Part shown: positions 1 through 64,000 of the stretch, in pieces
Numbering within the stretch: the stretch's first letter is position 1
Layout: each line of letters starts with the position of its first letter
Source of the DNA: an uncultured Gammaproteobacteria bacterium
Lineage (GTDB): Bacteria > Patescibacteriota > Patescibacteriia > Patescibacteriales > GWC2-42-12
Assembly (NCBI GenBank): GCA_964431805.1
Contig: CAYSKV010000004.1
Coordinates: 12,201 to 76,200 of the forward strand
Reading direction: 5' to 3'
Length of the DNA: 64,000 nt
Notes under the pieces: generated by a model
Told to the model about the DNA's origin: nothing
The model's database searches: none
The model's input: only the letters and a program-made list of their open reading frames with translations
Translations under genes and position numbers: made by a program

Positions 1-240
1 ATTTTCGTAATATATAATTACAAGTATGATGGTACAGGCATTGATTTGCCGGGTTATTTTTCTTTATATATAATTTTTATTGCGCCATTTTTATTTTTTA
101 TTCCATACAAATTGGCCAGTATAGAAAATATAGAGACAAAATTTTATTTTATTTTTTTTGGTCTTATACTGCCTTATTTGATGATTTATTTCCTTATTTA
201 TTTAGAATTTAGAAAAAATTTTAATCCTACTATTCTGTAG
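1..240 (+). CDS. C-terminal fragment of a hydrophobic membrane protein, truncated by the window edge
   Basis: Frame 1 is open from nt 1 to the TAG at 238-240. The product is Phe/Ile/Leu/Tyr-rich with TM-like stretches. No family recognised. Confidence 0.3.
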   Translation: MFVIYNYKYDGTGIDLPGYFSLYIIFIAPFLFFIPYKLASIENIETKFYFIFFGLILPYLMIYFLIYLEFRKNFNPTIL

Positions 241-251
241 TAATTTTGAGC

Positions 252-284
252 CAATACTTTTATATTTAAAGTATTGCTTTTATT
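252..284 (+). terminator. Rho-independent terminator candidate
   Basis: 9-bp stem CAATACTTT / AAAGTATTG with a 7-nt loop, followed by CTTTTATT. Confidence 0.55.
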
Positions 285-305
285 ATAGTATTTAATATCC
301 TATTT

Positions 306-334
306 TTGACTCCCAAACTCATATTTGCTATTAT
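306..334 (+). promoter_or_regulatory. sigma70-type promoter candidate
   Basis: TTGACT (306-311), 17-nt spacer, TATTAT (329-334); lies upstream of ATG 366. Confidence 0.5.
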
Positions 335-365
335 TAAATAATAATTAACTAATAACTAACTATTT

Positions 366-1340
366 ATGAATTTTAGAAACATTTTTAAGAAAGTTAAACC
401 CGTTACTAACGGCGGTAAAAAAATTGTCATAATAATCAGCGCGGTTTTAATTTTGCTTATAGTAATTGCTGCTGGTTTAGTCTTTTATTTAAAAAATGCT
501 AAAAAGGTTTTAAAGCCGGAAGAGGCTATGGTTGTGGCAGAAAAATTTATCAATGAAAATTTAGTATCGCCCAGCAATAAAGCTACGATTAAAAGCGCGG
601 TTTTAGAGGGTGATGTTTATAGTATTGTTTTAACCGTAGGTGGTAAAGATTATACTTCCTATATGACTAAAGATGGAGCCAAATTTTTTGAATCAGGAAT
701 TGATATGGCGAAATTTGCTGCAGAAAATAAAGCGCAACAAACTGCTTCAACTAATACCGCGCAACCTACTAATGTGCCGAAAAGTGATAAGCCAAAAGTA
801 GAATTGTTCGTTATGACCGAATGCCCTTATGGATTGCAAGCGGAAAAAGGCATTTTGCCGGCTTTCGCGGCGTTAGGCAATAAAATTGACGCCTCAATCA
901 AGTTTGTTCATTATTTTATGCATGGCGATAAAGAAGAAAAAGAAACTTATAATCAAGTTTGTATCAGAGATGAGCAACCTGCAAAATATGATAGTTATTT
1001 AAATTGCTATGTTATACAAGGCGATAATGCAAAATGCGTCGCGCAGGCTGGAATTGATAAAGCGAAAATGGACAGTTGCGTCGCCTCTAAAGCTAAAGAT
1101 ATTTATAAAGCGGATTCAGCTTTAAGCAATCAATATGGCGTAGAAGGTAGTCCGACTTTAATAATTAATGGAGCTCAGTCTAGCGCGGGTAGAGATGCGG
1201 CTAGTTATTTGGCCGGTATTTGCGCGGCTTTTAATACTGCTCCGGCAGAATGTTCAAATAAATTATCTAGTACGGCTCCGGCTGCTGGTTTTGGCGCCGG
1301 CGATGATGCTTCGGGCGGTGCAGCGGCTAGTTGCAATTAA
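366..1340 (+). CDS. Membrane-anchored thioredoxin-fold (DsbA-like) protein
   Basis: N-terminal TM helix (VIIISAVLILLIVIAAGLVFYL). The C-terminal half has DsbA/thioredoxin-like strings (VELFVMTECPYG, YGVEGSPTLIINGA). The active-site position reads CPYG, not CxxC. Confidence 0.55.
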   Translation: MNFRNIFKKVKPVTNGGKKIVIIISAVLILLIVIAAGLVFYLKNAKKVLKPEEAMVVAEKFINENLVSPSNKATIKSAVLEGDVYSIVLTVGGKDYTSYMTKDGAKFFESGIDMAKFAAENKAQQTASTNTAQPTNVPKSDKPKVELFVMTECPYGLQAEKGILPAFAALGNKIDASIKFVHYFMHGDKEEKETYNQVCIRDEQPAKYDSYLNCYVIQGDNAKCVAQAGIDKAKMDSCVASKAKDIYKADSALSNQYGVEGSPTLIINGAQSSAGRDAASYLAGICAAFNTAPAECSNKLSSTAPAAGFGAGDDASGGAAASCN

Positions 1341-1360
1341 TAGAATAATACAATTTTGTA

Positions 1361-1388
1361 AAAAGGGCGTTTAATACGCCCTTTTTTG
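1361..1388 (+). terminator. Rho-independent terminator
   Basis: GGGCGT-TTAAT-ACGCCC hairpin (1365-1381) followed by TTTTTT. Confidence 0.8.
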
Positions 1389-1398
1389 TTTCATAAAG

Positions 1399-1872
1399 AT
1401 GAGTTATAATAAAGTTATGTCAGCTATAGAAAAAAATTATACTATAAAAATTTTTATTTTGTTTTTAACAACTTGCATTAGTATTTTTGTTATTTGGTAT
1501 GCTTTAATGCGTCATGAAAGCGTTGATTGGTTAAGTTCGCAAATCGCTCATCAAATTTCACCTTATTTTATGGTTGAAACTGAGAATGGTTTTACTGTAC
1601 ACAATATGTTATTCGGTTATAATTTTAATTTGCCAGAAAATTTTAAAACAAATGGTTCAAAAAATTTGGTTTTATTTATTGATGAGGCTGATCAGAAAAA
1701 ATGTGAGATTAAACATTTTTTAATTAAAGCTAATAGTCTAGAGGTTAGCGAAACAAGATTAATTGTTCCGATGCGTCAGCAAGAATTAGTTTTTGAATTG
1801 GTAAATAAAGCCGAAAAAGATGCTTGCGCTAAATATTTAGAGGAGATAAAGAAAAGCGTGGTTAGTAATTAG
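1399..1872 (+). CDS. Hypothetical membrane-anchored protein
   Basis: 157-aa ORF with one N-terminal TM segment (IKIFILFLTTCISIFVIWYAL). No recognisable family. Confidence 0.5.
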   Translation: MSYNKVMSAIEKNYTIKIFILFLTTCISIFVIWYALMRHESVDWLSSQIAHQISPYFMVETENGFTVHNMLFGYNFNLPENFKTNGSKNLVLFIDEADQKKCEIKHFLIKANSLEVSETRLIVPMRQQELVFELVNKAEKDACAKYLEEIKKSVVSN

Positions 1873-1875
1873 GGC

Positions 1876-1903
1876 TTGCAATTTTCCTTAAATAATGTAT
1901 AAT
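1876..1903 (+). promoter_or_regulatory. sigma70-type promoter for the rpsA leader
   Basis: TTGCAA (1876-1881), 16-nt spacer, TATAAT (1898-1903). Confidence 0.6.
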
Positions 1904-1920
1904 ATATACATCAATTAAAT

Positions 1921-1997
1921 ACTCACCTTTTTATTAATCTCTTGGTTTAGGTGGCCAGGAGGCTTCTCTGTAAAGAGAGGTTATGAGTGTTTTTTTA
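1921..1997 (+). promoter_or_regulatory. Structured 5' leader segment of rpsA: two hairpins followed by a U-run
   Basis: Hairpin 1 is CTCTTGG (1939-1945) / CCAGGAG (1955-1961). Hairpin 2 is CTTCTCT (1963-1969) / AGAGAGG (1974-1980) with a GTAA (GNRA) loop. ACTCA (1921-1925) / TGAGT (1984-1988) closes them, then T-run 1990-1997. Confidence 0.45.
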
Positions 1998-2006
1998 TTT
2001 TATTTA

Positions 2007-2085
2007 CCCCGTTAGAAATTTCAACGAAAAAACTTAATTGGGTAATTATAAATAAAAGCAAATATTATGCAAATTTCTAACGGGG
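2007..2085 (+). promoter_or_regulatory. 15-bp perfect inverted repeat enclosing the rpsA start codon
   Basis: CCCCGTTAGAAATTT (2007-2021) is the exact reverse complement of AAATTTCTAACGGGG (2071-2085). ATG 2067 lies in the loop, 1 nt before the right arm. Confidence 0.6.
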
Positions 2086-3371
2086 CGAGCGAAGAAACTA
2101 AGAATAATGGCGCTAACATGCAGTTTGATCAAGCCAGCGATCAAGAATTTCAAAAATTGTTAGACGCGGAAAATGCTAAAATTCCTCAAGTCGGGGATAT
2201 TATAAAAGGTACGGTTTTGTCAGCTTCAAAAGCTGAAGTTAAACTTGATATTGATGGTATTGCTACCGGCGTGGTGCGCGGTCGCGAGCTTTATTTTGAA
2301 GCCGAAGAATATGCCAATTTAAAACCGGGCGATGAAGTTGAAGCTACTATAGTTGAGGAGGAAAATGAAAATGGAGATTTAGAGCTATCATTTAGAAGCG
2401 CCGGTCAACAAAAGGCTTGGAGCGCTTTGTTTGATGCTTATGAAAATAGAAAAATATTAAAATTCAGAGTTAACGACGCCAATAAGGGCGGCTTATTAGT
2501 AAGCTATGGCCAAATTCAAGGGTTTTTACCGGTTTCGCAGTTAGCGCCGGAAAACTATCCGCGAGTTAACGGTGGCGATAAGGGCAGAATTTTAGACAAA
2601 TTAAAATCTTTTGTCGGTACTGATTTTGAAGTTAAGATTATGACTTTAGATGAAAAGGATGAAAAATTGGTTGTTAGCGAAAAAGAGGCTTGGCAAGAAA
2701 AGCAAAAAGACATAATTTCAAAATATAAAGTTGGTAGCGTAGTCGAAGGTTCAATTACGGCTTTGACTGATTTTGGAATTTTTGTGAGCTTTGGTGAAAA
2801 TTTAGAAGGCTTAATCCATATTTCAGAATTAGCCTGGCAGCGCATTGATAATCCATCTGACTTATTTAAAGTTGGAGATACAATAAAAGCTGAAATAATT
2901 TCCATTGAAGGTTCAAAAATATTTTTGTCAGCTAAAAAACTTTTAACCGATCCTTGGCATGATGTAGAAAAGAAATATAAGGTCGGTCAAGTAGTTTCAG
3001 GCACTATTCTTAAAGTTAATCCTTTCGGTTTGTTTGTTGAGTTAGATGCAGACATACATGGTTTAGCCCATGTTAGTCAGATCGGATTAGCGGCAGGACA
3101 AAAAATTAGCGATACTTTTCACTCTGGAGAAAAAAGAGATTTCACTGTTGTTTCCATTGAGCCAAAAGATCATCGTTTAGGTTTATCTGTATCTGTTGAT
3201 GGTGAAAAGCCAGCTGCTAAAAGCAAAAAGAAAGAAGATAAAGACGATGAAGAAAAGAAAATAAAATCTAAAAAGGCCAAGAAAGAGAAAGATAGCGAAA
3301 AGGAAGAACCCTCCTCTGCTAAAGCTACGGAGGACAAGAAAAAAGAAAAGCCAGCTAAAAAGAAAAAATAA
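2067..3371 (+). CDS. rpsA: 30S ribosomal protein S1 (four S1/OB repeats) with a Lys/Glu-rich C-terminal tail
   Basis: Repeated S1-domain strings (GDIIKGTV, GGLLVSYGQIQGFLPVSQL, GSVVEGSITALTDFGIFVSF, GQVVSGTILKVNPFGLFVEL). The last ~55 aa are a K/E/D low-complexity tail. Confidence 0.9.
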   Translation: MQISNGASEETKNNGANMQFDQASDQEFQKLLDAENAKIPQVGDIIKGTVLSASKAEVKLDIDGIATGVVRGRELYFEAEEYANLKPGDEVEATIVEEENENGDLELSFRSAGQQKAWSALFDAYENRKILKFRVNDANKGGLLVSYGQIQGFLPVSQLAPENYPRVNGGDKGRILDKLKSFVGTDFEVKIMTLDEKDEKLVVSEKEAWQEKQKDIISKYKVGSVVEGSITALTDFGIFVSFGENLEGLIHISELAWQRIDNPSDLFKVGDTIKAEIISIEGSKIFLSAKKLLTDPWHDVEKKYKVGQVVSGTILKVNPFGLFVELDADIHGLAHVSQIGLAAGQKISDTFHSGEKRDFTVVSIEPKDHRLGLSVSVDGEKPAAKSKKKEDKDDEEKKIKSKKAKKEKDSEKEEPSSAKATEDKKKEKPAKKKK

Positions 3372-3393
3372 AAGTAAATTCAGATAAGATAAA

Positions 3394-3424
3394 AAACGCT
3401 CCTAAAAACTAGGAGCGTTTTTAT
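3394..3424 (+). terminator. Rho-independent terminator
   Basis: AACGCTCCT-AAAAACT-AGGAGCGTT hairpin followed by TTTTT. Confidence 0.85.
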
Positions 3425-3452
3425 TGCAAATATGCAAAGAAATGTTATAATG
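3425..3452 (+). promoter_or_regulatory. sigma70-type promoter for glyQS
   Basis: TTGCAA (3425-3430), 16-nt spacer, TATAAT (3447-3452). Confidence 0.6.
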
Positions 3453-3487
3453 AATTAAGCAAATTAAAGCCTAATTTTTATAAAAAT

Positions 3488-4894
3488 ATGAGTAATAAAA
3501 AGGATAATGCAGTCTTAGAAAAAATCGTTTCTTTATGTAAAAGGCGTGGTTTTGTGTATCCGTCTTCAGAAATTTATGGCGGCTTAGCCGCGATTTATGA
3601 CTATGGACATTATGGCACATTGTTAAAGAATAATATTCGCGATTCTTGGTGGAAAAGCATGATTCAGATGCGAGACGATGTCGTCGGTCTTGATAGCGCG
3701 ATTTTTATGCATCCAAAAACCTGGGTTGCCTCCGGACACGTTGGCGGTTTTAACGATCCGCAAATTGATTGCAAAGTTTGTAAAAATAGATTTAGAGCCG
3801 ATCATTTATTAAAAAGTTATGGCATTGAAGCTGATAAAGCTACCCTAGAAGAGATTAACAATCATCTAAATGAACTTCGCGCAAAAAAGAAATTAAAATG
3901 CCCTAACTGCGGTTCGACTAATTTAACGGACGCAAAAGTTTTTTCGTTAATGGTAAAATCAAATATCGGTTCTCCGACGGATGAGCTTAAAGAAGAAAAT
4001 GTTGTTTATTTAAGACCGGAAACTTGCGGCGGCATTTATTTAGAATATAAAAATACGGTTGATTCTTTGCATAAGAAATTACCTTTTGGTATCGCGCAAG
4101 TTGGTAAAGCTTTTAGAAATGAAATTGTGGCTAGGCAATTTATTTTTAGAACTCGCGAATTTGAACAAATGGAAATGCAATATTTTCTTCATCCGAGCAT
4201 GATGAAAGAAAAATATGATATGTGGAAAGAAATAAGATGGAATTGGTATTTAGCTAATGGCATACCGGCGGATAAAATAAAATGGTATAAACATGAAAAG
4301 TTGGCTCATTATGCCTCCGAAGCTTATGATATTTTATATGATTTTAAAATTTTTGGCGATTTTGATGAAGTGGAAGGAATTCATGCTCGAGGCAATTGGG
4401 ATTTAACTCAACATTCTAAATTTTCCGGCATAGAACTTAATTACACTGACGACAAAACCGGCGAAAAATTTATTCCGCATATTATGGAAACATCCGCCGG
4501 TCTTAATCGAATGCTTTTAATGTTCCTTGATTTCGCTTACTCAGAAGAAACGGTTAAAGACGAGACTAGAGTAGTAATGAAATTTCCTAAACATTTAGCG
4601 CCAATTAAAATCGCTGTTTTTCCTTTATTAAGAAATAAGCCGGAGTTGGTTAAAAAGGCTAAAGAATTATATTCAGAATTGGCAAAAAATTATATATGTG
4701 AGTTTGATGATAATGGCAATATCGGCAAGCGTTATCGCCGACAAGATGAAATTGGCACGCCATATTGCGTAACCGTTGACTTTGATACTTTAGAGGATAA
4801 TCAGGTCACAGTAAGAGACCGCGATACCATGGAACAAGCTAGAGTAAAGATATCTGAATTAGAAAATTTTTTTCAAGACAAGTTTTCTAAATGA
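3488..4894 (+). CDS. glyQS: Glycine--tRNA ligase (dimeric class II type)
   Basis: 468 aa. N-terminus KRRGFVYPSSEIYGG, LRPETCGGIYL, FRNEI..R.FIFRTREFEQMEMQYF, and a C-terminal anticodon-binding domain (KRYRRQDEIGTPYCVTVD). Confidence 0.93.
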   Translation: MSNKKDNAVLEKIVSLCKRRGFVYPSSEIYGGLAAIYDYGHYGTLLKNNIRDSWWKSMIQMRDDVVGLDSAIFMHPKTWVASGHVGGFNDPQIDCKVCKNRFRADHLLKSYGIEADKATLEEINNHLNELRAKKKLKCPNCGSTNLTDAKVFSLMVKSNIGSPTDELKEENVVYLRPETCGGIYLEYKNTVDSLHKKLPFGIAQVGKAFRNEIVARQFIFRTREFEQMEMQYFLHPSMMKEKYDMWKEIRWNWYLANGIPADKIKWYKHEKLAHYASEAYDILYDFKIFGDFDEVEGIHARGNWDLTQHSKFSGIELNYTDDKTGEKFIPHIMETSAGLNRMLLMFLDFAYSEETVKDETRVVMKFPKHLAPIKIAVFPLLRNKPELVKKAKELYSELAKNYICEFDDNGNIGKRYRRQDEIGTPYCVTVDFDTLEDNQVTVRDRDTMEQARVKISELENFFQDKFSK

Positions 4895-4923
4895 TTGCCA
4901 AAAATCAAAAAATGTAATATAAT
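4895..4923 (+). promoter_or_regulatory. sigma70-type promoter for ftsH
   Basis: TTGCCA (4895-4900), 17-nt spacer, TATAAT (4918-4923). Confidence 0.6.
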
Positions 4924-4957
4924 TTTATAATAATTAATAGTAAATTTACATAAATAA

Positions 4958-6787
4958 ATGAAAAATTTAATTAAAAACTTTTTAATATTTTTTACGGTAT
5001 TTTTGTTAATTGCCGCAATCTTTAGTTTTTTTGGCGGCACCGGACAAAAAACTGAACAAGTCGGAGTAGAAACTTTAATTGGGCAAATAAATAGCCAAAA
5101 CGTTAGTAAAATTGTTGTGGTGGGTAATGAAATAAGAGTAACTTTAAAAGATGGAAAAAGTGAAATAGTAAAAAAAGAAGCCGGTGATACTTTTTCGCAG
5201 ATTGTTAAAAATTATAACGTTGATCCAGCCCAATTAAGCGGCTTAACGGTTGAGGTTCAAGATAATCAGGGTATGGATTATTGGTTGGCGACAATTTTAC
5301 CATTTTTAATTCCGTTTCTCTTAATTAGTGTTTTTATTTATTTTATGATGCGTTCGGTTCAGGGCGCTAATTCTAAGGCTATGATGTTTGGTCAATCTCA
5401 GGCTAGAGAAACCGGTCGGGAATTTAAGGGTAAGGTAACTTTTAAAGATGTGGCCGGAGCTAAAGAGGCTAAAGAAGAATTATCAGAAGTAGTTGAATTT
5501 TTAAGAAATCCTTTAAAATTTTCTGATTTGGGAGCGCGCACACCGCGCGGAGTTTTGCTTTTAGGCAGTCCGGGTACGGGTAAAACATTATTAGCTCGAG
5601 CGGTTGCTGGCGAAGCTAGCGTGCCATTTTTTTCAATTTCCGGTTCCGAATTCGTTGAAATGTTTGTGGGCGTAGGCGCTTCGCGCGTTAGAGATTTATT
5701 TCGTAAAGCTAAAAAAAGCGCGCCTTGCATAATTTTTATTGATGAAATTGACGCGGTCGGTCGCCGACGCGGCGCAGGACTCGGCGGTTCTCACGATGAA
5801 CGCGAACAGACTTTAAATCAAATTTTAGTTGAAATGGATGGCTTTGATCCTAATACTAATGTTATAGTTATCGCGGCGACTAATCGCCCCGATGTTTTAG
5901 ATCCAGCCTTACTTCGACCAGGTCGTTTTGATCGCCGAGTTATTTTAGATGAACCAGATTTAGCCGATCGTGAAGCTATTTTAAAAGTTCATTCAAAGAA
6001 AAAACCATTAGGTAAGGACGTAAGCTTGAAGCGTGTTGCCGAAAGAACTCCTGGTTTTACCGGTGCTGATTTGGCTAATCTTTTAAATGAAGCCGCAATT
6101 TTAGCGGCCATGAAAAATAAAAAAATAATTGATTTAGAAGAAATTTTTTCTTCGATTGAAAAGGTAATGCTTGGTCCGGAAAGAAAATCAAGAATTTTAT
6201 CAGACAAAGAAAAAAAGATAACTGCTTATCATGAAGCTGGCCATGCTATTGTCGCGCATTTTCTACCGCATAGCGATCCAGTACAAAAAGTTTCTATTAT
6301 CGCTCGCGGCCAAGCCGGCGGTTATACTCTTAAAATACCTCTAGAAGATAAGCATATGTATTCTAAAACAGAGTATGTTGAAGAAATTGCTGTGCTACTT
6401 GCTGGTTATATTACTGAGCAGGAAATTTTTGGCGAAGTTACTACCGGCGCTACTTCTGATTTGCGCCGCGCTACTAATTTAGCTAGAAAATTAATTACTG
6501 ATTTTGGCATGAGTGAAAATTTGGGTCCGCGAACTTTTGGTGAAAAAGATGAGATGATCTTTTTAGGTAGAGAAATCCATGAACAGCGCGATTATAGTGA
6601 AAAAGTAGCTGAGCAAATTGATAAAGAAATATCTAATTTTATTGATAAGGCCGTGCATCAAGCCAAGGGTTTAATTAAATCCAAACATGAATTTTTAGAA
6701 AAAACCGTAGACGAACTTATGAAAAAAGAGACCTTAGAAAAAGAAGAATTTGAAAAGATTGTTGGCCCTAAACAAAAAGAAGAATAA
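4958..6787 (+). CDS. ftsH: ATP-dependent zinc metalloprotease FtsH
   Basis: Two N-terminal TM segments, Walker A GSPGTGKT, Walker [10 protein letters not shown], second region of homology [20 protein letters not shown], zinc motif HEAGHAIV. Confidence 0.97.
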
Positions 6788-6798
6788 TTATACTTAAG

Positions 6799-6937
6799 AT
6801 GTCATTGCGAGCGTTAGCGAAGCAATCCCACGAACAGTTAATTAAAATAAATCTTCATCGCAGAAACAATCTATTATTTTAATAAATAGTACGTGAGATT
6901 GCCGCGTCGCCTGGTCACAGGCTCCTCGCAATGACAT
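6799..6937. repeat. Extragenic palindromic element (GTCATTGCGAG...GCAATC family), two inverted units
   Basis: ATGTCATTGCGAG (6799-6811) is the exact reverse complement of CTCGCAATGACAT (6925-6937). Inner GCAATCCCACG (6822-6832) matches the reverse complement of CGTGAGATTGC (6892-6902) with one mismatch. A ~57-nt AT-rich spacer separates the units. Confidence 0.75.
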
Positions 6938-7011
6938 GAGATATTTTTTGTGGTATAATATAAATATTAATAATTAAACCTCGCTCCATAAAGCGAATGA
7001 AGGGGGAATTT

Positions 7012-7995
7012 ATGCCATTTTATAGAAATATTTTAAAACAAGCTTGGGACTTAACTCGGCGTAATAAATATCTCTGGTGGTTTGGTATTTTTGCCGCTTT
7101 AATTGGTAATGGCGGTGAATTTGAAATTTTATTTAATAATACCGGCGGTGATCCGGCGCAAGCGCTATTTCCTGCTTGGCAAAGAGTCGCTTCAACTGGA
7201 GTTTTTAGCGGTCATACTTTAAATAATATTGGAGCTTTATTAAGGCAAGATACCTTAAATATGATTCTTGTTTTTTTGGCTTGTTTAATTGTTTTAATTG
7301 TTGTGGTGCTGTTAGTTTGGCTGGTTATAGTTTCGCAAGCCGCGGTCGTTAATAATTCAGCCGCGATTATTAAACAAAAAAAACATAATCTTAAAGATGG
7401 TTTTGATTCTGGAATTTTGAATTTTTGGCCGGTTTTAACTTTGAATATTATAATCAAAGCTATAATTTATATATTGTTAGTGGCAATTAGTTTACCGGCA
7501 ATTTTTTTCAGAGGAAGTTTTGTCGCCAACACTTTTTATATTATTGCCTTAGTGATTGTTGTACTACTAGCTATAATTTTATCTTTTATAATGAAATATG
7601 CCGTGGCTTACGTGGTAGTTAATAAAAGTAAAGTTTTGTCTGCCATTAAACGCGGCTTTAAACTTTTTCAAAGAAATTGGTTAATAAGTTTTGAGATGGC
7701 TGTTATTCTATTCGCTGTAAATTTATTGATCGGTTTAGGTATAGTTTTAGCGATTTTGACTTTAGCCGTGCCATTTGCATTTTTAGCTTTAATTTTTTAC
7801 TATGCTTTTTCCGCAATTGGTTTTTGGTTAATAGCTATTTTAGCTTTTACTAGCTTTTTGTTTATTATTGTTTTAATTGGAGCGGCTTTAGCGGTTTTTC
7901 AGATTTCTTCCTGGACCGGGTTATTTTTAGAACTTGATAAAAAGAGTGGTTCCAGTAAATTAGTTAGAATGGTAAATAACATGGTAAAGGCGTAA
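7012..7995 (+). CDS. Polytopic integral membrane protein, function unknown
   Basis: About 6 or more TM segments. ATG 7012 is preferred over ATG 6997 because AAGGGGGA lies 4-12 nt upstream of it. No catalytic motif recognised. Confidence 0.6.
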   Translation: MPFYRNILKQAWDLTRRNKYLWWFGIFAALIGNGGEFEILFNNTGGDPAQALFPAWQRVASTGVFSGHTLNNIGALLRQDTLNMILVFLACLIVLIVVVLLVWLVIVSQAAVVNNSAAIIKQKKHNLKDGFDSGILNFWPVLTLNIIIKAIIYILLVAISLPAIFFRGSFVANTFYIIALVIVVLLAIILSFIMKYAVAYVVVNKSKVLSAIKRGFKLFQRNWLISFEMAVILFAVNLLIGLGIVLAILTLAVPFAFLALIFYYAFSAIGFWLIAILAFTSFLFIIVLIGAALAVFQISSWTGLFLELDKKSGSSKLVRMVNNMVKA

Positions 7996-8023
7996 AAAAC
8001 TTAAAATTATTTTTAGATAAAAA

Positions 8024-8051
8024 AGAGTATGACAGTAGTCATGCTCTTTTT
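8024..8051 (+). terminator. Rho-independent terminator
   Basis: AGAGTATGAC-AGTA-GTCATGCTCT (10-bp stem, one G.U pair) followed by TTTTT. Confidence 0.8.
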
Positions 8052-8080
8052 AAATTTAAATTTTCTAGGCTCGCCTTAAA

Positions 8081-8236
8081 ATATAATTTAAAATCACCAA
8101 AGGGGTTCGGGGAGTGGAGTTGGCGACAAGGCTTATAGAGATTAGATAAATCAATGTTCTAGCCAATCGGAACTCCCCGAGATTTTTTGCTTACTTTTTA
8201 GTCATAAAAAGTAAGTCCTAGCGAAGCGACACGGAT
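8081..8236 (+). ncRNA. Candidate structured RNA / repeat element, copy A (homolog of 27971-28136 on the minus strand)
   Basis: CGGGGAGT (8108-8115) pairs with ACTCCCCG (8172-8179). TTGGC (8120-8124) pairs with GCCAA (8162-8166). The 3' hairpin is CTTACTTTTT (8190-8199) / AAAAAGTAAG (8206-8215). Copy B keeps the same architecture with compensatory changes. Confidence 0.5.
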
Positions 8237-8320
8237 GTTAAATTCAGAAAAAAGTATACTATAACATTTGAATTCTTATGAATTGCTTATTTGTTAAATT
8301 TATGTAAAAATAAGAGTATT

Positions 8321-8899
8321 ATGATCTCATATTTAAAAGGAAAAATTAGGAATAAAGGTAACGGTTTTGTAATATTAGAAGTAAATAATATTGGCTATCA
8401 AGTTTTTATTTCGCCTTTGTTTTATGCTGATTTAAGCCTTAATCAAGAAGTTGAATTCTATATTTATCAGCAGGTGCGTGAAGACGCTTTGGATTTGTAT
8501 GGTTTTAGAAATATGGAAGAATTAGAATTATTTGAATTGTTGCTTTCTATTTCCGGCATCGGGCCAAAATCGGCTCTAGGAGTTATGTCAATCGCTAGCG
8601 TCGCCGATATTAAAGAATCAATTTTTAGAGGTGATCCGGCGCTACTAACTAAAGTTTCTGGTATCGGTCGGAAAACCGCCGAAAGAGTAGTTTTAGAATT
8701 AAAAGAAAAAATTGGCAAATTGGTTATTGAAGATGGCGGAATAAGTAAAAGCAGTCTTGGTTCAAGCGACGAGATTGACGCTTTAATGGCACTCGGCTAT
8801 TCGCTTTCACAAGCACGAGACGCGTTAAATAGTATTGACGGGAAAATAAAGGATAGTGGCGAAAGAATCAGACAAGCTTTAAAAATGTTGGGAAAATAA
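8321..8899 (+). CDS. ruvA: Holliday junction branch migration complex subunit RuvA
   Basis: MISYLKGKI start at ATG 8321 (the track ORF begins at an upstream TTG). Helix-hairpin-helix strings ISGIGPKSA and VSGIGRKTAERV. C-terminal domain III. Confidence 0.9.
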   Translation: MISYLKGKIRNKGNGFVILEVNNIGYQVFISPLFYADLSLNQEVEFYIYQQVREDALDLYGFRNMEELELFELLLSISGIGPKSALGVMSIASVADIKESIFRGDPALLTKVSGIGRKTAERVVLELKEKIGKLVIEDGGISKSSLGSSDEIDALMALGYSLSQARDALNSIDGKIKDSGERIRQALKMLGK

Positions 8900-8947
8900 A
8901 TCTTTAAAATTTTTTTAAGGATTTTTCTCTAAAGGGTTAAATATAAT

Positions 8948-9928
8948 ATGCAAATAATTAAGATAACGGATAAAAAACAGCTAAATGATTTTGTTGGCTC
9001 ACAAACTAAGAGCCAATTTTTGCAATCATGGCAATGGGGGGAATTTCAAAAAGAAGTTAGCGGTACTATTTGGCGAATTGGTGTCGTAGAAGATGATGGA
9101 CGGCTATTAGCTTCGGCTAAATTAGTTAAAAAACAATTACCCATGGGGCGAAGTTATTTTTATTGCGGACGCGGTCCGGCTATAGGAGATATAAAAAGAA
9201 GCGCGGTAATTATGAATGAATTATTTAAGACCATTAAAGATTTAGCCACGGATGAAGGCGCTATGTTTTTAAGGTTTGAACCGGTTAATGAATTTAAAAT
9301 TTCTGATTTTAATTTTTCGATTTCTCAGACCATTGATGTCCAGCCAAGCCAAACATTAATTTTAGATTTAACTAAATCTGAAGAAGAAATTTTGCAAGGC
9401 ATGCATCAAAAAACTCGTTATAATATTCGTTTGGCAGAAAAGAAAGGCGTTAAAATTATTGAGGCAGGCGCTGATCGCTTTGAAGAATTTTGGCAACTCT
9501 TAGCTTCTACTGGCGATCGGGATGATTTTAATTTGCATGGTCGTAGTTATTATCAGGCTATGCTAAAAATGGATAATAGTTTTGTAAAATTATTATTTGC
9601 TGAATATAAAGGTAAATTATTAGCTGGAAATTTAGTAGTTTTTTTCGGCGACACGGTTACTTATATTCATGGCGGTTCTTCTAATGATAATCGAGAGGTA
9701 ATGGCGCCATACGCTTTGCAGTGGCATACTATTAAATTAGCTAAACAAGCAGGATTTAAATATTATGATTTTCATGGTATTGATGAAGTTAAATGGCCAG
9801 GAGTAACTCGTTTTAAAATGGGTTACGGCGGACAGATTGTAAAATATCCTGGTACTTTTGATTTAGTATATGATGACGCTTGGTATAATATTTATAAAAT
9901 GATTAGAAAAGTAAGAAGAACATTTTAA
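8948..9928 (+). CDS. FemAB-family peptidoglycan interpeptide-bridge aminoacyltransferase
   Basis: FLQSWQWGEF near the N-terminus, KTRYNIRLAEKKGV, YIHGGSS...APYALQW; typical of lipid II:aminoacyl transferases. Confidence 0.8.
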   Translation: MQIIKITDKKQLNDFVGSQTKSQFLQSWQWGEFQKEVSGTIWRIGVVEDDGRLLASAKLVKKQLPMGRSYFYCGRGPAIGDIKRSAVIMNELFKTIKDLATDEGAMFLRFEPVNEFKISDFNFSISQTIDVQPSQTLILDLTKSEEEILQGMHQKTRYNIRLAEKKGVKIIEAGADRFEEFWQLLASTGDRDDFNLHGRSYYQAMLKMDNSFVKLLFAEYKGKLLAGNLVVFFGDTVTYIHGGSSNDNREVMAPYALQWHTIKLAKQAGFKYYDFHGIDEVKWPGVTRFKMGYGGQIVKYPGTFDLVYDDAWYNIYKMIRKVRRTF

Positions 9929-9940
9929 ATATAATTAGTT

Positions 9941-11344
9941 ATGGAAAAATTTTTGCATATAATAAAACGATATATTCCCATTAAAATATTTAATGCTTTA
10001 CAACCAATTTATCATTGGTTGTTTTCTGCTTTAGCTTCGGCTTGGTATGGTTGGCCGTCAAATAAACTTATAGTTATAGGCATAACTGGCACAACCGGTA
10101 AAACTACCAGTGTTTATTTAATTTCTAAAATGCTAACTTCGGCTGGCTATAAAACTGGCTTTACTTCAACGGCTATGTTTAATGACGGCGACAAAGAGTG
10201 GTTGAATAATAAAAAAATGACCATGTCCGGCAGATTTTTTACCCAGAAAATGTTAAAAAAAATGGTAAAAAATAAATGCCAATATGCGATCGTGGAAACT
10301 ACTTCCCAAGGTATAGAGCAATATCGCCATAAATTTATAAATTATGATGTTGTAATTTTTACCGGTCTTTATCCAGAGCATATTGAGGCGCATGGCAGTT
10401 TCGAGAAGTATAAAGAAGCTAAAGCTAAATTGTTCGCGCATCTTAAAAAATGCAAAACAAAATATGCGGATGATAAAAAGAAAATAATAAAAACCGATAG
10501 CGGTTTAAAAAAAATTGAAGCTAACCGGGTGAAAAAAACCATTATCGCTAATGGCGATGACGCATATGCTAATTTCTTTTTGTCTTTTTGGGCTGAAGAA
10601 AAATTAATTTATACTAAAAATAATGGAATAAGCGATAAATTAAAGAGCGATAAAACTCATATTGTAAATTATGGCGATATTAAATCAAATCAGTCGGGTA
10701 TTAGCTTCAAGGCTGAAAAAACAGAAATAAAATTAAATTTATTAGGCGAATATAATGCGGCTAACGCTATGAATGCGGTTTGTTTAGGTTTAAGCCAAGA
10801 TATAAAATTAGAAAAAATAAGAATTGGTTTAGAAAAAATAAAAGGCGTTCCTGGTAGAATGGAAATAATTAAGAGTGCAGAGCCGGTTTTTACGGTTATA
10901 ATTGATTACGCTTTTGAACCAGAAGCTTTAAAAAAAATATATAGTACTATTTTAAATTTAGAACATAATAAAATAATTCATGTTTTAGGTTCAGCTGGCG
11001 GCGGGCGAGATATAGCTAGGCGGTCTAAACTCGGAGCTCTTTCTAGCATGACCGCTGATATAGTAATTGTAACCAATGAAGACCCTTACGATGATGATCC
11101 AAAATTAATTATTGATCAAGTTGCCATGGGCGCTAAAAATGGCGGCAAAGTTTTAGAAAAAGATTTATTTAAAATTGAAGATCGGCGAGAAGCTATTAAA
11201 AAAGCTCTAACTGAAGCTAGTGAAGGCGATATAGTTTTAATAACCGGTAAGGGTTGCGAGCAGGCGATTTGCGTAGCCGGAGGTGTAAAAATTCCGTGGG
11301 ACGATAGAAAAGTGGTAGAGGAGGAATTGAAAAAATTGAAATAA
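9941..11344 (+). CDS. Mur ligase family protein (MurE-like)
   Basis: ATP-binding P-loop GITGTTGKTTS, central-domain strings, and C-terminal domain (VLGSAGGGRD, TNEDPYDDDP). Substrate specificity cannot be read from the sequence. Confidence 0.75.
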   Translation: MEKFLHIIKRYIPIKIFNALQPIYHWLFSALASAWYGWPSNKLIVIGITGTTGKTTSVYLISKMLTSAGYKTGFTSTAMFNDGDKEWLNNKKMTMSGRFFTQKMLKKMVKNKCQYAIVETTSQGIEQYRHKFINYDVVIFTGLYPEHIEAHGSFEKYKEAKAKLFAHLKKCKTKYADDKKKIIKTDSGLKKIEANRVKKTIIANGDDAYANFFLSFWAEEKLIYTKNNGISDKLKSDKTHIVNYGDIKSNQSGISFKAEKTEIKLNLLGEYNAANAMNAVCLGLSQDIKLEKIRIGLEKIKGVPGRMEIIKSAEPVFTVIIDYAFEPEALKKIYSTILNLEHNKIIHVLGSAGGGRDIARRSKLGALSSMTADIVIVTNEDPYDDDPKLIIDQVAMGAKNGGKVLEKDLFKIEDRREAIKKALTEASEGDIVLITGKGCEQAICVAGGVKIPWDDRKVVEEELKKLK

Positions 11345-11553
11345 ATTTTTATGTTAAAAATAACATACTTCGTGCATGGCACAATAAAGGATAATAAAAA
11401 AGGCATTGCTGCGGACTGGAAATATCAGTGCTCTATTTGTGGATAACAATATCTATTGTTATGTAAAAATAATATTAAAATTATATATTATCGCTAATAT
11501 TAAATAAAATTAATTAATCTTCTGTATTTTTTGAAAATTTAAGCTAAAAACCC

Positions 11554-11582
11554 TTGACAAGCCCAATGATTGTTGTTAATAT
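11554..11582 (+). promoter_or_regulatory. Consensus sigma70-type promoter
   Basis: TTGACA (11554-11559), 17-nt spacer, TAATAT (11577-11582). Confidence 0.65.
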
Positions 11583-11588
11583 TTAAGA

Positions 11589-11731
11589 AGTTTTCAACAG
11601 GTAAAAAATTTGTAAATAAAATAGAATTCTTTCTGAGTCTCCGTTTTAACGGGGAAGGCAGAATAAAAATCCAAACGGCTCCGTAAAGACAGAACTCTAA
11701 CGGAAAGGAAATAGCATTGGCCGTTTTTTTG
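11589..11731 (+). ncRNA. Candidate small RNA bounded by a promoter and a terminator, upstream of rpoB
   Basis: Starts just after the 11554 promoter. AAACGGC (11673-11679) pairs with GCCGTTT (11720-11726), enclosing TCCGT (11680-11684) / ACGGA (11700-11704), then a T-run to 11730. No family recognised. Confidence 0.4.
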
Positions 11732-11822
11732 TTATCTTCGTTATTCATTTTTAAAATCCCCTTGCATATTTTTAAATCTTAAATAAGTGAAGACTTGTCT
11801 CATTAATTAAATATTTCGCGTT

Positions 11823-11857
11823 AACTCACAGCTATTAAAAACTGGTTGAGTTTTTTT
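11823..11857 (+). terminator. Terminator/attenuator-like hairpin immediately upstream of rpoB
   Basis: AACTCACAG (11823-11831) pairs with CTG..TGAGTT (11842-11852), followed by TTTTTTT (11851-11857), 31 nt before ATG 11888. Confidence 0.5.
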
Positions 11858-11887
11858 GTTTTTAAATAAATTTATTAAAAATATATT

Positions 11888-14800
11888 ATGACTACGAAAT
11901 TAAAAACTGATAGCCGAAGATTTTTTACCGAAACTAAAGCGGCTATTGATTTACCAGATTTAATTGAAATTCAAAAAGATTCTTATAATTGGTTTTTGCG
12001 CGAAGGACTAAAGGATCTATTTGAGGAAATTTCTCCGATAACTGATTTTATCGGTCGTAATCTTGAATTATCTTTAGAAGATTATTATTTAGACGAACCT
12101 AAATTTGATGAAAGCGAAAGTAAGGCTAAAAATATTACTTATGAAGCTTCTTTACGAGTTAAAGCGAAATTATCAAATAAAAAAACCGGCCAAAGCGTTA
12201 CTCAAGAAGTATTTTTAGGCGACTTTCCTTTAATGACTAAAAACGGCACTTTTATAGTTAACGGCATTGAAAGAGTTGTGGTCTCGCAGTTAATTAGAAG
12301 CGCCGGCGTTATCTTTACTTCAGAATTTATAAAAGGAAAAAAATATTACGGTGCTAAAGTTATACCTAACCGAGGCGCTTGGCTTGAAATTGAAACCGAC
12401 ATGAACGACGTAATCTGGGTTAGAATTGATAGAAAAAGAAAAGTTGCTATTACTTCTTTATTTAGAGCTTTTGGTTATTCAACCGATGAAGAAATAAAAC
12501 AATTATTTGCCGGTGAAGAAGAAATAACCTCAGGCATTGACGGTGAAAAGAGTTTGCTTGGTTTTATTGAAGCTACTATAGCTAAAGATGCGGCTAAAAA
12601 TGAAGCCGAAGGATTAAAAGAAGTATATAAAAGAATCAGGCCAGGCGATTTAGCCACAACTGATAATGCCAGACAATTAATTCACTCCATGTTTTTTAGA
12701 TTTGATCGCTATGATTTTGATCGCGTCGGCCGCTACAAGATGAATAAACGATTTAATCAGAATGTCGTCAATAATAAAGAAAATAGAGTTTTAAGAAGAG
12801 AAGATTTGGTCGCGATTGTTAAAGAAGTTGTCAGATTAAATATTACTCAAGAAAAAGAAGATGATATAGATCATTTAGGCAATCGCCGCGTTAGAGCGAT
12901 TGGCGAATTAATTCAAAATAAATTTAGAGTTGGTCTCGCCAGAATGGAAAGAATTGTTAGGGACAGAATGAGTATTATGGATATTGATAGTTTAACGCCG
13001 AATAAATTAATTAATGCTCGTCCGGTGATTAGCGTAGTTAAGGAATTTTTCATGTCTTCGCAATTATCGCAATTTATGGATCAGACAAATCCTTTAGCCG
13101 AACTTGAACATAAACGTAGATTATCAGCTATGGGCCCAGGCGGTTTAACTCGCGAACGCGCTGGTTTCGAAGTGCGCGATGTGCACACCACTCATTACAG
13201 TCGTATTTGTCCGATTGCCACGCCAGAAGGTCCAAATATTGGTTTGGTTGGCCATTTAGCTAGTTATGCCAGACTTAATAGTTATGGTTTTATTGAAGCG
13301 CCTTATCGCGTAGTTTTACATGACATAGAAAATGACCCGGCTAAAACTGTTAATAAAATTGCTCGTGAAGATATTTATGAAATTAAAGGCGATAAAAAAG
13401 GCAAATTGATTATTAAAGCCGGTCAGGTAATTGATAAGAAAGTTGCAGTTGAATTAAAAGAAAAAATGGGGCATGTTACTATTCCGATAGTACCTGTTTT
13501 AGGCGACGAGATTGTTTACCTTGATGCTTTTGAAGAAGAAAAATATATTTCCACGCCGGCGACCACCCCGGTTGATGCTAACGGATATTTTAAGGTTCAA
13601 AAAGCTGAAGCTCGTAAGTATGGTCAACCTTCGCTTGAACCAGTTGAAAAAATAGATTTAATTGGCGTAGCGCCGAATCAAATTGTTTCTGTGGCCACTT
13701 CTTTAATTCCATTTTTGGAACATGATGATGGTATCAGAGCTTTAATGGGAACTAACATGCAACGCCAAGCTGTACCATTAATAACGGCTGAAGCGCCTAT
13801 TGTCGGTACGGGCATGGAAGCTAGAGCCGCTACTGATTGCGGACATGTAATTTTAGCTCCTGACGACGGAGAAATTGTTAAAGTTGATGGCGGCACAATT
13901 GAGTTTAAAGATAAAAAAGGCAAAACGACTAAGTATGTTTTAAATAAATTTTTACGTTCTAATGCTTCAACCTGCATAAATCAACGTCCGATCGTTGATC
14001 GAGGAGATAAAGTAAAGAAAGGCGATGTTTTAACTAACAGCTCAGCCGTAGATAATGGCGAATTGTCGTTAGGACGAAATGTTTTTGTAGCTTTTATGAC
14101 CTGGGAAGGTTTTAACTATGAAGACGCGGTAATTATTTCTGAACGTTTAATTAAGGAAGATGTTTATTCTTCAATTCATATAGAAAATTATACGATTGAC
14201 GTACGCGATACTAAGCTCGGACCGGAATTAATAACTAACGACATTCCTAATATCAGCGAAGAAAAATTAAAAGATTTAGATGAACGCGGTATTGTTCGTA
14301 TCAGCGCCGAAGTTTCTTCAGGTGATATTTTAGTCGGTAAAATTACGCCGAAAGGTGAGACCGAATTATCGGCGGAAGAAAAATTATTGCGCGCGATTTT
14401 TGGTGAAAAAGCCAAAGATGTTAGAGATTCTTCATTATATTTAGAGCATGGTGAACACGGTAAAGTGGTTGATGTTAAAATATTCTCTAGAGAAGACGGC
14501 GATAAATTAGCGGCTGGAGTAATTCAATCAATTCAGGTAACCGTAGCTAACTTAAGAAAGATTCAAATTGGAGATAAAATGGCTGGCCGTCATGGTAACA
14601 AAGGTGTTATTTCTAAAGTTGTGCCAGTTGAAGACATGCCTTACTTAGCCGATGGTACGCCGATTGAAATAATTTTGTCGCCTTTAGGTGTTGTTTCAAG
14701 AATGAACTTGGGACAGATTTTAGAAACTCATTTAGGTTATGCCGCGAAAAAATTAAATTATAAAATAGCCGTACCTCCATTAAACGGCATTGCTGAAAAA

Positions 14801-15343
14801 CAAATTAAAGAAGAATTGGCGAAAGCTGATTTACCAACTAACGGTAAAGTAACTCTTTATGACGGTAAGACCGGTGAGGCTTATGATAATCAAGTGGTTA
14901 TTGGTTATAAATACATGTTGAAATTAAATCACATGGTTGAAGATAAGATGCACCAACGTTCTATTGGTCCATACTCATTAATTACACAACAGCCTTTAGG
15001 CGGTAAAGCCCAATTCGGCGGACAACGTTTCGGAGAAATGGAAGTCTGGGCGCTTGAAGCTTACGGCGCAGCTCATTGCTTGCAAGAAATCTTAACCATT
15101 AAATCAGACGATGTGCCAGGCAGAAGTAAGGCTTATGAGTCAATTATTAAAGGTGAGCCGATTAGAAAATTAAATGTCCCAGAATCATTTAACGTTTTAG
15201 TTAGAGAATTAAAAGGTTTATGCTTAGACGTTGAATTAATGCAAGGTGATCAAGTAATAAGTTTAGAACGCCAAGGAGATGATAAACCGGCAGAAGAAGG
15301 GGAAAGAAGAAGCAATTTTGGAGAAAAAGTTGAAATAATATAA
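11888..15343 (+). CDS. rpoB: DNA-directed RNA polymerase subunit beta
   Basis: 1151 aa with universal beta motifs (GDKMAGRHGNKGVISK, GQRFGEMEVWALEAYGA, SQLSQFMDQTNPL). Confidence 0.98.
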   Translation: MTTKLKTDSRRFFTETKAAIDLPDLIEIQKDSYNWFLREGLKDLFEEISPITDFIGRNLELSLEDYYLDEPKFDESESKAKNITYEASLRVKAKLSNKKTGQSVTQEVFLGDFPLMTKNGTFIVNGIERVVVSQLIRSAGVIFTSEFIKGKKYYGAKVIPNRGAWLEIETDMNDVIWVRIDRKRKVAITSLFRAFGYSTDEEIKQLFAGEEEITSGIDGEKSLLGFIEATIAKDAAKNEAEGLKEVYKRIRPGDLATTDNARQLIHSMFFRFDRYDFDRVGRYKMNKRFNQNVVNNKENRVLRREDLVAIVKEVVRLNITQEKEDDIDHLGNRRVRAIGELIQNKFRVGLARMERIVRDRMSIMDIDSLTPNKLINARPVISVVKEFFMSSQLSQFMDQTNPLAELEHKRRLSAMGPGGLTRERAGFEVRDVHTTHYSRICPIATPEGPNIGLVGHLASYARLNSYGFIEAPYRVVLHDIENDPAKTVNKIAREDIYEIKGDKKGKLIIKAGQVIDKKVAVELKEKMGHVTIPIVPVLGDEIVYLDAFEEEKYISTPATTPVDANGYFKVQKAEARKYGQPSLEPVEKIDLIGVAPNQIVSVATSLIPFLEHDDGIRALMGTNMQRQAVPLITAEAPIVGTGMEARAATDCGHVILAPDDGEIVKVDGGTIEFKDKKGKTTKYVLNKFLRSNASTCINQRPIVDRGDKVKKGDVLTNSSAVDNGELSLGRNVFVAFMTWEGFNYEDAVIISERLIKEDVYSSIHIENYTIDVRDTKLGPELITNDIPNISEEKLKDLDERGIVRISAEVSSGDILVGKITPKGETELSAEEKLLRAIFGEKAKDVRDSSLYLEHGEHGKVVDVKIFSREDGDKLAAGVIQSIQVTVANLRKIQIGDKMAGRHGNKGVISKVVPVEDMPYLADGTPIEIILSPLGVVSRMNLGQILETHLGYAAKKLNYKIAVPPLNGIAEKQIKEELAKADLPTNGKVTLYDGKTGEAYDNQVVIGYKYMLKLNHMVEDKMHQRSIGPYSLITQQPLGGKAQFGGQRFGEMEVWALEAYGAAHCLQEILTIKSDDVPGRSKAYESIIKGEPIRKLNVPESFNVLVRELKGLCLDVELMQGDQVISLERQGDDKPAEEGERRSNFGEKVEII

Positions 15344-15381
15344 ACAGTAATTATAAATTAAATTTAAAATACTATAATATT

Positions 15382-18300
15382 ATGCTTAATCCAATAAAAA
15401 CAACTGATTTTGACGCCATTAAATTAAAATTAGCTTCACCAGAAGAAGTTTTAAATTGGTCTCATGGCGAAGTCACTCGCCCAGAAACCATTAATTATCG
15501 TACGCAAAAACCGGAAAAAGATGGGTTGTTTTGCGAACGAATTTTTGGGCCGTCAAAAGATTGGGAATGCTATTGCGGAAAATATAAAAAAATTCGCTAT
15601 AAAGGCATAATTTGCGATAAGTGTGGCGTAGAAGTAACTAGAAGTTTAGTTAGACGCGAACGCATGGGCCATATAAAACTTGAAGCGCCAGTTTCGCATA
15701 TTTGGTTTTTGCGCGGCACTTCTTCAAAAATTGGTTTAATTTTAGATTTACCGATGCAGGCTCTAGAAAAGGTTGTTTACTTCGCTAGTTTTATTATTTC
15801 TGATGTTAATGAAGAATTGCATTTAGCCACTATTGAACAAATTAAGCAAGAATATAAAAATAAGAGAAAATCCATTGAAGCTGATTGGCAAAAACAAGTT
15901 AATGAAATTAAAAATAAAAAAGGCAAATTATTAACTCAGGGTAAAAGTGAATTTGAAATTGAAACTTTGTTAAGCCAGGAAATTGAAGCTTTGGAAAAAA
16001 TAAAAAATGATAAGCTTAATAATTTAGAGCAAGCTTTTGATCAAGCGCAAAAAGAACTAAAAGATTTAAAACCTCTAACTATAATTTCTGAAAGCGTTTA
16101 TCAAAATTTAAGTTTAAAATACGGCCATATTTTTACCGCCGATATTGGCGCTAGCGCTATTAGAAAACTTTTAGAAAAAATTGATTTAGATAAAACCATT
16201 GAACAAATAGATAAAGAACTTTTAGTAGCGATTGATTCAAAAAAGGATAAAATGATTCGACGCTTAAAATTATTAAAGAGCTTAAGAGCTAATAATTTAA
16301 GGCCGGAATGGATGATTTTAAATGTAGTGCCGGTTATACCGCCAGATTTAAGGCCGATGGTACCGCTTGATGGCGGACGTTTTGCCACTTCTGATTTAAA
16401 TGATTTATATCGCAGAATTATTAATCGTAATAATCGTTTAAAACAATTGATTGAACTTAACGCGCCGGAAGTTATTTGCCGCAATGAAAAGAGAATGCTT
16501 CAGGAAGCGGTTGACGCTTTAATTGATAATTCTATTAGACATGGCAAAACTGTTGTGGCGTCTACCGGCCAAAAAAGAATGCTAAAGTCACTCGCTGATT
16601 CCTTAAAAGGCAAACAAGGCAGATTCAGACAGAATTTACTTGGTAAAAGAATTGATTATTCAGGTAGAAGCGTTATCGTAGTTAATCCAAATTTGAATTT
16701 AGATCAATGCGGTTTACCGAAGCGCATGGCTTTAGAATTATTTAAACCTTTTATTATTAGCCAATTAATTAATAAAGAGATTGTTCATAATGTTAGAAGC
16801 GCTTCTCGCTATATTGAATCAGGCAAAGATGAAGTTTGGGATATTTTAGAAAATATTGTTAAGAAATCATTCGTTATGTTAAATCGCGCGCCGACTTTGC
16901 ATCGTTTAGGTATTCAAGCTTTTAGGCCAATTTTAATTGAAGGTTTAGCGATTCAAGTTAATCCTTTGGTTTGTACGGCTTTTAACGCTGACTTTGACGG
17001 CGACCAAATGGCGGTTCATGTGCCTTTGACCGAAGAAGCGATTGCCGAAGCTCGCGATATTATGTTAGCCAGTCATAATTTATTAAAGCCGGCTACCGGC
17101 GATCCAGTAGTCGCGCCCAACCAAGATATAGTTTGGGGAGCTTTTTATATCACTAATGTTGATCAGGCCTATGCAGACGCTGATGAGAAAAAATTAAAGA
17201 ATTTTTGCTCACCCGAAGATGCTAAATTATCCTATAGCATGAAGAATATAAAATTACAGCAGAAAATTAGAGTAATGATAGATGATAAATTAATTATTAC
17301 TACCGTGGGCAGAATTATTTTTAATGAAGTTTTACCTCCAAAATTACGTTTTGTTAATGAAACTGTAGGCAAAGGTAAATTAAAAAATTTAGTTAAAGAA
17401 TGTTTAAGACATTACGGCGAACAACCGACGATTGATCTATTGGATAATTTAAAGAAGACCAGTTTTAAATATATTACTAAAAGCGGATTGTCTTGGGGCA
17501 TGGACGATATACCTCATCTTTATGAAAAAGATGAAATGTTGGTTCAAGCTTCAAAGCAGGCTGAAGAAATTAGCGAACAATATCGAGATGGTCTTTTAAC
17601 TGATAGTGAAAGATATAGTAAAATTATTGAGCTTTGGACTACGGTTAAAGAAAAAGTAACAGAAATTTGCCGTCACCATCTACCGAAAGATGGGCCGGTT
17701 TATTCTATGATTGAATCAGGCGCTCGCGGTTCTTGGGCTCAGTTAACTCAAATTTTAGGCATGAAAGGCTTAGTAACTTCACCTTCGGGCGATATTATTG
17801 AATTGCCGGTTAAAGGAAATTTTAAACAAGGCTTTTCGGTTCTTGAATATTTTATTGCTACGCACGGTGTGCGTAAAGGTTTGTCCGATACAGCTCTTCG
17901 TACTTCTAATGCCGGTTATTTAACTAGACGCTTAGTTGATGTTTCACAAGATATTATTATAGTTAAAGATGATTGCGGAGATGATGAAGGCTTGTTAATT
18001 ACTAAAAAGGAAAGTGAAGAAATGAGCGAGAGTTTAGTTAAGCGCATGACCGGTAGATTTTTAGCGGCTGATTTAAAAAATAAAACCGGGAAAGTTTTAA
18101 TAAAAGCCGGTGAATTAGTTACTGAAGATTTGGCGGAAAAAATTGCTAAAGAAGATATTTTAGAAGCGAAAATTAGATCGGTTTTAACTTGTAAAATTCA
18201 TCGCGGTATTTGCTCTAAATGTTATGGTTATGATTTAGCTTATAATAAAACGGTTAAAATGGGCACGGCTGTAGGTATTATTGCGGCTCAATCAATTGGT

Positions 18301-19326
18301 GAACCAGGAACTCAGCTTACTATGAGAACCTTTCATACTGGAGGTGTGGCTGGTCAAGAAGATATTACTCAGGGCTTACCAAGAGTAGAAGAAATTTTCG
18401 AAGGACGACCGCCAAAAAAGAAAGCTTTTATCGCTGATGTTGCCGGTAAGGTTAAAATTGAAACCGCCCAAAGAACTATTGCTCATGAAACTGGCGAAAT
18501 GATTATTTCTAATCCGCAATCAAAAATTTTAAAGATATATTATCAGGGCGCGGAAAGCGATAAATATTATTTTGCTGAAGCGATTAAAGAAGCTAGAGCA
18601 GAAGATAAAGATAATAAAAATAAAGAAGTAAAAATATTAGTTAAGGACGGAGCAGAAGTCGTTAAAAATAGCGAACTATTTTCCGTTGGTAAAAAGGTTT
18701 TTAAAGCTAGAAAAGCTGGCGTAATAAAATTAGACGAAAAGTTAATTAAAATTGTTAGCGACGTAGAAAAAGTTAAAGAATATATTGTGCCGAAAGGTTT
18801 TGGTATTTGGGTTAAAGATGGCGAAGAAGTTAAAATTGGCGATCAATTAACTGAAGGTTCGTTTGATCTACATCAATTATTTCAATTACGCGGTAAATTA
18901 GAAGCGCAAAAATATATTATTAAAGAAATTCAATATGTTTATTCATCTCAAGGTCAGCCTTTAAATGATAAACATATAGAAATAATCGCTCGCCAGATGT
19001 TTGCTCGTGTTTACGTTAATGATGCCGGTGATACAGAATTATTACCAGGAGAAATTGTGGAAAAAGCGATTTTTGACCGAACTAATGAAGAGACTAAATC
19101 TAGTGGAAAAAAAGTAGCCAAAGGCGATCAGTTATTATTAGGCATAACTAAATCATCTTTAACCACTAATAGCTTTTTGTCAGCGGCTTCATTTCAAGAA
19201 ACCGCCAGAGTTTTAATTGACGCAGCTGTTACCGGCAAAGTTGATCATCTTGAAGGTTTAAAAGAAAATGTTATTATTGGTCGGCCAATTCCAGCTGGCA
19301 CGGGTTATCGGGCGAAAGCAGATTAA
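15382..19326 (+). CDS. rpoC: DNA-directed RNA polymerase subunit beta'
   Basis: 1314 aa. Zinc-binding [21 protein letters not shown], catalytic NADFDGDQM, bridge-helix and trigger-loop regions. Confidence 0.98.
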   Translation: [1314 protein letters not shown]

Positions 19327-19360
19327 ATTGTTATTTGTTCTTTTTTATATAAAACAAAAA

Positions 19361-19394
19361 AGGCATTACGGTGAAAACCATAATGCCTTTTTTG
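19361..19394. terminator. Bidirectional terminator between convergent rpoC and porB
   Basis: AGGCATTA (19361-19368) / TAATGCCT (19381-19388), flanked by an A-run upstream and a T-run downstream. Confidence 0.8.
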
Positions 19395-19403
19395 TTTGAG
19401 TAA

Positions 19404-20309
19404 TTATTTCAAATTATATTTTTTTACATTTTCATCGGCCAGTTTTTGAATATAAGCGATTTGTTTTTTTCCTGAACCATTTTTAAATAGATGTTTAAAT
19501 CTGCCTTGCGGTTTTAAATAATTTTCAACTGGCGGACGCTGAGCTGGTACTTTTATTACTTCGCTAAGTTGACCATTTACATATTCGACTGCTGGATAAA
19601 TGCCAGTCTGTACGGCTAATTTAGCTAAATTTATAGTTTGGTTGGGTTCAATTTTCCAGCCTGGTATGCAAGGCACTAAAATTTGTAGATATGAAGGGCC
19701 CGGAGTGGCTATAGCCTTTTTAACTTTTTTAATTATATCTAATGGGTAAGCGACCGTAGTTTGCGCTACATATTTTAAGCCGTGCGCTAAAGCGATAGCT
19801 AGCATGTCTTTTTTTATAAAATGTGAACCAATACCGTTGATATCGGGTGAAGTTCCGGCCGGAGTAGTCGTAGTGTTAGCGGCCCAGGGAGTAGCTGCGC
19901 TAGCTTGTGCACCTGTGTTCATATAGCCTTCGTTATCGTAACAAACATAAAGAATATTTTCACCGCGTTCCCACATGCCGCTAATTAAGCCAAAACCGAT
20001 ATCAAAAGTGCCACCATCGCCGCCTTGGGCAACAACTTTAATTTTTTTGTCTTTACCTTGCGTTTTTAAGGCAGCTTGAATGCCCGAAGCAACGGCCGTG
20101 GCATTTTCAAATAAAGAATGAATCCAGGGCATGCCCCAACTTGATTCTGGGTAAGGCGTGGTGACAACTTCTAAACAACCGGTGGCGTTAGCGATAATAG
20201 TATCCGGGCCTAAACTGTCGGCCACTAATCGGGCCGCAATCATCTGGCCGCAACCAGCGCAACCGCGATGACCTGGAGAAAAAAGAGTTTTTCTTGTATT
20301 ATTTTTCAT
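19404..20309 (-). CDS. porB: Pyruvate (2-oxoacid):ferredoxin oxidoreductase beta subunit (TPP-binding)
   Basis: N-terminal GHRGCAGCG cysteine motif and TPP-binding GGDGGTFDIG. Confidence 0.9.
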   Translation of the reverse strand: MKNNTRKTLFSPGHRGCAGCGQMIAARLVADSLGPDTIIANATGCLEVVTTPYPESSWGMPWIHSLFENATAVASGIQAALKTQGKDKKIKVVAQGGDGGTFDIGFGLISGMWERGENILYVCYDNEGYMNTGAQASAATPWAANTTTTPAGTSPDINGIGSHFIKKDMLAIALAHGLKYVAQTTVAYPLDIIKKVKKAIATPGPSYLQILVPCIPGWKIEPNQTINLAKLAVQTGIYPAVEYVNGQLSEVIKVPAQRPPVENYLKPQGRFKHLFKNGSGKKQIAYIQKLADENVKKYNLK

Positions 20310-20321
20310 GTTTTTATAATT

Positions 20322-20534
20322 TTAATTGGCTTCAGCAATTTGTTTTTTAAAATTTTTAATTTCTTTTGCTTTATATATTTGACCAATAAATTTAGACGCA
20401 TTAAGTATTTCAATTAAAACAGGTTTTTTGGATTTTGATAAATGAATAATAAAATTACCAAGTTCAATCGCGTTTTTAATTGGATCTTTAGTAATTTCCC
20501 AGCTTATAATATTAGCTTCAATATCGTATTGCAT
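20322..20534 (-). CDS. DUF2283-like small protein (putative antitoxin partner)
   Basis: 70 aa. MQYDIEANIISWEI...PVLIEILNASKF matches my recollection of the DUF2283/YuzE pattern (YD.EAD..Y......GIEIL.AS). Confidence 0.5.
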   Translation of the reverse strand: MQYDIEANIISWEITKDPIKNAIELGNFIIHLSKSKKPVLIEILNASKFIGQIYKAKEIKNFKKQIAEAN

Positions 20535-20538
20535 AATT

Positions 20539-20754
20539 TTATTTAATAGGAAAAAAAGTTATAATTTTTATTATTTCAGCCTCTTTTTTATAAATAACTT
20601 TTATATTTTCTTTTTGCGCCGTCAAAAGTTTATCTTTTTTTCCGGCTTTGTCAGGCGCGCTAACCGTATCTTCAATTTGCTCGCGCGTAAAAAAGATTTT
20701 ATGTTTATTTAATAAATCAAATTTTTGTTCGGCGTATTTAGTAAAGTAAAACAT
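20539..20754 (-). CDS. DUF4258-like small protein (putative toxin partner)
   Basis: 71 aa. FTKYAEQKF...FTREQIEDTV...IKVIYKKEAEIIKIITFFP resembles the DUF4258 pattern. A 4-nt gap separates it from the DUF2283-like ORF. Confidence 0.45.
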   Translation of the reverse strand: MFYFTKYAEQKFDLLNKHKIFFTREQIEDTVSAPDKAGKKDKLLTAQKENIKVIYKKEAEIIKIITFFPIK

Positions 20755-20755
20755 A

Positions 20756-21190
20756 TTATTTGGGGAAAGCCGTGCTATTTGGGCAAAAACTTAAGCCGTA
20801 ATTAATATCTTGTAATTTAAACATATCAATAATTCCTCCCAATGGTCTTAGGTCAATAGTTAGTTTACAAGCATCTTCTTTTTTTATTTCTAAAATTTTA
20901 ATAAATTTTTTTTCTGCATTTTCGCGAGCTACTTGAATGTCAGGGCTACTAATAATGATAGAAAAACGATTAGTTTTTTTATCATACGTAAAAAAATAAT
21001 TCTGATTTTTATTATAGTAGAAAGTTCCATTGATATTTTCAAAATTTTTATTAGTTTCTGGGTCAACAATTTTAATAATACCAGAAGGGGATTCTAGATA
21101 AACCTTTTTACTTTGAAGAGAATAAAATATAATAATACTGATAAGTAAAATTATAATAAAGAATAGTATTAAAAAGTATTTTTTTTTCAT
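20756..21190 (-). CDS. Hypothetical membrane-anchored/exported protein
   Basis: ATG at 21190 (MKKKYFLILFFIIILLISIIIF) is preferred over the overlapping GTG at 21220. One N-terminal TM segment. No family recognised. Confidence 0.55.
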   Translation of the reverse strand: MKKKYFLILFFIIILLISIIIFYSLQSKKVYLESPSGIIKIVDPETNKNFENINGTFYYNKNQNYFFTYDKKTNRFSIIISSPDIQVARENAEKKFIKILEIKKEDACKLTIDLRPLGGIIDMFKLQDINYGLSFCPNSTAFPK

Positions 21191-21210
21191 ATTTTTAATT
21201 ATTAAATTTA

Positions 21211-22542
21211 TTATTTGCACTTATTATAGCTAGTTGTCCATGGATCCCATCTTCTTGCAGTATACAAATTACAAGCAAGCTTTATATTGTTCGCTGGCGT
21301 TAATAAATAATTTGAGCAAGTAGCGTAAAGACTAGAATCTTTTTTGTAGCAATTTCTTGCTTTGCATATAGTTGTTCCTGGCCAATATTCAAGACAACAT
21401 CCTATCGATGAATTACTATTTAAGCATGTTCTACCACTAGCATATGGATTACTTGCTGGTGTATTACCTGCGACAGCGATGCCGCCAGTGCCACCAGCTC
21501 CGCCGCACTCATTTGCACCCCCATGAGAATCAATCATGTTTATTTGCCACATACCCATTGAAAAAGCACTACCATCAGCGCATAAGTCAGTAGTGCTTGG
21601 TATGGATCTACCTTGGCTTTCCCTTTGACAGACGCAAGATGCTGTTGCTGCGTCTGCTGCCATACAGGTGCCGTTAAAATTTGCTTCTACACAGTTTCCT
21701 GTACCAGTAGCAATTTTTGAGCAGCAACAATGATAGACAACGTTGCCTGAGTCAGCGGTAGTTTGTGTTCCGCATTTACTTGTTTCAGTAGATATTATTT
21801 TATTTGTGTCGCCTCCGCATATAGTATCGCCTACGCCGCCCTCAGTGCCAATAGTATCTGGGATCCAAGTGCATGCGCCAGAAATAGCCGTTTCTATTTT
21901 TTTTACTTGAGTAATTTGCAGTGGGTTAAAAACAGTTAAGGCTGGGTTTATTTGATATAGAATTAAGTAAGAACATAAAGCAATAACCAAGCCGGTTAGA
22001 GAGGCGCCAACCCAGGATTTAGCTTCACCAATCATGGTTGCGCTACCGCCGGCCACAATCCACATTACGCCGCCGATCATTAAAACCACGGCTGCTAAAA
22101 TACCAACGATGCCGATTGCATATTGATATATTCCGGCAACATATTCGCCGATCCAATTTACAGAACAGACATTTTCACCTTTATCATTAGTTTTACAAGT
22201 ACTAGGAGAAAAAGTTAAATTAGGGATTGGTATTTGCAGTTTAGGCATGGTAGTATTTAGACCAGTAGCTTTAGGTGTTGTGGTTGGAGCTGCAGTGCAA
22301 GTTGTCGACGTATCACAGCAACATTCACAATTACTTGCGCTAGTACACATAACAGGTTTTTGGGGGTTACCAGGGCAATTGTCAAAACTACATGAAATTT
22401 GTCCATAATTACTACAATGTTTATCGCCCTGTATTACAGAATAATTGCAAGCCGCTTGAGCTATAGTTGGAAAATAAAAAAGACTAAATATTAAAAATAA
22501 TAATGGTAAATAGAATATAATTTTTGTTTTTTTGGATTTCAT
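21211..22542 (-). CDS. Cys-rich exported protein: TrbC/VirB2-like pilin hairpin fused to a C-terminal lysozyme-like domain
   Basis: Signal peptide ending AQA. Two-TM hairpin AIGIVGILAAVVLMIGGVMWIVAGG...AKSWVGASLTGLVIALCSYLIL. The C-terminal domain has CQRES (E308-S309) and SMGMWQIN (aa 328-335), like the catalytic Glu-Ser and GLMQ(IN) of SLT/lysozyme folds. Confidence 0.6.
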   Translation of the reverse strand: MKSKKTKIIFYLPLLFLIFSLFYFPTIAQAACNYSVIQGDKHCSNYGQISCSFDNCPGNPQKPVMCTSASNCECCCDTSTTCTAAPTTTPKATGLNTTMPKLQIPIPNLTFSPSTCKTNDKGENVCSVNWIGEYVAGIYQYAIGIVGILAAVVLMIGGVMWIVAGGSATMIGEAKSWVGASLTGLVIALCSYLILYQINPALTVFNPLQITQVKKIETAISGACTWIPDTIGTEGGVGDTICGGDTNKIISTETSKCGTQTTADSGNVVYHCCCSKIATGTGNCVEANFNGTCMAADAATASCVCQRESQGRSIPSTTDLCADGSAFSMGMWQINMIDSHGGANECGGAGGTGGIAVAGNTPASNPYASGRTCLNSNSSIGCCLEYWPGTTICKARNCYKKDSSLYATCSNYLLTPANNIKLACNLYTARRWDPWTTSYNKCK

Positions 22543-22552
22543 AACTTAATTT

Positions 22553-23446
22553 TTAAAAAGATGCACCTCCACTTGCTTTATAACAAGAATATAGCGTTGA
22601 TGAACATGGTCTTCCTCCAGAAATTAATGCAGGTTTAGGATTAAGAGTTTGAAGAGTTGTCGCAGAATAGCATTGACCTGAACCATCACCGCACCATTCA
22701 TTCTCATTAGCTTTTCCAAAGCAATTTCCAACGCCATCACACCATCCTGATCCACTATTACAACTGTCTCCAATTTTTGATCCCGCTGTACAAACACCAA
22801 TAGAACCTATTGCTGTAATATCCGTTGTGACCGTTTGTACTGTTGTAGTTTTAAAATTCACTAACGCCGGGTTTACTGTAGCTAAAATAAAGTAAGAGCA
22901 TAAAGCTAAAAGTAAACCGGTTAAAGAGGCGCCAATCCAAGATTTGGCTTCGCCGATAGCTGTAGCATTACCGCCAGCCACAATCCACATTACGCCGCCG
23001 ATCATTAAAACTACGGCTGCTAAAATACCGACGATGCCGATAGCGTATTTATAAATTGCTCTAATGTATTGACCTATCATGGTGGTTGAGCCGTCTGGAG
23101 TATATGCTTTTCCTTTCTGGAAATCAGTACCTATCCCGACTTGGGGAGTAAAAGAAGCTTTTTTCCCGTCAGTAGATGCTGCGGCCGTAGGTGCAGCAGT
23201 AGGAGTGGTTACGTTTTCACAACAACATTCACAGTTACTTGTATCAGTACACATTGTAGGCTTAGTTTGGCTAGCGCAACTAGAAAAATCACTTAAAGTT
23301 TGTCCATAGTCACTACAGTGTTTGCTAGCTTGTATTACAGAATAATTACAAGCCGCTTGTGTTATAATAGGGAAATAAAAAATATTAATTATAAATAACA
23401 ATATTAAGGGTAAATATAGTATAATTTTTATTTTTTTTGGATTCAT
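22553..23446 (-). CDS. Cys-rich exported TrbC/VirB2-like pilin-hairpin protein (paralog of 21211-22542)
   Basis: The signal peptide and first ~50 aa, and the two-TM hairpin (AIGIVGILAAVVLMIGGVMWIVAGG...AKSWIGASLTGLLLALCSYFIL), are nearly identical to the neighbour. The Cys/Gly-rich C-terminus is different. Confidence 0.65.
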   Translation of the reverse strand: MNPKKIKIILYLPLILLFIINIFYFPIITQAACNYSVIQASKHCSDYGQTLSDFSSCASQTKPTMCTDTSNCECCCENVTTPTAAPTAAASTDGKKASFTPQVGIGTDFQKGKAYTPDGSTTMIGQYIRAIYKYAIGIVGILAAVVLMIGGVMWIVAGGNATAIGEAKSWIGASLTGLLLALCSYFILATVNPALVNFKTTTVQTVTTDITAIGSIGVCTAGSKIGDSCNSGSGWCDGVGNCFGKANENEWCGDGSGQCYSATTLQTLNPKPALISGGRPCSSTLYSCYKASGGASF

Positions 23447-23458
23447 ATTATTATATTA

Positions 23459-24628
23459 TTATTTTCCAATAAATTGAGCTTTGTCGGATTTTTTATTGGC
23501 TTGTTTAATTATTTTTTTAATAATTTCTTTAGTAATATCGCGTCCACCTAAACCAACAACAAAACTAGCAATGTTGGCGTTAGTTTTTCCCTGGGCGAAA
23601 GCTTTAATTTCTGAAGCTAATATGCCCGTAGCTCCTAGCGAAATAGATTTATCTATAATCGCGATATTTTTAGCCGGTTTAATTATTTTTAAAATTTCAT
23701 CAGTTGGAAATGGTCTAAAACATTTAATTTTTAAAATGCCAATTTTATTTGATTTACCAATGGTTTCTTTAATAGTGCCGATAACCGAACCCATGGCCAC
23801 AACTATAGTATTAGGCTTTTTCGGACCAGAATATTCTATTAAACCATTATTTATAGATTTTTGATTTTTTAAATCAGGAAAAGTTTTGTTAAATTTTTTA
23901 TATTCTTGGTCTATAGTTTTTAAACTGGCGGTTAAATCTTCATGCAATTCCTGCCTGATTTCCATATAATAGGCTGGCGTGGCTAAGGCGCCTAAAGTCG
24001 TCGGATTAGCTGGGTCTAGGAATTGCCCTGATGCAGGTTTATAATTAGGTAAATATTTTTTTATTTGTTGCTCAGTTGGGATAATGACCGGTTCATAAGT
24101 ATGGGTCATAACAAAGCCGTCAACATTTATCATAACAGGCAATTTTAACTGCTCGGCGATTTTAAAAGCCATAATATGCTGATTAACCGCTTCTTGATGA
24201 TTTTCTGCGAACAGTAAAATCCAACCGGCATCTCTAACCGCCATTACATCTTGCTGATCATTCCAAATATTAATCGGCGCGCTTACCGCTCGATTAGCGC
24301 AAGTCATAACTATTGGTAATCTCATGCCAGCGATATTATAAATTACTTCGGCCATAAGAAGTAAGCCCTGTGAACTTGTAGCGCTATAAGCTCGTACGCC
24401 GGTAGCGCTAGCGCCTAAAACTATGGAAGCGGCTGCAAATTCTGATTCAGCGCGCACATATTCATAATCGGCTTGGCCGTCAGCTTTAAATTTGGCAAGA
24501 TCTTCAACAATATGAGTTTGGGGAGTAATTGGGTAAGCGGAAACGACGGCTGGACGGATATTTTTAACGGTTAAAGCAATTGCGCGAGAACCTTCTAAAA
24601 TTTGTTGTTTATTATTTTTATTTGTCAT
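23459..24628 (-). CDS. porA: Pyruvate:ferredoxin oxidoreductase alpha subunit
   Basis: 389 aa. GSRAIALTVKNIRPAVVSAYPITPQT, and the architecture typical of PorA/VorA alpha subunits. Confidence 0.9.
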   Translation of the reverse strand: MTNKNNKQQILEGSRAIALTVKNIRPAVVSAYPITPQTHIVEDLAKFKADGQADYEYVRAESEFAAASIVLGASATGVRAYSATSSQGLLLMAEVIYNIAGMRLPIVMTCANRAVSAPINIWNDQQDVMAVRDAGWILLFAENHQEAVNQHIMAFKIAEQLKLPVMINVDGFVMTHTYEPVIIPTEQQIKKYLPNYKPASGQFLDPANPTTLGALATPAYYMEIRQELHEDLTASLKTIDQEYKKFNKTFPDLKNQKSINNGLIEYSGPKKPNTIVVAMGSVIGTIKETIGKSNKIGILKIKCFRPFPTDEILKIIKPAKNIAIIDKSISLGATGILASEIKAFAQGKTNANIASFVVGLGGRDITKEIIKKIIKQANKKSDKAQFIGK

Positions 24629-24629
24629 A

Positions 24630-24920
24630 TTATTTTTCTTGTCTTTCCATTTTTATGGCTTTAAATGGGCACTCAACTGCGCATAAGCCACAACCCTTAC
24701 AATACAATAAATCACATTCAAAATATTTTTTACCGCTAGCGTTAGTTTTTTCGGTTTGATTAATTATGCCTTCAGGACAAATTCGTTGGCAAATGCCGCA
24801 AGCCGTGCATGCGTCATGTAAAAAATTTGGCCGGTTAGTGCGCCAGGCGCCGGTTTTATTTATTAATGTTGTGTTTGGTGAAACTGAAATATTATTTTTT
24901 ACCCCGTTAGATAGTCTCAT
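24630..24920 (-). CDS. porD: Pyruvate:ferredoxin oxidoreductase delta subunit (2x[4Fe-4S] ferredoxin)
   Basis: Two CxxCxxCxxxCP motifs: CTACGICQRICP and CKGCGLCAVECP. Confidence 0.9.
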   Translation of the reverse strand: MRLSNGVKNNISVSPNTTLINKTGAWRTNRPNFLHDACTACGICQRICPEGIINQTEKTNASGKKYFECDLLYCKGCGLCAVECPFKAIKMERQEK

Positions 24921-24961
24921 GTTTTTTAGTTATACCCCGTAAAATAATTATCTAACGGGGT
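24901..24961 (-). promoter_or_regulatory. 13-bp perfect inverted repeat enclosing the porD start codon (porG-porD junction)
   Basis: ACCCCGTTAGATA (24901-24913) is the exact reverse complement of TATCTAACGGGGT (24949-24961). A third partial copy, ACCCCGT, sits at 24934-24940. The porD ATG (24920-24918) lies inside. Confidence 0.6.
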
Positions 24962-25500
24962 GAATATTTGTATGCCTGTTCAATTGCTTTTATATTTTTT
25001 TCTATTAAATCATTATGGCCGGCAAATTTTTCTTCAATGGCTTGTTTTAAAGCAGCTAAACTTATTAAGCCAGTTGCTTTAGCAAAAGCGCCCAAAATAA
25101 CCGTATTAACAATATTTTTACCGATTATTTCTAAGGCGATTTTAGTGGCGTCAATCGTATAAATATTGGCTTGTGGCAGATTAATTTTTAAATCACGCTT
25201 AGCTTTAGACGTGTTAATAATGGCGATAGTTTTTTTGTCCGCGCCTTTAGTCATGTCAAAATTATCAAGCAGACTAGCGTCTTGAATAATTAAAATGTTT
25301 GGTTGATAAATTTGTTCTCTGGTTATTATTGGTTTATCGTCTATGCGGGCATAAGCTTCTACTGGAGCGCCGGTTCTTTCTACGCCGAAAGAGGGGAAAG
25401 CTTGCGCTTGCTCGCCGTTTTTAAAAGCGGCGATGGCGATTAGTTCAGCAGCCGTTACTACGCCTTGGCCGCCGCGGCCATGAATTCTAATTTGTATCAT
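24952..25500 (-). CDS. porG: Pyruvate:ferredoxin oxidoreductase gamma subunit
   Basis: MIQIRIHGRGGQGVVTAAELIA N-terminus, typical of PorG/PorC. Confidence 0.9.
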   Translation of the reverse strand: MIQIRIHGRGGQGVVTAAELIAIAAFKNGEQAQAFPSFGVERTGAPVEAYARIDDKPIITREQIYQPNILIIQDASLLDNFDMTKGADKKTIAIINTSKAKRDLKINLPQANIYTIDATKIALEIIGKNIVNTVILGAFAKATGLISLAALKQAIEEKFAGHNDLIEKNIKAIEQAYKYSPR

Positions 25501-25508
25501 AAATAAAA

Positions 25509-26177
25509 TTATTTTTTAAGTTCCTCTATGATTTTAATAAAAGTGCCAAGCGGTATATTACCTTCAATTTTATAGCCGTTAATAAAATAAGTTGGCGTGC
25601 CGCTAATTCCGAATTCTTGTCCGTCTGTTAAATCTTTTTTTATTTGTGTTAGATATTTTTGTTGGTTTAGACAATCATTAAATCTTGTTGTGTCGGCGCC
25701 TATTTGGTTAGCCAGAGCTGAAAGTTGATTGACCGAACTTATGCCTTGATTTTGAAATAATTTATCGTGCATGGGCCAAAATAAACCTTGTTCGCCCGCG
25801 CACCTACCGCCTAAGGCCAATAACGCAGAATAATCAGCGACTATCGGGTAGTCACGCCAAATATATTTTATATCGTTTTTATATTTTAAACTAATTTCTC
25901 TAATAGTTGGAAAGGCTTGTTCGCAGTTCGTGCAAGCAAAATCTCCAAATTCAACAATAGTTATTGGTGCTTTAGTTGAGCCTAGCCAATAATGATCGTC
26001 ATCTGCCGCATTATATTGTTGTCCGCTTAATTTAACGCCAGAGCTTTTTTGGGCAGTTTTAACGCTTTCATAAATATAAAAACCAATTGCTACTAAAAAA
26101 ATTAAGGCTATAGTTAAAAAAATAATAACTAATATGCCCCACCAGGCTTTAAACCAAGGTTTATCGGTGTATTCCAT
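25509..26177 (-). CDS. Membrane-anchored DsbA-like thiol:disulfide oxidoreductase
   Basis: N-terminal TM helix. CxxC active site in FGDFACTNCEQAF. C-terminal GISGTPTYFING, typical of DsbA-family thioredoxin folds. Confidence 0.8.
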   Translation of the reverse strand: MEYTDKPWFKAWWGILVIIFLTIALIFLVAIGFYIYESVKTAQKSSGVKLSGQQYNAADDDHYWLGSTKAPITIVEFGDFACTNCEQAFPTIREISLKYKNDIKYIWRDYPIVADYSALLALGGRCAGEQGLFWPMHDKLFQNQGISSVNQLSALANQIGADTTRFNDCLNQQKYLTQIKKDLTDGQEFGISGTPTYFINGYKIEGNIPLGTFIKIIEELKK

Positions 26178-26217
26178 TGATATTTTTACTTAACTGTTTT
26201 ATTATAAAGTTATAAAT

Positions 26218-26245
26218 ATTATAACATTTATTTATGAATAAACAA
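26218..26245 (-). promoter_or_regulatory. Promoter candidate for the dsbA-like/por operon
   Basis: On the minus strand: TTGTTT (26245-26240), 16-nt spacer, TG-extended TATAAT (26223-26218). Confidence 0.4.
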
Positions 26246-26371
26246 AATTTATATAAGTTAGAACAAGAATTAGAAAAACGGCAAAAAATCAAGGAAAAAC
26301 GGAAAAGAAAGCTCATGGTAGTAAGCGGCGGCTCGGTTAAGAAGCTACAAAGGATTATTATTGCAAAATAA
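26234..26371 (+). CDS. Possible 45-aa Lys/Arg-rich small protein
   Basis: ATG 26234 to TAA 26369-26371. MNKQNLYKLEQELEKRQKIKEKRKRKLMVVSGGSVKKLQRIIIAK. Below the ORF-track cutoff, no SD, no family recognised. Confidence 0.25.
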   Translation: MNKQNLYKLEQELEKRQKIKEKRKRKLMVVSGGSVKKLQRIIIAK

Positions 26372-26388
26372 TTTGACTGATGTATAAT
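26361..26388 (+). promoter_or_regulatory. sigma70-type promoter for the decarboxylase gene
   Basis: TTGCAA (26361-26366), 16-nt spacer, TATAAT (26383-26388). Confidence 0.55.
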
Positions 26389-26472
26389 TAAACCACGCTG
26401 CTTTGGCGGCTCTTAATTTTTAATAATAAGAAATTTCAAAGGCTTAAAACCAGAAAAATTTTCAGAAGCCAT

Positions 26473-27843
26473 ATGACAAAATATAAAAAGTTTTCTAATT
26501 TTTGGAAATTAGGCGAAGAGCAGTTTAATACTGAATCTTTTGGTATTTCTAATGACGGTGAATTAGTAGTGCGAGAAGGGAATTATCAATACAATATTTT
26601 TGATTTGGTAAAAAAATTTGGCGCGCCGTTAGAAATTGCTTTTCCCTTTATCGTAGAAAAGCGTTATTTAGAATTGGTGCAGACTTTTAATTTTTATATT
26701 AAAAAACATAATTATAAAGGCAGATTTTTTTACCATTATCCAATGAAGGTTAATCAGAATAAGGAATTTGTTTTGCCATTGATTTCAGAAGGTGCGAATC
26801 TTGAAACCGCTTCATATAATGAATTATGGTTAGTCAGAAAACTTTGGGAGCAGGATCAATTTCATTCACGCATCCGCGTTATTTGTAATGGTCCAAAAAC
26901 CGATAAATATTTAGCTTTAATCCAGGAATTAAAAGAAAAAGGTTTGTTTATTATTCCTATTATAGAAGATGTAACCGAATATGAAGCTTTAAGAAAATTC
27001 AAAGGCGATGTTGGCATTAGAATGAAAATGGAAATAAAAACTAAATCACATTGGAATAAAAAAAATGACCGCTATGGCTTGTCGCCGGAAGAAATTTTTG
27101 ATTTGGGTCGAGTGCGCAATTTGAAAATTTTACATTATCATATGGGTTCGCAAAGCATGAGTCAAGACGGTATTATCGAAGCTGTAAAAACTGCGGCAAA
27201 AGTTTATGCTAAGTTGAAAAAGAATAATCCTACACTTGATACTTTAAATATTGGCGGTGGCATGGCCATTCCATATGAAAAAAGGAAACATTACAGCACG
27301 GCTAACGTAGTTAATAGAATAATTACCACTATTAAAAAAGTTTGCACAGATCAGGAAATTTCTCATCCAAATATTATTGCTGAATGGGGTAGATATATTA
27401 TGGCTCCAGCGCAAATAACCATTTTTAAAGTTTTATGTCAGAAGCCAATTGCTAAAGCCATGGCTAAAAAATGGTATGTTATTGATGGTAGTTTTATGAA
27501 TGATTTAATTGATACTTGGGCGATTCATCAAAAATGGCATATTGTTCCGGTTAATAATATGACGGCGGAAAAATTATCTAGAGTTTGGTTAGCTGGCGCT
27601 TCTTGCGATTCAGATGATTGTTATACTGCAGGCGGCGGACAAATTCTTTTGCCGCGCCTAGAGGATGCTAATGGAGATTATCAATATATAGCTTTATTTG
27701 ATTCAGGAGCCTATCAAGACGCTTTAGCTTCGCACCATTGTCTTCTATCTTCACCGGCTAAAGTTATTGCTCAAAACGGTATTTTAACCATAGCTAGACG
27801 TCGTGAATCAGCTGATGAAGTTGGCAAGTTATTTGGTTGGTAA
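26473..27843 (+). CDS. PLP-dependent Orn/DAP/Arg decarboxylase-fold enzyme, short arginine decarboxylase (SpeA)-like
   Basis: The N-terminal region resembles SpeA (FGAPLEIAFPFIVEKRY..., YHYPMKVNQNKEFV with the PLP lysine). GGGMAIPY glycine-rich loop. 456 aa is shorter than classical SpeA. Confidence 0.6.
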   Translation: MTKYKKFSNFWKLGEEQFNTESFGISNDGELVVREGNYQYNIFDLVKKFGAPLEIAFPFIVEKRYLELVQTFNFYIKKHNYKGRFFYHYPMKVNQNKEFVLPLISEGANLETASYNELWLVRKLWEQDQFHSRIRVICNGPKTDKYLALIQELKEKGLFIIPIIEDVTEYEALRKFKGDVGIRMKMEIKTKSHWNKKNDRYGLSPEEIFDLGRVRNLKILHYHMGSQSMSQDGIIEAVKTAAKVYAKLKKNNPTLDTLNIGGGMAIPYEKRKHYSTANVVNRIITTIKKVCTDQEISHPNIIAEWGRYIMAPAQITIFKVLCQKPIAKAMAKKWYVIDGSFMNDLIDTWAIHQKWHIVPVNNMTAEKLSRVWLAGASCDSDDCYTAGGGQILLPRLEDANGDYQYIALFDSGAYQDALASHHCLLSSPAKVIAQNGILTIARRRESADEVGKLFGW

Positions 27844-27855
27844 AATTAGTTTTTC

Positions 27856-27885
27856 TGTCATTCCGGCCGCCGAGCCGGAATCTAG
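27856..27885. repeat. GTCATT-type palindromic hairpin unit
   Basis: CTGTCATTCCGGC-CGCCGA-GCCGGAATC with an 8-bp stem at 27860-27867 / 27874-27881. It shares the TGTCATT...AATC frame with the element at 6799-6937. Confidence 0.6.
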
Positions 27886-27970
27886 AGTTCGGTGAAACAA
27901 GTTTGGTGTTATCTATTTTCTAAGTAGACAGTCTAATGAGTTTATTATACTTTTTATTAATATAATTATT

Positions 27971-28136
27971 CGTGCCGCTCCGCTAGGGGTTACTTTCTTA
28001 TAATTAAGAAAGTAACCAAAGAACTTTTGGGGTGCCTCAATGCGCTATCACTTTGATTAATTTTTTTATGCTCACACCTTGGCGCTTATTCGTCACCCCA
28101 AACCCCGGGGTGATTTTAAATATATAGTTTTATTTT
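27971..28136 (-). ncRNA. Candidate structured RNA / repeat element, copy B (homolog of 8081-8236)
   Basis: The reverse complement aligns end to end with copy A. Shared features are the 5' TTTAAAATCACC, an outer stem (GGGGTG/CACCCC versus GGGGAGT/ACTCCCC), a 3' hairpin (GTTACTTTCTT/AAGAAAGTAAC versus CTTACTTTTT/AAAAAGTAAG) and the tail CCTAGCG(G/A)AGCG(G/A)CACG. Confidence 0.5.
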
Positions 28137-28142
28137 TTGTAT

Positions 28143-28910
28143 ATGAAAATAATTTCTTGGAATGTAAATGGTATACGAGCAGTAGTTAAAAAAGGCTTTA
28201 CTAATTTTTTAAAAAAACAAAAGCCGGATATTTTGTGTTTGCAGGAAATTAAAATAAATGACGAGGCTAGAATGAAAGAGCAATTTGATTTTAGAGATTA
28301 TCAAGAATATTGGCATCCGGCCGAGAAACCTGGTTATAGCGGTACAGCGGTGCTTGTTAAAAATAATTTACCTGTTGTAAGTATAAAAAATGGTATAGGA
28401 AATAAAAAATTTGATCGTGAGGGTAGGGTGCAAACTTTGGAATTTAAAAATTTTTATTTAATTAACGCTTATTTTCCTAATAGTAACCATGAGTTAACTC
28501 GGCTTGATTTTAAATTGGAGTTTAATAAAGCATTTCATAAATATGCAAATAAACTGGCGAAGAAAAAGCCGCTGATTATGGGCGGTGATTTTAATGTGGC
28601 ACACGAAGAAATTGATTTGGCGCGTCCAAAAGATAATATTGGCAATCCGGGATTTACCGATCAAGAACGGACTTGGATGACAAAATTTTTAAATTCCGGC
28701 TACATTGACACCTATAGATATTTAAATAAAAATAAAGTTCAATATTCTTGGTGGGGCTACCGTTTTAACTCGCGCGCTAGAAACATCGGCTGGCGCATTG
28801 ATTATTTTTGTGTCCCCGAGAAAATGAAGGAACAAATTAAAAATGCTTTTATTTTGGATAAAATAATGGGGTCTGACCATTGTCCGATTGGTATCGAAAT
28901 AAAATTTTAA
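28143..28910 (+). CDS. xth: Exodeoxyribonuclease III (AP endonuclease)
   Basis: MKIISWNVNGIRA start at ATG 28143, CLQEIK, and C-terminal GSDHCPI. Confidence 0.93.
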   Translation: MKIISWNVNGIRAVVKKGFTNFLKKQKPDILCLQEIKINDEARMKEQFDFRDYQEYWHPAEKPGYSGTAVLVKNNLPVVSIKNGIGNKKFDREGRVQTLEFKNFYLINAYFPNSNHELTRLDFKLEFNKAFHKYANKLAKKKPLIMGGDFNVAHEEIDLARPKDNIGNPGFTDQERTWMTKFLNSGYIDTYRYLNKNKVQYSWWGYRFNSRARNIGWRIDYFCVPEKMKEQIKNAFILDKIMGSDHCPIGIEIKF

Positions 28911-28954
28911 TTTAGCTTGCCTTTTAGCCAATTTTAGTATAAAATTAGTGTATT

Positions 28955-31822
28955 ATGGAAAAATATAATCATAAAAAAATAGAAGATAAATGGCGGGAAA
29001 AATGGGAAAAAGAGAAATTATATAAAACCGGCGAAGATAAAGCCAAGCCCAAATTTTATATTTTGGATATGTTTCCTTATCCTTCGGGCGCTGGCCTTCA
29101 TGTTGGCCATCCCAAAGGTTATATTGCTACGGATATTTTTGCTCGCGCTAAAATGATGCAAGGGTACAACGTGCTTCATCCTATGGGTTGGGATGCTTTT
29201 GGTTTGCCGGCAGAAAATTATGCTATTCAAAATAAAATTCATCCAAGAGTTGCCACAGAAAAAAATGTAGAAACTTTTAAAAGTCAGTTAAAAAAATTAG
29301 GTTTTACTTATGATTGGGATCGAGAGATAAACACCACCGATCCGGGATTTTATAAATGGACACAATGGGCATTTATAAAAATGTTTGAGCGTGGCCTAGC
29401 TTATGAATCAAACGAGCCGGTTAATTGGTGTCCGAGCTGTAAAACGGTTTTATCTAACGAAGATTTAGAAAATGGCAAATGTGAACGCTGCGGTTCTGAG
29501 ATTGAAAGAAAGCCGATGCGACAATGGGTTTTAAAAATTACTGATTACGCCGAAAGAATGTTAAATGATTTAGAAAAATTGCCATATTGGGAAGAGTCAA
29601 TTAAAGAAATGCAAAAAAATTGGATCGGCCGATCAGAAGGCGCGGAAGTTGATTTTGAAATTAACGGCGAAAAAGTAACGGTGTTTACTACGCGACCGGA
29701 TACTTTGTTCGGCGCGACGTTTTTTGTTATGGCGCCTGAACATCCATTAGTTAAAAAAATAACTACTGCTGAACAAAAATCACAAGTAGAAAAATATATT
29801 AAAGAAGCAGCTAGCAAGTCCGACATGGAAAGAACGGAATTAGCTAAAGAAAAAACCGGTGTATTTACTGGAGCTTATGCGATTAATCCAGTTAATCAAG
29901 AAAAAATTCCGGTTTACATTGCTGATTATGTGATGATGGGATATGGCACGGGCGCAATTATGGCCGTGCCGGCGCACGATGAAAGAGATTGGGAGTTTGC
30001 CAAAAAATATGACATACCGATTAAACAAGTTGTGGCGCCATATTTTTCAATTAATGATGGTCCGGACGCCGTACGTTCTGATAAAAAAACCGTAAAACGA
30101 TATACCGCTTATTCTCTCGTAAAACATTGTAAAAAAGATGAATATTTATGTTTAGATTGGGAAAAATTTGGTTGGCATTCAGGAATTATCGGCGGCATTG
30201 ACGAAGGTGAAGATTCTATAGAATCAGCCAAGCGAGAAATTATTGAAGAAACTGGCTATAAAAATATTCGCTTAGTAAAAGATCTGGGCATGGAAACTCA
30301 TAATAATTTTTACGCTGCCCATAAAAATGAAAATCGTTATGCTTTTGGTCCGGCCTTTTTGTTTGAATTAATAGATGAAGAGCAAGAACCGACTAGCGAA
30401 GAGCATACGAAAAATCATAAGGCTGTTTGGGTTAAAAAAGAAGACATGTCGACATTTTTAAATTTAGCTAATTTTGTTTATTTTTGGAAAATTTTGCAAG
30501 GTCAGGAAAGTTTTTGTTTTGCTGATAATGGCGTCGCGACTAATTCAGGTTTTTTAAATGATTTAGAAACTAAAACTGCCAAAGAAAAAATTATTAAATG
30601 GCTAGAAGAAAAAAAATTAGGTAAACGAGCGATAAATTATAAAATAAAAGATTGGGTGTTTTCTAGACAAAGATATTGGGGCGAGCCGATTCCGATTGTG
30701 CATTGCGAAAAGTGCGGTAATGTAGCCGTACCGGAAAATGAGTTACCATTAAAATTGCCGGAAGTAAAAAATTATGAACCGACCGGAACTGGCGAGTCGC
30801 CGCTAGCTAATATAAAAGAATGGGTAAATACAAAATGTCCGAAATGCGGCGGACCGGCTAAAAGAGAAACTAATACTATGCCGCAATGGGCTGGGTCAAG
30901 CTGGTATTATTTAAGATATATTGATCCGCATAATGATAAAGCTTTAATTGAAAAGGGGAAAGATAAATATTGGTCGCCGGTTGATTTTTATGTAGGCGGC
31001 GCTGAGCATGCCACGCGCCATTTAATTTACGCGCGTTTCTGGCATAAATTTTTGTTTGATATTGGCGTGGTAAATTACGACGAACCATTTACTCGTTTAC
31101 AACATGTCGGTTTAATTTTAGCCGAAGACGGACGTAAAATGAGTAAGCGCTGGATGAATGTTATTAATCCGGACGAGGTCGTAGAAAAATACGGCGCTGA
31201 TGCTATGCGCGTTTATGAAATGTTTATGGGGCCATTTTCCCAACCTTGCGCTTGGAGCACTAACGGACTAATCGGCGCTAGAAGATTTTTAGAAAATGTT
31301 TATAAATTAAAAGATAAACAATTATATGATTGCCAAGCAGATAGTTATATAAAAGAATTAGGCATGCCGCAAATGATTCATAAAACTATAAAAAAAGTTA
31401 GCGAAGATATTGAAAATTTTCGTTATAATACAGCTATTGCCCAGATGATGATTTTTGTAAATTTTGCTGTTAAGTTTGATGAACTACCGCGCGAAGTTTT
31501 TGAGAATTTTTTAAAGCTTTTAGCTCCGTTTGCGCCGCATTTAGCTGAAGAATTATGGGCTGAAATTGGCAATAAAGAATCTATTTTTAAACAAGCCTGG
31601 CCAAAATATAATCCGGCCTTAGTTAAAGATGAAACTATAAATTTAGTTATTCAAATTAATGGGAAGATTCGTGATACTATCGAAGTTTCGGCTGATATTA
31701 GCGAAGAAGAAGCAAAAAAAATAGCTCTAGAAAGCGAAAAAGTTAAAAAATGGCTTGAAGGTAAAGAGACAATAAAAGTTATTTTTGTGAAAGGGAAATT
31801 AGTTAATATAGTTATTAAATAA
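28955..31822 (+). CDS. leuS: Leucine--tRNA ligase with an inserted NUDIX-hydrolase-like domain
   Basis: HIGH motif (HVGHPKGY), KMSKS motif (KMSKRW), editing-domain end [16 protein letters not shown]. At 955 aa it is about 100-150 aa longer than typical bacterial LeuRS. NUDIX box at aa 413-435. Confidence 0.95.
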
Positions 31823-31832
31823 ATAAAAATTT

Positions 31833-32258
31833 ATGCTTTGGTTATTATTTTTAGGATTTACAATTGTTGCTTGGACTGTAAATGATGTTTTTTTTAAACT
31901 TCTAGGCAATCAAATGAATTATTTTTTAGCGTTATTTATTATAGCATTAAGCCAACTTGTAGTAGCTATTCCTTTTTTAGTTTATGCGATGTCTAGAGGT
32001 GAATTGGATTATTCAGCTAAAGGTTTTTATATTTCTGGTTTAATCGGTGTTTCTTTAGCCTTAGGAACTATTTTTTTCTTTTATACTTTTAAGTTTGGCG
32101 CGCCTCTTTCGGTTGCCATGTCAGTATATGGTATTGGTAGTATCATAGTGGGTGCTTTAGCGGGAGTTTTTATTTTTAAAGAAGTTATTAGTCCAACTGT
32201 TCTAGTGGGTATGGTTTTAGGGGCTGTTAGCATAATTTTATTAACGGTAAAATTATAG
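31833..32258 (+). CDS. Small EamA/DMT-like membrane protein
   Basis: 141 aa with 4-5 TM segments; resembles a single EamA domain. Confidence 0.5.
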   Translation: MLWLLFLGFTIVAWTVNDVFFKLLGNQMNYFLALFIIALSQLVVAIPFLVYAMSRGELDYSAKGFYISGLIGVSLALGTIFFFYTFKFGAPLSVAMSVYGIGSIIVGALAGVFIFKEVISPTVLVGMVLGAVSIILLTVKL

Positions 32259-32264
32259 AATATT

Positions 32265-32301
32265 AAAAAACACACTTCTTATAACGAGAAGTGTGTTTTT
32301 A
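32265..32301. terminator. Bidirectional terminator
   Basis: ACACACTTCT (32270-32279) / AGAAGTGTGT (32287-32296), with an A-run before and a T-run after; lies between convergent genes. Confidence 0.85.
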
Positions 32302-32314
32302 TTTAAATTATTTT

Positions 32315-33301
32315 TTATAAATTCGTCATTAACCAAGTTCCGTCGGACTGTTTTTTAACGTAATATTTTATTTCGATTTTTTCACCCTGAAAATAAACGT
32401 AATTATGATAAATTTTCTCTGTTGCGGTGGCAGTTAATAAACTTGAACCAGTAAGCATTTCGCTCCAAACTAATTTATTTTCTGAACTAAGAAAGTTCAT
32501 AGTGTATTTAATGGTTGATGCGAGATTAGAAGTGAAATAAGCTGCAACTTTATCAGTTTCATTGCTTCTTATAGCTTCGCCGGCTTTATAGATTGTTTGG
32601 TCAGTATCCGTATTAACCGTGTTAGTTTGGCTTGTGTTATTAGAAGAAGATGATGAAGTAGCGGCAGTAGTTTGTTGATTATTAAAATAGCCAGTAATAA
32701 TTTTATTTATATCATTATTACTAATACCCAGGCCCAATTTTTTCATTATTATAAAAGTTTCATCGGGCGAACCTAAATAATAGCGTTTACTATCGGAGGG
32801 GTTTATATACCAAGCTTGTCCGCGGTTTTCTACTTGTAAAAAAATTTTTCCTAGATTATTTTTAATTATTTTTTCGTCAGGTATAATTTTTTCTGAACCG
32901 ATTGGGTTATAAAAATTGATAATTTCTGTTTTATCGTCAAAACCATCGTCATCAGAATCTTTTTTATTAGAGTCAGTTCCTATTGCTAATTCTAAATTAT
33001 TCGGCAGTCCGTCGCTATCATCGTCAACGCCAGAGTAGTCGGTTAAACCAACAGAAATTTTATTTAAATTATTATTAGTTATTCCAATGCCAAAAGCTCG
33101 TAGTAAATTAAATGCGTCTTTTGGTCCGCCAAGAAAATATTTTTTTAAATCAATTGGGTTTAAATACCAGGCTTCGCCGTGAGATTGAACTTGAAGTAAA
33201 ATTTTACCGGTTATTTTTTGAATAAAACTAGTATAAGCCTTTGCGGGTAAGGTTAATATAATAAAAAAAATAAAGATGGTAATTATATATTTTTTGAGCA
33301 T
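32315..33301 (-). CDS. Secreted repeat protein with Asp-rich calcium-binding-like linkers
   Basis: Signal peptide. Two copies of a ~55-aa module (GKILLQVQSHGEAWYLNP...GIGITNNNLNKI and GKIFLQVENRGQAWYINP...GLGISNNDINKI), each followed by a DxDxDG-type stretch. Confidence 0.6.
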   Translation of the reverse strand: MLKKYIITIFIFFIILTLPAKAYTSFIQKITGKILLQVQSHGEAWYLNPIDLKKYFLGGPKDAFNLLRAFGIGITNNNLNKISVGLTDYSGVDDDSDGLPNNLELAIGTDSNKKDSDDDGFDDKTEIINFYNPIGSEKIIPDEKIIKNNLGKIFLQVENRGQAWYINPSDSKRYYLGSPDETFIIMKKLGLGISNNDINKIITGYFNNQQTTAATSSSSSNNTSQTNTVNTDTDQTIYKAGEAIRSNETDKVAAYFTSNLASTIKYTMNFLSSENKLVWSEMLTGSSLLTATATEKIYHNYVYFQGEKIEIKYYVKKQSDGTWLMTNL

Positions 33302-33347
33302 TTTAAATAATTATGGTATAATATAGTTAATAAATTAATAAAAAATT

Positions 33348-33851
33348 ATGTCTAAAAGGCGTAAAATACAATTAATAAGCTTACTAGTTATAATTTTGTT
33401 AGCGATTTTTTTAACTCCGAGGGTGGTAGATTATTTTCAATATAGAAATGTAGTTGCCGAAGCGGCTGGTTCAAGCTATCCTTGGCAATGCGGCGCATAT
33501 CAAGTGGCAGCAGTTGTAAGTACGTGCGCGGTTGTTAATGGAGTTTGTACTTGCGCTTCTTGCACTGCTGATGCTTGTAATAATTATAGTATGATGACTT
33601 TTACTGGTCAGCAAAATTGCGGGGCTACTTATGCGTGTATTAGTAATTTGGTTCAAGTAAAAGGTGGCGCTACAACTTTAATGGAGTGCGCGGGTAAGCA
33701 AGCTATACTCGCCGGTACTACCAATATTAATATGATGGCTCCTAATGCTTTAGTGGCTTGCCCAGGTTCTGTTGCAGCTAACAATATGGATAAATTTGTA
33801 AATTGGTTTGATAAATATATTATAGCAGGTTTCAAAGATAAAATTAAATAA
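33348..33851 (+). CDS. Hypothetical Cys-rich membrane-anchored/exported protein
   Basis: 167 aa with an N-terminal TM helix and many cysteines (TCAVVNGVCTCASCTADAC). No family recognised. Confidence 0.55.
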   Translation: MSKRRKIQLISLLVIILLAIFLTPRVVDYFQYRNVVAEAAGSSYPWQCGAYQVAAVVSTCAVVNGVCTCASCTADACNNYSMMTFTGQQNCGATYACISNLVQVKGGATTLMECAGKQAILAGTTNINMMAPNALVACPGSVAANNMDKFVNWFDKYIIAGFKDKIK

Positions 33852-33853
33852 GG

Positions 33854-34684
33854 ATGAATTTATTTGAACAAACTAAAGAGCTTTGTCGTCTCTACAATAT
33901 TAAACCTGCTCGTTCAAAAGGGCAGAATTTTTTAATTGAAGAAGAAATTTATGATCAGATGGCAAACGCGGCAGATTTACAAAATAATGATGTAATATTA
34001 GAAGTTGGTCCGGGTTTAGGTTTTTTAACGGCCAAGTTGGCGAAAAAGGTTAGCCGTGTAATTGCAGTAGAACTTGATGATAAATTGGCGAAGGTTTTAA
34101 AAACGGGGTTGTTAGCTAAAGAAATTAAGAATGTGGAAGTAATAAACGAAGATATATTAAAATTTTCACCAGCAAATTATAAATTACAAAATTATAAAAT
34201 TGTAGCGAATTTACCATACAATATTACTTCTATCTTTTTGCGTAAATTTCTAGAGTCTGAAAAGAAACCAGAATTTATGACCTTAATGCTGCAGAAAGAA
34301 GTAGCTGAAAGAATTTGCGCGCAACCAGGAAAGATGAGTTTGCTTTCCGTGTCGGTTCAATTTTATGCCAAACCGGAAATAATACAAATTGTACCTAAAG
34401 AAGATTTTTGGCCAAGTCCGGAAGTCGATAGCGCTATTATTAAAATTATATCTCATCCTAAACTTCTTCTTAACAAGGAAAAGGAGGAAAAAGATTTTTT
34501 TCGGTTAGTTAAATTCGGTTTTAGCGCTAAAAGAAAAATGTTAAAAAATAATTTAGCCGCCGGTTTTAAAATTGATCAAACCGAAGTTGAAAATAAAATA
34601 GTAAAAGCCGGACTTAATTCTAAAATTAGAGCTCAAGAATTATTGATTAATGATTGGTTAAAGTTATTAGATAATTTTAGTTAG
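33854..34684 (+). CDS. rsmA: 16S rRNA (adenine1518/1519-N6)-dimethyltransferase
   Basis: KGQNFL, SAM motif LEVGPGLGFLT, NLPYNITS. Confidence 0.93.
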   Translation: MNLFEQTKELCRLYNIKPARSKGQNFLIEEEIYDQMANAADLQNNDVILEVGPGLGFLTAKLAKKVSRVIAVELDDKLAKVLKTGLLAKEIKNVEVINEDILKFSPANYKLQNYKIVANLPYNITSIFLRKFLESEKKPEFMTLMLQKEVAERICAQPGKMSLLSVSVQFYAKPEIIQIVPKEDFWPSPEVDSAIIKIISHPKLLLNKEKEEKDFFRLVKFGFSAKRKMLKNNLAAGFKIDQTEVENKIVKAGLNSKIRAQELLINDWLKLLDNFS

Positions 34685-34758
34685 TTTTCTTTTTTTATCG
34701 CTATTTTATTATATTATTATTTTTTTATATCAGAATGAAATATTTAGGGTAATTTTTT

Positions 34759-37224
34759 ATGAATTTTACTATAATATTACCATTAATCAGCGCGATCTTA
34801 GCTATTAGCATAGGCATTTTTGTATTTAAGCAAAATAGAAAAAGTTTGATAAATCAAACTTTTTTTCTTTTTACTCTTGGTATAACGGAATGGTTTATTT
34901 GCACTTTCATGATGTTTTTATATAAAGATGATGTGGCGGGGGTAATTTTTTGGGATAGATTAGTCTATGCTGGTGTAGCATTTATGCCGGTTTTTACTTA
35001 TAAATTTTATTTAGCCTTAATTGGTAAAAAATCTGACAAAATTCTTTATGTCGGTTATTTATTATCAATAAGTTTTGCGATCCTTACACGTTCAAAATAT
35101 TTTATTGATGGTATTTATGTTTATAGCTGGGGCGTCCATACACAAGCTAGAATTCTGCACCATATATTTTTGGTGTATTTTGTAGTATTTATATTATTAT
35201 GGTTCTTCGCTACTTTAAAATTTTATAAAAGCCTTAAACCGTCATTAATTAAAGAACAAACTAAATATATATTTATATCTTTTGGCGTATTTTATTTAAT
35301 TGCGCCTCTCGGTTTTTTAGCGGCTTATAATGTAGGAGTTTATCCTGTAACATATTTTTCTGGATTAATTTTTACTATCATGATGGCTTATTGTATAGCG
35401 ATTTATCGCGTTATGGACATTAAATTAGTAATTAGAAAATCCTCCGTCTATCTCTTTTCCCTGGCCACAGTTTTAATTTTTATGACGACCGTTAAATTGA
35501 TTTCTGCTCAATTATTTACTGCTCCTCCAATTTGGATTGATTTATTGGTTCTATTAATTGCTGTTTATATTTTTTCGCCTATTAAGCATTATTACTATCG
35601 TTTAGCTAATAAATATTTCTTCTCCTCTTTGTATGATAGCCGCGAACTAATTGCTGATTTAAGCGATAAACTCCGCTCTACCATTGAAATCGGTAAAATC
35701 TATGAATATGTTTCAGAAATTTTAGTTAATGCTTTGCACGTGACCGCTTTTGGCGTTGTGTCTTTTGATGAAAAAAAACAAGTTTATATAACCCAGTATG
35801 GTCAAGGCTTAAACATCGGCCAACAAGAAATATTCCCAGGCAGTAAAGAAATATATAAAATTTTTACTAAAAGAAATCAGCCGATCATTGTTGAAGAAAT
35901 AAAATTTAGTAATTTTAAAATTAATAAGTCAATTTTAAATTTACTCACTAAAGCAAACGTCGCCCTGTTATCTCCTCTAAACATGAAAGATAAAACAGTC
36001 GGCATGATGGTATTTGGCCCTAAAGAATCCAAAGACCCTTTTAACGAAGAAGATTTAAAAGTTCTAGAAATTTTAGGCACGCAAATCGCTTTTGCCATGG
36101 AGAACGCTTTGCTCTACGCAGAATCGGTAAAATTTAATATCCAATTGAATGAAGAAAAAAATAAAATTGCGGCTATTATCGCTAACTTTATCGACCCGAT
36201 TATCTTTGTTGACCGCTATAATAATATTAACCTCATAAACCCGGCCGCTAAAAACATCCTCGGTTTAACAGAAAAAAGCTTGGGCGTAAGCATAGATACT
36301 AGCAATAATTGCCCGATGTCTAACTTCCGTACCGTCATCAAAAAAGAGTTTCAGATTAAAGAAATTGGCAATTTAAAATCAACTGATCATCATAGCGAAG
36401 AAATGTCTATTTTAGTTAATAACCAAGAATTAATTTATAAAATTACAACCATCAGGGTTTTTGATGATCAAACAAACCACCTAGGCCTCATGAAAATTTT
36501 CGTCAATCTCACCCGCGAAAAAGGCATTGATAAAATGAAATCAGAATTTATCTCTATCGCCGCCCATCAGCTAAGAACCCCATTATCAGCCATTAAATGG
36601 GTAATTAAGATGATATTAGACGGGGATGCTGGAGAACTTAATGTTGAGCAAAAAGATTTATTAAGGAAGGGCTATATTAGCAACGAAAGAATTATCAGAT
36701 TAGTTAATGATTTATTAAACGTTTCTCGTATTGAAGAAGGTAAGTTTGGATTTAATTTTGAAAAAACCGATTTTCAAGAAATTTTGACTACGACCAAAAG
36801 CAACTTAGAAGGTTTAATAGCAAAAAATCACCAAGAATTAATAGTGCAAAAACCAGAGAAACTACCTAAAGTATATCTGGACAAAGAAAGAATGGTTATG
36901 GTTTTGCAAAATTTACTTGATAATGCCATAAAATATACTCCAGAATATGGAAAAATAGAAATAATTGTTACTACCGACAAAAAATTTCTGCATGTTAAAG
37001 TTAAAGATCAAGGGGTAGGCATAAGCAAAAATGATCAAGCTAAATTATTTTCTAAATTTTTCCGAGCCTCTAATGCGCTTAAACTAGAAACCGAAGGCAG
37101 CGGATTAGGATTGTTTATAGTAAAAAATATTATTGAAAAACATAATGGTTCAATTGAATTAAAAAGCGAAGAAGGTCGAGGAACCGAAATAAGTTTTTCT
37201 TTGCCAATTGAGCAAAAACTTTAG
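34759..37224 (+). CDS. Sensor histidine kinase 1 (multi-TM sensor, GAF-like, PAS-like, HisKA, HATPase_c)
   Basis: H-box SIAAHQLRTPL, N-box LLDNAIKYTP, G-boxes DQGVGI and GSGLGL, and an N-terminal domain of about 7 TM segments. Confidence 0.9.
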   Translation: MNFTIILPLISAILAISIGIFVFKQNRKSLINQTFFLFTLGITEWFICTFMMFLYKDDVAGVIFWDRLVYAGVAFMPVFTYKFYLALIGKKSDKILYVGYLLSISFAILTRSKYFIDGIYVYSWGVHTQARILHHIFLVYFVVFILLWFFATLKFYKSLKPSLIKEQTKYIFISFGVFYLIAPLGFLAAYNVGVYPVTYFSGLIFTIMMAYCIAIYRVMDIKLVIRKSSVYLFSLATVLIFMTTVKLISAQLFTAPPIWIDLLVLLIAVYIFSPIKHYYYRLANKYFFSSLYDSRELIADLSDKLRSTIEIGKIYEYVSEILVNALHVTAFGVVSFDEKKQVYITQYGQGLNIGQQEIFPGSKEIYKIFTKRNQPIIVEEIKFSNFKINKSILNLLTKANVALLSPLNMKDKTVGMMVFGPKESKDPFNEEDLKVLEILGTQIAFAMENALLYAESVKFNIQLNEEKNKIAAIIANFIDPIIFVDRYNNINLINPAAKNILGLTEKSLGVSIDTSNNCPMSNFRTVIKKEFQIKEIGNLKSTDHHSEEMSILVNNQELIYKITTIRVFDDQTNHLGLMKIFVNLTREKGIDKMKSEFISIAAHQLRTPLSAIKWVIKMILDGDAGELNVEQKDLLRKGYISNERIIRLVNDLLNVSRIEEGKFGFNFEKTDFQEILTTTKSNLEGLIAKNHQELIVQKPEKLPKVYLDKERMVMVLQNLLDNAIKYTPEYGKIEIIVTTDKKFLHVKVKDQGVGISKNDQAKLFSKFFRASNALKLETEGSGLGLFIVKNIIEKHNGSIELKSEEGRGTEISFSLPIEQKL
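35438..36636 (+). repeat. Identical segment shared by the two kinase genes (copy 1)
   Basis: 35438-36582 is identical base for base to 37956-39100 (offset 2518; I compared every line). There are two mismatches at 36583 and 36585, then identity to 36636. Confidence 0.95.
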
Positions 37225-37255
37225 ATTGATTTTTATTTGAGAATAAAGGTATTTT

Positions 37256-39748
37256 ATGAATTTACAAAATTTTTTATCACTAAATGGTCTTTTAACCGGA
37301 ATCATAGCCGCTGTTTTTGGTTTCATGGTTATTTTTAAAGATCGAAAAAATATTATTAATCAAACCCTTTTTGGCCTAACTATGACTACCGCTCTTTGGC
37401 AACTTGGTTATTGGCGTTGGTTAATGATTTATGATAATCAAGATTTAGCTTTATTTTGGTGTCGAGTTTTATCAGTCGGTTCTCATTTTCTCGCAGTTTT
37501 TTATTTTCATTGGATTGTTTCTTTGTTGGGTTTGAATAAACAGAAAAAAAAGCTTATTTTTGTTTCTTATTTTGTAGCTGGTATTTTTTTGTTTTTTATT
37601 TTTTCCCCTTGGTTTGTCAGTAGTGTTGAGCCCGTCGGAAATTATTTTGCTTTTTGGCCTAAAGCCGGTTTTTTATATTCTATTTACATAGTTTTAATGT
37701 TTTTGGGTTTAGCTCCTTATGCTCTTTTTTTACTTTTCAGACATTATAAAAAATCTGTTGGTCAAAAAAGAAATCAAATAAAATATGTTATTATTGCCAC
37801 AATTCTCGCTTTTGGTGGGGGAGAAACTAATTTTCCTCTTTGGTATGATATTCCTATATTGCCCATAGGAAATGTATTAGTCGTGTTATATCCAATTCTT
37901 TTTTCTTATGCAATTATTAGACATCGTTTAATGGATATAAAGTTTGTTTTACGCCAATCCTCCGTCTATCTCTTTTCCCTGGCCACAGTTTTAATTTTTA
38001 TGACGACCGTTAAATTGATTTCTGCTCAATTATTTACTGCTCCTCCAATTTGGATTGATTTATTGGTTCTATTAATTGCTGTTTATATTTTTTCGCCTAT
38101 TAAGCATTATTACTATCGTTTAGCTAATAAATATTTCTTCTCCTCTTTGTATGATAGCCGCGAACTAATTGCTGATTTAAGCGATAAACTCCGCTCTACC
38201 ATTGAAATCGGTAAAATCTATGAATATGTTTCAGAAATTTTAGTTAATGCTTTGCACGTGACCGCTTTTGGCGTTGTGTCTTTTGATGAAAAAAAACAAG
38301 TTTATATAACCCAGTATGGTCAAGGCTTAAACATCGGCCAACAAGAAATATTCCCAGGCAGTAAAGAAATATATAAAATTTTTACTAAAAGAAATCAGCC
38401 GATCATTGTTGAAGAAATAAAATTTAGTAATTTTAAAATTAATAAGTCAATTTTAAATTTACTCACTAAAGCAAACGTCGCCCTGTTATCTCCTCTAAAC
38501 ATGAAAGATAAAACAGTCGGCATGATGGTATTTGGCCCTAAAGAATCCAAAGACCCTTTTAACGAAGAAGATTTAAAAGTTCTAGAAATTTTAGGCACGC
38601 AAATCGCTTTTGCCATGGAGAACGCTTTGCTCTACGCAGAATCGGTAAAATTTAATATCCAATTGAATGAAGAAAAAAATAAAATTGCGGCTATTATCGC
38701 TAACTTTATCGACCCGATTATCTTTGTTGACCGCTATAATAATATTAACCTCATAAACCCGGCCGCTAAAAACATCCTCGGTTTAACAGAAAAAAGCTTG
38801 GGCGTAAGCATAGATACTAGCAATAATTGCCCGATGTCTAACTTCCGTACCGTCATCAAAAAAGAGTTTCAGATTAAAGAAATTGGCAATTTAAAATCAA
38901 CTGATCATCATAGCGAAGAAATGTCTATTTTAGTTAATAACCAAGAATTAATTTATAAAATTACAACCATCAGGGTTTTTGATGATCAAACAAACCACCT
39001 AGGCCTCATGAAAATTTTCGTCAATCTCACCCGCGAAAAAGGCATTGATAAAATGAAATCAGAATTTATCTCTATCGCCGCCCATCAGCTAAGAACCCCA
39101 CTCTCAGCCATTAAATGGGTAATTAAGATGATATTAGACGGGGATGCTGGAGAATTGTCTCTGGAACAACAAGAACTATTAAACAAAGGTTATCTAAGCA
39201 ACGAACGAGTTATTAGGTTAGTTAACGACCTATTGAACGTTTCTCGTATTGAAGAAGGCAAATTTGGGTTTAATTTTGAGAGCACTGATTTTAAAGAAGT
39301 TCTAGACACTTCCATTAGTAATATTGATAGTTTAATTGATAAAAGCCATCAAGAGCTCAAGATTGAAATCCCGCCAAAACTACCCAAGATATATTTAGAT
39401 AAAGAAAGAATCATTATGGTAATACAAAATTTATTAAGTAATGCCATCAAATATACTCCAGAATATGGTAAGATTGAAGTAATTATTAAAGTTGACAAGC
39501 AGTACCTGAATGTTAAAATTAAAGACCAGGGGGTAGGCATACCGGCCGAAGATCAGCCAAAAATATTTTCTAAATTTTTCCGAGCGGCTAATGTGGTTAA
39601 ATTAGAAACCGAAGGCAGCGGACTAGGCCTCTTTATGGTTAAAAACATCATCGAAAAACATAAGGGCCAAGTCAGTTTAAAAAGCGAAGAAGGCAAAGGC
39701 ACGGAAGTTAGTTTTACTTTGCCGATAAATGGAATGATTAGTTTATAA
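37256..39748 (+). CDS. Sensor histidine kinase 2 (paralog of 34759-37224)
   Basis: Same domain order as kinase 1. The N-terminal TM sensor is only weakly similar, the core is identical, and the catalytic domain is moderately diverged. Confidence 0.9.
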   Translation: MNLQNFLSLNGLLTGIIAAVFGFMVIFKDRKNIINQTLFGLTMTTALWQLGYWRWLMIYDNQDLALFWCRVLSVGSHFLAVFYFHWIVSLLGLNKQKKKLIFVSYFVAGIFLFFIFSPWFVSSVEPVGNYFAFWPKAGFLYSIYIVLMFLGLAPYALFLLFRHYKKSVGQKRNQIKYVIIATILAFGGGETNFPLWYDIPILPIGNVLVVLYPILFSYAIIRHRLMDIKFVLRQSSVYLFSLATVLIFMTTVKLISAQLFTAPPIWIDLLVLLIAVYIFSPIKHYYYRLANKYFFSSLYDSRELIADLSDKLRSTIEIGKIYEYVSEILVNALHVTAFGVVSFDEKKQVYITQYGQGLNIGQQEIFPGSKEIYKIFTKRNQPIIVEEIKFSNFKINKSILNLLTKANVALLSPLNMKDKTVGMMVFGPKESKDPFNEEDLKVLEILGTQIAFAMENALLYAESVKFNIQLNEEKNKIAAIIANFIDPIIFVDRYNNINLINPAAKNILGLTEKSLGVSIDTSNNCPMSNFRTVIKKEFQIKEIGNLKSTDHHSEEMSILVNNQELIYKITTIRVFDDQTNHLGLMKIFVNLTREKGIDKMKSEFISIAAHQLRTPLSAIKWVIKMILDGDAGELSLEQQELLNKGYLSNERVIRLVNDLLNVSRIEEGKFGFNFESTDFKEVLDTSISNIDSLIDKSHQELKIEIPPKLPKIYLDKERIIMVIQNLLSNAIKYTPEYGKIEVIIKVDKQYLNVKIKDQGVGIPAEDQPKIFSKFFRAANVVKLETEGSGLGLFMVKNIIEKHKGQVSLKSEEGKGTEVSFTLPINGMISL
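37956..39154 (+). repeat. Identical segment shared by the two kinase genes (copy 2)
   Basis: See 35438-36636. Even the antisense 73-aa track ORFs (35877-36098 and 38395-38616) are identical. Confidence 0.95.
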
Positions 39749-39787
39749 TTTTATATTTATATATTAATTAAATTTAAACAAAATTAT

Positions 39788-40603
39788 ATGGCAACTAAAA
39801 AAAATGAAATTTTAAATGGAGGGAGCAACAAAATTTTAATTATTGAAGACGAGGATGCTTTAGCTAGCGTTTTATTAGCAAAATTCAAATTAGAAAAATT
39901 CGCAGTAGATATTGCTAATAACGGTGAAGAAGGTTTAAGTAAAATTGAATCTTGGCAACCAGATTTAATTTTACTTGATATTATTATGCCGAAAATGAAT
40001 GGTTATGAAGTTTTAGAAAATTTACAAAAAAAGGGCAATAAAATTCCGGTGATAGTAATTTCTAATTCTGGTCAAGACGTTGAATTAGAAAAAATAAAAA
40101 AGTTGGGAGCTCTTGACTATATAATTAAAACTCAAATTAATCCGGAAGAGGTTATAGAAAAAGCGATAAATGTTTTAAGCGGTCGCGTTGTGGTTAGCAG
40201 TAAAAAGGAAGATAATACGAAAACTGGCGTTAAGGTTTTATTAGTTGAAGACGATTCTTTTTTAAGAGATATCTGTTTTAAAAAGTTAAATAAAGAAGGT
40301 TTTAATGTTGATGTAGCGCTTAACGGAGAAGAGGCTGTAAAAAAAGTTAATGAATTTATACCAGCTATTGTTTTATTAGATATTATTTTACCCGCCATGG
40401 ATGGTTTCGAAGTTTTAAAGGCGATTCGTTCAAGTAAAAATAATGCTATTAAAAATGTGCCGGTTATTATGTTAACAAATTTAGGACAAGAGGAAGATAA
40501 CAGAAAAGCCTTAGCCTTAGGAGCTAATGATTATTTAGTTAAGGCGCATTTTACAACCGAGGAAATTGTTAAAAAAATTAAGAGTAAATTGGGTTTAGAA
40601 TAA
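39788..40603 (+). CDS. Response regulator with two receiver domains and no output domain
   Basis: REC1: ILIIEDEDAL...DLILLDIIMPKMNG...DYIIK. REC2: VLLVEDDSFL...IVLLDIILPAMDG...DYLVK. Confidence 0.88.
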   Translation: MATKKNEILNGGSNKILIIEDEDALASVLLAKFKLEKFAVDIANNGEEGLSKIESWQPDLILLDIIMPKMNGYEVLENLQKKGNKIPVIVISNSGQDVELEKIKKLGALDYIIKTQINPEEVIEKAINVLSGRVVVSSKKEDNTKTGVKVLLVEDDSFLRDICFKKLNKEGFNVDVALNGEEAVKKVNEFIPAIVLLDIILPAMDGFEVLKAIRSSKNNAIKNVPVIMLTNLGQEEDNRKALALGANDYLVKAHFTTEEIVKKIKSKLGLE

Positions 40604-40656
40604 ATTTGTGTTATAATAAAATAGAAATTAGTTTATAAATTTATACAAACATTATT

Positions 40657-41025
40657 ATGCAAATTAAAGAAATAAAAAACATTAATAAAGTATCATTAGC
40701 TAAATTAATAGCTTTGATTTATGGTTTTGTTGGTTTTTTCACAGCTTTAATAGTGGCCATATCAACTATGGCTAATATTATCATGCAAAAAGATTTTGCC
40801 GGTTCAGTTATTTTAGTAACTCTATTTAATATTGGCGCCGGGTTACTTTTAGGGGTTTTAGTTTCTTTAGTTACAGCTTTAATTGGTTTTATTATCGGTT
40901 ATATTTCCGCTGCAGTTTATAATTGGTTTAGTAAAAAAGTCGGCGGGATTAAACTAGAATTAGTAGATATCGCTGAAGTAAAAAAGGAGAGCAATATAAC
41001 AGAAGATCAAAATAATTTAATTTAA
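40657..41025 (+). CDS. Hypothetical small membrane protein
   Basis: 122 aa with 3 predicted TM segments. No family recognised. Confidence 0.5.
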   Translation: MQIKEIKNINKVSLAKLIALIYGFVGFFTALIVAISTMANIIMQKDFAGSVILVTLFNIGAGLLLGVLVSLVTALIGFIIGYISAAVYNWFSKKVGGIKLELVDIAEVKKESNITEDQNNLI

Positions 41026-41055
41026 TTTTGCCCCCGTTCGGGGATAAATAATTTT

Positions 41056-41349
41056 ATGCCTTTAATTAATGATAGTCATGATTTATTAAATATAGTTATT
41101 GCTTTATCAGTTCTATTATTTACTATATTTTCTTGCTGGGCGATTTATTATTTAGCTAGGATTTTACAGCAGATGTTTAAAGTTATTAAAGAAACACGCG
41201 ATCGGCTTAATAAATTTGATGAATTGGTAAAAATGATAAAAGAAAAAATTGAACATAGCGCTTCATATCTGCCGTTAATTGTTGACGGTGTAAAAAAATT
41301 GGTTGATCTTATGAAAAGTCGGGCGGAGAAAAAGAAAAAAAGTAAATAG
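41056..41349 (+). CDS. Hypothetical small membrane-anchored coiled-coil protein
   Basis: 97 aa with one TM segment, then a charged helical region and a KKKKSK tail. Confidence 0.5.
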   Translation: MPLINDSHDLLNIVIALSVLLFTIFSCWAIYYLARILQQMFKVIKETRDRLNKFDELVKMIKEKIEHSASYLPLIVDGVKKLVDLMKSRAEKKKKSK

Positions 41350-41371
41350 AATAATAAAACTTATACAAAAA

Positions 41372-41398
41372 AAGAGGTTAAAATGACCTTCTTTTTTT
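41372..41398 (+). terminator. Rho-independent terminator candidate
   Basis: AAGAGGT / ACCTTCTT imperfect hairpin followed by TTTTTTT. Confidence 0.6.
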
Positions 41399-41402
41399 AT
41401 AA

Positions 41403-41435
41403 ATAAAAAAAGAGACCTTTGTTATATCGGTCTCT
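41403..41435 (-). terminator. Rho-independent terminator for the minus-strand gene 41468-41719
   Basis: AGAGACC (41411-41417) / GGTCTCT (41429-41435). The A-run at 41403-41410 gives a U-run on the minus strand. Confidence 0.7.
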
Positions 41436-41467
41436 TGCGCAGATGTTTTATTCCGTTAGGAGTTGCT

Positions 41468-41719
41468 TTAAATTAGGTTTGAGTAGGATTTATTTTTTTT
41501 GCGTTTAAACTCACAATGAAAAATAAAAGTCGAGATACCAGCGAGCATCGTCATCAAAGAGACGACAGACACAAAAGAGAAAATGTCATAATAATTCGCT
41601 GGCTGGTTAGAAAAAATTATTTTTTGGAACAGTTCTTCTGCTGTCGGCCATAATAAAAATGATATAGCCGTAGCGCTGGCAACAAACAAGAAAAGTAAAT
41701 AAGTTGTTCGATTTTTCAT
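41468..41719 (-). CDS. Hypothetical small membrane protein
   Basis: 83 aa with two TM segments. Confidence 0.45.
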   Translation of the reverse strand: MKNRTTYLLFLFVASATAISFLLWPTAEELFQKIIFSNQPANYYDIFSFVSVVSLMTMLAGISTFIFHCEFKRKKNKSYSNLI

Positions 41720-41759
41720 TTTTTCCCCTCCCTGTCTTTTTTTTATTTTTTTAATAATG

Positions 41760-43988
41760 CTATTTTATATATCCACAATCTTTATTAGAGCATTTAACTT
41801 CGCCTTTTTTCGCGTCTTCTATTAATAAGCTATCGCAGTCCGGGCATTTTTCTCCAGTTGGCTTACCCCAAAAAGCGGTTTTGCAATCCGGATATTGATT
41901 ACAGGCGTAGAAAATTCCTCGTTTACTGCGTTTCTGTACGACCTCGCCTTTACCGCAAACCGGACAGGTTATGCCAGTGCCATTATTTCCGCCGCCAATA
42001 TTTTTTAAATTTTTACATTTCGGATAGCCGGTGCAAGCTAAAAATGGCCCGAATTTTCCAACTTTAATCGCCATAGCTGAACCACACTTTTCGCAAACCT
42101 CGTCTTTATATTTTTCTTTTAATTCTTTAATTTCTTCGTTATCGGTTTGGCCGTTGCCGTTTTTGTCTGCGCCAGGCATTGATTTTATATTTTTACATTC
42201 AGGAAAAGCGCTGCAGGCTAAAAATTTTCCATAGCGGCCGGTTTTAATAATCATAGGCGCGCCGCATTTATCGCAAACTTCAGTTGATTTTTCTTCAGGC
42301 ATAATATCATTTTTATTTATAACTTCGTATTTATTTTCTAAATTAGTGTGAAAAGGCTCGTAAAATTCTTTAATTATCGGTTGCCATTTAGCCTCGCCCT
42401 CAGCGATTAAATCCAAATCATTTTCTAATTTAGCGGTAAACTGGTAATCCACAATTTTAGGGAAATGCTCAACTAATAAATCGTTAACTACAAAAGCGAT
42501 ATCAGTCGGCGCTAAGCGTTTATTTTCGTCGCGTTGCACATAATTTCTGTCAACGATTGTGGCTATAGTCGGAGCATAAGTTGATGGTCGGCCAATACCA
42601 TATTTTTCTAATTCTTTTACTAGGCCAGCGTCAGAATATCTGGCTGGTGGTTTTGTAAAATGTTGTTCTTTTTTTATTTCTTCTAAATCAAGTTTTTCTT
42701 TTATTTCTAATTCCGGGAGTTCTATTTCCTGACTTTTTTCCGGATAAATTTTTAAATAGCCGTCGAATTTTAAAATTTGGCCGTTAGCTCTAAATTGATA
42801 AGGCGTGTTTTTAGCTTCAACATCAACGGCCGTGGCGTCAACTATGGCTTCGCTCATCTGCGAGGCTACAGCTCTTTGCCAAATTAATTTATATAATTTA
42901 TTTTGATTAGGATTTAATTCGCTTTCTACGGATTCCGGGGTGCGCGAGGCTTCGGATGGGCGAATAGCTTCATGAGCTTCTTGCGCGCCTTTAGATTTAG
43001 TTTTAAAGCGGCGCGGCGAGGAAAGTGCGTAATTAGCGCCTAAATTAGAAGTTAAATATTCGGTCGCTTCGTTTAAAAATTTATCAGCTAAATTTAGCGA
43101 ATCGGTTCTCATATAGGTTATAAAACCTACTTCATAAAGTTGCTGGGCTACCATCATAGTTTGCTTGGCCGAAAAGCCGAGCCAGCGGTTAGCGGTTTGC
43201 TGTAAACTTGAAGTGGTAAAAGGTTTTGGCGGTTGTTTTTTAGTTTGTTTTTTTTCTAAGTTGGTTACAAAATATTCAGCATGATCAAGATCGTTTAAAA
43301 TTTTTGAAGCTTCCTGCTCATTTTTAATTTCTAGTTTATCAATCGTTTTATTGTTGATTTTATTTAATCTGACTAAAAATGGCAGTTGCTTTTTATTTTT
43401 TAAAATTGCCGAAATAGACCAGTATTCTTGCGTGATAAATTTTTTTATTTCTTGTTCACGTTCAACAATTAAACGAACTGCCACCGATTGGACTCGTCCA
43501 GCAGACAAACCTTTAGCTACTTTTTTCCATAAGAAAGGGGATAGTTCATAACCGACTAAGCGATCAAGAATTCTTCTGGCTTGTTGGGCATTAACCAATT
43601 TCATATCAATTTTTCTCGGGTGTTCTAAAGCTTCCATAATCGCTGGTTTAGTAATTTCATGAAAGACGATGCGGTCAGTATCTTTCGGGTCAACTTTTAG
43701 AGCTTCGGCCAAATGCCAAGCGATTGCTTCTCCTTCGCGGTCTTCGTCGGTTGCCAGAACAATTTTATCTGATTTTTTAGCTAATTCCTGAAGTTTTTTA
43801 AGATTTTTTTTAGCTTTTACTGGCACAACATATTTAGGTTCAAAATCATGTTCAATATCAATACCCATTTTACTGACCGGTAAATCGCGTACATGGCCGA
43901 AAGAAGATTCAATATTAAAATCAGAGCCTAAAAATTTAGCTATAGTTTTTGCTTTAGTTGGAGATTCGACAATGACTAATTTTTTCAT
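41760..43988 (-). CDS. topA: DNA topoisomerase I
   Basis: TOPRIM N-terminus MKKLVIVESPTKAKTI, EGEAIAWH, YITYMRTDS active-site Tyr region, and four C-terminal CxxC...CxxC zinc ribbons. Confidence 0.96.
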   Translation of the reverse strand: MKKLVIVESPTKAKTIAKFLGSDFNIESSFGHVRDLPVSKMGIDIEHDFEPKYVVPVKAKKNLKKLQELAKKSDKIVLATDEDREGEAIAWHLAEALKVDPKDTDRIVFHEITKPAIMEALEHPRKIDMKLVNAQQARRILDRLVGYELSPFLWKKVAKGLSAGRVQSVAVRLIVEREQEIKKFITQEYWSISAILKNKKQLPFLVRLNKINNKTIDKLEIKNEQEASKILNDLDHAEYFVTNLEKKQTKKQPPKPFTTSSLQQTANRWLGFSAKQTMMVAQQLYEVGFITYMRTDSLNLADKFLNEATEYLTSNLGANYALSSPRRFKTKSKGAQEAHEAIRPSEASRTPESVESELNPNQNKLYKLIWQRAVASQMSEAIVDATAVDVEAKNTPYQFRANGQILKFDGYLKIYPEKSQEIELPELEIKEKLDLEEIKKEQHFTKPPARYSDAGLVKELEKYGIGRPSTYAPTIATIVDRNYVQRDENKRLAPTDIAFVVNDLLVEHFPKIVDYQFTAKLENDLDLIAEGEAKWQPIIKEFYEPFHTNLENKYEVINKNDIMPEEKSTEVCDKCGAPMIIKTGRYGKFLACSAFPECKNIKSMPGADKNGNGQTDNEEIKELKEKYKDEVCEKCGSAMAIKVGKFGPFLACTGYPKCKNLKNIGGGNNGTGITCPVCGKGEVVQKRSKRGIFYACNQYPDCKTAFWGKPTGEKCPDCDSLLIEDAKKGEVKCSNKDCGYIK

Positions 43989-44027
43989 AAAAAATAAATG
44001 TCATTTTAGTGACAAATTAAATAATAC

Positions 44028-45119
44028 TTATCTGGCCAATACGTATTGCATACTGCCTAAATTTTTTACCATTCCTTTCATTTCCATGATAGTAAGTGTA
44101 CTATTTATAATTGATGTGTCAAGTTTTGTCAACTGTTTAAGCTCGTCAATATGAATTGGCTCATAAGATAATCCCGCGAGAATTATTTTTTCTTCATTTG
44201 TATCAGGAATTACTTTTTTGTTTTCAATGTAAGAAGCCGCTTCGGCTAAATTAAGAGTTTCTATAATATCTTTAGCGCTGGTTACTAATTTTGCTCCCAT
44301 AGCAATTAAGCGATTAGTGCCTTCCGAAGAACCGGAATAAATACTGCCGGGCACGGCAAAAACTTCTCGATTTTGCTCTAAAGCATGAAAAGCCGTAATT
44401 AGCGCGCCGGATTTTTCAGCGGCTTCTACAACTAAAGTAGCGTTAGATAGGCCGGAAATTATTCGGTTTCTTTGGGGAAAGTGATGCTTTAAAGGCATAG
44501 TGCCGATTGGGTATTCTGATAAAATTAATCCGCCGTGAGTCTGAATTTTATCCGCTAAATAGCGATTTTGTGAAGGGTAAATATTTTGTTGGTCAAGTCC
44601 GGAGCCTAAAACCGCTACGGTTTTTCCGCCAGCTTCAATCGCGGCTGAATGAGCTAGAGTATCTATGCCTAAAGCTAAGCCGCTCGTAATAGTTAAATTA
44701 TTTAAACTTAACTCTCTGGTTAATTTTTCCGTAGCTTGCGCTCCGTAAGGGCTATATTTTCTGGCGCCGACCACGGCTAGTAAAAAACCGTTCAAAGCTT
44801 CTAAATCTCCGCGGTAATATAAGATAAAGGGCGGATCATAAATTTGTTTTAAAAGTTTTGGGTAAGCTGGATCTTCTATGGTTAAAGCTTTTAATTTTTC
44901 TTTGTTCAAATTTTCCAATAATTTTTCCGGTTCAACTTTATGTTTAAAAATTATGAATTCTTCAGCGATCTTTTCTTCAATGCCAGCGTGAATATAATCT
45001 TTTATCGTGGCTTTATAGGCGTTTTCAATATTAGAAAAATAATTTTTTAACTTTTTAAATTTTATTGGGCCGAATTTATAAAACTGGCTTAGCGCCAGCC
45101 AATATTTAAGATCATTCAT
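44028..45119 (-). CDS. dprA: DNA processing protein DprA (Smf)
   Basis: VVGARKYSPYG, GLALGIDTLAHSAA, FPQRNRIISGLS, VVEAAEKSGALITA; adjacent to topA, as in many bacteria. Confidence 0.92.
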   Translation of the reverse strand: MNDLKYWLALSQFYKFGPIKFKKLKNYFSNIENAYKATIKDYIHAGIEEKIAEEFIIFKHKVEPEKLLENLNKEKLKALTIEDPAYPKLLKQIYDPPFILYYRGDLEALNGFLLAVVGARKYSPYGAQATEKLTRELSLNNLTITSGLALGIDTLAHSAAIEAGGKTVAVLGSGLDQQNIYPSQNRYLADKIQTHGGLILSEYPIGTMPLKHHFPQRNRIISGLSNATLVVEAAEKSGALITAFHALEQNREVFAVPGSIYSGSSEGTNRLIAMGAKLVTSAKDIIETLNLAEAASYIENKKVIPDTNEEKIILAGLSYEPIHIDELKQLTKLDTSIINSTLTIMEMKGMVKNLGSMQYVLAR

Positions 45120-45168
45120 GTTTAATTTTTATTTTATATTAGCGATAATTATCTAGATTATTTAAGTC

Positions 45169-45197
45169 TTGACAGGATGGTTTAGTTATGTTAATAT
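45169..45197 (+). promoter_or_regulatory. Consensus sigma70-type promoter for candidate sRNA 1
   Basis: TTGACA (45169-45174), 17-nt spacer, TAATAT (45192-45197). Confidence 0.65.
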
Positions 45198-45203
45198 ACT
45201 ATG

Positions 45204-45332
45204 ATATTTAATTTTATAGCGTTCAGTTTGTTACTTGCTTAAGGGCATAATTTATAAATAGTTTTCCTCCTTAATTATTTATAAATTTTGAATCCCTTTT
45301 AAAGCAAGTAGCACATTGAGCGTTATTTTTTT
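45204..45332 (+). ncRNA. Candidate sRNA 1: ~110-nt extended hairpin with a CCUCCU apical loop and U7 terminator
   Basis: 45216-45245 pairs with 45294-45326 (one mismatch, four G.U pairs, a small internal loop). A 12-bp apical stem joins 45249-45260 and 45276-45287. The 15-nt loop is GTTTTCCTCCTTAAT. T-run 45326-45332. Confidence 0.55.
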
Positions 45333-45360
45333 GACAATTATCTTTTTTCATAATAACATA
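45331..45360 (+). promoter_or_regulatory. sigma70-type promoter candidate for element 2 / orphan ORF leader
   Basis: TTGACA (45331-45336) overlaps the preceding U-run. The best -10 candidates are TAATAA (45351-45356) or TAACAT (45355-45360). Confidence 0.45.
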
Positions 45361-45361
45361 T

Positions 45362-45505
45362 TTAGACGTAACCACAAATAGTATTTAGAATTTTGTCTAG
45401 GAGTGGTGAAAGTTAAACCTCCCTCCTGGTTTGGCTGGAGCCTTAAATCGGGGTTATCCCTATGCTTCTAGACAGAATTGTAAATAGTATTTGTTGTTTT
45501 TATTT
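45362..45505 (+). ncRNA. Candidate structured RNA 2 or 5' leader of ORF 45551 (27-bp closing stem, anti-SD box)
   Basis: 45374-45400 pairs with 45468-45494 (two G-G mismatches, one G.U pair), followed by TGTTTTTATTTATT. The internal CCTCCCTCCT (45418-45427) contains CCCTCCT, complementary to AGGAGGG (45540-45546). Confidence 0.45.
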
Positions 45506-45550
45506 ATTGGTCATTATAACTAATTATTTAAAGAGATTGAGGAGGGTATA

Positions 45551-45871
45551 ATGAATGCTATAGAAATGACGGTTAAAGTTGTTGACAGGAAAAACGAAGG
45601 AGATATTCATAATGATGATTTTATTTACGGCGGCTGGAAAGATGAAGATGAGAAAAAAGAATTCGTCCAGTATTTAAGGCTTGGGCGCTTCTTTCAAGCC
45701 CAACACGAACACTTAAAACAGCTGACAGTATTAAAGAATGACAAAGAAATAGTGCGAGCAGTTATTGCTGGAGAAACTAATAATGAAAATATTCTGCGCG
45801 ATGCTCGCAACGAATACCTCTACTTTTTTAAAGCAAAACATGGTAAACTCCCCAGCTTTAAGAAACAATAA
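45551..45871 (+). CDS. Hypothetical 106-aa cytoplasmic protein (orphan)
   Basis: Strong SD GAGGAGGG sits 4 nt before ATG 45551. No TM segment and no recognisable family. Confidence 0.6.
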   Translation: MNAIEMTVKVVDRKNEGDIHNDDFIYGGWKDEDEKKEFVQYLRLGRFFQAQHEHLKQLTVLKNDKEIVRAVIAGETNNENILRDARNEYLYFFKAKHGKLPSFKKQ

Positions 45872-45889
45872 TTAACAAAAAATACAAAA

Positions 45890-45918
45890 ACGGCCACTTA
45901 TATTGGCCGTCTTTTTTT
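45890..45918. terminator. Bidirectional terminator
   Basis: ACGGCCA (45890-45896) / TGGCCGT (45904-45910), flanked by an A-run and a T-run; lies between convergent genes. Confidence 0.85.
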
Positions 45919-45928
45919 ATTTAAAAAA

Positions 45929-46432
45929 TTAATTTTTTTTTGTTATTTCAGATATTGTAGAGTTGATTTTTTTTAATTCTTCCGGCTTGAATTTTTGCAA
46001 AACGAATTTTTCCGCAGGAATTTTTTCTAACTCTAGCGTTTTAATACCGATTCTTAGGCGTTTAAAGTTTTTAGTGTTTAGCCGATCAATTATAGATTGA
46101 ACTCCATTATGTCCGGCGCTTCTTGAGTCCACAGAAATTTTATATTTGCCGAGTTCTATATCTAAATCATCATGAATAACGGTTAAATTTTCCGGCGATA
46201 ATTTATAATAAGCTAAAGTTAATACTACGGCCGAGCCGGATTCATTCATAAAAGTAAGCGGTTTTACTAAAATAACATCATCGCCTTTAGCTATGTCGGC
46301 TTTAAATTTTTTATTATTTTTCCATTTTAAATCTAATTTTTTAGCTAAAGCGTCAACCGCCATAAAACCAGCGTTATGACGAGTTGTTTTATATTGTTCG
46401 CCTGGATTGCCCAGACCGACGATAATATTCAT
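45929..46432 (-). CDS. pth: Peptidyl-tRNA hydrolase
   Basis: MNIIVGLGNPG...TRHNAGF start at ATG 46432. The track ORF extends 19 codons upstream into the der 3' end. Confidence 0.92.
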   Translation of the reverse strand: MNIIVGLGNPGEQYKTTRHNAGFMAVDALAKKLDLKWKNNKKFKADIAKGDDVILVKPLTFMNESGSAVVLTLAYYKLSPENLTVIHDDLDIELGKYKISVDSRSAGHNGVQSIIDRLNTKNFKRLRIGIKTLELEKIPAEKFVLQKFKPEELKKINSTISEITKKN

Positions 46433-46442
46433 ATAATTAATT

Positions 46443-47879
46443 TTAGTAATCACCATGCTGCCCATGGACTTTTTTAGTTTTTGCCACATTAACCGAAAGC
46501 GGAGTACCTAAAAAACCATAAGTTTCGCGTAAGCGATTTTCAATAAAGCGCAGATAAGAAAAATGTAAATCTTCTTTAGCGCCGATTTTCATTTCAAATT
46601 TCGGCGGGTTGGCTTGGGTTTGCGTGAATTCGCGAATGCGCGGATGCCTAACGCCTTTACCTTTGGCCGGACGATGGATTTTTACGATACGAGATAGAAA
46701 ATGCGATAATTGAGAATCGCTAAGCTGTAATTTTCTTTCGTCAGAGATTTGCAAAGCTAAGTCTAGAATTTTTTTTATTTTTTCTCCGGTTTTCGCTGAA
46801 GTAAACTGCACGGGGGCGTATTGAGCAAAAGGTAATTTTCCATAAAGATAATCAGTATATTTTTTTGTGTCTCGTTTTTCAATTTTATCCCATTTATTAG
46901 CGATAAAAATAAAACTTTTTTGAGCTTCAACAATTTCTTCAATTAATTTAGCGTCTTGATGAGTTATGTCTTCGCTAATATCAAGCGTCATTAGAGCAAC
47001 ATCGCTTTTAGATAGGGCGTTTAACGATTTAGCGATGCCGAATTTTTCTAAACCTTTAGTTTTCGCTCCTCTTTTACTTATACCGGCCGTATCAATTAAT
47101 AATATCGGTCGGCCTCTATAAATTATTTTTGTATGTTGGGGTTCGCGCGTGGTATGAGGTTCTGGGCTGACAATAACTCGGTTATAACCTAAAATTGAAT
47201 TTAACAGGCTCGATTTTCCGACGTTTGGTTTTCCAATAATGCAGATTTTAACTAAATTTTCTGCCGCTGATTTAACGGCTAGCATCTTAGTTTCTTTTTC
47301 ATCTTCGTCTTCATCTAATTCGTCTTTAATTTTTAACTTTTTAATTATAATATCAAGTAAATCTCCGGTGCCAGAACCGTTAGCCGCGGAAATCGGATAA
47401 GGTTCGCCAAGCGATAGTTTATAGAATTCAGAAACTTTTAAACGGTCCTTAGGCGCATCAACTTTATTAACCGTTAAAAGAACTTTACTAGCATTAACAT
47501 TTTTTTTAATTAAAAGCGCCATTTCTCTATCATGAGGCAGTAAGCCAGTTTTATTATCAACTAAAAATATAACTAGATCGGCTTGCTTTAAATATTGTTT
47601 AGCTTGTTTTTGAACTTGATCATCAATATCGTTAGTGCCAATTTTTTTGCTAGTTAAATGTTTTAAATTCATAATCCCGCCAGTGTCGACGACTTCTAAA
47701 TGATGGCCGCGCCAAAAAATTTGTCCTAAATTACTATCGCGAGTTGTGCCGGCGATATCAGAAATTAAGGCTTGTCGTTTTTCGGTTAAACAATTAAATA
47801 GAGTTGATTTACCAACGTTAGTTCGACCGAAAATAACGATAAGGGGTAGAGGATTACTATTTTTTTCTATAGCTTGCAT
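46443..47879 (-). CDS. der: Ribosome-associated GTPase Der (EngA)
   Basis: Two G domains (GRTNVGKST...DTGG and GKPNVGKSS...DTAG) plus a KH-like C-terminal domain. Confidence 0.93.
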   Translation of the reverse strand: MQAIEKNSNPLPLIVIFGRTNVGKSTLFNCLTEKRQALISDIAGTTRDSNLGQIFWRGHHLEVVDTGGIMNLKHLTSKKIGTNDIDDQVQKQAKQYLKQADLVIFLVDNKTGLLPHDREMALLIKKNVNASKVLLTVNKVDAPKDRLKVSEFYKLSLGEPYPISAANGSGTGDLLDIIIKKLKIKDELDEDEDEKETKMLAVKSAAENLVKICIIGKPNVGKSSLLNSILGYNRVIVSPEPHTTREPQHTKIIYRGRPILLIDTAGISKRGAKTKGLEKFGIAKSLNALSKSDVALMTLDISEDITHQDAKLIEEIVEAQKSFIFIANKWDKIEKRDTKKYTDYLYGKLPFAQYAPVQFTSAKTGEKIKKILDLALQISDERKLQLSDSQLSHFLSRIVKIHRPAKGKGVRHPRIREFTQTQANPPKFEMKIGAKEDLHFSYLRFIENRLRETYGFLGTPLSVNVAKTKKVHGQHGDY

Positions 47880-47890
47880 AAATTTATTTT

Positions 47891-49384
47891 TTATTGCCCT
47901 GTATTTTCCGTTCCCGAATTTGTTTTATCAGCGTCTTGACCGATAATTAAAATAAAATCAGGTTGTGTTAAATTAGTTTGGTTAGAATTTTGTTTGGCTA
48001 CTTCATCTATTAACCATTGTGGCATGCCTAAAGCGACATTAGCATTGGTTCTATTTTTTAGTACGGTTAAGGCCTGAAGTTTTTCCCCGTAAGTTAAATC
48101 ATAGATAACCGTTTTTTCAAAATTTTTCTGGCTAGTGTTGCCAATGCGCACTATATCAAAACCGTATTTTTCTAAATCTAAAGCCATAGAGTTAGCTAAC
48201 CCGTTTATCCAAGTGCCATTTCTAATTTCAATCGTGGCTTTTTCTTCTTTTACTTTTTCTTTGTCGGTTGCCGGCGCATCGGCAAAAACATTGTTAACTA
48301 AATATTGTATTTCTGAAAAGTCGCCGCTTCTGGGTTGGAGTAAATAAGCCCCGTCTAAGCCAACGGTATCAACTAAAAGTCCGCTCGGGCTATTATCTAA
48401 AACACGGCTACTAATATTTTCGCTTTTTATATCTTTGGCTAAATTCCATAATTTTACCATCTCCCAGATTTTTAAATTTGAACTGTAATTTTCGGTAATA
48501 TCGGAAATTATATTAGAAATCATGGTTGGTTTAAATAAAACATTAAGCGATAAAACTTTTTCCTTAACCGCTTCTAAGACTTTTTGCTGGCGGCGCGAGC
48601 GCGCGAAATCAGAACCCTCAACGCCTAAAGCATGGCGAGATCGGACATATTTTAAAGCTAATTCGCCGTTCATAACTTGCTCGCCTTTTTCAATATGCAA
48701 ATGCTCCCATCTTTGATCCCAGGCAGCATCTTCATTACCTAGTATAGGATACTTATAGTCATCAAAAGTATTTTCTACATTAACTTTTATACCGCCTAAA
48801 TCGTCAATAATTTTTATAAAACCGGCAAAATCAACGGTTAAATAATAGTCAATCGGAATTTGAAAAATGTCGCTTATAGTTTGGCTTATGGCTAAGCCAC
48901 CCGAGCCGGGAGTTTCCATTTCGGCGTAAGCGTTAACGCTATTAATTTTCCGCCAGCCCATATTTTCAATCGGTACGGCTAAATCGCGTGGGATAGAAAT
49001 TAAAGATACTTTTTTTTCGCTTGGCTTTAAACTAGCTAACATTATAGTATCAGTTAAAAGTCCGCCGTCATGATTTTTCCCGCCGATACCTAACAGCAAA
49101 ATATTTATTCGATCATCGCTTTCACCCTTTAATTTAGTCTCCGCGCTTTCTACTAGATGTTTAATTTGGCTTATAACGGGAATTTTATCAAACCAGGAAG
49201 CCGTAGGTTCACTCGTCGATTTATTAAAAGAAAAAATTAGATACACGGCCAAGAGAAAAATTAAAATAAACCCAATGGGTTTAAGTTGTCTGGCGTTAGA
49301 ATTTTTACTTGATTTTATTGTTATCGGCCTCTTAATTTCCGATTGAGCGAGATTTGAATTTAGTAAATCTATTTTTCTATTCAT
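47891..49384 (-). CDS. LytR-CpsA-Psr (LCP) family cell-envelope phosphotransferase
   Basis: N-terminal TM anchor. LCP core (RINILLLGIGG...LTDTIMLASL...SIPRDL...KINSVNAY). C-terminal LytR_C-like domain. Confidence 0.85.
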   Translation of the reverse strand: MNRKIDLLNSNLAQSEIKRPITIKSSKNSNARQLKPIGFILIFLLAVYLIFSFNKSTSEPTASWFDKIPVISQIKHLVESAETKLKGESDDRINILLLGIGGKNHDGGLLTDTIMLASLKPSEKKVSLISIPRDLAVPIENMGWRKINSVNAYAEMETPGSGGLAISQTISDIFQIPIDYYLTVDFAGFIKIIDDLGGIKVNVENTFDDYKYPILGNEDAAWDQRWEHLHIEKGEQVMNGELALKYVRSRHALGVEGSDFARSRRQQKVLEAVKEKVLSLNVLFKPTMISNIISDITENYSSNLKIWEMVKLWNLAKDIKSENISSRVLDNSPSGLLVDTVGLDGAYLLQPRSGDFSEIQYLVNNVFADAPATDKEKVKEEKATIEIRNGTWINGLANSMALDLEKYGFDIVRIGNTSQKNFEKTVIYDLTYGEKLQALTVLKNRTNANVALGMPQWLIDEVAKQNSNQTNLTQPDFILIIGQDADKTNSGTENTGQ

Positions 49385-49478
49385 AATATAATAAATATAT
49401 AATAATTATATGATTTTGACAACCGCGTTAATTTATTGTCCCGTTTATTATTAACTGTTTATTGTAATTATGTCAACT

Positions 49479-49507
49479 TTGTCTTTTTAATAACAAGCTG
49501 TTATAAT
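49479..49507 (+). promoter_or_regulatory. sigma70-type promoter for lepB
   Basis: TTGTCT (49479-49484), 17-nt spacer, TATAAT (49502-49507). Confidence 0.55.
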
Positions 49508-49527
49508 AGTGATTAGACAAAATACTA

Positions 49528-50151
49528 ATGAGGCCAAAAGCTTATTTATTCTTATTAAATAAGGTTTTTTGTCTTTTAACTTTTTTTATGGTAAAGAATT
49601 TTTTTATTTATGTTTTTGAATTAGTTAAAGTAGTGGCGATTTCTTTAGCCATTATTATTCCTGTTAGATATTTTTTAATCCAGCCGTTTTATGTTAAGGG
49701 TGCTTCAATGGAACCGAGTTTTTATGATAAAGAATATTTAATAATTGATGAAATAAGTTATCGTTTTAATACGCCGGAGCGAGGCGATATTATTGTTTTT
49801 CGCTATCCGAGAAATCCAGAAGAGTATTTTATAAAAAGAATTATTGGTTTACCTGGAGAAAAGGTAGAAATTCAGGATGGTTCGGTTTATGTATATAATA
49901 AGGAAAATCCTTTAGGTTTAAAATTAGAAGAACCATATTTAGCAGCCGATCAAAAAACCTATTCCTTAAGCGAAGAACCAATAGCTTTAAGCGATAGCGA
50001 ATATTATGTGTTAGGCGATAACAGAAATGCTTCTAAGGATTCGCGCAGTTTCGGGCCGGTTGATAAAAAGTTAATTACCGGCAGGGTTTTACTAAGAGGC
50101 TGGCCGTTTAACAGAGTTGATGTTTTTTCGGCGCCGCAATATAATTATTAA
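49528..50151 (+). CDS. lepB: Signal peptidase I
   Basis: Ser box GASMEPSF, Lys box YFIKRIIGLPGE, GDNRNASKDSR. The start could instead be ATG 49588. Confidence 0.9.
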   Translation: MRPKAYLFLLNKVFCLLTFFMVKNFFIYVFELVKVVAISLAIIIPVRYFLIQPFYVKGASMEPSFYDKEYLIIDEISYRFNTPERGDIIVFRYPRNPEEYFIKRIIGLPGEKVEIQDGSVYVYNKENPLGLKLEEPYLAADQKTYSLSEEPIALSDSEYYVLGDNRNASKDSRSFGPVDKKLITGRVLLRGWPFNRVDVFSAPQYNY

Positions 50152-50165
50152 TAAAATTATAATAT

Positions 50166-51536
50166 ATGCCAAAACTTTTTAAGAAAAAAGACAATAAAGA
50201 AGTTGATGAAAAAGTTTCTAAAGCCAGAAAGGCTAGATTCATTTCGCGTCTAAGAGGCACTAAAGATATTTTGCCGGATGAATATAAATATTGGAATTTA
50301 GTTTTTAAAAAAGCTTCAGAACTTTCAAAATCTTATAGCTTTAAGCGTATGGATACGCCGGTTTTAGAAAATGCGGAATTGTATGAACGTTCAACCGGTC
50401 GTCATTCAGACGTCGTTACTAAAGAGATGTTTTCTTTTATTGATAAGAACGGAGAAAAAATTGCGCTTCGCCCGGAAGCAACTCCAGGTATTGTAAGATC
50501 GTATATTGAGCATGGCATGTTTAATATGCCCCAGCCGGTAAAATTGTTTTGGCTCGGTCCGGTTTTTAGGCATGAAAAACCTCAGGCCGGCCGTTTTCGC
50601 CAATTTACCCAATTTAATTTAGAAAGTATCGGAGACACTAGCCCGGTAGCGGACGCCGAACTTATCGCTATATCGCATTATTTTTTTAGCGAGTTGCAGC
50701 TTGATGTTGTAACGCAAATTAATAGCGTTGGTTGCCCGGTCTGCCGCAAGGATTATTTAACTAAGCTGGAAAATTTTTATAAAGAACGCGGACGCCGCAC
50801 AAAATTATGTAATGACTGTAAAAAGAGATTAGTAAAAAACCCTTTGCGCTTATTAGATTGTAAAGAAAAGCAATGTCAGGAAATCGCCGTTGAAGCGCCC
50901 CAGATAGTTGATAGCTTATGCGAAGATTGTAAAAATCATTTTATAAAAGTTCTTGAATATTTAGACGAATTAAATATTCCATATAACTTAAATTCAAATT
51001 TAGTCAGAGGTTTAGATTATTATAACCGAACCGTGTTTGAAGTTTGGCCCTCCTATGCGGAAGGCCAAGAGGGCAAGCCGGCTGATGAACCGTCGCGGCA
51101 GAATGCTTTAGGCGGCGGCGGTCGTTATGACGGCTTAGTAGAATATATGGGCGGTCGACCGACTCCGGCTTGCGGCTTCGGTATTGGCATTGAAAGAGTA
51201 ATTTTAAAAATAAAAGAAAAAAATATTCCTTTGCAGGATGAAGAAAAAGGCGATGTCTTTTTAGCTCATTTAGGCGATCCGGCCAGAAGAAAAATAATGG
51301 TCTTATTTGAAGAGTTAAGAAAAAATGGCATTAAAGTCCGCCAGGCTTTTACTAAAGATAATTTAAAGAGTCAACTAGAAACCGCTAATCAGGCCGGAGT
51401 AAAATACACTTTAATTTTAGGCCAAAAAGAAATAATGGACGGCACGATTTTAATTAGAGATATGGAATCAGGCATTCAGGAAATAGTTGATTATAAAAAG
51501 GTGGTAACAGAGGTTAAAAAGAGGTTGACCGTTTAG
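50166..51536 (+). CDS. hisS: Histidine--tRNA ligase
   Basis: RGTKDILP near the N-terminus, motif 2 FRHEKPQAGRFRQFTQ, motif 3 GGGGRYDGL, and a C-terminal anticodon-binding domain. The insertion domain is Cys-rich. Confidence 0.94.
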   Translation: MPKLFKKKDNKEVDEKVSKARKARFISRLRGTKDILPDEYKYWNLVFKKASELSKSYSFKRMDTPVLENAELYERSTGRHSDVVTKEMFSFIDKNGEKIALRPEATPGIVRSYIEHGMFNMPQPVKLFWLGPVFRHEKPQAGRFRQFTQFNLESIGDTSPVADAELIAISHYFFSELQLDVVTQINSVGCPVCRKDYLTKLENFYKERGRRTKLCNDCKKRLVKNPLRLLDCKEKQCQEIAVEAPQIVDSLCEDCKNHFIKVLEYLDELNIPYNLNSNLVRGLDYYNRTVFEVWPSYAEGQEGKPADEPSRQNALGGGGRYDGLVEYMGGRPTPACGFGIGIERVILKIKEKNIPLQDEEKGDVFLAHLGDPARRKIMVLFEELRKNGIKVRQAFTKDNLKSQLETANQAGVKYTLILGQKEIMDGTILIRDMESGIQEIVDYKKVVTEVKKRLTV

Positions 51537-51538
51537 GG

Positions 51539-51567
51539 TTTACAAATTATAAATAATTGTTTAATAT
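51539..51567 (+). promoter_or_regulatory. sigma70-type promoter for rpsU
   Basis: TTTACA (51539-51544), 17-nt spacer, TAATAT (51562-51567). SD GGAGGTG lies before ATG 51619. Confidence 0.55.
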
Positions 51568-51618
51568 AAGGTTTACGCTTATTAAGCGATTTAGCAATAT
51601 TGGATTGGAGGTGCATTT

Positions 51619-51855
51619 ATGGCAGAATTCAAAAGAAAAAAAGGCGAAAGTTTTGAGAGCTTCTTAAGAAGATTCAATAAAAAACTTCAGCAAAGCGGCA
51701 AATTATATTTAGCCCGCCAGGTTCAACATGTTCAGCCGAAAATCAATAAAACGCAGCAGAAAAAGCGCGCTTTAGTTGGCATGAAACTTAAATCAAAAAG
51801 AGAATATTTAAAGAAAATCGGTAAACTAGAAGAAGAAACCAGAAAGAGATGGTAA
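51619..51855 (+). CDS. rpsU: 30S ribosomal protein S21
   Basis: MAEFKRKKGESFESFLRRFNKK...; basic, 78 aa. Confidence 0.88.
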   Translation: MAEFKRKKGESFESFLRRFNKKLQQSGKLYLARQVQHVQPKINKTQQKKRALVGMKLKSKREYLKKIGKLEEETRKRW

Positions 51856-51863
51856 ATAAAAAT

Positions 51864-52313
51864 ATGTCAAAATTACTAGAACAAATTAATCAAGATTTAA
51901 AAGAAGCCATGAAAAGCAAAGAGGCGGACTTAACGTCTGTCTTAAGAATGCTAATTTCCGCGATACGCAATAAAGAAATAACTTTAAGAAAAGACGGCCA
52001 GGCCGAATTATCCGACGAGCAAGTTTTAGAAGTTATAAGTTCGGAAGTTAAAAAACGTCGTGATTCAATCGAAGCTTATATTTCTGGCGGACGCCAGGAA
52101 TTAGCGGATAAAGAAAATTCTGAAATAAAAATTTTAGAAAAATATTTACCCGAGCAGATGTCGGATGAAGAATTAGAAAAAGTCGTTAAAGAAGTTATCG
52201 GCGCTGGAGATGAAAATTTCGGAAAAGTAATGGGGCAAGTTATGGCGAAAGTAAAAGGCAAAGCCGATGGCGGAAAAGTAGGGGAAATGGTAAAAAAATT
52301 ATTAGTGAAATAA
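51864..52313 (+). CDS. yqeY: GatB/YqeY domain protein
   Basis: LKEAMKSKEADLTSVLRMLISAIRNKEI. The ATG at 51864 avoids overlap with rpsU; the track start is 51849. Confidence 0.85.
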   Translation: MSKLLEQINQDLKEAMKSKEADLTSVLRMLISAIRNKEITLRKDGQAELSDEQVLEVISSEVKKRRDSIEAYISGGRQELADKENSEIKILEKYLPEQMSDEELEKVVKEVIGAGDENFGKVMGQVMAKVKGKADGGKVGEMVKKLLVK

Positions 52314-52328
52314 AATTAGATATAAAAA

Positions 52329-52358
52329 ACACCTCCGAATTTTCGGAGGTGTTTTTTA
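52329..52358. terminator. Bidirectional terminator
   Basis: ACACCTCCGA-ATTT-TCGGAGGTGT perfect 10-bp stem, flanked by an A-run and a T-run. Confidence 0.9.
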
Positions 52359-52368
52359 AATAATCTTT

Positions 52369-53829
52369 TTATATCTTCGGTATAAACTTTTTAAGGTTAT
52401 CTATCATTGTAGAGTTTAAATTTTGTTTAATTTTATTTCTGGCCGTAGCGGTTTTAACGAACTTAAGCCAGTCGCGATTCGGGCCTTTTCTCTTTTTTTC
52501 CGTAATGATTTCTACTAAGTCGCCGTTTTTTAATTCTTTATCAAGCGTTGAAATATTATCGTTTATTCTAGCGCCGGTCGCGCGATTGCCAATATCCGAA
52601 TGAACATAATAAGCAAAATCAATCGGCGTTGAACCTTCGGGCAAATCAAAAACGTCGCCTTTGGGCGTAAAGACAAAAATACGGTCATGAAATACATCAA
52701 ATTTTATTTGTTTAATAAAATCAGAAGTATTTTCGGTTTCCTTTTGAATGTTTAAAACTTCTTTTACCCAAGCCGGTTGTTTTTTTAGATCGCTACCACT
52801 ACCCATTTTGTATGACCAGTGGGCGGCGATGCCGTATTTAGCGCCTTCATCCATCTCTTTAGTTCTGATTTGAAATTCAGTAGATTTACCTTCTGGACCA
52901 TAAACCGTGGTATGAAGAGCTTGGTAACCATTAGGTTTTGGTACGGCGATATAATCTTTAAGTCGGCCTGGGTTAGGTCGCCAAAGCGAATGAATAATGC
53001 CTAAAGTTTTATAGCAGTCAGCGATATCGGGCACGGTAATTCTTAAAGCGAAAACATCATAAATTTCATCAAATTTTCTGTCTTTTTTTTGCAGTTTTAA
53101 ATAAATACTATAAAGATGTTTAAAACGGCTCGTTATATGATAAGCAATTTTTGCTTCTCGCAGTTTCGCGCCAAGTATATTTTTTACTTTTTGAATGTAT
53201 TGGTTATGCTCAAGTTTTTTTTCAACTTCGTATTTATAGGCTAGTTTTTTATAGTCTTCAGGGTAAAGATGTTTAAAGCAAATATCTTCCATTTGCCATT
53301 TTAATCTAGCGATACCTAAAAGTCCGGCGATTGGCGCGTAAATTTCTAAAGTTTCACGGGCAATGCGCTGGCGTTTTTCTAAGGGTAGAGATTCAAGCGT
53401 TCTTAAATTATGTAAACGGTCGGCAAATTTAATTAAGATAACTCTTATGTCTTGCGCCATGGCTAAAAACATTTTACGCAGACTTTCTCTGTATCGTTCA
53501 ATGCCGCGATATTTTATTTTACTTAATTTAGTTATGCCTTCAACTAAATCAGCGACTTCTTTACCAAAATTTTTTTCAATGTCCGATAAAGTGTATTCGG
53601 TATCTTCCGGAACGTCATGGAGTAGGCCGGCGATAACGGTCGCTAGGTCGGCTTTAATTTGAGTTAAAACAAAAGCCGTGTGTAAACTATGTTGAATATA
53701 AGGTTCGCCACTTTTTCTTTTTTGACCAGAATGAGCTTTAACCGCGAAATCATAAGCCAGCTGAATCATAGTGGTATCAGCCCCAGGATTATTATCCTTA
53801 AAGTTGTTTATGATTTGATTTATGGTCAT
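52369..53829 (-). CDS. rel: RelA/SpoT homolog, (p)ppGpp synthetase/hydrolase (HD + synthetase + TGS; no ACT region evident)
   Basis: HD domain (HSLHTA...LLHDVPEDT), synthetase region (YQALHTTV, EFQIRTKEM), TGS (IFVFTPKGDVFDLPEGSTPIDFAY). At 486 aa it is shorter than long RSH enzymes. Confidence 0.88.
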   Translation of the reverse strand: MTINQIINNFKDNNPGADTTMIQLAYDFAVKAHSGQKRKSGEPYIQHSLHTAFVLTQIKADLATVIAGLLHDVPEDTEYTLSDIEKNFGKEVADLVEGITKLSKIKYRGIERYRESLRKMFLAMAQDIRVILIKFADRLHNLRTLESLPLEKRQRIARETLEIYAPIAGLLGIARLKWQMEDICFKHLYPEDYKKLAYKYEVEKKLEHNQYIQKVKNILGAKLREAKIAYHITSRFKHLYSIYLKLQKKDRKFDEIYDVFALRITVPDIADCYKTLGIIHSLWRPNPGRLKDYIAVPKPNGYQALHTTVYGPEGKSTEFQIRTKEMDEGAKYGIAAHWSYKMGSGSDLKKQPAWVKEVLNIQKETENTSDFIKQIKFDVFHDRIFVFTPKGDVFDLPEGSTPIDFAYYVHSDIGNRATGARINDNISTLDKELKNGDLVEIITEKKRKGPNRDWLKFVKTATARNKIKQNLNSTMIDNLKKFIPKI

Positions 53830-53911
53830 TGTTTGCTTTTGTTATTTTGTTTATGTTATAATATTATTATAAAATTGTGCAAAAGTCAAAGTACTTAATT
53901 TCTCTTTTCCC

Positions 53912-55642
53912 ATGCTAAAAATCGGAAAATTAAACAGGTTTTATAAAATAGCCGGCGTTTTTTTATTTACGCTGTTGGCTGTTTTTTTATTAGGCAATTT
54001 TGTTTTAGCCGCGACTGGTCCTGACGTTGGCATTACTTACGCCGAAGGTACGGGCTTAAGTAATTCTCAGGATATTAGAGTAATCATCGCAAAAATCATT
54101 AGAGTAGTTATTGGATTTTTAGGCATCATCGCGGTTGGCTTAATAATTTATGCCGGCTGGCTTTGGATGACGAGCGGCGGCAATGAAGAAAAAGTTGAGC
54201 AAGCTAAAAAAACTTTAACTAATGCGGTTATCGGTTTAATCATTATTATAGCCTCGTTCGCTATCGCCAGCTTTATTCTTAATAAGTTGATTGCGGCAAC
54301 TAGCGGCGATATGATTAACGCTCCGGGCGGCGGTACTGGCGGCGGCGTGGCGGCTTTAGGCTCGGGCATAATCGAATCTCATTATCCGGAACGCAACCAG
54401 AAAGATATTCCGAGAAATACTAAAATCGCTATTACTTTTAAAGAAGCGATTGATCCGACTACGATTATAACCGACGGTAAAATTAATAAAGATAATATTA
54501 AAATTTATAAAACTAAAGATGGCGTAGCCGGCGCGGTTACTTTTGATGTTATTGCCATGAAAACCGAAGATAATAAAACTTTTGTTTTTAAGCCGACGGA
54601 ATATTTAGGCTCGCCGACTGAAAAAATTTGGTATTCGGTTGCCTTAGGTAAAAATATAAAAAAGGCTACCGGCGATTTGGCTTTTGGCGCGATTGTTGGC
54701 GCTATTGCTTATGACTGGATGTTTGAAGTCGGTACGTTTATTGATACTACGCCGCCAAAAGTTGAAAGCGTAATTCCTCAACCGAGCTCTACCGAACCGA
54801 GAAATGTTGTGGTGCAAATTAATTTTTCCGAAGCGGTAGACCCGATTGCGGCTAGCGGCGCCTTTAAGGGTGGTAGCGGCTTTAACAATATTAAAATTAT
54901 TGATAATGCCACTCAAGGTTTAATTGAAGGTAATTTTTATGTTTCTAACCAGTATAAAACTGTAGAATTTTTAACTTTTGACGCTTGCGGAACTAATTCT
55001 TGCGGTCAGACGATTTATTGTTTGCCGGGCGATAAGCAGATTAAAGCTTTTATTAACGCCGCGACTTTTGACCCTAATACAGCTTCGGCTATTTTTCCAT
55101 ATGACGGCGTAGTTGATATGGCTGATAATTCTTTTGACGGCAACGCTAACGGTACGGCTCAAGGTCCTCAGGCGCAAAGTTCTTTACCGCCTTTTAATGC
55201 TAATAGCCAAACTCACGAGGGAGAAGGCGATGATTATTTTTGGCTATTTAATACTAATAATACGATTGATACCACCCCGCCAAAAATAGATTTAGTTAGC
55301 CCGATGGTTGGCGGTAGCGGCGTTGATTTATTGGCTATTCCGGAAGCTACTTTTTCTAAATTATTAATGAGTTCGTCTTTAAATAGCTCTAGTATAAATT
55401 TTAAAAGCAGCGGCGCGGCTTATAATTACTGGATAACTAAAACCGATAATTTTAGCGATAAAAAAACTACCGCCCATGTTAATCATGATCAGTTTAATGA
55501 AAATAGTAATTATTTTGTTCAGTTTAATGCCGGCGTTAAAGATATTTACCAAAATTGTTATACGCCTTGCTCCGGTTTAGGTATAACCGGCACGCCGTCT
55601 TGCTGTAATGGTCAGGCGAGCGGTCAGGCGAGCTGCCAGTAG
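53912..55642 (+). CDS. Surface protein: TrbC/VirB2-like pilin hairpin plus Ig-like (SbsA-type) repeats and a Cys-containing C-terminus
   Basis: N-terminal anchor and hairpin (VIGFLGIIAVGLIIYAGWLWMTSGGNEEKVEQAKKTL...IIIIASFAIASFILN), a Gly-rich linker, and three repeats of the TTPPKV/PRN...F(S/K)EA(V/I)DP type. Confidence 0.65.
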   Translation: MLKIGKLNRFYKIAGVFLFTLLAVFLLGNFVLAATGPDVGITYAEGTGLSNSQDIRVIIAKIIRVVIGFLGIIAVGLIIYAGWLWMTSGGNEEKVEQAKKTLTNAVIGLIIIIASFAIASFILNKLIAATSGDMINAPGGGTGGGVAALGSGIIESHYPERNQKDIPRNTKIAITFKEAIDPTTIITDGKINKDNIKIYKTKDGVAGAVTFDVIAMKTEDNKTFVFKPTEYLGSPTEKIWYSVALGKNIKKATGDLAFGAIVGAIAYDWMFEVGTFIDTTPPKVESVIPQPSSTEPRNVVVQINFSEAVDPIAASGAFKGGSGFNNIKIIDNATQGLIEGNFYVSNQYKTVEFLTFDACGTNSCGQTIYCLPGDKQIKAFINAATFDPNTASAIFPYDGVVDMADNSFDGNANGTAQGPQAQSSLPPFNANSQTHEGEGDDYFWLFNTNNTIDTTPPKIDLVSPMVGGSGVDLLAIPEATFSKLLMSSSLNSSSINFKSSGAAYNYWITKTDNFSDKKTTAHVNHDQFNENSNYFVQFNAGVKDIYQNCYTPCSGLGITGTPSCCNGQASGQASCQ

Positions 55643-55767
55643 AAAAATTTTTATAATTTCTAATTTTTAATTTCTAAATAATATATTAATTTTTAAATTG
55701 GAAATTAATTAATTGAAAATTGTTTGAAAATTTGAAATTGAGAATTGAAAATTATTAAGTGTTTTTC

Positions 55768-58700
55768 ATGAATAAAATTAGAATAAAAAAAGTATTGTTT
55801 ATTTTTTGTTTATTAGTTGCAGTTTTTGCTGTGGCTCATTTTGCTTTAGCCGCTGACCTTAATGTTGGTTTAGATAAGGCGGCTGGCACTGGATTAGGGG
55901 ATACTGATCCGAGGATTATTGCGGCTAGAATTATCCGAATATTTTTAGGCTTTTTAGGAATTATCGCGGTTAGTTTAGTAATGTATGCTGGCTGGATGTA
56001 TATGACGGCCGAAGGCGATTCGGAAAAAGTTGAAAAAGCTAAAAAAATATTAATTGGCGCTTTAATTGGTTTAGTAATTTGTCTGGCTTCGTTCGCGATC
56101 GCCAGTTTTATTTTAAATAGTTTATTAGACGCGACCGGCGCGCAGGATAATACTGGCGGTGGCGGTGGCGGCACAATAACGCCAGGTGGCGGTATTCCAA
56201 ATTTACCAGGAGAAGGCGAGCCATGTTTAACTAATCCTTTAGATACCCAATGCGCCGCCGGACAATGCGCCGCCGGTTTAAATTGCTCTCAGAGCGATTG
56301 TTTATGTAAAAAAACTAACCAACCAGGAGAAGGAGAAAGTTGCGACGGCGATACTAAGGTCGACGGTTGTCAAGCGATTGACTGCGCTAATAATTTAATT
56401 TGTTCATCATCAGATAATTGTACTTGCATTAAAACTCCTTTGATTGCTTGGGTAAGCCCGATGGACGCTTCAAGCACGCCTAATGGAGCAGTTGGTAATT
56501 TTATAACCATCGGCGGCAGATATTTTGGCACGACGACCGGCCAGGTAGTTTTTATGGGTGATCCTAATAATGCTAATGATGATAAAGTTGCGACTTTTCC
56601 AAATTTAATTAATCCATTATGTTTAAGTTTTTGGCAGGATGATCAGATTATAGTTGTTGTGCCAGACGGAGCGGTTAATGGTCCGATTAAAGTGATTGAT
56701 AGTAAAAATCGTTACGACACCACGGATGATAATCGCGGCGCGCGCATTAATGATTTTGTGGTAAATAGTATTAAGCGCCCTGGCCTTTGCCAAGTCGATC
56801 CATCAAGCGGCGGTTTAGCCGATCCATTTAACTTACAAGGTAATTCTTTTAATCTCACGCCTCATTCGGTTTTGTTTGGTAAAGAGACTAGCGCCATAGA
56901 AGCTAATAATATAAAAAATTGGACTAATACTTCGGTTGATGCTGTTGTGCCAAACATTGTTGATGGAAGAAACTCTATATTTGTTAAAACCGGTGATGTT
57001 TATTCTAATTCCTTGTCTTTTTCAGTTGTCAATAAAACTGATACTAATCCGGTGATTGAATATATTGAACCGGATAAAGGTCCTTCAGGACAATACATAA
57101 CAATTTACGGCCGTAATTTTCAAATTTATAACGCGCAGAAAAGCGCAGTGAAATTTTATTTGCCGGCCGATCCGAATAATAAAATTAATGCGGACATTGA
57201 TTTTCCCGCAGCTTGTAAAAGTACTTGGTGGCACGATACTTATATTGTCGTTAAAGTGCCTAAGGTAAATAGTTTAGGAGATTATAAAGTTGAAGTTACT
57301 AATTCTTACGATAAAACTAGTTTGCCGGCTGATTTTGTAATTAATAATGAAACGCCAACCCCAGGCCTTTGCGCCCTAGATCCTAATAATGGTCCGATCG
57401 GTTGGCCGATGTCGGCTTATGGCGAAAGATTTGGCGCTACCCAAGGCAGCGGGCGCGCTCAATATTTTAATAATAAAGATGCAACCGCTAGTAGTTGGGC
57501 TGATGGAAAAGTTAATACTAATGTGCCGGCTCAGTCGGTTAGCGGTCCATTTAGAATAATTGATAACCAAGGTTATATTAGTAATTCGTTGCCTTTTAGA
57601 GTTGGTAAATGTTCTTCTAATGCTGATTGTGATAGTAGCGAGGAATGTTGTGGTGGCGGAACTTATTGGTCAGGCATCTGCCGTCCAGCCGGGACTTGTA
57701 ATCAAGGTGCGCCTTTAGGTTGCGGTTTTGGTTGGACCTTTTCTACTAAAGCTGGTGATTGCGCCATCACTCAACAAAAGTGCGACATTCCTAATCCGCC
57801 CGCCGGCAGTACAATAACTTTTAATTGTTGCGCGCCCGGACAATGCAATGCTTATACTGGGCAATGCGATAGCTGTCCGGTTAATAAACCTGATATGTGC
57901 GATGGCGATTTAAAATGTTGTTCGACTGGCGGTTGTATAGATCTAGATAATGATGGTAAGACTGAATGTTCTGACGGCGAAGCTTGCTCGCAATATGGTT
58001 TAAGTCAATGTTCAAGCAGTTATTTCTGTCCGAACTCTCCAGGAAAATGTTCGACTTATGGCGGCGGCGGCACGATTGAAACCGGCGATTGCGATTTTAG
58101 CTGTAATAATTTTAGCGCTTGCAAAACTGATTTGTGCGAATATAGATCAGGTATAAATAAATGTATTAAAAAGAGTCAGACTTGCAGTTTATCTAAAACT
58201 GTTAGTTATAATGTTGGTTTAACTCCAGCTACGGCTACGGCCGAATGCTCGGCTTACGACGGTGGCAATCGTTGGATTATGAAAATCAGCACTTCTTGCC
58301 CGGCTGGTTGGACTAGCATAAGCGGCGGTCGTTGCGTAGAAAATAATACAACTTGTTCAATTTGCGATACTGGCTTTAAATGTTTAAAAGAAACGGCCAG
58401 CGCGGTTGATGGCGGTTGTTTTATCGATCAAAATGTTTGCCAAGTTGGTTCAGCCTGCAGTAGCAGCAATAAATGTATTAAAAGCGATAGCGCTAGCTGC
58501 GAATGTTGCTGCCGTATTGGTCATGATAGCGAGGACTGCTGTTCACCTTTAAAATGCGAAGGCAAATGCGGTAGCGATATAACCGCTAATACTAATACTT
58601 ACGGACGTTGTTCTGGTTGCGCCAGCGTTGGCACAACCCAAGCCGACCATAATGAAGCTTGCAACTGCTCCGGCACTAGCGGTAAATTTTGTTTAGTTGA

Positions 58701-61170
58701 TGCGGCTAACCCGAGCGGCGTTTGCCAAGACTGCGCGCAGATAAGCGACGCGGCGCTTTGCAGTAATCAAGGCGTTGGCACTTGCTGCGTTGATGCTAAA
58801 AATAAAAATGCTTGCCGCGGCGGTACAGCTCCATACGCTAGCGGCAGCCCATCTTATAATTATTGCGGTTATTATGAATGTAATAATGGTAGCTGTTCCG
58901 GCACGCCAGTAGCCACTTCGACAGTTTTAAGTTATAAAACTTTAACTGAATGCAGTAATAAGTGTACGACTCCGCCTCAATTTGGCAATACCTGTTTTAG
59001 TAGCGCCACCACAACGCAAAGCTGTGATATTAATAAGTGTACCGGCTTTGCTTGTATTAACGCAGATGGCACAGGCCCAGCGGCTCCAAATTGCGGTACC
59101 TGCTGCTGCGATCCTTTTGCTACTATTGATAATTGTAAAAATTTAAATCCTAACTTAACTTGTAAACCTAACCAAGCGCCTTGTAGCGGTAGTAGCCGCG
59201 GCCTTTGCTGCGGTTGTTCCGCGGATAGCGATTGCGGTAGCGTAACTGGTTGCGGGACTGATACTTGCTGTCATGCCAGGCCGACCGTGATTGAAACTGT
59301 GCCGGCGGATGGAGCTACTAATGTTTGCCGCAATGGTTTAATTAAAGCTACATTTGACCAAGCCATGCAAACCGATACTTTTAAAGAAAATGTGATTGTG
59401 GTTGGGGATTACGGGCTTGATAAATGTCCGACCGGAACTAAATATTTAACTGAAGCTTATAAACCGGGTTTGTTTGAAAAATTAACTTATTGGTTAGCGA
59501 GGCTGCCTTTATTAGATAAGATTTTTATAAATCAAGCGAAAGCTTTAACTGGAAATTTCTGCGCGGTTACCGGATCGATTAGCGGTTATGCGGCAGGCAA
59601 CACAACTGTCATGGAATTTAAAACGAAAAAAGCTTTAGAGGCCGGTAGAAAATATTATGTTATTATAAAAGGCGATAGTAATTTAAATGATGCGGTTGCC
59701 GTCGGAGTTTTAAGCGAATCGGGCGTTGGCCTAGGCCAGTCATCCACCGAGTCATTTAACGGTGTTAATTTCACCGGTAAAATTTGGTCGTTTACTACTA
59801 AAGAAAGTACGGCCACTGATAACGGCATTTGTTTAGTTTCTTCGGTCGCGATTGATCCTTCAAGTTATTTATTTAATACTGCTACTAATGATTCGGCCGA
59901 TGATAATGTCGGAACAAATTATGATACGATTAGGGACAGCGATAAAGTTTTTTATTCAACGGCTTATTCTTCGGAAAAACAACCGATCATTCCAATTGAA
60001 AGTCTTTATAATTGGCAGTGGAATTGGAATATAGATAATAAAGCAGTTGTGAAATTTAAAAATGGCGAGAATGCGCTGGATAATAGTTCAACTCAGACTT
60101 TAGTTGCGCAAAATGTTAAAGAAGCTAATACTTTGCTTCATGCCAAACTTACTATTACTCAAGATGAAGTTAATAAAATATCAACTATCGGCCAATCTAA
60201 AGAAAAAACTGCTCCGGTTTATGTTTTCTTATGTTCTAATCCTTGGCCGTCGTTTAAAACTGATGGCACCTGGGAGCCTTGGCAAGATGCTGCTGGAAAT
60301 TGCATATCTGCATCCGGTGATTGTTCGGCTACTAATTTTGAATTATATTATTGCCGTGACGCTGGGGCTGAAGGCACAGCTGATGATTTACCGGCTATTA
60401 TAAGTGATAAAGCAGTAATCAGGGGCCAAAATTTGAAATGCGATGACGGAACTGGTAGTTGTTTGGGTAAAGCTAAAAATGACACATGTAATGATGGTAG
60501 TGGAAAATGTCAAGTGGATATAGTAAAAGAATTTTATTTCTTTAGAGAAAATATGCCTAACGTAGCGGGCGTGAATTTAACTACTAGAGTTAACGATGAA
60601 GTGCAGCAGGGCGGTAAAGCCGGGTTAGTTTGGCAGGCAGTTACTATACCAGCGGGCGAAGAATTAGATAAATATTTAATTTATTATGGCACTAGGTCAG
60701 GAAATTATGAACAGTCAATTTTTACGGCTGAGCCAGGTTCAATTAATAACCCGGCGATCGTTAATAATTTAACTAACGGAGTAAAATATTATTTTGCCGT
60801 GACCGCTAGATATAAAAGCGGAGCCGAAAGCATTTATTCAAATGAAACTAGTTTCACTCCGGCCGATAATTGGGCGCCATTAACTCCAGTAGATTTTATT
60901 GGCGAAGCCGATCAGGGGCAAGCTAAACTTGAATGGCTTGCCAATCAAGACGATACGACAATTTATAAAGTTTATTATGGTGCTACTAGCGGTTCTTTGG
61001 CTGCGTCGGTTAATTTAGAAAAAAAGAAATGTTCTGCCGCTAGCGGAAAATGTACTCTTACTATAGATGAGTTATCCGCCGGCACTACTTATTATTTTGC
61101 CGTGACCGCTCTAGACCTTAAAGGCAATGAGAGCAATAAATCAGCTGAAATTAATTTATTAATTTTATAA
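55768..61170 (+). CDS. Giant (~1800 aa) Cys-rich surface protein with an N-terminal pilin hairpin, IPT/TIG-like, Ig-like and FN3-like domains
   Basis: ATG 55768 (MNKIRIKK) is preferred over GTG 55759. Hairpin FLGFLGIIAVSLVMYAGWMYMTAEGDSEKVEKAKKIL. Two tandem Cys-knot-like repeats (GEGEPC... and GEGESC...). Four IPT-like repeats. A ~560-aa Cys-dense region at nt ~57600-59280. Two C-terminal FN3-like repeats (YYFAVTA twice). Confidence 0.7.
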   Translation: MNKIRIKKVLFIFCLLVAVFAVAHFALAADLNVGLDKAAGTGLGDTDPRIIAARIIRIFLGFLGIIAVSLVMYAGWMYMTAEGDSEKVEKAKKILIGALIGLVICLASFAIASFILNSLLDATGAQDNTGGGGGGTITPGGGIPNLPGEGEPCLTNPLDTQCAAGQCAAGLNCSQSDCLCKKTNQPGEGESCDGDTKVDGCQAIDCANNLICSSSDNCTCIKTPLIAWVSPMDASSTPNGAVGNFITIGGRYFGTTTGQVVFMGDPNNANDDKVATFPNLINPLCLSFWQDDQIIVVVPDGAVNGPIKVIDSKNRYDTTDDNRGARINDFVVNSIKRPGLCQVDPSSGGLADPFNLQGNSFNLTPHSVLFGKETSAIEANNIKNWTNTSVDAVVPNIVDGRNSIFVKTGDVYSNSLSFSVVNKTDTNPVIEYIEPDKGPSGQYITIYGRNFQIYNAQKSAVKFYLPADPNNKINADIDFPAACKSTWWHDTYIVVKVPKVNSLGDYKVEVTNSYDKTSLPADFVINNETPTPGLCALDPNNGPIGWPMSAYGERFGATQGSGRAQYFNNKDATASSWADGKVNTNVPAQSVSGPFRIIDNQGYISNSLPFRVGKCSSNADCDSSEECCGGGTYWSGICRPAGTCNQGAPLGCGFGWTFSTKAGDCAITQQKCDIPNPPAGSTITFNCCAPGQCNAYTGQCDSCPVNKPDMCDGDLKCCSTGGCIDLDNDGKTECSDGEACSQYGLSQCSSSYFCPNSPGKCSTYGGGGTIETGDCDFSCNNFSACKTDLCEYRSGINKCIKKSQTCSLSKTVSYNVGLTPATATAECSAYDGGNRWIMKISTSCPAGWTSISGGRCVENNTTCSICDTGFKCLKETASAVDGGCFIDQNVCQVGSACSSSNKCIKSDSASCECCCRIGHDSEDCCSPLKCEGKCGSDITANTNTYGRCSGCASVGTTQADHNEACNCSGTSGKFCLVDAANPSGVCQDCAQISDAALCSNQGVGTCCVDAKNKNACRGGTAPYASGSPSYNYCGYYECNNGSCSGTPVATSTVLSYKTLTECSNKCTTPPQFGNTCFSSATTTQSCDINKCTGFACINADGTGPAAPNCGTCCCDPFATIDNCKNLNPNLTCKPNQAPCSGSSRGLCCGCSADSDCGSVTGCGTDTCCHARPTVIETVPADGATNVCRNGLIKATFDQAMQTDTFKENVIVVGDYGLDKCPTGTKYLTEAYKPGLFEKLTYWLARLPLLDKIFINQAKALTGNFCAVTGSISGYAAGNTTVMEFKTKKALEAGRKYYVIIKGDSNLNDAVAVGVLSESGVGLGQSSTESFNGVNFTGKIWSFTTKESTATDNGICLVSSVAIDPSSYLFNTATNDSADDNVGTNYDTIRDSDKVFYSTAYSSEKQPIIPIESLYNWQWNWNIDNKAVVKFKNGENALDNSSTQTLVAQNVKEANTLLHAKLTITQDEVNKISTIGQSKEKTAPVYVFLCSNPWPSFKTDGTWEPWQDAAGNCISASGDCSATNFELYYCRDAGAEGTADDLPAIISDKAVIRGQNLKCDDGTGSCLGKAKNDTCNDGSGKCQVDIVKEFYFFRENMPNVAGVNLTTRVNDEVQQGGKAGLVWQAVTIPAGEELDKYLIYYGTRSGNYEQSIFTAEPGSINNPAIVNNLTNGVKYYFAVTARYKSGAESIYSNETSFTPADNWAPLTPVDFIGEADQGQAKLEWLANQDDTTIYKVYYGATSGSLAASVNLEKKKCSAASGKCTLTIDELSAGTTYYFAVTALDLKGNESNKSAEINLLIL

Positions 61171-61184
61171 TTTAATAAAATTTT

Positions 61185-61838
61185 ATGTTTGACGAATTAG
61201 ATAAAAACAATCCGGTTCCGACCGGAAATTTTAAACCAGCCGGACCAGCGCCAGCAAAAGCCGAAGATATTTTTTCCGAAGTTGATAATTCTGTTAAACC
61301 AGAAGTCTTTAGGCCAAAAATTAACGATCCGATGGCTATACCGGATACAGTAATACCAGCGGAAACCACTTGGTTAAAAAACAAAGGTTTGATTTTTGGT
61401 TTAGTTATTGGCGGCTTAATTATTATTTTTGGCGGTTTTATTATTTTAAAATTAATGATTAAAGATGATGCGACGGTTGCGCCAGTTAAAGAAGAAGCAC
61501 AAAATACTCAAACCCAAACCCCAACTCAAGAAGTTACCGAACCGATGGAAGAAGAAGTTGCTACTTCCACTAATCAATTAACTCAGCCGATAGTTACTGA
61601 GCCGCTTGATACTGATTTAGATGGTTTAACCGATGAAGAAGAAGGCAGTCTTAGAACTGATATTAATAGTTCGGATACTGATCAAGATGGTTTAACTGAT
61701 CGCGAGGAAGTAAAAGTTTATAGCACAGATCCTTTACAAGCTGATACTGACGGCGATGGTTATTCGGACGGTGAAGAAGTTAAAAACGGTTTTAACCCAA
61801 GTGGCGAGGGCAAACTCTTAGATATTAATAATCAATAA
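61185..61838 (+). CDS. Membrane-anchored protein with thrombospondin type-3-like Asp-rich Ca-binding repeats
   Basis: One central TM segment. DTDLDGLTDEEE, DTDQDGLTDREE, DTDGDGYSDGEE. Confidence 0.65.
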   Translation: MFDELDKNNPVPTGNFKPAGPAPAKAEDIFSEVDNSVKPEVFRPKINDPMAIPDTVIPAETTWLKNKGLIFGLVIGGLIIIFGGFIILKLMIKDDATVAPVKEEAQNTQTQTPTQEVTEPMEEEVATSTNQLTQPIVTEPLDTDLDGLTDEEEGSLRTDINSSDTDQDGLTDREEVKVYSTDPLQADTDGDGYSDGEEVKNGFNPSGEGKLLDINNQ

Positions 61839-61844
61839 AATAAT

Positions 61845-62843
61845 ATGTTTGGTTTTTTTAAAAAAGAAAAAATAGAAAAGATTGAAACTATCGGTGAAAA
61901 AAAATCCGCGGCTGCTTTAAAAGAGCAAGTTAATGTTGATAATATAGATGTTCATGTTATGCCAGATCGTTTTCGCAATCAACCAATTAAGCAGCATAGC
62001 GCTAAAACTACTGGTCTAATAATAATTATTGGCGGCGGGGTATTTTTAGTAGTGCTTTCGGCGGTTTTATATTATTTTCTGTTTAAAAAACCAAGCGTAA
62101 CTATTAATCAGGAACCGTCTATAATTAAAGAAGAAAATAAACCCACTCAAGAGAATAATCAAATCAATCAAAATTTAGCTGCAACCGGAACCGAATCAAC
62201 GCTTTTACCGATAAGTTCTGAAGCGGCGACCACAACCGTTGCTACTACAACCGAAGAAATTATGGAAGAGACAGATAATCTTGCTTTAAGTTTTGGGCAA
62301 GATAGCGACAATGATGGTTTAACTGATATGGAAGAAACTATTTTAAGCAGTAGCACTTCCACGCCTGACACTGACGGCGATGGTTATCTCGACGGTTCAG
62401 AATTAGGAAATTTATACAATCCAGCCGGCGAAGGTAAAATAACCGCTAATTCAAACATCGTGCTTTATGAAAATAAAACTTTTTCTTACGATTTGTTTTA
62501 TCCGGCGATTTGGCAAACTAGCGTTAACGGCGGGGATGATTCGTTGATGTTTAAAACCAGCGATAACCAATTTGTGCAAATAATCGTTCAGCCTAACGTT
62601 AATAAACAAACGCTTGATGACTGGTATATAGAACAGCTTGGCGTTATCGCTATTAACGAAGCTGATAGAATGAGCGGCGGAAATTGGCAGGGCATTAAAA
62701 GCCCGGATGGTTTAAACATTTATTTAATGAATGAAAAACAGAGTTATATATTTAATTTAACTTATAGTCCGGGCGAAAATAAAATTTTACAATATTTTAA
62801 TATTTTTCAGATGATGGTTAAATCGTTTAATTTAAAAAATTAA
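61845..62843 (+). CDS. Membrane-anchored protein with Asp-rich Ca-binding repeats and a C-terminal globular domain
   Basis: One TM segment. DSDNDGLTDMEE and DTDGDGYLDGSE. C-terminal domain of ~140 aa with no recognised family. Confidence 0.6.
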   Translation: MFGFFKKEKIEKIETIGEKKSAAALKEQVNVDNIDVHVMPDRFRNQPIKQHSAKTTGLIIIIGGGVFLVVLSAVLYYFLFKKPSVTINQEPSIIKEENKPTQENNQINQNLAATGTESTLLPISSEAATTTVATTTEEIMEETDNLALSFGQDSDNDGLTDMEETILSSSTSTPDTDGDGYLDGSELGNLYNPAGEGKITANSNIVLYENKTFSYDLFYPAIWQTSVNGGDDSLMFKTSDNQFVQIIVQPNVNKQTLDDWYIEQLGVIAINEADRMSGGNWQGIKSPDGLNIYLMNEKQSYIFNLTYSPGENKILQYFNIFQMMVKSFNLKN

Positions 62844-62852
62844 GGTAATGAA

Positions 62853-62953
62853 CCCCAGTTAGAAATTAATTAATGGTTTAATTATTCTGGTTATATTAAG
62901 TAAAAATAAAATAATTACTGCGATGAAAAAACAAAAAAGAAATTCTAACGGGG
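62853..62953 (+). promoter_or_regulatory. Imperfect inverted repeat of the CCCCGTTAGA family spanning the ybeY start codon
   Basis: CCCCAGTTAGAAATT (62853-62867) versus AATTCTAACGGGG (62941-62953): 4 + 7 bp with one bulged A. ATG 62923 lies between the arms. Confidence 0.5.
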
Positions 62954-63360
62954 TAAAGCTAGAAATTAATAATCAAACCAAACATAAAATTGACTCGAAA
63001 TTAATAGAAAAAGTTATTAAAGTTTTCGGCCGAGTTTATAAAATAAATAAAAATAAAGAGATCTCTTTAGCTTTTGTAAGCGATAATGAAATAAAGAAAT
63101 TAAATAAATCATATCGCGGTTTTAATAAGCCGACCGATATTTTATCTTTTCCTGGCGAAGGCGATTTTTTAGGAGAAATTATTATTGATTACGATCAAAT
63201 TAAGCGCCAAGCGGTTAATTTTAAAAATAGCGCTAAGCAAGAGTTAATTTTTATTTTGATCCACGGCCTACTGCATTTAGTCGGCTACGATGATAAAACC
63301 GATAAGGCCAGAGAAAAGATGATAAAGCTAGGCGAGAAATTTATAAAAAATTATTTATGA
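62923..63360 (+). CDS. ybeY: rRNA maturation endoribonuclease YbeY
   Basis: Zinc motif HGLLHLVGYDD, and TDILSFP. Confidence 0.92.
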   Translation: MKKQKRNSNGVKLEINNQTKHKIDSKLIEKVIKVFGRVYKINKNKEISLAFVSDNEIKKLNKSYRGFNKPTDILSFPGEGDFLGEIIIDYDQIKRQAVNFKNSAKQELIFILIHGLLHLVGYDDKTDKAREKMIKLGEKFIKNYL

Positions 63361-63728
63361 TAAGAATTAGTAGATTATTAAAAAGTTATAGTTATGCTAT
63401 TAGGGGGTTATTTAAAACTTTTCGCGAAGAGCAAAATTTAAAAATTCAGACTATCGCTAGTTTAGTTGTTTTAATTTTAGGAATTTATTTTTCTATTAGC
63501 CGGATTGAATGGGCAATTTTAGTATTAGTGGTTTGTTTAGTTTTGACCGCTGAAATTGCTAATAGCGCGATTGAACGAGTAACTGATGTTTTAAAACCAA
63601 GAATCAATACTTATATAAAAGAAATAAAAGACATAATGGCGGCGGCGGTTTTACTTTCGTCAATCGCGGCCATAATTATTGGCGTGATTATATTTTTTCC
63701 TTACCTGTATAAGTTTTTTGGACATTAA
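63357..63728 (+). CDS. dgkA: Diacylglycerol/undecaprenol kinase (DgkA family)
   Basis: 123 aa, three TM segments, EIANSAIERVTD and KDIMAAAVLL. Overlaps the ybeY stop by 4 nt. Confidence 0.88.
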   Translation: MIRISRLLKSYSYAIRGLFKTFREEQNLKIQTIASLVVLILGIYFSISRIEWAILVLVVCLVLTAEIANSAIERVTDVLKPRINTYIKEIKDIMAAAVLLSSIAAIIIGVIIFFPYLYKFFGH

Positions 63729-63747
63729 GATAATTATTTAGTATAAT
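63718..63747 (+). promoter_or_regulatory. sigma70-type promoter firing into the ftsA-upstream structured element
   Basis: TTGGAC (63718-63723), 18-nt spacer, TATAAT (63742-63747). Confidence 0.55.
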
Positions 63748-63749
63748 AA

Positions 63750-63926
63750 AGAGATAGTTACAAAACTATTTTGTAACGAAATTTAGATATTTTTTGCCAA
63801 GACGAGGAAGGCCAGCAAAATGATTGAGTCGTAGCAATAGCTACGGCGAAATAACTTTGCGCCAGCTTGACGAAGTATTGATAGAAAATAGCAAATTGCA
63901 GTAAAAATAATTTTGTAACTATCTCT
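63750..63926 (+). ncRNA. Candidate structured leader/sRNA or MITE-like element closed by a 23-nt inverted repeat
   Basis: AGAGATAGTTACAAAACTATTTT (63750-63772) versus AAAATAATTTTGTAACTATCTCT (63904-63926), 22/23 complementary. A competing local hairpin is GTTACAAAA-CTA-TTTTGTAAC (63757-63777). An inner hairpin is CGTAGC-AATA-GCTACG. Confidence 0.45.
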
Positions 63927-63934
63927 AACGATAT

Positions 63935-64000
63935 ATGAAAGATAACATTATTGCCGGACTTGATATCGGCTCAACTTCCATTAGACTTGTAGCCGGTCAA
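63935..64000 (+). CDS. ftsA: Cell division protein FtsA, N-terminal fragment (runs off the window)
   Basis: MKDNIIAGLDIGSTSIRLVAGQ is the actin-like ATPase phosphate-1 motif typical of FtsA. Confidence 0.75.
   Translation, partial: MKDNIIAGLDIGSTSIRLVAGQ

Follow-up and report, generated by a model that had tools for sequence, protein, structure and literature searches.

A probable MITE-like palindromic element inserted at the porD start codon

The 13-bp inverted repeat at the junction of porG and porD, in the 64-kb stretch of DNA analysed here (hereafter the window), is probably formed by the ends of a 59-nt non-autonomous, MITE-like palindromic mobile element that inserted at the porD start and whose stem would couple porD to porG. 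A preliminary description of this DNA had read the same repeat as a two-state switch that might set the stoichiometry of the subunits.

An insertion at the porG-porD junction

The porG reading frame (24952-25500, Pfam POR) finishes S-P-R-stop within the upstream arm of the repeat, and porD (24630-24920, Fer4) begins MRLSNGV. Read on the minus (mRNA) strand, the order is ACCCCGTTAGATA (24961-24949), ATTATTTT (8 nt), ACGGGGT (24940-24934), ATAACTAAAAAAC (13 nt), ATG (24920-24918), AGAC and TATCTAACGGGGT (24913-24901), with 35 nt between the arms. The principal features of the locus are:

24902-24960, minus strand: putative 59-nt palindromic mobile element (CCCC...GGGG) at the porD start codon, missing in the relatives L121, L122 and L123, its termini matching at least 125 elements
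24949-24961, minus strand: 5' terminal inverted repeat ACCCCGTTAGATA, which holds the present porG stop codon TAG (24954-24952)
24934-24940, minus strand: third half-site ACGGGGT, an internal partial copy of the 3' repeat
24918-24920, minus strand: porD start codon ATG, in the element loop, new with respect to the MKNNISV of relatives
24901-24913, minus strand: 3' terminal inverted repeat TATCTAACGGGGT, translated L-S-N-G-V as porD codons 3-7
24961-24964, minus strand: left flank TTCA, standing where the left copy of a duplicated target TGAA is expected (reconstruction against L121)
24898-24901, minus strand: right flank TAAA, host sequence, the TGAA of an old ATGAAA with a G-to-A change

The geometry of the preliminary description is largely borne out: the 13-bp arms are fully complementary, the third half-site lies at plus-strand 24934-24940, and the porG stop sits inside the 5' arm with the porD ATG in the loop. 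Its spacers of 14 and 17 nt need correction to 8 and 13 nt, the first figure being right only when counted from the 7-mer ACCCCGT.

Comparison of porG-porD junctions suggests how this arrangement arose. In the three relatives whose PorD is 70-80% identical (L121, L122, L123), porG and porD share an 11-nt overlap, and all three half-sites are missing. The window junction is 63 nt longer, equal to the 59-nt element plus a 4-nt duplication, and the extra length lies exactly at the old ATG. A fourth relative, with a PorD 96% identical (L124), has a junction identical to that of the window; in the protein alignment these two begin MRLSNGVKNNISV where the others begin MKNNISV, and the position of the old porD Met is now GTA (24903-24901). 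The preliminary description had taken the arrangement for a device of the por operon, and had itself named conservation of the half-sites in related por operons as the sequence half of what should decide the matter; they are missing from the relatives at 70-80% identity, and the reading as a por device largely fails.

As read from these alignments, the comparison shows that the element inserted in a recent ancestor common only to the window and the relative with the 96% identical PorD, at the site A|TGAA within the ancestral 11-nt porG/porD overlap (...TATGAAAAATAA...). Since then porG ends at a TAG built into the 5' repeat, and porD starts at an AUG provided by the element loop, with the 3' repeat read as L-S-N-G-V and the old Met codon turned to Val. 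The third half-site is an internal partial copy of the 3' repeat, standard in the start-codon-associated sub-lineage of the family described below. A clean duplication is missing from the porD copy, which is bordered by TTCA and TAAA where TGAA and TGAA are expected, and L121 and the window align at the right flank as TGAAAAATAATATTTC versus TAAAAAATAATATTTC.

Further copies in the window

The preliminary description had called the motif recurrent, rightly, for the same core also flanks the start codons of rpsA and ybeY:

2007-2085, plus strand: second window copy, at rpsA, with 15-bp perfect arms around the ATG (2067)
62853-62953, plus strand: third window copy and an older one, at ybeY, with one nucleotide inserted into the 5' arm
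399-413, plus strand: CCCGTTA-C-TAACGGC, perhaps what is left of a collapsed copy, a weak case as only one short palindrome is present

The rpsA product begins M-Q-I-S-N-G-A, while S1 relatives, one at 90% identity among them, begin M[TPSA]EETK and have no such extension, an empty site seen at the protein level only. At ybeY the old ATG (62848-62850) is kept in the left flank ATGAA and a new ATG lies at 62923; the window protein begins MKKQKRNSNGV, versus MK[IV]EINN in most of the 120 orthologues listed. The empty ybeY site of L131 reads aagggaATGAAAATTGAA, and L128 carries a perfect duplication (ATGAA|...|TGAAAATC) in which, relative to L131, TGAA is duplicated. At least three independent insertions with different bodies have struck this one start codon (the L125 type, L129 and L130), and in L129, as at porG, the upstream ORF ends in the arm. 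The possible remnant reads in frame P-V-T-N-G-G, near the N-terminus of an ORF at 366-1340.

Three odd N-termini, MRLSNGV, MQISNGA and MKKQKRNSNGV, are accounted for in this way as transposon-derived. The shared S-N-G was considered as evidence of a peptide function and rejected as such, the frame being forced: in the 3' arm the two alternatives run into TAA and into GGGG-TAA/TGA.

The ybeY clade shares an older copy, whose arms have changed in several ways. One nucleotide has been inserted into the 5' arm of the window and L125, two positions of the 3' arm are substituted in L127, and the 5' arm carries a deletion in L128 and is gone from L126; compensatory changes, sought in the window and L125-L128, were absent, and the gene persists. 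Because the arms decay without compensation, the hairpin, judged from this clade, is not conserved as a regulator. In a neighbour-joining tree of YbeY proteins, itself weak, homologous filled alleles are scattered among empty ones, a pattern that may reflect precise excision, recombination or error, among which such a tree does not choose.

A family of very small elements in about ten phyla

We defined the family by the termini (A)CCCCGTTAGA(R-A-T) ... (A-T-Y)TCTAACGGGG(T). Ends of the form CCCCGTTAGA...TCTAACGGGG occur at at least 120 genome loci in about ten phyla (an estimated 17 or so would be expected by chance), with hosts in the Patescibacteria, Omnitrophota, Planctomycetota, Cloacimonadota, Bacteroidota, Desulfobacterota, Nitrospirota and others. 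The half-site profile is G-T-T-N-A-CCCCGTTAGA-R-A-T, of which 10-11 nt are conserved; the perfect stem reaches past this core to a modal length of 13 bp, in sequence that varies among copies, and the loops are wholly different from copy to copy. Copies listed from the genome scan measure 53-101 nt (59 nt at porD), and in some the half-sites stand only about 20 nt apart. The ORFs within elements are fusions with host genes, and none encodes a transposase.

Perfect 4-bp direct flanks of variable sequence border 57 of 125 and 45 of 119 copies, as against inverted flanks in only 5 of 125, and the reconstructed target is R|TNAA. In some 40 members, the porD copy included, the upstream flank is TTYA and does not match the flank on the other side, and 12 members combine TTCA with TAAA; flanks of this TTCA/TAAA type are not accounted for by a simple cut-and-paste model. 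Filled and empty orthologous sites are seen for porD, ybeY and rpsA (the last at the protein level, as noted). Copies are also multiple within genomes: L012 has three of 80 nt with at most 2 nt differences, L003 has two near-identical ones of 90 nt, which flank a ClpC-like gene and not a transposase, and several metagenome-assembled genomes (MAGs) gave two or three contigs with family members, the window itself holding three copies in 64 kb.

The genes hit have no common function (S1, PorD, YbeY, ClpC, pilins, glycosyltransferases), and some copies are translated within them, as in some YbeY proteins with an in-frame YPVKS...FNGV variant. Six copies occupy G|FTLIE in prepilins. The idea of a DNA-uptake sequence, raised by an enrichment close to type IV pilus genes, was rejected at a density of about one half-site per 10 kb and six exact cores in 64 kb; the enrichment comes at least partly from the preferred target GTTTAC in the G-F-T codons of prepilins.

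Neither a transposase nor an autonomous element bounded by the family ends was found in the roughly 1.65 Mb of flanking DNA examined. All-against-all clustering of ORFs (120, then 246 loci; 2,325 ORFs) gave no transposase cluster, the recurrent clusters near copies being PilB/GspE, PilC, AAA+ proteins, glycosyltransferases and ABC proteins, and inspection of the ORFs adjoining solitary half-sites gave no transposase either. Because no such enzyme or element was found in the flanking DNA, we infer mobility only from the footprints that the elements appear to have left. Full-text literature searches with the core 10-mer returned primer and oligonucleotide coincidences only, a paper on a 77-bp inverted repeat of P. 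gingivalis proving unrelated, and searches by keyword brought up no account of an element of this kind; the family is apparently new to the literature.

A hairpin that may couple porD to porG

RNA folding gives the region -21.3 kcal/mol (z = -4.65), and none of 200 shuffles was as stable. When the two pairings of the 5' arm are imposed in turn, the proximal (7-bp) conformer is less stable than the distal (13-bp) one by 3.4 kcal/mol, from which we estimate that it makes up about 0.4% of the molecules at equilibrium.

These values bear on an alternative in which the repeat is an evolved two-state translational riboregulator, the 5' arm toggling between the proximal ACGGGGU, which leaves the AUG free, and the distal arm, which encloses it, and so tuning the ratio of porD to porG; temperature, a factor or ribosome traffic might be the trigger. 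The geometry is real, the constrained ensembles lie only 3.4 kcal/mol apart, at least 120 loci have the proximal site upstream of an ATG with a strong orientation bias towards genes, and where Shine-Dalgarno sequences are lacking local structure is the main determinant of initiation. We nevertheless consider this explanation unlikely. The device is missing from the por operons of the 70-80% identical relatives; at unrelated genes and in different phyla its arms keep their sequence, in the manner of transposon ends, and are not conserved through covariation; the ybeY-clade stem decays uncompensated; the long stem is estimated to hold more than 99% of the equilibrium population; and no conserved loop, ligand pocket or Rfam family is apparent. 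The orientation bias, for its part, is trivial if the proximal site and ATG belong to one inherited element body.

The two-state proposal stands in part. The alternative pairing exists and recurs in at least 120 loci, but its arms are the ends of a mobile element found at unrelated genes; the energy gap between the conformers, which the preliminary description had asked for, is only about 3 kcal/mol, but the long stem dominates at equilibrium; and nothing points to the control of subunit stoichiometry. In the sequences compared, what is conserved is sequence, not pairing maintained through covariation. The compensatory changes among orthologous leaders by which a riboswitch would be recognized are not seen, the ybeY clade being uncompensated and the por relatives lacking the element. 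Against Rfam 15 the window had no gathering-score match, and a search of the surroundings of the site (24800-25100) at E up to 10 returned noise alone; at gathering thresholds, the elements of 18 further loci, G+C-rich variants included, gave nothing, the matches being to unrelated tRNA and rRNA.

Under the mobile-element reading, the repeats would form a 13-bp stem in the mRNA of about -19 to -21 kcal/mol, with the AUG left in a 35-nt A/U-rich loop and positions +7 to +19 buried. A ribosome finishing porG would stop inside the 5' arm and therefore have to melt the stem, so that porD initiation would stay coupled to porG translation, in place of the overlap coupling that was lost. The likely local effect of the hairpin is thus that it is melted by ribosomes terminating porG, a coupling mechanism that we infer from the modelled geometry. 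The 7-bp proximal pairing could hold the 5' arm transiently during transcription, and we regard the proximal site as an inherited part of the element, perhaps a decoy arm or a subterminal transposase site, and not as an evolved por regulator.

Other roles for the hairpin were considered. As a Shine-Dalgarno sequence the third half-site was rejected: it lies 13 nt from the AUG, and SD-like motifs precede only two of the 39 window genes, Shine-Dalgarno being essentially unused in this genome. A scan of the hairpin for promoter and terminator consensus sequences gave nothing above shuffle level. An intrinsic terminator, which needs a G+C-rich stem with a U tract directly after it, was dismissed, with no terminator-like site in 24700-25200 and the stem followed by UAAAAAAU on the mRNA strand. 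In integron attC sites R'' comes ahead of R' (5'-RYYYAAC ... GTTRRRY-3'), an arrangement that lets the folded strand display its core sites properly; here GTTAGA is 5' and TCTAAC 3' on both strands, the opposite order, and an attC site was rejected. A TATAAC box 8 nt upstream of the porD ATG seems to resemble the contexts of other window genes.

Repeats of other kinds

REP/REPIN-type inverted doublets, moved as single-stranded hairpins by a RAYT (IS200/IS605-like Y1) transposase, would explain why the half-sites are almost always convergent pairs at variable spacing (about 10-100 nt), why the whole unit folds as a single hairpin and why nested or clustered arrays of half-sites (L003, L046, L061, L118) resemble BIMEs; a recurrent T/G-type mismatch position beside the stem foot (TTCA..TAAA) could be read in the same way. 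Against this, copies overlap start codons, stop codons and ORF interiors and are not extragenic, the core is common to about ten phyla where REP sequences are normally lineage-specific, and the ORF clustering survey of the loci showed no recurrent Y1/RAYT gene near copies. Nearly half of the copies, moreover, have 4-bp direct-repeat flanks of variable sequence, and to our knowledge Y1 transposition makes none of this kind. We think an origin of this type quite improbable.

An operator, that is, a palindromic DNA site at which a conserved transcription factor or nucleoid protein regulates downstream genes, would fit the highly conserved half-site of 10-11 nt, its inverted pairing and its frequency at gene 5' ends. 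It is hard to reconcile with a half-site spacing of anything between about 10 and about 100 bp, which a fixed dimer does not allow, with sites that also lie within operons, at 3' ends and in frame inside ORFs (in L002, NPVR...SNGV within a HolB-like ORF), with flanked genes that share no function, or with filled and empty sites whose flank duplication points to insertion events, and we hold it to be very unlikely. Chance inverted repetition in AT-rich DNA, to which the only modest enrichment of the 13-mer in the window (21 matches with up to three mismatches, 13 expected) might seem to point, is negligible given the stability of the fold relative to shuffles, the three loci in the whole window with convergent pairs of the 10-mer core (at most two mismatches; 0.46 pairs expected in Markov shuffles) and the hundreds of related copies elsewhere.

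Three half-sites and the remaking of gene starts

The layout seen at porD, with a 5' arm, a proximal ACGGGG, an ATG and a distal arm, recurs in at least 120 metagenome loci, and extra internal cores occur in 17 of 134 loops (1.85 expected). Among three-site copies an ORF runs through the distal arm in the forward direction in 37 and in reverse in 11; their flanks often read ATGAA|CCCC...GGGG|TGAA, with a new in-frame ATG, and 17 of the 37 forward copies keep an old start codon in the left flank, at precisely -5..-3. An ATG in frame is present in 37 three-site copies versus 14.6 in shuffles, and the enrichment of in-frame loop ATGs is confined to gene-fused copies (26/37, versus 11/82 in the others). 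In 15 of 125 copies a long ORF is forced to begin inside the element, compared with 4.3% of random positions (p = 3e-4). Only 12-30% of copies are at gene starts, a proportion in which targeting and survivorship are inseparable.

More tentatively, and as a suggestion that may well prove mistaken, we propose that this is an ultra-small selfish element, spread across phyla and specialized for start codons (A|TGNN in an R|TNAA or GTNNAC-like target). Its repair kit would be an AUG of its own and a few Lys-rich codons in the sole frame open through the 3' repeat, making fusion in frame automatic, and the internal copy of the 3' repeat would be a decoy carried by the element. The 5' repeat would close the frame of the old start, reducing it to a short uORF (MNPVRN...stop) that finishes a few nucleotides ahead of the new AUG, and the host gene would be expressed onward via termination-reinitiation, allowing the element to colonize the essential rpsA, ybeY and por. 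The mobilizer might be a piggyBac/IS1380-like enzyme able to excise precisely.

Significance

The analysis removes a por-specific, riboswitch-like reading of the locus that was tempting but wrong, and brings to light a family of very small palindromic elements whose ends are common to many bacterial phyla. These elements appear to strike the same start codons repeatedly, rewriting the initiation regions and N-termini of housekeeping genes and the leader peptides of prepilins. This matters for gene calling in MAGs, where the points at issue are start codons, spurious 'SNG' motifs at N-termini and assemblies broken by repeats, and it bears on how essential genes can take insertions in streamlined genomes that lack Shine-Dalgarno sequences. 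The family may also mark horizontal exchange among phyla that inhabit the same anoxic sediments and groundwater and, should the mobilizing enzyme be identified, ends as short as about 13 bp and excision that may be precise could have practical interest.

Comparison with known systems

Bacterial MITEs that have been reviewed include Correia/CREE of Neisseria, ERIC, RUP and Nezha; transcripts of neighbouring genes include them as hairpins, and many are found 5' of genes (PMC3184786). Like them, the element described here is short and multi-copy, has terminal inverted repeats, in nearly half of its copies short direct-repeat flanks, and no transposase ORF, and shows filled and empty sites between relatives. 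It differs in size (about 30-110 nt for the family versus 100-400 for MITEs), in an end core common to about ten phyla and not to one genus or family, and in its repeated placement precisely on start codons; no parent insertion sequence is known. Repeats in frame within protein genes have been described as Rickettsia palindromic elements (RPE) and as pneumococcal BOX/RUP/SPRITE fusions (cited in PMC3184786). Copies of the present element are likewise tolerated and translated in coding sequence (L002, the YbeY variant, prepilins), but they belong to a different sequence family with a different host range, and are biased to the extreme N-terminus or start codon and not to surface loops.

Elements of the piggyBac/IS1380 superfamily have ends of the form TTAA|CCCTAGAAAGATA... 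and make a 4-bp duplication. The elements here share, in many copies, a 4-bp duplication of a T...A-type target, and have ends that begin CCC and contain TAGAAA (CCCCGTTAGAAAT), and the patchy filled ybeY alleles among empty ones would fit precise excision; the target, however, is R|TNAA (or GTNNAC-like) and not strictly TTAA, and the ORF survey of family loci found no piggyBac/IS1380-like transposase. We treat the relationship as a lead.

Cistrons whose translation is coupled by a stem that the upstream ribosome opens are familiar from the MS2 coat-replicase junction and from many operon junctions. At porG/porD the upstream stop likewise lies in one arm and the other arm overlaps the downstream initiation region; here, though, the function is predicted, and the arrangement would have been made in one step by a transposon insertion. 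Finally, some dispersed repeats, lineage-specific and about 120-150 nt long, provide the translation start of a downstream gene, as this element does. For these we know of no description of flank duplications or of insertion into a pre-existing start codon, whereas the present element replaces an existing start, keeping the old ATG in its left flank, and fuses in frame by means of its own end repeat (S-N-G-V).

The porG/porD junction

The porG/porD junction carries a MITE-like palindromic element whose family often sits on start codons. Its parts, and the por genes around them, are as follows:

24961–24949, minus strand: 5' arm ACCCCGTTAGATA
5' arm to third half-site, minus strand: spacer ATTATTTT, 8 nt
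24940–24934, minus strand: third half-site ACGGGGT
Third half-site to ATG, minus strand: spacer ATAACTAAAAAAC, 13 nt
24920–24918, minus strand: porD ATG, followed by AGAC and then the 3' arm
24913–24901, minus strand: 3' arm TATCTAACGGGGT
24952–25500: PorG ORF (Pfam POR)
24630–24920: PorD ORF (4Fe-4S)
23459–24628: PorA ORF (POR_N and PFOR_II)

The 13-bp inverted repeat of the preliminary description is confirmed, with perfectly complementary arms 35 nt apart, and the third half-site lies where it had been placed; the spacers quoted as N14 and N17 are in fact 8 and 13 nt long. The porG stop codon TAG falls within the 5' arm, while the 3' arm encodes L-S-N-G-V of PorD. Since the arms are as described and the junction folds at −21.3 kcal/mol (z = −4.65; equally stable shuffles 0/200), the observation stands.

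The 10-nt core CCCCGTTAGA...TCTAACGGGG also brackets the rpsA and ybeY start codons:

2007–2021 and 2071–2085: arms of the rpsA copy, 15 bp, perfect; protein start M-Q-I-S-N-G-A
62853–62953: ybeY copy, 5' arm longer by one A; protein start MKKQKRNSNGV

Such paired sites occur at three loci only in the 64 kb (0.46 expected), and at all three TCT-AAC-GGG is read as S-N-G, which is a forced reading: TAA and GGGG-TAA/TGA close the arm's other two frames. A tight palindrome at 399–413 (plus strand; CCCGTTA-C-TAACGGC), 11 codons into the ORF at 366–1340 and read as P-V-T-N-G-G, may be the collapsed remnant of a fourth copy.

Insertion at ancestral gene starts

PorD homologues of 70–80% identity start MKNNISV; the window PorD starts MRLSNGVKNNISV, an N-terminal extension common only to one protein, of 96% identity. 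In the DNA of three of the former relatives (L121, L122, L123), porG shares 11 nt with porD (...TATGAAAAATAA...), and all three half-sites, which the preliminary description proposed to look for in related por operons, are missing from each of these junctions, while the junction of the 96% relative (L124) is identical to that of the window. Aligned by hand, the window (...AAATA-TTCA-, 59 nt CCCC...GGGG, -TAAAAAATAATATTTC) and L121 (...CAATA-TGAAAAATAATATTTC) show a 63-nt insertion (59 + 4 nt) placed precisely at A^TGAA of the ancestral start (carets mark element boundaries), the old Met codon being GTA in the window. Most of the 120 listed YbeY orthologues start MK[IV]EINN; an empty ybeY site is seen in L131 (aagggaATGAAAATTGAA), L128 reads ATGAA^CCCC...GGGG^TGAAAATC, a perfect 4-bp duplication, and the window copy retains the old ATG (62848–62850) in its left flank. 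For rpsA, M[TPSA]EETK is the start in relatives, one of them 90% identical, and the window product reads MQISNG-A-SEETK, with GCG now at the old Met codon.

Of 125 genome copies, 15 leave an ORF of at least 100 codons no start outside the element; random positions drawn from these loci do so at a rate of 4.3% (p = 3e-4). Many copies read [A/G]TGAA^CCCC...GGGG^TGAAA, or have ATGGA/TGGA or ATGAG/TGAG as flanks, such that the 4-mer present twice consists of TG from the old start and the two bases after it; since the last G of the element and this TG rebuild a codon at the old Met, any frame-0 loop ATG falls in frame with the host gene automatically. The ybeY start has received at least three independent insertions with differing arms and bodies (the window/L125/L127/L128 type; L129; L130). 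In a weak neighbour-joining tree of YbeY, homologous filled alleles (MKKQ..SNGVK; decayed YSGV, SSGA) are mixed in among empty MKIEINN lineages, and precise excision or 5'-end recombination may be occurring.

Other placements were also seen. Six copies (L012:3026–3130 and 6121–6225; L085, L095, L140, L225) have TTTAC... directly after the 3' repeat and read L-T-G^F-T-L-[IV]-E in frame 1: here the element coincides exactly with the point in type IV pilin genes where prepilin peptidase cleaves, the −1 glycine is encoded by the GGG of the arm, and the G-F-T codons include the preferred target GTTTAC. PilB/GspE-type ATPase genes (and PilC) are in several-fold excess near family members (19/246 fetched loci, including L012, L024, L039, L094, L108, L164 and L205), the elements frequently lying 1.2–2.8 kb downstream of pilB or between it and pilC; the pilin target probably explains this over-representation at least partly. 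In L002, an Omnitrophica MAG (minus strand, ~6311–6363), the whole element is translated in frame at mid-length of a HolB/AAA+-like ORF (...QVNPVRNTMQGNVNKMVSNGVKIDAIRR...), like Rickettsia palindromic elements. Four YbeY proteins (P0076, P0091, P0096, P0088) contain an internal in-frame insertion, ...Y-P-V-K-S-P-L-K-R-G-V-K-Q-F-N-G-V-N-K..., which breaks the conserved YKINKNKE region and resembles a translated-through relative of the element whose ends encode PVK...FNGV; from the protein sequence alone, these ends are perhaps CCCGTTAAA/TTTAACGGG.

A family of probable small transposable elements

Scanning one genome per species for CCCCGTTAGA-N33-63-TCTAACGGGG returned at least 120 loci, against ~17 by chance (estimated from 20 fixed bases, 31 gap lengths and 596 Gb). 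By record titles, the matches listed include many Patescibacteria lineages, Omnitrophota, Cloacimonadota, Bacteroidales, KSB1, Planctomycetota (Pirellulales, Phycisphaerae, Sedimentisphaerales), Desulfobacteria, Syntrophaceae, Nitrospirota, Thermodesulfovibrionia, Nitrospinota and one gammaproteobacterium; six viral contigs carry the motif. Across 125 elements the perfect stem reaches past the imposed core (modal 13 bp), the extension varying in sequence with pairing kept (AGAAAT/ATTTCT, AGAGGC/GCCTCT, AGAAGT/ACTTCT). Loops show no relation between subfamilies, being A/T-rich in A/T-rich genomes and holding two small G+C-rich hairpins in G+C-rich ones. Perfect 4-bp direct repeats flank 57 of the 125 (TAAA 23, TCAA 10, TGAA 9, CAAA 4, TAGA 4, and others) and inverted flanks occur in 5; the empty target as reconstructed is R^T-N-A-A, often with C next, i.e. 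GTNNAC-like. Near-identical copies occupy separate places within one genome (L012, L003). Stem, direct flanks and near-identical copies are the traces that a small, non-autonomous transposable element leaves. No Rfam family resembles it, the literature searched gives no description of such an element, and no transposase was found near any copy; the family is widespread and apparently undescribed. In L003, two 90-nt compound (nested) elements (4187–4276 and 6963–7052; 99% identical, 2776 bp apart) bracket a ClpC-like gene, one at each end.

About 40 genome copies, those at porD and rpsA included, have an upstream TTYA that is not a copy of the right flank. The pair TTCA...TAAA occurs 12 times, with TTCA lying 5' of the gene in all identified cases that an ORF orients (six listed plus L130). 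As TTCA is the reverse complement of TGAA, a hairpin-templated correction, which would also destroy the old ATG, is conceivable.

The three-site architecture

Extra internal cores (ACGGGG or CCCCGT) occur in 17/134 loops (1.85 expected), and a metagenome scan for CCCCGTTAGA-N6-30-ACGGGG-N18-48-TCTAACGGGG found the three-site layout at no fewer than 120 loci, where chance would be expected to give about one or fewer (26 fixed bases; collection size not stated). When the listed matches are read in the direction set by the proximal site, the distal arm is crossed by a long forward ORF in 37 and by a reverse one in 11; 26 copies have an ATG between proximal site and distal arm, and ATGs in frame total 37, where shuffles give 14.6 and the two alternative frames 16 and 14. 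The old start codon stands exactly at −5..−3 of the left flank in 17 of the 37 forward copies (~2 expected by chance, an estimate). At least nine copies on different contigs have a common body of CCCCGTTAGAAATTCCNAAATTAACGGGG, 15–25 A/T-rich nt, ATG, seven mostly Lys-rich codons and AAATTTCTAACGGGG, placing the ATG 24 nt ahead of the distal arm; the old ATG then opens a short uORF (MNPVRN...), and about half of these end 4–16 nt before the new ATG. Because the in-frame ATG excess is limited to gene-fused copies (26/37 versus 11/82), survivorship and specialisation are inseparable. Given its recurrence and start association, the three-site geometry is a design conserved in one sub-lineage of the element, the start-associated one, and is not particular to por operons.

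The hairpin and porG–porD translation

The preliminary description took this geometry for that of a two-state RNA switch that could set por subunit stoichiometry. Both pairings are possible in the porD RNA, but the 13-bp conformer (MFE −21.3 kcal/mol; constrained ensemble −23.0) is favoured over the 7-bp proximal one (−18.7; −19.6) by 3.4 kcal/mol, by which we estimate that the long stem would make up >99% at equilibrium; the bare helices give −18.7 and −11.0. Copies in the ybeY clade descend from one older insertion whose arms have decayed differently: the 5' arm has a 1-nt insertion in the window and L125 and a 1-nt deletion in L128, the 3' arm has two substitutions in L127, and L126 has lost the 5' arm and has three substitutions. 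No compensatory arm changes were found among these copies, and the loop ATG and N-terminal extension are kept. This pattern is what is expected of a dead transposon with an adopted start codon rather than of a maintained RNA switch. The earlier interpretation is partly supported: the geometry is real and recurrent, but a por-specific or stoichiometric function finds no support.

In this Patescibacteria (Falkowbacteria-like) genome, a Shine–Dalgarno-like motif precedes only 2 of the 39 window genes of at least 150 aa; leaders are A/T-rich, and many have a TATAAT-like box 3–10 nt ahead of the ATG, a pattern suggestive of starts that are SD-independent or leaderless. How far the RNA is locally single-stranded should then govern initiation. 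The stem would leave the AUG in a 35-nt loop with positions +7 to +19 paired. Because the porG stop is inside the 5' arm, a ribosome terminating porG would have to melt the stem, which would free the porD initiation region; the most likely effect is that coupling via hairpin opening replaces the ancestral coupling by overlap. At the independent ybeY insertion L129, the upstream ORF likewise ends ...S-P-R-stop in the 5' arm. A consensus scan gave no promoter-like or terminator-like signal from the hairpin.

Other features of the region

The order is porG-porD-porA, without an adjacent porB. The PorA of a Falkowbacteria relative (L122:1849–3273; 713+ aa) has Hint/intein-splicing and LAGLIDADG matches inside POR_N; this intein is absent from the 389-aa window PorA. 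Directly downstream of porA (21211–23446, minus strand) lie two paralogous ORFs of 443 and 297 aa, the latter with no Pfam match, which have in common a signal-like N-terminus, a Cys-rich segment (AACNYSVIQ...CECCC) and a near-identical hydrophobic stretch (AIGIVGILAAVVLMIGGVMWIVAGG). Two proteins with D-x-D-x-D repeats of calcium-binding-like type come after a Cys-rich predicted surface protein of 1803 aa (55759–61170, plus strand).

Relation to known repeats

The element ends (CCC...TAGAAA, 4-bp duplication) recall piggyBac/IS1380, and the hexamers GTTAGA and TCTAAC, those of integron attC core sites, stand in reversed order in the element; both are leads only. The closest known analogues are Correia/ERIC-type MITEs, the Neisseria REP2 and Borrelia repeats, which bring an RBS and ATG, and the Rickettsia palindromic elements, which insert in frame (PMC3184786). 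From all of these the family described here differs in size, in phylum breadth and in its precise placement on start codons.

Follow-up and report, generated by a model that had tools for sequence, protein, structure and literature searches.

Two tandem genes for predicted sensor histidine kinases precede a gene for a REC-REC protein

The window, i.e. the whole stretch of 64,000 nt that was analysed, derives from an uncultivated Patescibacteria bacterium with a small genome and encodes two complete kinases with the architecture 7TM-GAF-PAS-HisKA-HATPase followed by one REC-REC protein; these genes and all features described below are on the forward (+) strand. The first ORF (34759-37224) encodes HK1, a sensor histidine kinase of 821 aa in which Pfam HisKA_7TM, GAF, PAS, HisKA and HATPase_c were detected above gathering scores, and its translation has an intact H-box (HQLRTPL) as well as intact N, G1, F and G2 motifs. 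The second ORF (37256-39748), which lies 31 nt 3' of HK1, encodes HK2, a sensor histidine kinase of 830 aa that by ORF and Pfam analysis has the same architecture. HisKA, HATPase_c, the H-box His, the N, G1, F and G2 motifs and the N-terminal PF16927 region are present in both proteins, with four Pfam families above gathering scores in each, and by these domain and motif criteria HK1 and HK2 are predicted to be class I transmembrane sensor histidine kinases with a HisKA_7TM sensor. The spacer between the two genes (37225-37255) carries an AAAGG ribosome-binding-like site.

The third gene (39788-40603), located 39 nt 3' of HK2, encodes a response regulator in which two stretches match Pfam Response_reg and which has no output domain. 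Both receivers retain the acidic pocket, the Asp, the Thr/Ser and the Lys, and the protein is likely the phospho-acceptor common to HK1 and HK2. A scan for promoters and terminators at the locus gave counts equal to those in shuffled sequence; it is the 31-nt and 39-nt spacers that suggest a candidate operon. Exact-protein look-ups for HK1, HK2 and P0001 returned no record; matches were obtained for close homologs and for the ksgA and RR proteins encoded nearby.

We compared the window with a sister (JGI) strain, L016, F (= L017/L018) and L001, and 126 loci were fetched. A gene for a REC-REC protein is also present 3' of the kinase genes in L001 and L017.

The middle third of the two kinase genes is an exact repeat

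The two kinase genes are identical base for base over 1,145 nt (35438-36582 versus 37956-39100; offset 2518) and, following mismatches at 36583 and 36585, over another 51 nt (36586-36636). This repeat had been reported in a first-pass annotation of the DNA, and our recount gave exactly the same result. From the comparison of the two genes, the homogenised block spans 35438-36636 in copy 1 and 37956-39154 in copy 2. The block corresponds to residues 227-608 of HK1 (626 including the extension) and 234-615 of HK2, and encodes the last two hydrophobic (TM) helices along with GAF, PAS and DHp helix 1, which contains the HisKA H-box and its phospho-accepting His, in agreement with the GAF, PAS and H-box content assigned to it earlier. 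The annotation had the block start exactly at the last TM region; while the last two hydrophobic helices are indeed inside the block, weak similarity between HK1 and HK2 already begins at 35405, i.e. 33 nt ahead of the exact block.

By contrast, the flanks have diverged. Upstream of the block, identity at offset 2518 is 29-41% per 100 nt, i.e. the sequences are unalignable, and in a codon alignment the multi-TM sensor modules specific to HK1 (N1; 34759-35404) and HK2 (N2; 37256-37922) share 47% nt and 28% aa identity. Downstream of the block, identity is 66-80% per 100 nt, and the unhomogenised part of HK1 comprising DHp helix 2 and the catalytic domain (C1; 36637-37224) shares 74% nt and 71% aa identity with the corresponding part of HK2 (C2; 39155-39748). 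Thus, the earlier description of sensors that are barely alignable and catalytic parts that are about three-quarters similar holds in both respects.

Given a background identity of 0.76, the chance of an exact run of 1,145 nt is near 1e-133. Moreover, copy 1 and copy 2 agree at each of the 131 four-fold degenerate sites in the block but at 18 of 35 in the adjacent C part, and therefore protein-level selection cannot account for the identity of the block. Conserved signalling domains are encoded by the block, as would be expected if strong purifying selection or a codon- or RNA-level constraint held the middles identical without recombination. However, the proportion of four-fold sites that differ between orthologs ranges from 21% (F) to about 50% (L016 and L001), e.g. 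the closest ortholog, F_HK2, differs from the window at 25 of 121 such sites in the same block, demonstrating that the block evolves freely between genomes. Constraint as the cause of the identity is refuted by this synonymous-site comparison, and we give it practically no weight.

The tandem repeat is found in independent assemblies

The source of the window is a metagenome-assembled genome and the repeat interrupts short-read assemblies of this species; moreover, bubble popping could mask a few SNPs and slightly overstate the exact identity. The first-pass annotation had raised the alternative of an assembly artefact, in which either one kinase gene would be falsely duplicated or the middles of two diverged copies would be collapsed. 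However, all four junctions (N1-block, block-C1, C1-spacer-N2-block and block-C2) are present in independent contigs from at least five other samples: L004 contains N1-block-C1, L002 and L003 contain C1-spacer-N2-block-C2, L005 and L009 contain N1 and the head of the block, and L013 contains the tail of the block and C2. Only the tandem path uses all of these contigs, and the structure is neither absent from nor contradicted by the independent assemblies. In addition, L002 and L003 start 126-127 nt ahead of the first difference between the copies and L017 opens with an exact paralog run of 127 nt; contig breaks at about k-mer distance from the repeat ends are typical of, and require, a real repeat. 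Also, neither kinase ORF is disrupted, the spacer and start site are normal, and HK1 in the window joins the HK2 state at 36524-25 to HK1-specific bases 57 nt away, a combination that needs real reads. In total, these assembly comparisons support that the tandem repeat is real and largely exclude an artefact, which we consider very unlikely. A practical consequence is that exact repeats of 1 kb break up short-read metagenome-assembled genomes of these organisms at just such loci.

The middle blocks of the kinase pair probably evolve in concert in several genomes

The HK1/HK2 tandem pair is also present in two relatives, L016 and L017/L018. The number of kinases per locus is two in the window, three in L001, at least three in L016 and at least four in L017/L018, the loci of which are cut or split by contig ends. 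The N and C parts of these kinases group by type (N1, N2, C1 and C2) and not by genome: N1 has a nt identity of 96% to F (L018), 85% to L001 HK823 and 81% to L016 HK1; N2 of 92% to L017 HK2 and 80% to L016 HK2, and no N2 ortholog was found in L001; C1 of 92% to F_HK1 and 81% to S_HK1 (L016); and C2 of 93% to F_HK2. Thus, the duplication is older than these lineages.

The middle blocks follow a different pattern. In the sub-block 35438-35757, paralogs within a genome are 100% (window), 99% (L016) and 98% (L017/L018) identical, while the identity between the orthologs of the window and L016 is ~79%. Exact paralog runs are 1145+51 nt in the window, 1086+57+51 nt in the JGI strain and 306+161+51 nt in L016, and in F runs of 52+116 and 127+53+54 nt were seen beside contig breaks; by contrast, the longest exact ortholog runs across genomes are 35-98 nt. 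The window, L016, F and the JGI strain each have different tract boundaries, and HK1-type segments are interspersed with HK2-type segments.

Paralogs that are more similar than orthologs, identity extending to synonymous sites, and discrete lineage-specific tracts with diverged flanks are all characteristic of concerted evolution, and genome-specific mosaics of 100% tracts combined with an ortholog identity of ~79% point to recurrent gene conversion. Based on the sequence pattern, the phylogenetic distribution and the domain content, we conclude that the central 1.15-1.2 kb of HK1 and HK2 are very likely kept identical by recurrent interlocus gene conversion.

Comparison with orthologous loci, as proposed in the first-pass annotation, also separated the two processes that it had named together, i.e. 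gene conversion and domain swapping: the pairs in L016 and L017/L018 have mosaics of their own. An old pair, independent mosaics and 131 of 131 identical four-fold sites argue for gene conversion; a one-off swap into an unrelated kinase found no support. In such a swap or partial duplication, an unrelated kinase would have received the middle of HK1 on a single occasion, and no process would have continued thereafter. Kinase expansions frequently involve domain shuffling (PMC1630713) and, with N1 and N2 only 28% identical, the sensor modules may have separate origins; however, the middle block of the HK2 orthologs in L016 and L017 is already homologous and includes HK2-specific segments (the patch described below, and 36343-36523 with 65-67% identity to the HK1 type), these segments alternate with 100% tracts at places that differ between genomes, and tract ends differ even between the two strains of the window species. 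Lineage-specific mosaics and differences in tract ends between strains require several events in several lineages, and on these grounds we rejected a single swap as highly improbable.

HK1 and HK2 are paralogous membrane sensor kinases whose tandem arrangement is old, and we propose that non-reciprocal homologous recombination between the two direct repeats repeatedly homogenises the middle segment. We infer that conversion would need RecA-type recombination; among recombination genes, dprA alone was seen in the window. The 5' tract end is fixed because homology stops at the boundary of the sensor module (47% nt identity upstream), while the 3' tract end floats within the 74% identical catalytic part: it lies at 36523 in the sister strain and at 36582/36636 in the window, and the relatives have it at other positions. 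Occasionally, crossover resolution would delete the intervening segment and fuse the two genes, as in L001 HK823 (N1, block, C2).

Direction of the proposed conversion, a polymorphic patch and a fusion gene

A sub-tract of HK1 (36343-36523) is of HK2 type, with nt identities of 94% to F_HK2 and 84% to S_HK2 (L016) and only 66% to F_HK1 and 65% to S_HK1 (L016). This resemblance indicates that, in the window species, at least this sub-tract was copied from HK2 to HK1.

The JGI contigs L004 (HK1) and L002/L003 (HK2) are identical to the window except for a patch of 170 nt, with 49 differences in both copies, and 36524-25. The patch is located in the GAF domain at 35758-35927 in copy 1 and at 38276-38445 in copy 2. 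Both copies carry allele a in the window, while in the JGI strain allele b is found in copy 1 (L004) and, in identical form, in copy 2 (L002 and L003). The same 49 differences in both copies of the sister strain support that both copies switched allele together, and this two-allele pattern derives from contigs of different samples (L004 for HK1, L002/L003 for HK2). Allele b is HK1-type sequence. For allele a, no close donor was found in the window, L001 or the 126 fetched loci, the best match being L016 HK2 with 72% nt identity; accordingly, either import from outside the genome contributed or an old polymorphism persisted.

Alternatively, HK1 would have allele b and HK2 allele a in the window, and the assembler would have threaded allele a through both copies; gene conversion would still hold, but the exact tract would measure 320 + 655 nt instead of 1,145 nt. 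Exact repeats of 320 and ~600 nt lie on either side of the patch and are hard to phase with short reads, allele b consists of HK1-type sequence, and a single event would be enough to separate the window from the JGI strain. However, ordinary read pairs can bridge the 320-nt flank, and allele b follows N2 in two independent JGI assemblies and N1 in one, which argues that homogeneous states exist in the species. Moreover, F also seems homogeneous over the patch, judging from its contig breaks. We therefore regard such a mixed state as unlikely, and prefer that the window has allele a in both copies.

In L001, a single chimeric kinase, HK823, has an HK1-type N part (85% aa identity), an HK1-type patch, an HK2-type segment corresponding to 36343-36523 and an HK2-type C part (82% aa identity to C2 versus 70% to C1). 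By sequence, HK823 is the expected deletion product of recombination between the repeats and, similar to products of unequal crossing-over between direct repeats, it joins the 5' part of HK1 to an HK2-type 3' part inside the shared block. Flank identity nests L001 between F and L016, supporting that the tandem state is ancestral; compared with known direct-repeat deletions, the direction in L001 follows from parsimony only, with the tandem state present in the outgroup L016, the window and F. The junction between HK2 and the RR gene in the window, compared with HK2-HK519-RR in F, reflects the same kind of event as the L001 deletion chimera.

Relation to other paralogous genes and kinase families

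Bacterial paralogs, e.g. tufA/tufB and rRNA operons, are well known to undergo interlocus gene conversion and concerted evolution. HK1/HK2 share with such paralogs an identity that is higher within than between genomes, includes synonymous sites, and occurs in discrete tracts in several lineages; unlike in those cases, homogenisation is limited to the middle third while the sensor and catalytic ends have diverged, and the lineage is Patescibacteria. A prokaryote-wide survey of gene conversion between paralogs has been reported, the text of which mentions neither kinases nor two-component proteins (PMC6053082), and in the literature searched we found no direct precedent for gene conversion between histidine kinase paralogs. 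The HK1/HK2 locus adds a clean new case of this well-known process.

Alm et al. 2006 (PMC1630713) described how histidine kinases expand in a lineage-specific manner with domain shuffling. As in their cases, the paralogs described here are tandem or local, have a conserved kinase core and differing N-terminal sensors, and vary in number among relatives. The term "gene conversion" is absent from that text, which leaves the mechanism open; unlike the cases described there, the HK1/HK2 locus directly displays recombination intermediates, i.e. converted tracts and deletion chimeras. Across two strains and four related genomes, one locus shows which tracts were converted and in which direction, how their boundaries float, and the deletion chimeras that arise from the same recombination; it thus provides an unusually clear natural record of the remodelling of a sensor kinase family.

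A predicted common transmission core for two sensor modules

From the domain content, we infer that the two kinases combine differing membrane sensor modules with a single shared cytoplasmic core for signal transmission, including an identical specificity surface on DHp helix 1. A common core with a common helix-1 surface suggests that HK1 and HK2 most likely both signal to the single REC-REC protein encoded downstream. Work from the Laub laboratory has reportedly shown that paralogous two-component pathways are insulated by divergence of specificity and dimerisation residues in the DHp domain. HK1 and HK2 belong to the same protein family, and the same region of DHp helix 1 carries partner specificity; however, the situation is the opposite in that the His-box helix and the upstream dimerising GAF and PAS domains are kept identical. 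The locus therefore counters the common view that, after duplication, kinases become different in the His-box/dimerisation helix so that their pathways are insulated. From an identical helix, many-to-one (convergent) signalling or heterodimers would be expected: HK1 and HK2 are probably not insulated from each other, converging on a single REC-REC protein, and could heterodimerise.

It is conceivable, although we consider it rather unlikely, that selection in addition to recombination maintains the homogenisation, with HK1/HK2 functioning as a heterodimer-competent two-input sensor that feeds both receivers of the REC-REC protein. If so, conversion would be favoured as it keeps subunits with different 7TM modules but an identical GAF-PAS-DHp dimer interface compatible, and the switch of the GAF patch in both copies would represent a co-adapted allele of the shared core.

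Similar kinases in other assemblies

A search with the HK2 sensor module alone identified only more distant, lone HK2-type kinases in different contexts (L096-L098), the contigs of which end inside the middle block. Finally, a metagenome scan with HK2 identified the short contigs L099 and L101, in which tandem kinases have 3' tails that are 93-97% identical.

The shared block of HK1 and HK2

The tandem sensor histidine kinase genes HK1 (34759-37224, 821 aa) and HK2 (37256-39748, 830 aa) are separated by a spacer of 31 nt, and both have HisKA_7TM, GAF, PAS, HisKA and HATPase_c matches. Comparison of the window with itself at offset 2518 showed that 35438-36582 is identical to 37956-39100 over 1,145 nt, that mismatches follow at 36583 and 36585, and that identity resumes over 36586-36636. 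This block corresponds to HK1 residues 227-608 (to 626 counting the extension) and contains the last two hydrophobic helices, GAF, PAS and the first DHp helix with the H-box. 5' of the block, identity at the same offset is 29-41% per 100 nt, i.e. unalignable, and the sensor parts share 47% nucleotide and 28% amino acid identity by codon alignment. 3' of the block, identity is 66-80% per 100 nt, and 74% (nucleotides) and 71% (amino acids) overall; at this background, the chance probability of an exact run of 1,145 nt is ~1e-133. In total, the first-pass annotation was accurate with respect to the exact block with its two mismatches and renewed identity, its GAF-like, PAS-like and H-box content, the barely alignable sensor domains and the catalytic domains estimated to be about three-quarters similar.

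The tandem arrangement in independent contigs

An artefact of assembly had been put forward as an alternative source of the repeat. We mapped onto the window other-sample contigs of essentially the same organism, which were found via neighbouring or homologous proteins. L004 extends from ksgA through the HK1 sensor part (N1) and the entire block into the HK1 part comprising DHp helix 2 and the catalytic domain (C1). L002 and L003 extend from the HK1 block tail through C1, the spacer, the HK2 counterparts N2, entire block and C2, and on past the regulator; L005 and L009 stop shortly inside the block head, and L013 begins in the HK2 block tail. Because contigs L002-L005, L009 and L013 cover them, all four junctions were assembled independently, and the tandem arrangement is the sole path using all four. 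Moreover, L002 and L003 start 126-127 nt ahead of the first base differing between their two copies, and L017, from another MAG, opens with an exact paralog run of 127 nt, as expected where contigs built by a de Bruijn assembler with k=127 run into a true repeat. Both observations speak against an artefact. Isolated SNPs within the block could be hidden by bubble popping.

In the sensor module of HK1 (window 35078-35105), L005 (JGI sample 3300076266) lacks 28 nt at ~3108, a deletion that shifts the frame and splits HK1; this contig may represent a population variant with inactivated HK1.

Homogenisation of the block within genomes

A comparison set was assembled by genome scan and contig look-ups; it consists of F (L017/L018, MAG JBAZFW01; 91-96% nucleotide identity to the window), E (L001; ~81-86%), S (L016; ~78-81%) and J (L002-L004), a sister strain of the window. 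In codon alignments, the N and C parts group by type: window N1 is 96% identical to that of F, 85% to E and 81% to S; N2 is 92% identical to F and 80% to S; C1 is 92% identical to F and 81% to S; and C2 is 93% identical to F. Therefore, the tandem pair is older than these lineages. Over 35438-35757, the pattern is the opposite: HK1 and HK2 of the same genome are 100% (window, J), 98% (F) or 99% (S) identical, as opposed to 79% between the window and S. The longest exact paralog run is 1,145 nt in the window and 1,086 nt in J, compared with 35-98 nt for orthologs from different genomes. In S, segments of 63-69% identity separate exact paralog runs of 306 and 161 nt; in F, exact runs lie beside the contig breaks, and 36343-36523 is 66% identical; and the mosaic differs from genome to genome (window, J, F, S). 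As judged from sequence, these mosaics and the excess of paralog over ortholog identity are the signature of recurrent, independent gene conversion. The annotation had proposed recent gene conversion or domain swapping and suggested examining orthologous loci; the comparison with F, E, S and J bears out gene conversion, with the middle block homogenised within each tandem-bearing genome.

Protein-level constraint was considered as the cause of block identity. HK1 and HK2 agree at 131 of 131 four-fold degenerate sites of the block and at 18 of 35 in the adjacent catalytic part; within the block, the window and its nearest ortholog, F_HK2, disagree at 25 of 121 such sites. Thus, the block is free to change from genome to genome, though not between the two copies in one genome, and protein-level constraint is excluded.

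Two JGI metagenome contigs carry tandem kinases of the same family with 3' tails 97% (L099, 1-233 versus 3022-3254) and 93.5% identical (L101, 1-323 versus 3066-3388), and may reflect like homogenisation in further lineages.

Direction of conversion and a polymorphic patch

At 36343-36523, two old sequence types exist, and both window copies are of the HK2 type (94% to F_HK2 and 84% to S_HK2; 66% to F_HK1 and 65% to S_HK1). Therefore, HK1 was overwritten by HK2 there in the window species. J matches the window exactly over 32746-46993 except for an HK1 dinucleotide at 36524-25 and a 170-nt GAF patch (35758-35927 in HK1, 38276-38445 in HK2) with 49 differences. The J allele, b, is identical in HK1 (L004) and HK2 (L002, L003) and of HK1 type (79% to S_HK1, 83% to E, 92% to F_HK2); the window allele, a, has the HK2-type motifs QY.QG and EEIK.S.FKI.K, common to S_HK2 and partly also to distant lone HK2-type kinases. 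The window and J appear to have fixed opposite variants, each in both copies. Alternatively, the assembler might have mis-phased the patch, which is flanked by exact repeats of 320 and ~600 nt, so that in the window genome HK1 would have allele b and HK2 would have allele a; however, in window HK1 the HK2 state at 36524-25 is linked to bases specific to HK1 at a distance of 57 nt, which argues for a true HK1 difference between the window and J. Even with mis-phasing, gene conversion would still hold, as two shorter tracts.

Allele a is either a persisting old polymorphism or an import from an unsampled relative; a search of the window, L001 and 126 collected loci found no close donor, the best match being 72% (nucleotides) to L016 HK2. 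The only other window-J difference is a similar dense cluster in der/engA (46443-47879, minus strand), where L002 has 142 differences within ~500 nt (46994-47496) at its contig end and none over 41000-46993. This cluster is a further dense, recombination-like patch. The cluster and the presence of dprA in the window speak in favour of import.

Deletion chimeras and kinase number

In E, a single kinase, HK823, adjoins the regulator. Its N part (85% aa) and patch are HK1-type; its 36343-36523 segment and C part (82% aa, versus 70% to C1) are HK2-type. By flank identity, E is nearer to the window and F than S is, and S has the tandem pair. Therefore, the ancestral state is the tandem one, and HK823 arose from it by crossover between the blocks. 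The reasoning extends further downstream: in F, the 3' halves of HK2 and a third kinase, HK519 (519 aa), are 92-100% identical (L017, 2736-3531 versus 5757-6552). On the 5' side, window HK2 matches F_HK2, and on the 3' side it matches the flank downstream of HK519; missing from the window are the HK519 5' part and two multi-TM genes, of 243 and 230 aa, that MAG JBAZFW01 has. At window 38900-39800, this pattern would fit either a deletion or an insertion that spans the second shared block.

Upstream of the single gene for the two-receiver (REC-REC) regulator there are two kinases in the window and three in L001; the counts for L016 (three or more) and F (four or more) are lower bounds, as contig ends cut or split the locus there. 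The L001 kinases (701, 531 and 823 aa) have different sensor parts and 3' parts (6891-7721, 9099-9929 and 11669-12450) that are 83-84% identical. In total, the kinase content of the locus differs among all genomes examined.

L097 (4362-7297) encodes a distant HK2-type kinase as two separate ORFs, one for the sensor (296 aa) and one for GAF-PAS-kinase (524 aa); the regulator that comes next has a single receiver in place of REC-REC.

Proposed mechanism and function

The most likely mechanism would be homologous recombination between tandem direct repeats, in which non-crossover outcomes would homogenise the block and crossover outcomes would give deletion and gene fusion; the 5' tract limit would be fixed where homology ends, at the boundary of the sensor part, and the 3' limit would float. 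N1 and N2 probably sense different membrane or periplasmic inputs, and the kinases would have cytoplasmic GAF/PAS modules and the DHp helix-1 specificity surface in common. A common signalling partner is therefore expected for HK1 and HK2, with the REC-REC protein as the simplest candidate, and the two kinases may form heterodimers. The REC-REC gene lies 39 nt 3' of HK2; its product has no output domain and keeps the catalytic residues in both receivers.

According to work from the Laub laboratory, paralogous kinases reportedly usually diverge in the region that the shared block covers, insulating their pathways; by contrast, HK1 and HK2 are kept identical in it, which is the notable twist of the locus. 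Concerted evolution among bacterial paralogs is well known, and our literature search for gene conversion between histidine kinase paralogs found no direct precedent; thus, HK1/HK2 is a new, well-resolved case of a known process. A prokaryote-wide gene-conversion survey does not mention kinases in its text (PMC6053082), and a classic study of how kinase families expand and shuffle their domains makes no mention of gene conversion (PMC1630713).

Other features

The nearest database proteins are annotated as Patescibacteria (CPR), and the window has a G+C content of 35%. The total count of promoter-like sites was not above that of shuffles; a near-consensus sigma-70-like site (39492-39519; TTGACA, 16 nt, TG, TAAAAT; 11/12) lies inside the HK2 3' end, ~270 nt upstream of the REC-REC gene. 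The leucyl-tRNA synthetase (28955-31822) has an internal NUDIX (PF00293) match at residues 407-498, and its L001 ortholog likewise carries a NUDIX (PF00293) match.

Follow-up and report, generated by a model that had tools for sequence, protein, structure and literature searches.

The window analysed, that is the whole stretch of 64,000 nt, was predicted to carry two small RNA genes in tandem on the plus strand between pth and dprA, and the tandem arrangement was found to be conserved at this position in Falkowbacteria-type Patescibacteria (CPR). The second RNA, which fills the region between the hairpin and ORF106 (a 106-amino-acid orphan), was not recognised in the initial annotation of this DNA. 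The features of the RNA interval are as follows.

45148..45175, minus strand: dprA promoter-like site (CTGTCA-16-GATAAT), the -35 box of which overlaps that of promoter P1, giving divergent promoters.
45169..45197, plus strand: promoter P1 (TTGACA-17-TAATAT with a TG extended -10), for hairpin RNA 1.
45216..45326, plus strand: hairpin RNA 1, predicted to form three coaxial helices of about 50 bp in total.
45264..45272, plus strand: apical loop of hairpin RNA 1, UUCCUCCUU, 9 nt, unpaired in the MFE and consensus structures.
45266-45272, plus strand: CCUCCUU within that loop, identical to the 3'-terminal anti-Shine-Dalgarno (anti-SD, ASD) heptamer of bacterial 16S rRNA.
45326..45332, plus strand: U7 tract 3' of hairpin RNA 1, overlapping the -35 box of promoter P2.
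45331..45359, plus strand: promoter P2 (TTGACA-17-TAACAT), for RNA 2.
45374..45494, plus strand: RNA 2, a long P1 helix predicted to close a three-way junction.
45397..45403, plus strand: CUAGGAG, on the 5' strand at the top of the RNA 2 P1 helix, invariant and pairing with CUUCUAG at 45465-45471.
45412-45435 and 45450-45460, plus strand: P2 helix and P3 of RNA 2, with the junction CUUAAAU.
45420..45427, plus strand: apical loop of the RNA 2 P2 helix, UCCCUCCU, a second anti-SD-like loop, unpaired in the MFE and consensus structures.

The initial annotation had described a consensus promoter followed by an almost perfect hairpin of about 110 nt and a U7 tract merging into the next TTGACA, and all of these elements were recovered; the promoter additionally has the TG extended -10, and the T7 runs into TTGACA at 45331. 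The layout TTGACA-N14-TGnTAATAT precedes the hairpin in almost every homologous locus, and the dprA promoter-like region was likewise kept in the alignment of homologous loci. Hairpin RNA 1 is 111 nt long with internal loops that are all small, and its four G.U pairs and single mismatch (U-C) in the lower stem were as previously reported when the sequence was read. The MFE was -49 kcal/mol (z = -10.2), compared to a mean of -18 +/- 3 for shuffled sequences, none of which (0/200) folded as stably, and the opposite strand of the same interval reached just -28.4 kcal/mol. In an alignment of 18 sequences, 38 pairs were 96.5% paired and compensatory changes were observed in 26 of the 38 (8.4 +/- 2 in shuffles), so that the covariance check proposed earlier supports the structure; the substitution pattern is one of compensatory pairing and is not codon-like. 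G.U cells outnumbered A.C cells by 88:9, which identifies the plus strand as the RNA strand and, with the promoter on the same strand, bears out the claim that the structure is specific to the plus-strand transcript. UUGC/GCAA base pairs inside the helix were invariant. Judged by comparative sequence evidence, hairpin RNA 1 is a genuine plus-strand RNA gene with its own conserved promoter and a predicted product of approximately 125 nt.

The U7 tract was kept in close relatives only and was lost in distant homologues; it may act as the terminator of hairpin RNA 1 in this genome, and a terminator scan did not call the hairpin as an intrinsic terminator. That the structure as a whole is an intrinsic terminator was rejected, as no plus-strand gene reads into it and the U tract is lost in the distant members.

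RNA 2 gave a less extreme MFE z-score (z = -5) and a comparable alignment (19 sequences, 39 pairs, 95.8% paired), in which 19 of the 39 pairs carried compensatory changes, against 7.1 +/- 1.8 in shuffles, and G.U exceeded A.C cells by 103:12. Pairs 27-105, 28-104 and 32-100 were invariant, while the partner of G30 was either U or C, and the CUAGGAG/CUUCUAG pairing at the top of the P1 helix appears to constitute an SD:ASD-like duplex. Promoter P2 was kept in close relatives, with the ATAATAnCATATTT box remaining in more distant loci. The covariance model built on hairpin RNA 1 (R1) weakly matched the place of RNA 2 in other loci, and in locus L027 the gap between the two RNAs is just 15 nt. 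RNA 2 (approximately 120 nt) is, as far as alignment and folding can tell, a second gene, paralogous to hairpin RNA 1 and forming a tandem pair with it. Transcription and stability of both RNAs are predicted from these features.

Hairpin RNA 1 was found as a single copy, in the orthologous place 5' of and divergent from dprA, in approximately 36 species. Model R1 identified one copy in the window and one per homologous locus, always upstream of dprA, and all 8 true members obtained from a metagenome scan adjoin dprA. A mobile palindrome of the MITE or REP type, for which many genomic copies would be expected, was thus ruled out by the single copy at the orthologous dprA site. A phage origin was also rejected, since none of the 12 pattern matches among IMG/VR viral contigs was confirmed by the covariance model. 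These genomes do contain a real REP-like palindrome, CCCCGTTAGA. On the other side of the pair, L033 and L043 have same-strand tRNA genes immediately adjacent to RNA 2, and in L040 a tRNA gene lies about 30 nt downstream of it; most loci lack a gene that RNA 2 could lead, and it is followed directly by convergent pth or by tRNA genes.

Both RNAs were screened against Rfam. There was no match in the whole 64-kb window at the gathering score of any Rfam 15 family, 6S, SRP, OLE, RsaE and RNAIII among them; tRNAs were the sole matches in 9 homologous loci, and when the threshold was relaxed to E = 10 for 45050-45600 and L056, all matches were chance ones, to families of eukaryotes and viruses. Neither hairpin RNA 1 nor RNA 2 was found described in the literature searched. 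The two RNAs thus appear to be previously undescribed families with strong covariation support.

The apical loop of hairpin RNA 1 had been given as 15 nt; it is actually 9 nt (UUCCUCCUU), as the flanking AUAGUU/AAUUAU pair and covary. The likeness of the loop to the 16S anti-SD nevertheless holds, the CCUCCUU being exact and kept in every one of the 37 family members; the refuting condition named in the initial annotation, a loop that varies among homologues, thus did not arise. The 5' part of the loop is variable among family members, and RNase P CR-I (GGAGGAAAG) was dropped as a pairing partner for this reason. In L038 and L044 the loop reads CACCUCCUU, a 9/9 match to the canonical 16S end; no 16S gene was present in the window or in any homologous locus retrieved, and a working ASD in this lineage is implied by SDs conserved at the canonical spacing of 4-8 nt. 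The RNA 2 loop retains CCCUCCU in 19/19 sequences (alignment positions C50, C51, C54 and T56 invariant). Hairpin RNA 1 and RNA 2 have diverged almost everywhere else, yet CCUCCU is retained in both.

SD usage in the window was assessed, and the three SD-led genes listed below were found among approximately 48 genes when small ORFs were included.

41468..41732, minus strand: 83-amino-acid membrane ORF (ORF83), a possible target, with the SD GGGAGGGG.
45539..45871, plus strand: ORF106 (ORF 45551-45871) with its SD, a possible target; the SD, GAGGAGGG, is at 45539-45546, 4 nt 5' of the ATG.
51607..51855, plus strand: rpsU (bS21), with the SD UGGAGGUG 5 nt 5' of the ATG, followed by yqeY; the SD and start lie within 51607-51621, and bS21 is encoded at 51619-51855.

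Among ORFs of at least 100 amino acids, an SD motif was found in 1 of 45 (background 4.7%), and the earlier observation that most genes of the window lack an obvious SD was therefore confirmed (44/45 without the motif), as was the strong SD reported before ORF 45551. In 80 related loci the motif was present in 39 of 352 long ORFs; the proportion was about 10% both where the RNAs occur and where they do not, giving no correlation between the presence of the RNAs and SD use. The rpsU SD was retained in 5 relatives as GGAGGUG, GGGGGUG or GGAAGGUG, while SDs were absent from its neighbours hisS and yqeY, and the ORF83 homologue in L022 has AAAGGAGGGG. It would appear that these genomes reserve SD sites almost exclusively for bS21 and a few small accessory genes, and the position of rpsU among the few SD-led genes places the RNAs in an SD/ASD/bS21 context.

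Duplexes between the loops and 48 start regions of the window were predicted. ORF83 ranked first for either loop (-14.5 and -14.4 kcal/mol) and ORF106 second for each (-13.7 and -13.8 kcal/mol), against a median of about -3 kcal/mol, although it should be borne in mind that an ASD-like loop is automatically complementary to any SD. The duplexes predicted for rpsU were weaker (-8.9 and -11.5), its SD GGAGGUG fitting 16S CACCUCC better than it fits the RNA loops. Complementarity extending from the loops into their flanks was not above chance across the window, and the best matches were to intragenic GAG-GAG-GAA codons. No extended or covarying pairing to a target accompanied these duplexes. Just 6 homologues of ORF106 were found, and most RNA-bearing loci lack the ORF; given the much wider distribution of the RNAs, the role of dedicated repressor of ORF106, which had been envisaged, was rejected.

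The best explanation of these results, which is offered tentatively and with less than even confidence, is that both RNAs serve as free-standing duplicates of the 3' tail of 16S rRNA and pair with the SDs of a small set of SD-led genes. Each long helix presents an apical loop of 8-9 nt reading CCUCCU(U), the ASD, which would base-pair with the AAGGAGG/GGAGGG-type SDs of this gene set and with any incoming SD-led mRNA. The paired mRNAs would be kept from ribosomes with an exposed ASD, the net effect being translational repression or buffering. We infer the loop-SD pairing and the direction of any effect, and a role as translational repressor or sponge, as suggested in the initial annotation, is plausible. 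The antitoxin-like role suggested alongside it was not supported, there being no conserved peptide ORF; likewise, a type I toxin-antitoxin or dual-function sRNA was rejected as the 13-codon ORF from 45201 is interrupted or absent in relatives. Against the reading as ASD copies, the invariant helix pairs (UUGC/GCAA and UAGGAG/CUYCUA) suggest protein recognition, which plain antisense would not need, the closed 9-nt loop restricts the extent of pairing, and SD scarcity does not follow the presence of the RNAs.

C-rich or UCCC-loop sRNAs of Bacillota (the RNAIII hairpins, RsaE/RoxS, LhrC) block SD sequences, and they share with the RNAs described here an unpaired C/U-rich hairpin-loop motif complementary to GGAGG-type SDs and the occurrence of sibling copies. 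They differ in that the loop here contains the full ASD heptamer, invariant, on a 50-bp helix with conserved internal pairs, and in that SD-led genes are almost lacking in the host, the neighbours are tRNA genes and the promoters look constitutive; there is no homology (Rfam scans without match). Decoy RNAs provide a second comparison: 6S RNA mimics open promoter DNA, and CsrB/RsmZ sequester CsrA. The likeness lies in the principle of an abundant, stable RNA imitating the ligand of a central machine, while ligand, architecture and size differ, the RNAs here having no central bubble, no repeated GGA sites and no Rfam match. 6S RNA itself is a hairpin of approximately 150-200 nt with a large central bubble, and was rejected as an identity for hairpin RNA 1 given the 111-nt length, the small internal loops and the lack of an Rfam match.

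In Bacteroidia, bS21 sequesters the ribosomal ASD and bS21-free ribosomes carry out SD-led translation (PMC7797042, PMC9976891, PMC13000453). The lineage studied here resembles this system in that SDs are nearly absent and rpsU has a strong extended SD (GGAGGUG) conserved in relatives. The system differs in that, as described, it has no RNA component, is reported for Bacteroidota and not CPR, and is the one from which ASD sequestration is known; the present window also has at least two further small genes with strong SDs. In Bacillota, ribosomal protein bS21 binds the P6 substructure of OLE RNA, which mimics an ASD paired with an SD (PMC12054373). Both OLE and the RNAs here are non-ribosomal structured RNAs with the exact 16S CCUCCU, and bS21 is encoded in the genome. 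The two loops are unpaired, while at the top of its P1 helix RNA 2 has an SD-like UAGGAG that is predicted to pair with an ASD-like CUYCUA. There is, however, no sequence or structural homology (approximately 120 nt here versus approximately 600 nt for OLE), the ASD of hairpin RNA 1 is unpaired in an apical loop, and the host is a CPR bacterium with few SDs.

These comparisons bear on alternatives in which the partner is a protein. The RNAs could be decoys whose 16S 3'-tail mimics (both loops and the SD:ASD-like duplex atop the RNA 2 P1 helix) bind bS21, the most likely partner, possibly with bS18 and bS6; titration of the protein would control what share of the ribosomes has its ASD free, and hence the translation of rpsU and other SD-led genes. 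We consider this the main rival, though somewhat unlikely; it draws on the binding of bS21 to the OLE stem, where an exact CCUCCU ASD mimic is paired to an SD-like strand (PMC12054373), on a window-encoded bS21 with a Bacteroidia-type SD (PMC9976891, PMC13000453 for the type), and on a loop whose invariance in approximately 36 species would be explicable solely by a conserved partner; the invariant helix base pairs hint at sequence-specific protein contacts, and the strong promoters and tRNA co-location at abundant stable RNAs. Each RNA has, however, a single ASD-like site where classical sponges such as CsrB have many, hairpin RNA 1 presents its ASD in a loop, whereas that of OLE P6 is in a duplex, and sequestration of the ASD by bS21 is demonstrated in Bacteroidia alone, not CPR. 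It is unlikely, to a slightly greater degree, that the RNAs form another abundant housekeeping RNP, in which the pyrimidine loop is recognised by a partner unrelated to SD or ASD (such as an RNA-binding protein, of the KH type or otherwise, or a factor for processing or quality control) and the ASD likeness is coincidental. Long helices with invariant internal base pairs, near-consensus promoters, the direct fusion to tRNA genes seen in three lineages, a usual feature of operons for stable RNAs, and the lack of a target with extended complementarity would all fit such a particle; a coincidence is harder to reconcile with two otherwise diverged paralogues that both retain CCUCCU, with members that lengthen the match to CACCUCCUU (9/9 with the canonical 16S end), and with a genome context in which SD/ASD pairing appears to serve regulation. 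As most CPR bacteria are without Era (PMC10582724), a decoy for Era is unlikely, and display of tRNA-Pro codons (CCU-CCU) was rejected because an adjacent tRNA-Pro occurs in just two or three lineages and no mechanism supports it.

A broader proposal, which we regard as improbable, is that the RNAs are the RNA arm of a specialised-ribosome circuit and decide when SDs are read. As free ASD modules, they would titrate bS21 or capture SD-led mRNAs, forming a filter that silences foreign, phage or accessory SD-led mRNAs while the host's SD-less mRNAs pass, an RNA counterpart of xenogeneic silencing. More improbable again is a cis-acting leader, close to the earlier idea for ORF 45551, in which RNA 2 (possibly with hairpin RNA 1) is the 5' UTR of the following SD-led gene and its CCUCC loop pairs with the SD of the same transcript. 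A strong-SD gene does lie directly 3' on the same strand in several lineages, and read-through is plausible because the stem base and the U-rich stretch 3' of RNA 2 would terminate transcription weakly, but most loci have convergent pth or tRNA genes in place of a downstream gene, ORF106 homologues number just 6, and the MFE fold leaves the SD unpaired with the P2 hairpin intact. Finally, it is scarcely tenable, and largely refuted, that no RNA gene exists and the repeat is a MITE/REP element, a DNA cruciform or a minus-strand terminator or processing hairpin between pth and dprA. A long intergenic inverted repeat, its minus-strand position between these genes and the occurrence of CCCCGTTAGA would suit that view; it is opposed by the single window copy, the orthologous position in approximately 36 species, the location of 8/8 metagenome members beside dprA, the lack of viral-contig members, the plus-strand location of the conserved promoters and adjoining tRNA genes, and pairing of 96% on the plus strand versus 84-85% on the complement (G.U:A.C approximately 9:1). 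Read on the minus strand, the hairpin RNA 1 loop is AAGGAGG.

Much of bacterial diversity belongs to the CPR/Patescibacteria and, to our knowledge, few lineage-specific regulatory RNAs are known from them. The locus gives two new candidate RNA families with one invariant and interpretable element, the anti-SD heptamer, together with a translation signature (SDs near absent, rpsU SD kept) hitherto documented in Bacteroidota. Should SDs or bS21 prove to be what the RNAs act on, these would be the first known free-standing small RNAs to serve as anti-SD mimics, and SD-blind specialised ribosomes would be extended to a second, very distant lineage.

The genes directly 3' of RNA 2 were also compared. 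Non-homologous genes at this position had a strong SD at canonical spacing in 4 of 7 gene families, namely the ORF106 family, the L037 operon, the L038/L044 zinc-ribbon gene and an L033 gene of 342 amino acids; set against a background poor in SDs, this favours the reading of the RNAs as ASD copies. These SD-led neighbours vary by lineage and so cannot account for the invariant loop; insertion of foreign genes at a hot spot beside tRNA genes could explain them instead. The AlphaFold model of ORF106 is helical (pLDDT 67) and had no match in a Foldseek search against the PDB. ORF106 and the other SD-led neighbours were searched against Pfam, PHROGs and PADLOC. Pfam matches were all sub-threshold (zinc-ribbon for the 55-amino-acid ORF of L044, OMP_b-brl for one L037 gene), while marginal matches were obtained for the zinc-ribbon ORF (phrog_6586) and for the 342-amino-acid L033 protein (phrog_87 metallo-protease, E = 3.5e-4; a pAgo model, E = 0.003).

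The window lies on a Patescibacteria (CPR) chromosome in which topA and dprA (minus strand) are followed by a 430-nt intergenic region, the orphan ORF106 (106 amino acids; 45551-45871, plus strand) and then pth and der (minus strand). The initial annotation had proposed a sigma-70-type promoter, a near-perfect hairpin (hairpin 1) with a 15-nt apical loop, a U tract and a strong Shine-Dalgarno (SD) sequence for ORF106, with 45333-45550 taken as spacer. The promoter, the hairpin, the U tract (T7, overlapping a second TTGACA at 45331) and the SD (GAGGAGGG at 45539-45546, ahead of the ATG) were all recovered, while the apical loop was found to be 9 nt long because the flanking bases pair, and the supposed spacer was found to carry a second promoter and a second structured RNA (RNA 2). 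The features identified were:

45169-45197, plus strand: promoter of hairpin 1, TTGACA-17-TAATAT with a TG extended -10
45216-45326, plus strand: hairpin 1, from minimum free energy (MFE) and covariation
45264-45272, plus strand: apical loop of hairpin 1, UUCCUCCUU, 9 nt
45331-45359, plus strand: second promoter, TTGACA-17-TAACAT
45374-45494, plus strand: RNA 2, structured (MFE z = -5)
45420-45427, plus strand: loop of the P2 hairpin of RNA 2, UCCCUCCU

Hairpin 1 had an MFE of -49 kcal/mol compared to -18 ± 3 kcal/mol for dinucleotide shuffles (z = -10.2; 0/200 shuffles folded as well), and its complement reached only -28.4 kcal/mol. RNA 2 consists of a long closing helix (P1), the P2 hairpin, a junction (CUUAAAU) and a short P3 hairpin. 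No Rfam 15 family matched either RNA, nor was a description of either found in literature searches.

Only six homologues of ORF106 (62-76% identity) were found among 5.8 billion proteins. The intergenic DNA upstream of these homologues was far more conserved than the protein (RNA 2 approximately 96% and hairpin 1 approximately 91% identical), with compensatory changes in both RNAs. A DprA search of GTDB species representatives gave 80 loci, many from Candidatus Falkowbacteria. In relatives, der and pth come first, followed by RNA 2 and hairpin 1, both encoded on the other strand, and by dprA and topA. A covariance search of related genomes, as the initial annotation had suggested, detected hairpin 1 in approximately 28 GTDB loci, down to approximately 54% DprA identity, always just upstream of dprA, with one match per locus and one in the 64-kb window. 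A metagenome pattern scan gave at least 120 matches; among the matches listed, 8 were true members and 8/8 adjoin dprA. No member was found in the viral sequences scanned. The possibility that hairpin 1 is a MITE, raised in the initial annotation, is refuted by the single copy per locus, the fixed orthologous position upstream of dprA and the null viral scan. No CCUCC-loop hairpin was present within 900 nt upstream of dprA in loci L024 and L034, and pth was not detected in either locus.

In an alignment of 18 hairpin 1 sequences, 38 pairs were 96.5% paired and both-sided changes were observed in 26 pairs, whereas column shuffles gave 8.4 ± 2.0 such pairs and slid controls 5-10; the 19-sequence alignment of RNA 2 gave 39 pairs, 95.8% paired, with both-sided changes in 19 pairs compared to 7.1 ± 1.8 in shuffles. 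The ratio of G.U to A.C cells was 88:9 in hairpin 1 and 103:12 in RNA 2, pairing on the complementary strand dropped to 84-85% in both alignments, and a TTGACA-N14-TGnTAATAT architecture was kept upstream of hairpin 1, distant members included. In addition, tRNA genes lie directly 3' of RNA 2 on the same strand in L033 and L043, and approximately 30 nt downstream in L040. The G.U excess, the conserved promoter architecture and the same-strand tRNA genes settle the RNA strand; an element acting at the DNA level or from the minus strand is scarcely credible. At the level of sequence comparison, hairpin 1 and RNA 2 are established as two RNA genes with a defined strand, fold, promoters and a single orthologous locus, and with invariant loops that reproduce the anti-SD sequence of 16S rRNA.

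The hairpin 1 covariance model also matched RNA 2 positions weakly, more distant loci (L048, L050, L053, L054, L056, L058, L063 and L095) carried one three-way-junction RNA each, resembling RNA 2 and bearing a CCUCC(U)-type loop, and L029 and L030 carried RNA 2 without hairpin 1. From these observations the two RNAs are probably paralogues, with the three-way-junction form the older. As the U tract 3' of hairpin 1 was not conserved among homologues and only 15 nt separate the two RNAs in L027, they may form a single operon in some species. The tRNA-Pro gene of L033 starts 4 nt past P1 of RNA 2, and such abutting tRNA genes imply that RNA 2 would be co-transcribed with the tRNA and released by RNase P.

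Genes for tRNA-Pro (anticodons UGG, GGG and CGG) recur 3' of RNA 2 in the same orientation (L033 2229-2415, L043 844-1035, L177 4846-4922). The RNA loops read CCU-CCU, two proline codons, which is probably coincidence or reflects a shared stable-RNA operon. The 77-nt tRNA of L040 (2283-2359, minus strand; anticodon AGA) was called Ser(aga) by ARAGORN and has a tRNA-Pro-like acceptor stem and body without a long variable arm, which may point to an atypical tRNA or one with a recoding role.

The initial annotation had tied its reading to conservation of the loop, and CCUCCUU was present in 37/37 hairpin 1 sequences, 8 of which had been picked with a pattern containing that motif. CCCUCCU was kept in 19/19 RNA 2 sequences. 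Members of both alignments had been gathered by similarity and with a covariance model, a procedure biased towards conserved loops, but the GTDB loci themselves came from the DprA search, which does not depend on the RNA. The hairpin 1 loop was ACCUCCUU in 3 sequences, lengthened in 2 of them (L038, L044) to CACCUCCUU, which matches the canonical 16S 3' end exactly.

By simple motif matching with mechanically assigned start codons, an SD motif between positions -20 and -3 was seen ahead of 1/45 ORFs of at least 100 amino acids in the window, namely ORF106 (background 4.7%). With small ORFs included, three genes are SD-led, ORF106 and the following two:

41468-41719 (41468-41732 with SD), minus strand: ORF83, 83-amino-acid membrane ORF, SD GGGAGGGG
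51619-51855, plus strand: rpsU (bS21, 78 amino acids), SD UGGAGGUG, 5 nt before the AUG

ORF83 lies just downstream of topA and looks unannotated; its homologue in L022 has the SD AAAGGAGGGG, and no homologue with an SD was found in the closest relative, L020. rpsU (region 51607-52313) was identified from a Pfam S21 match (E = 5.7e-5), from homologues annotated as 30S ribosomal protein S21 and from the yqeY gene that directly follows it. Its SD was kept in five relatives (66-83% identity) as GGAGGUG, GGGGGUG or GGAAGGUG, with nothing comparable at the adjoining hisS and yqeY. Across the 80 related loci, SD motifs preceded approximately 10% of long ORFs, with or without the RNAs. Indirect evidence that the 16S rRNA of this clade has a working CACCUCC tail comes from the SDs kept at the canonical spacing of 4-8 nt and from the rpsU SD, GGAGGUG. 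The five relatives (L232-L236, positions 1470-1500) have a CUAGA motif that precedes the rpsU SD by 2-5 nt and resembles the invariant CUAGGAG...GGUGAAAG in the 5' strand of RNA 2; RNA 2 may mimic the rpsU leader.

Ribosomes of Bacteroidia are SD-blind, as bS21, bS18 and bS6 sequester the anti-SD (ASD) tail of 16S rRNA, and rpsU, the one strong-SD gene, is translated by bS21-free ribosomes, resulting in autoregulation (PMC7797042, PMC9976891, PMC13000453). Judged by motif content, the few SDs and the strong SD on rpsU in this CPR genome match the Bacteroidia signature, and descriptions of this autoregulation signature were found in the literature for Bacteroidota only.

Genes that adjoin the 3' side of RNA 2 and share its strand often had a strong SD though mutually unrelated:

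ORF106 family (window, L020, L022, L025, L121): downstream of RNA 2, strong SD
Two L037 genes (approximately 40-1332, minus strand): downstream of RNA 2, SDs AAGGAGGUG and AAAGGAGGU
Zinc-ribbon ORF, 52-55 amino acids (L038, L044): downstream of RNA 2, strong SD
342-amino-acid protein (L033): downstream of RNA 2, strong SD

Three other neighbours (L027, L046, L047) had no SD. Searches of the neighbour proteins against Pfam, PHROGs and PADLOC gave no significant assignment, only sub-threshold or marginal matches. One L037 gene has an outer-membrane beta-barrel likeness (OMP_b-brl, E = 6e-5), odd for a CPR bacterium, and could derive from horizontal transfer or a chimeric contig. The SD-led neighbours may be targets of the RNAs; alternatively, they may be foreign genes at a hot spot beside tRNA and stable-RNA genes.

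Duplexes were predicted for 48 start regions of the window, with energies that ignore the closed-loop constraint:

Predicted duplex energies (kcal/mol) with the hairpin 1 loop, the RNA 2 loop and the canonical 16S tail, respectively
ORF83 start: -14.5, -14.4, -12.2
ORF106 start: -13.7, -13.8, -12.7
rpsU start: -8.9, -11.5, -13.1
Median of 48 starts: approximately -3, approximately -3, -3.3

ORF83 ranked first and ORF106 second for both loops, and rpsU was predicted to pair better with the canonical 16S tail than with hairpin 1.

In the reading tentatively preferred, hairpin 1 and RNA 2 would be free copies of the ASD, the loops of which would pair with AAGGAGG/GGAGGG-type SDs and so repress or buffer a small set of SD-led genes, rpsU being less disturbed than the others. 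The main rival, which we consider rather unlikely, is that the RNAs serve as 16S 3'-tail decoys that bind bS21 or its platform partners. It has a precedent in the P6 element of OLE RNA, an exact CCUCCU mimic shown experimentally to be bound by bS21 (PMC12054373), and loop invariance over approximately 36 species would be explained by a conserved protein and not by variable accessory targets; the invariant helix pairs (UUGC/GCAA in hairpin 1; UAGGAG/CUYCUA in RNA 2, an SD:ASD-like duplex) and the apparent abundance of the RNAs also favour it. Membership of an unrelated housekeeping RNP is unlikely, and a cis-acting leader of the gene downstream of RNA 2, contradicted by the many loci without such a gene, is very improbable.

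By possible mode of action the nearest known systems are the OLE P6 ASD mimic, the SD-blocking sRNAs of Bacillota with C-rich loops, and decoy RNAs as a class; by genome context the nearest is the Bacteroidia rpsU circuit. Hairpin 1 and RNA 2 are outside all of these families, and represent two new RNA families built on an ASD mimic; such RNAs are not known to have been described from this lineage or this type of translational setting.

A REP/MITE-like palindrome (ACCCCGTTAGA...TCTAACGGGGT) occurs at 2007-2085, 24902-24960 and 62854-62953 of the window (9 matches vs 1.7 expected) and at 3566-3640 of L013; in L013 and L015 it is inserted between hairpin 1 and its promoter, and L040 has several copies upstream of hairpin 1. 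Two neighbouring ORFs of 821 and 830 amino acids (34759-37224 and 37256-39748), with identical k-mers repeated at a spacing of 2518 nt, are apparently tandem paralogues. A 23-nt inverted repeat (63750-63926; 96% complementary, arms 131 nt apart) lies in the window's final intergenic region.
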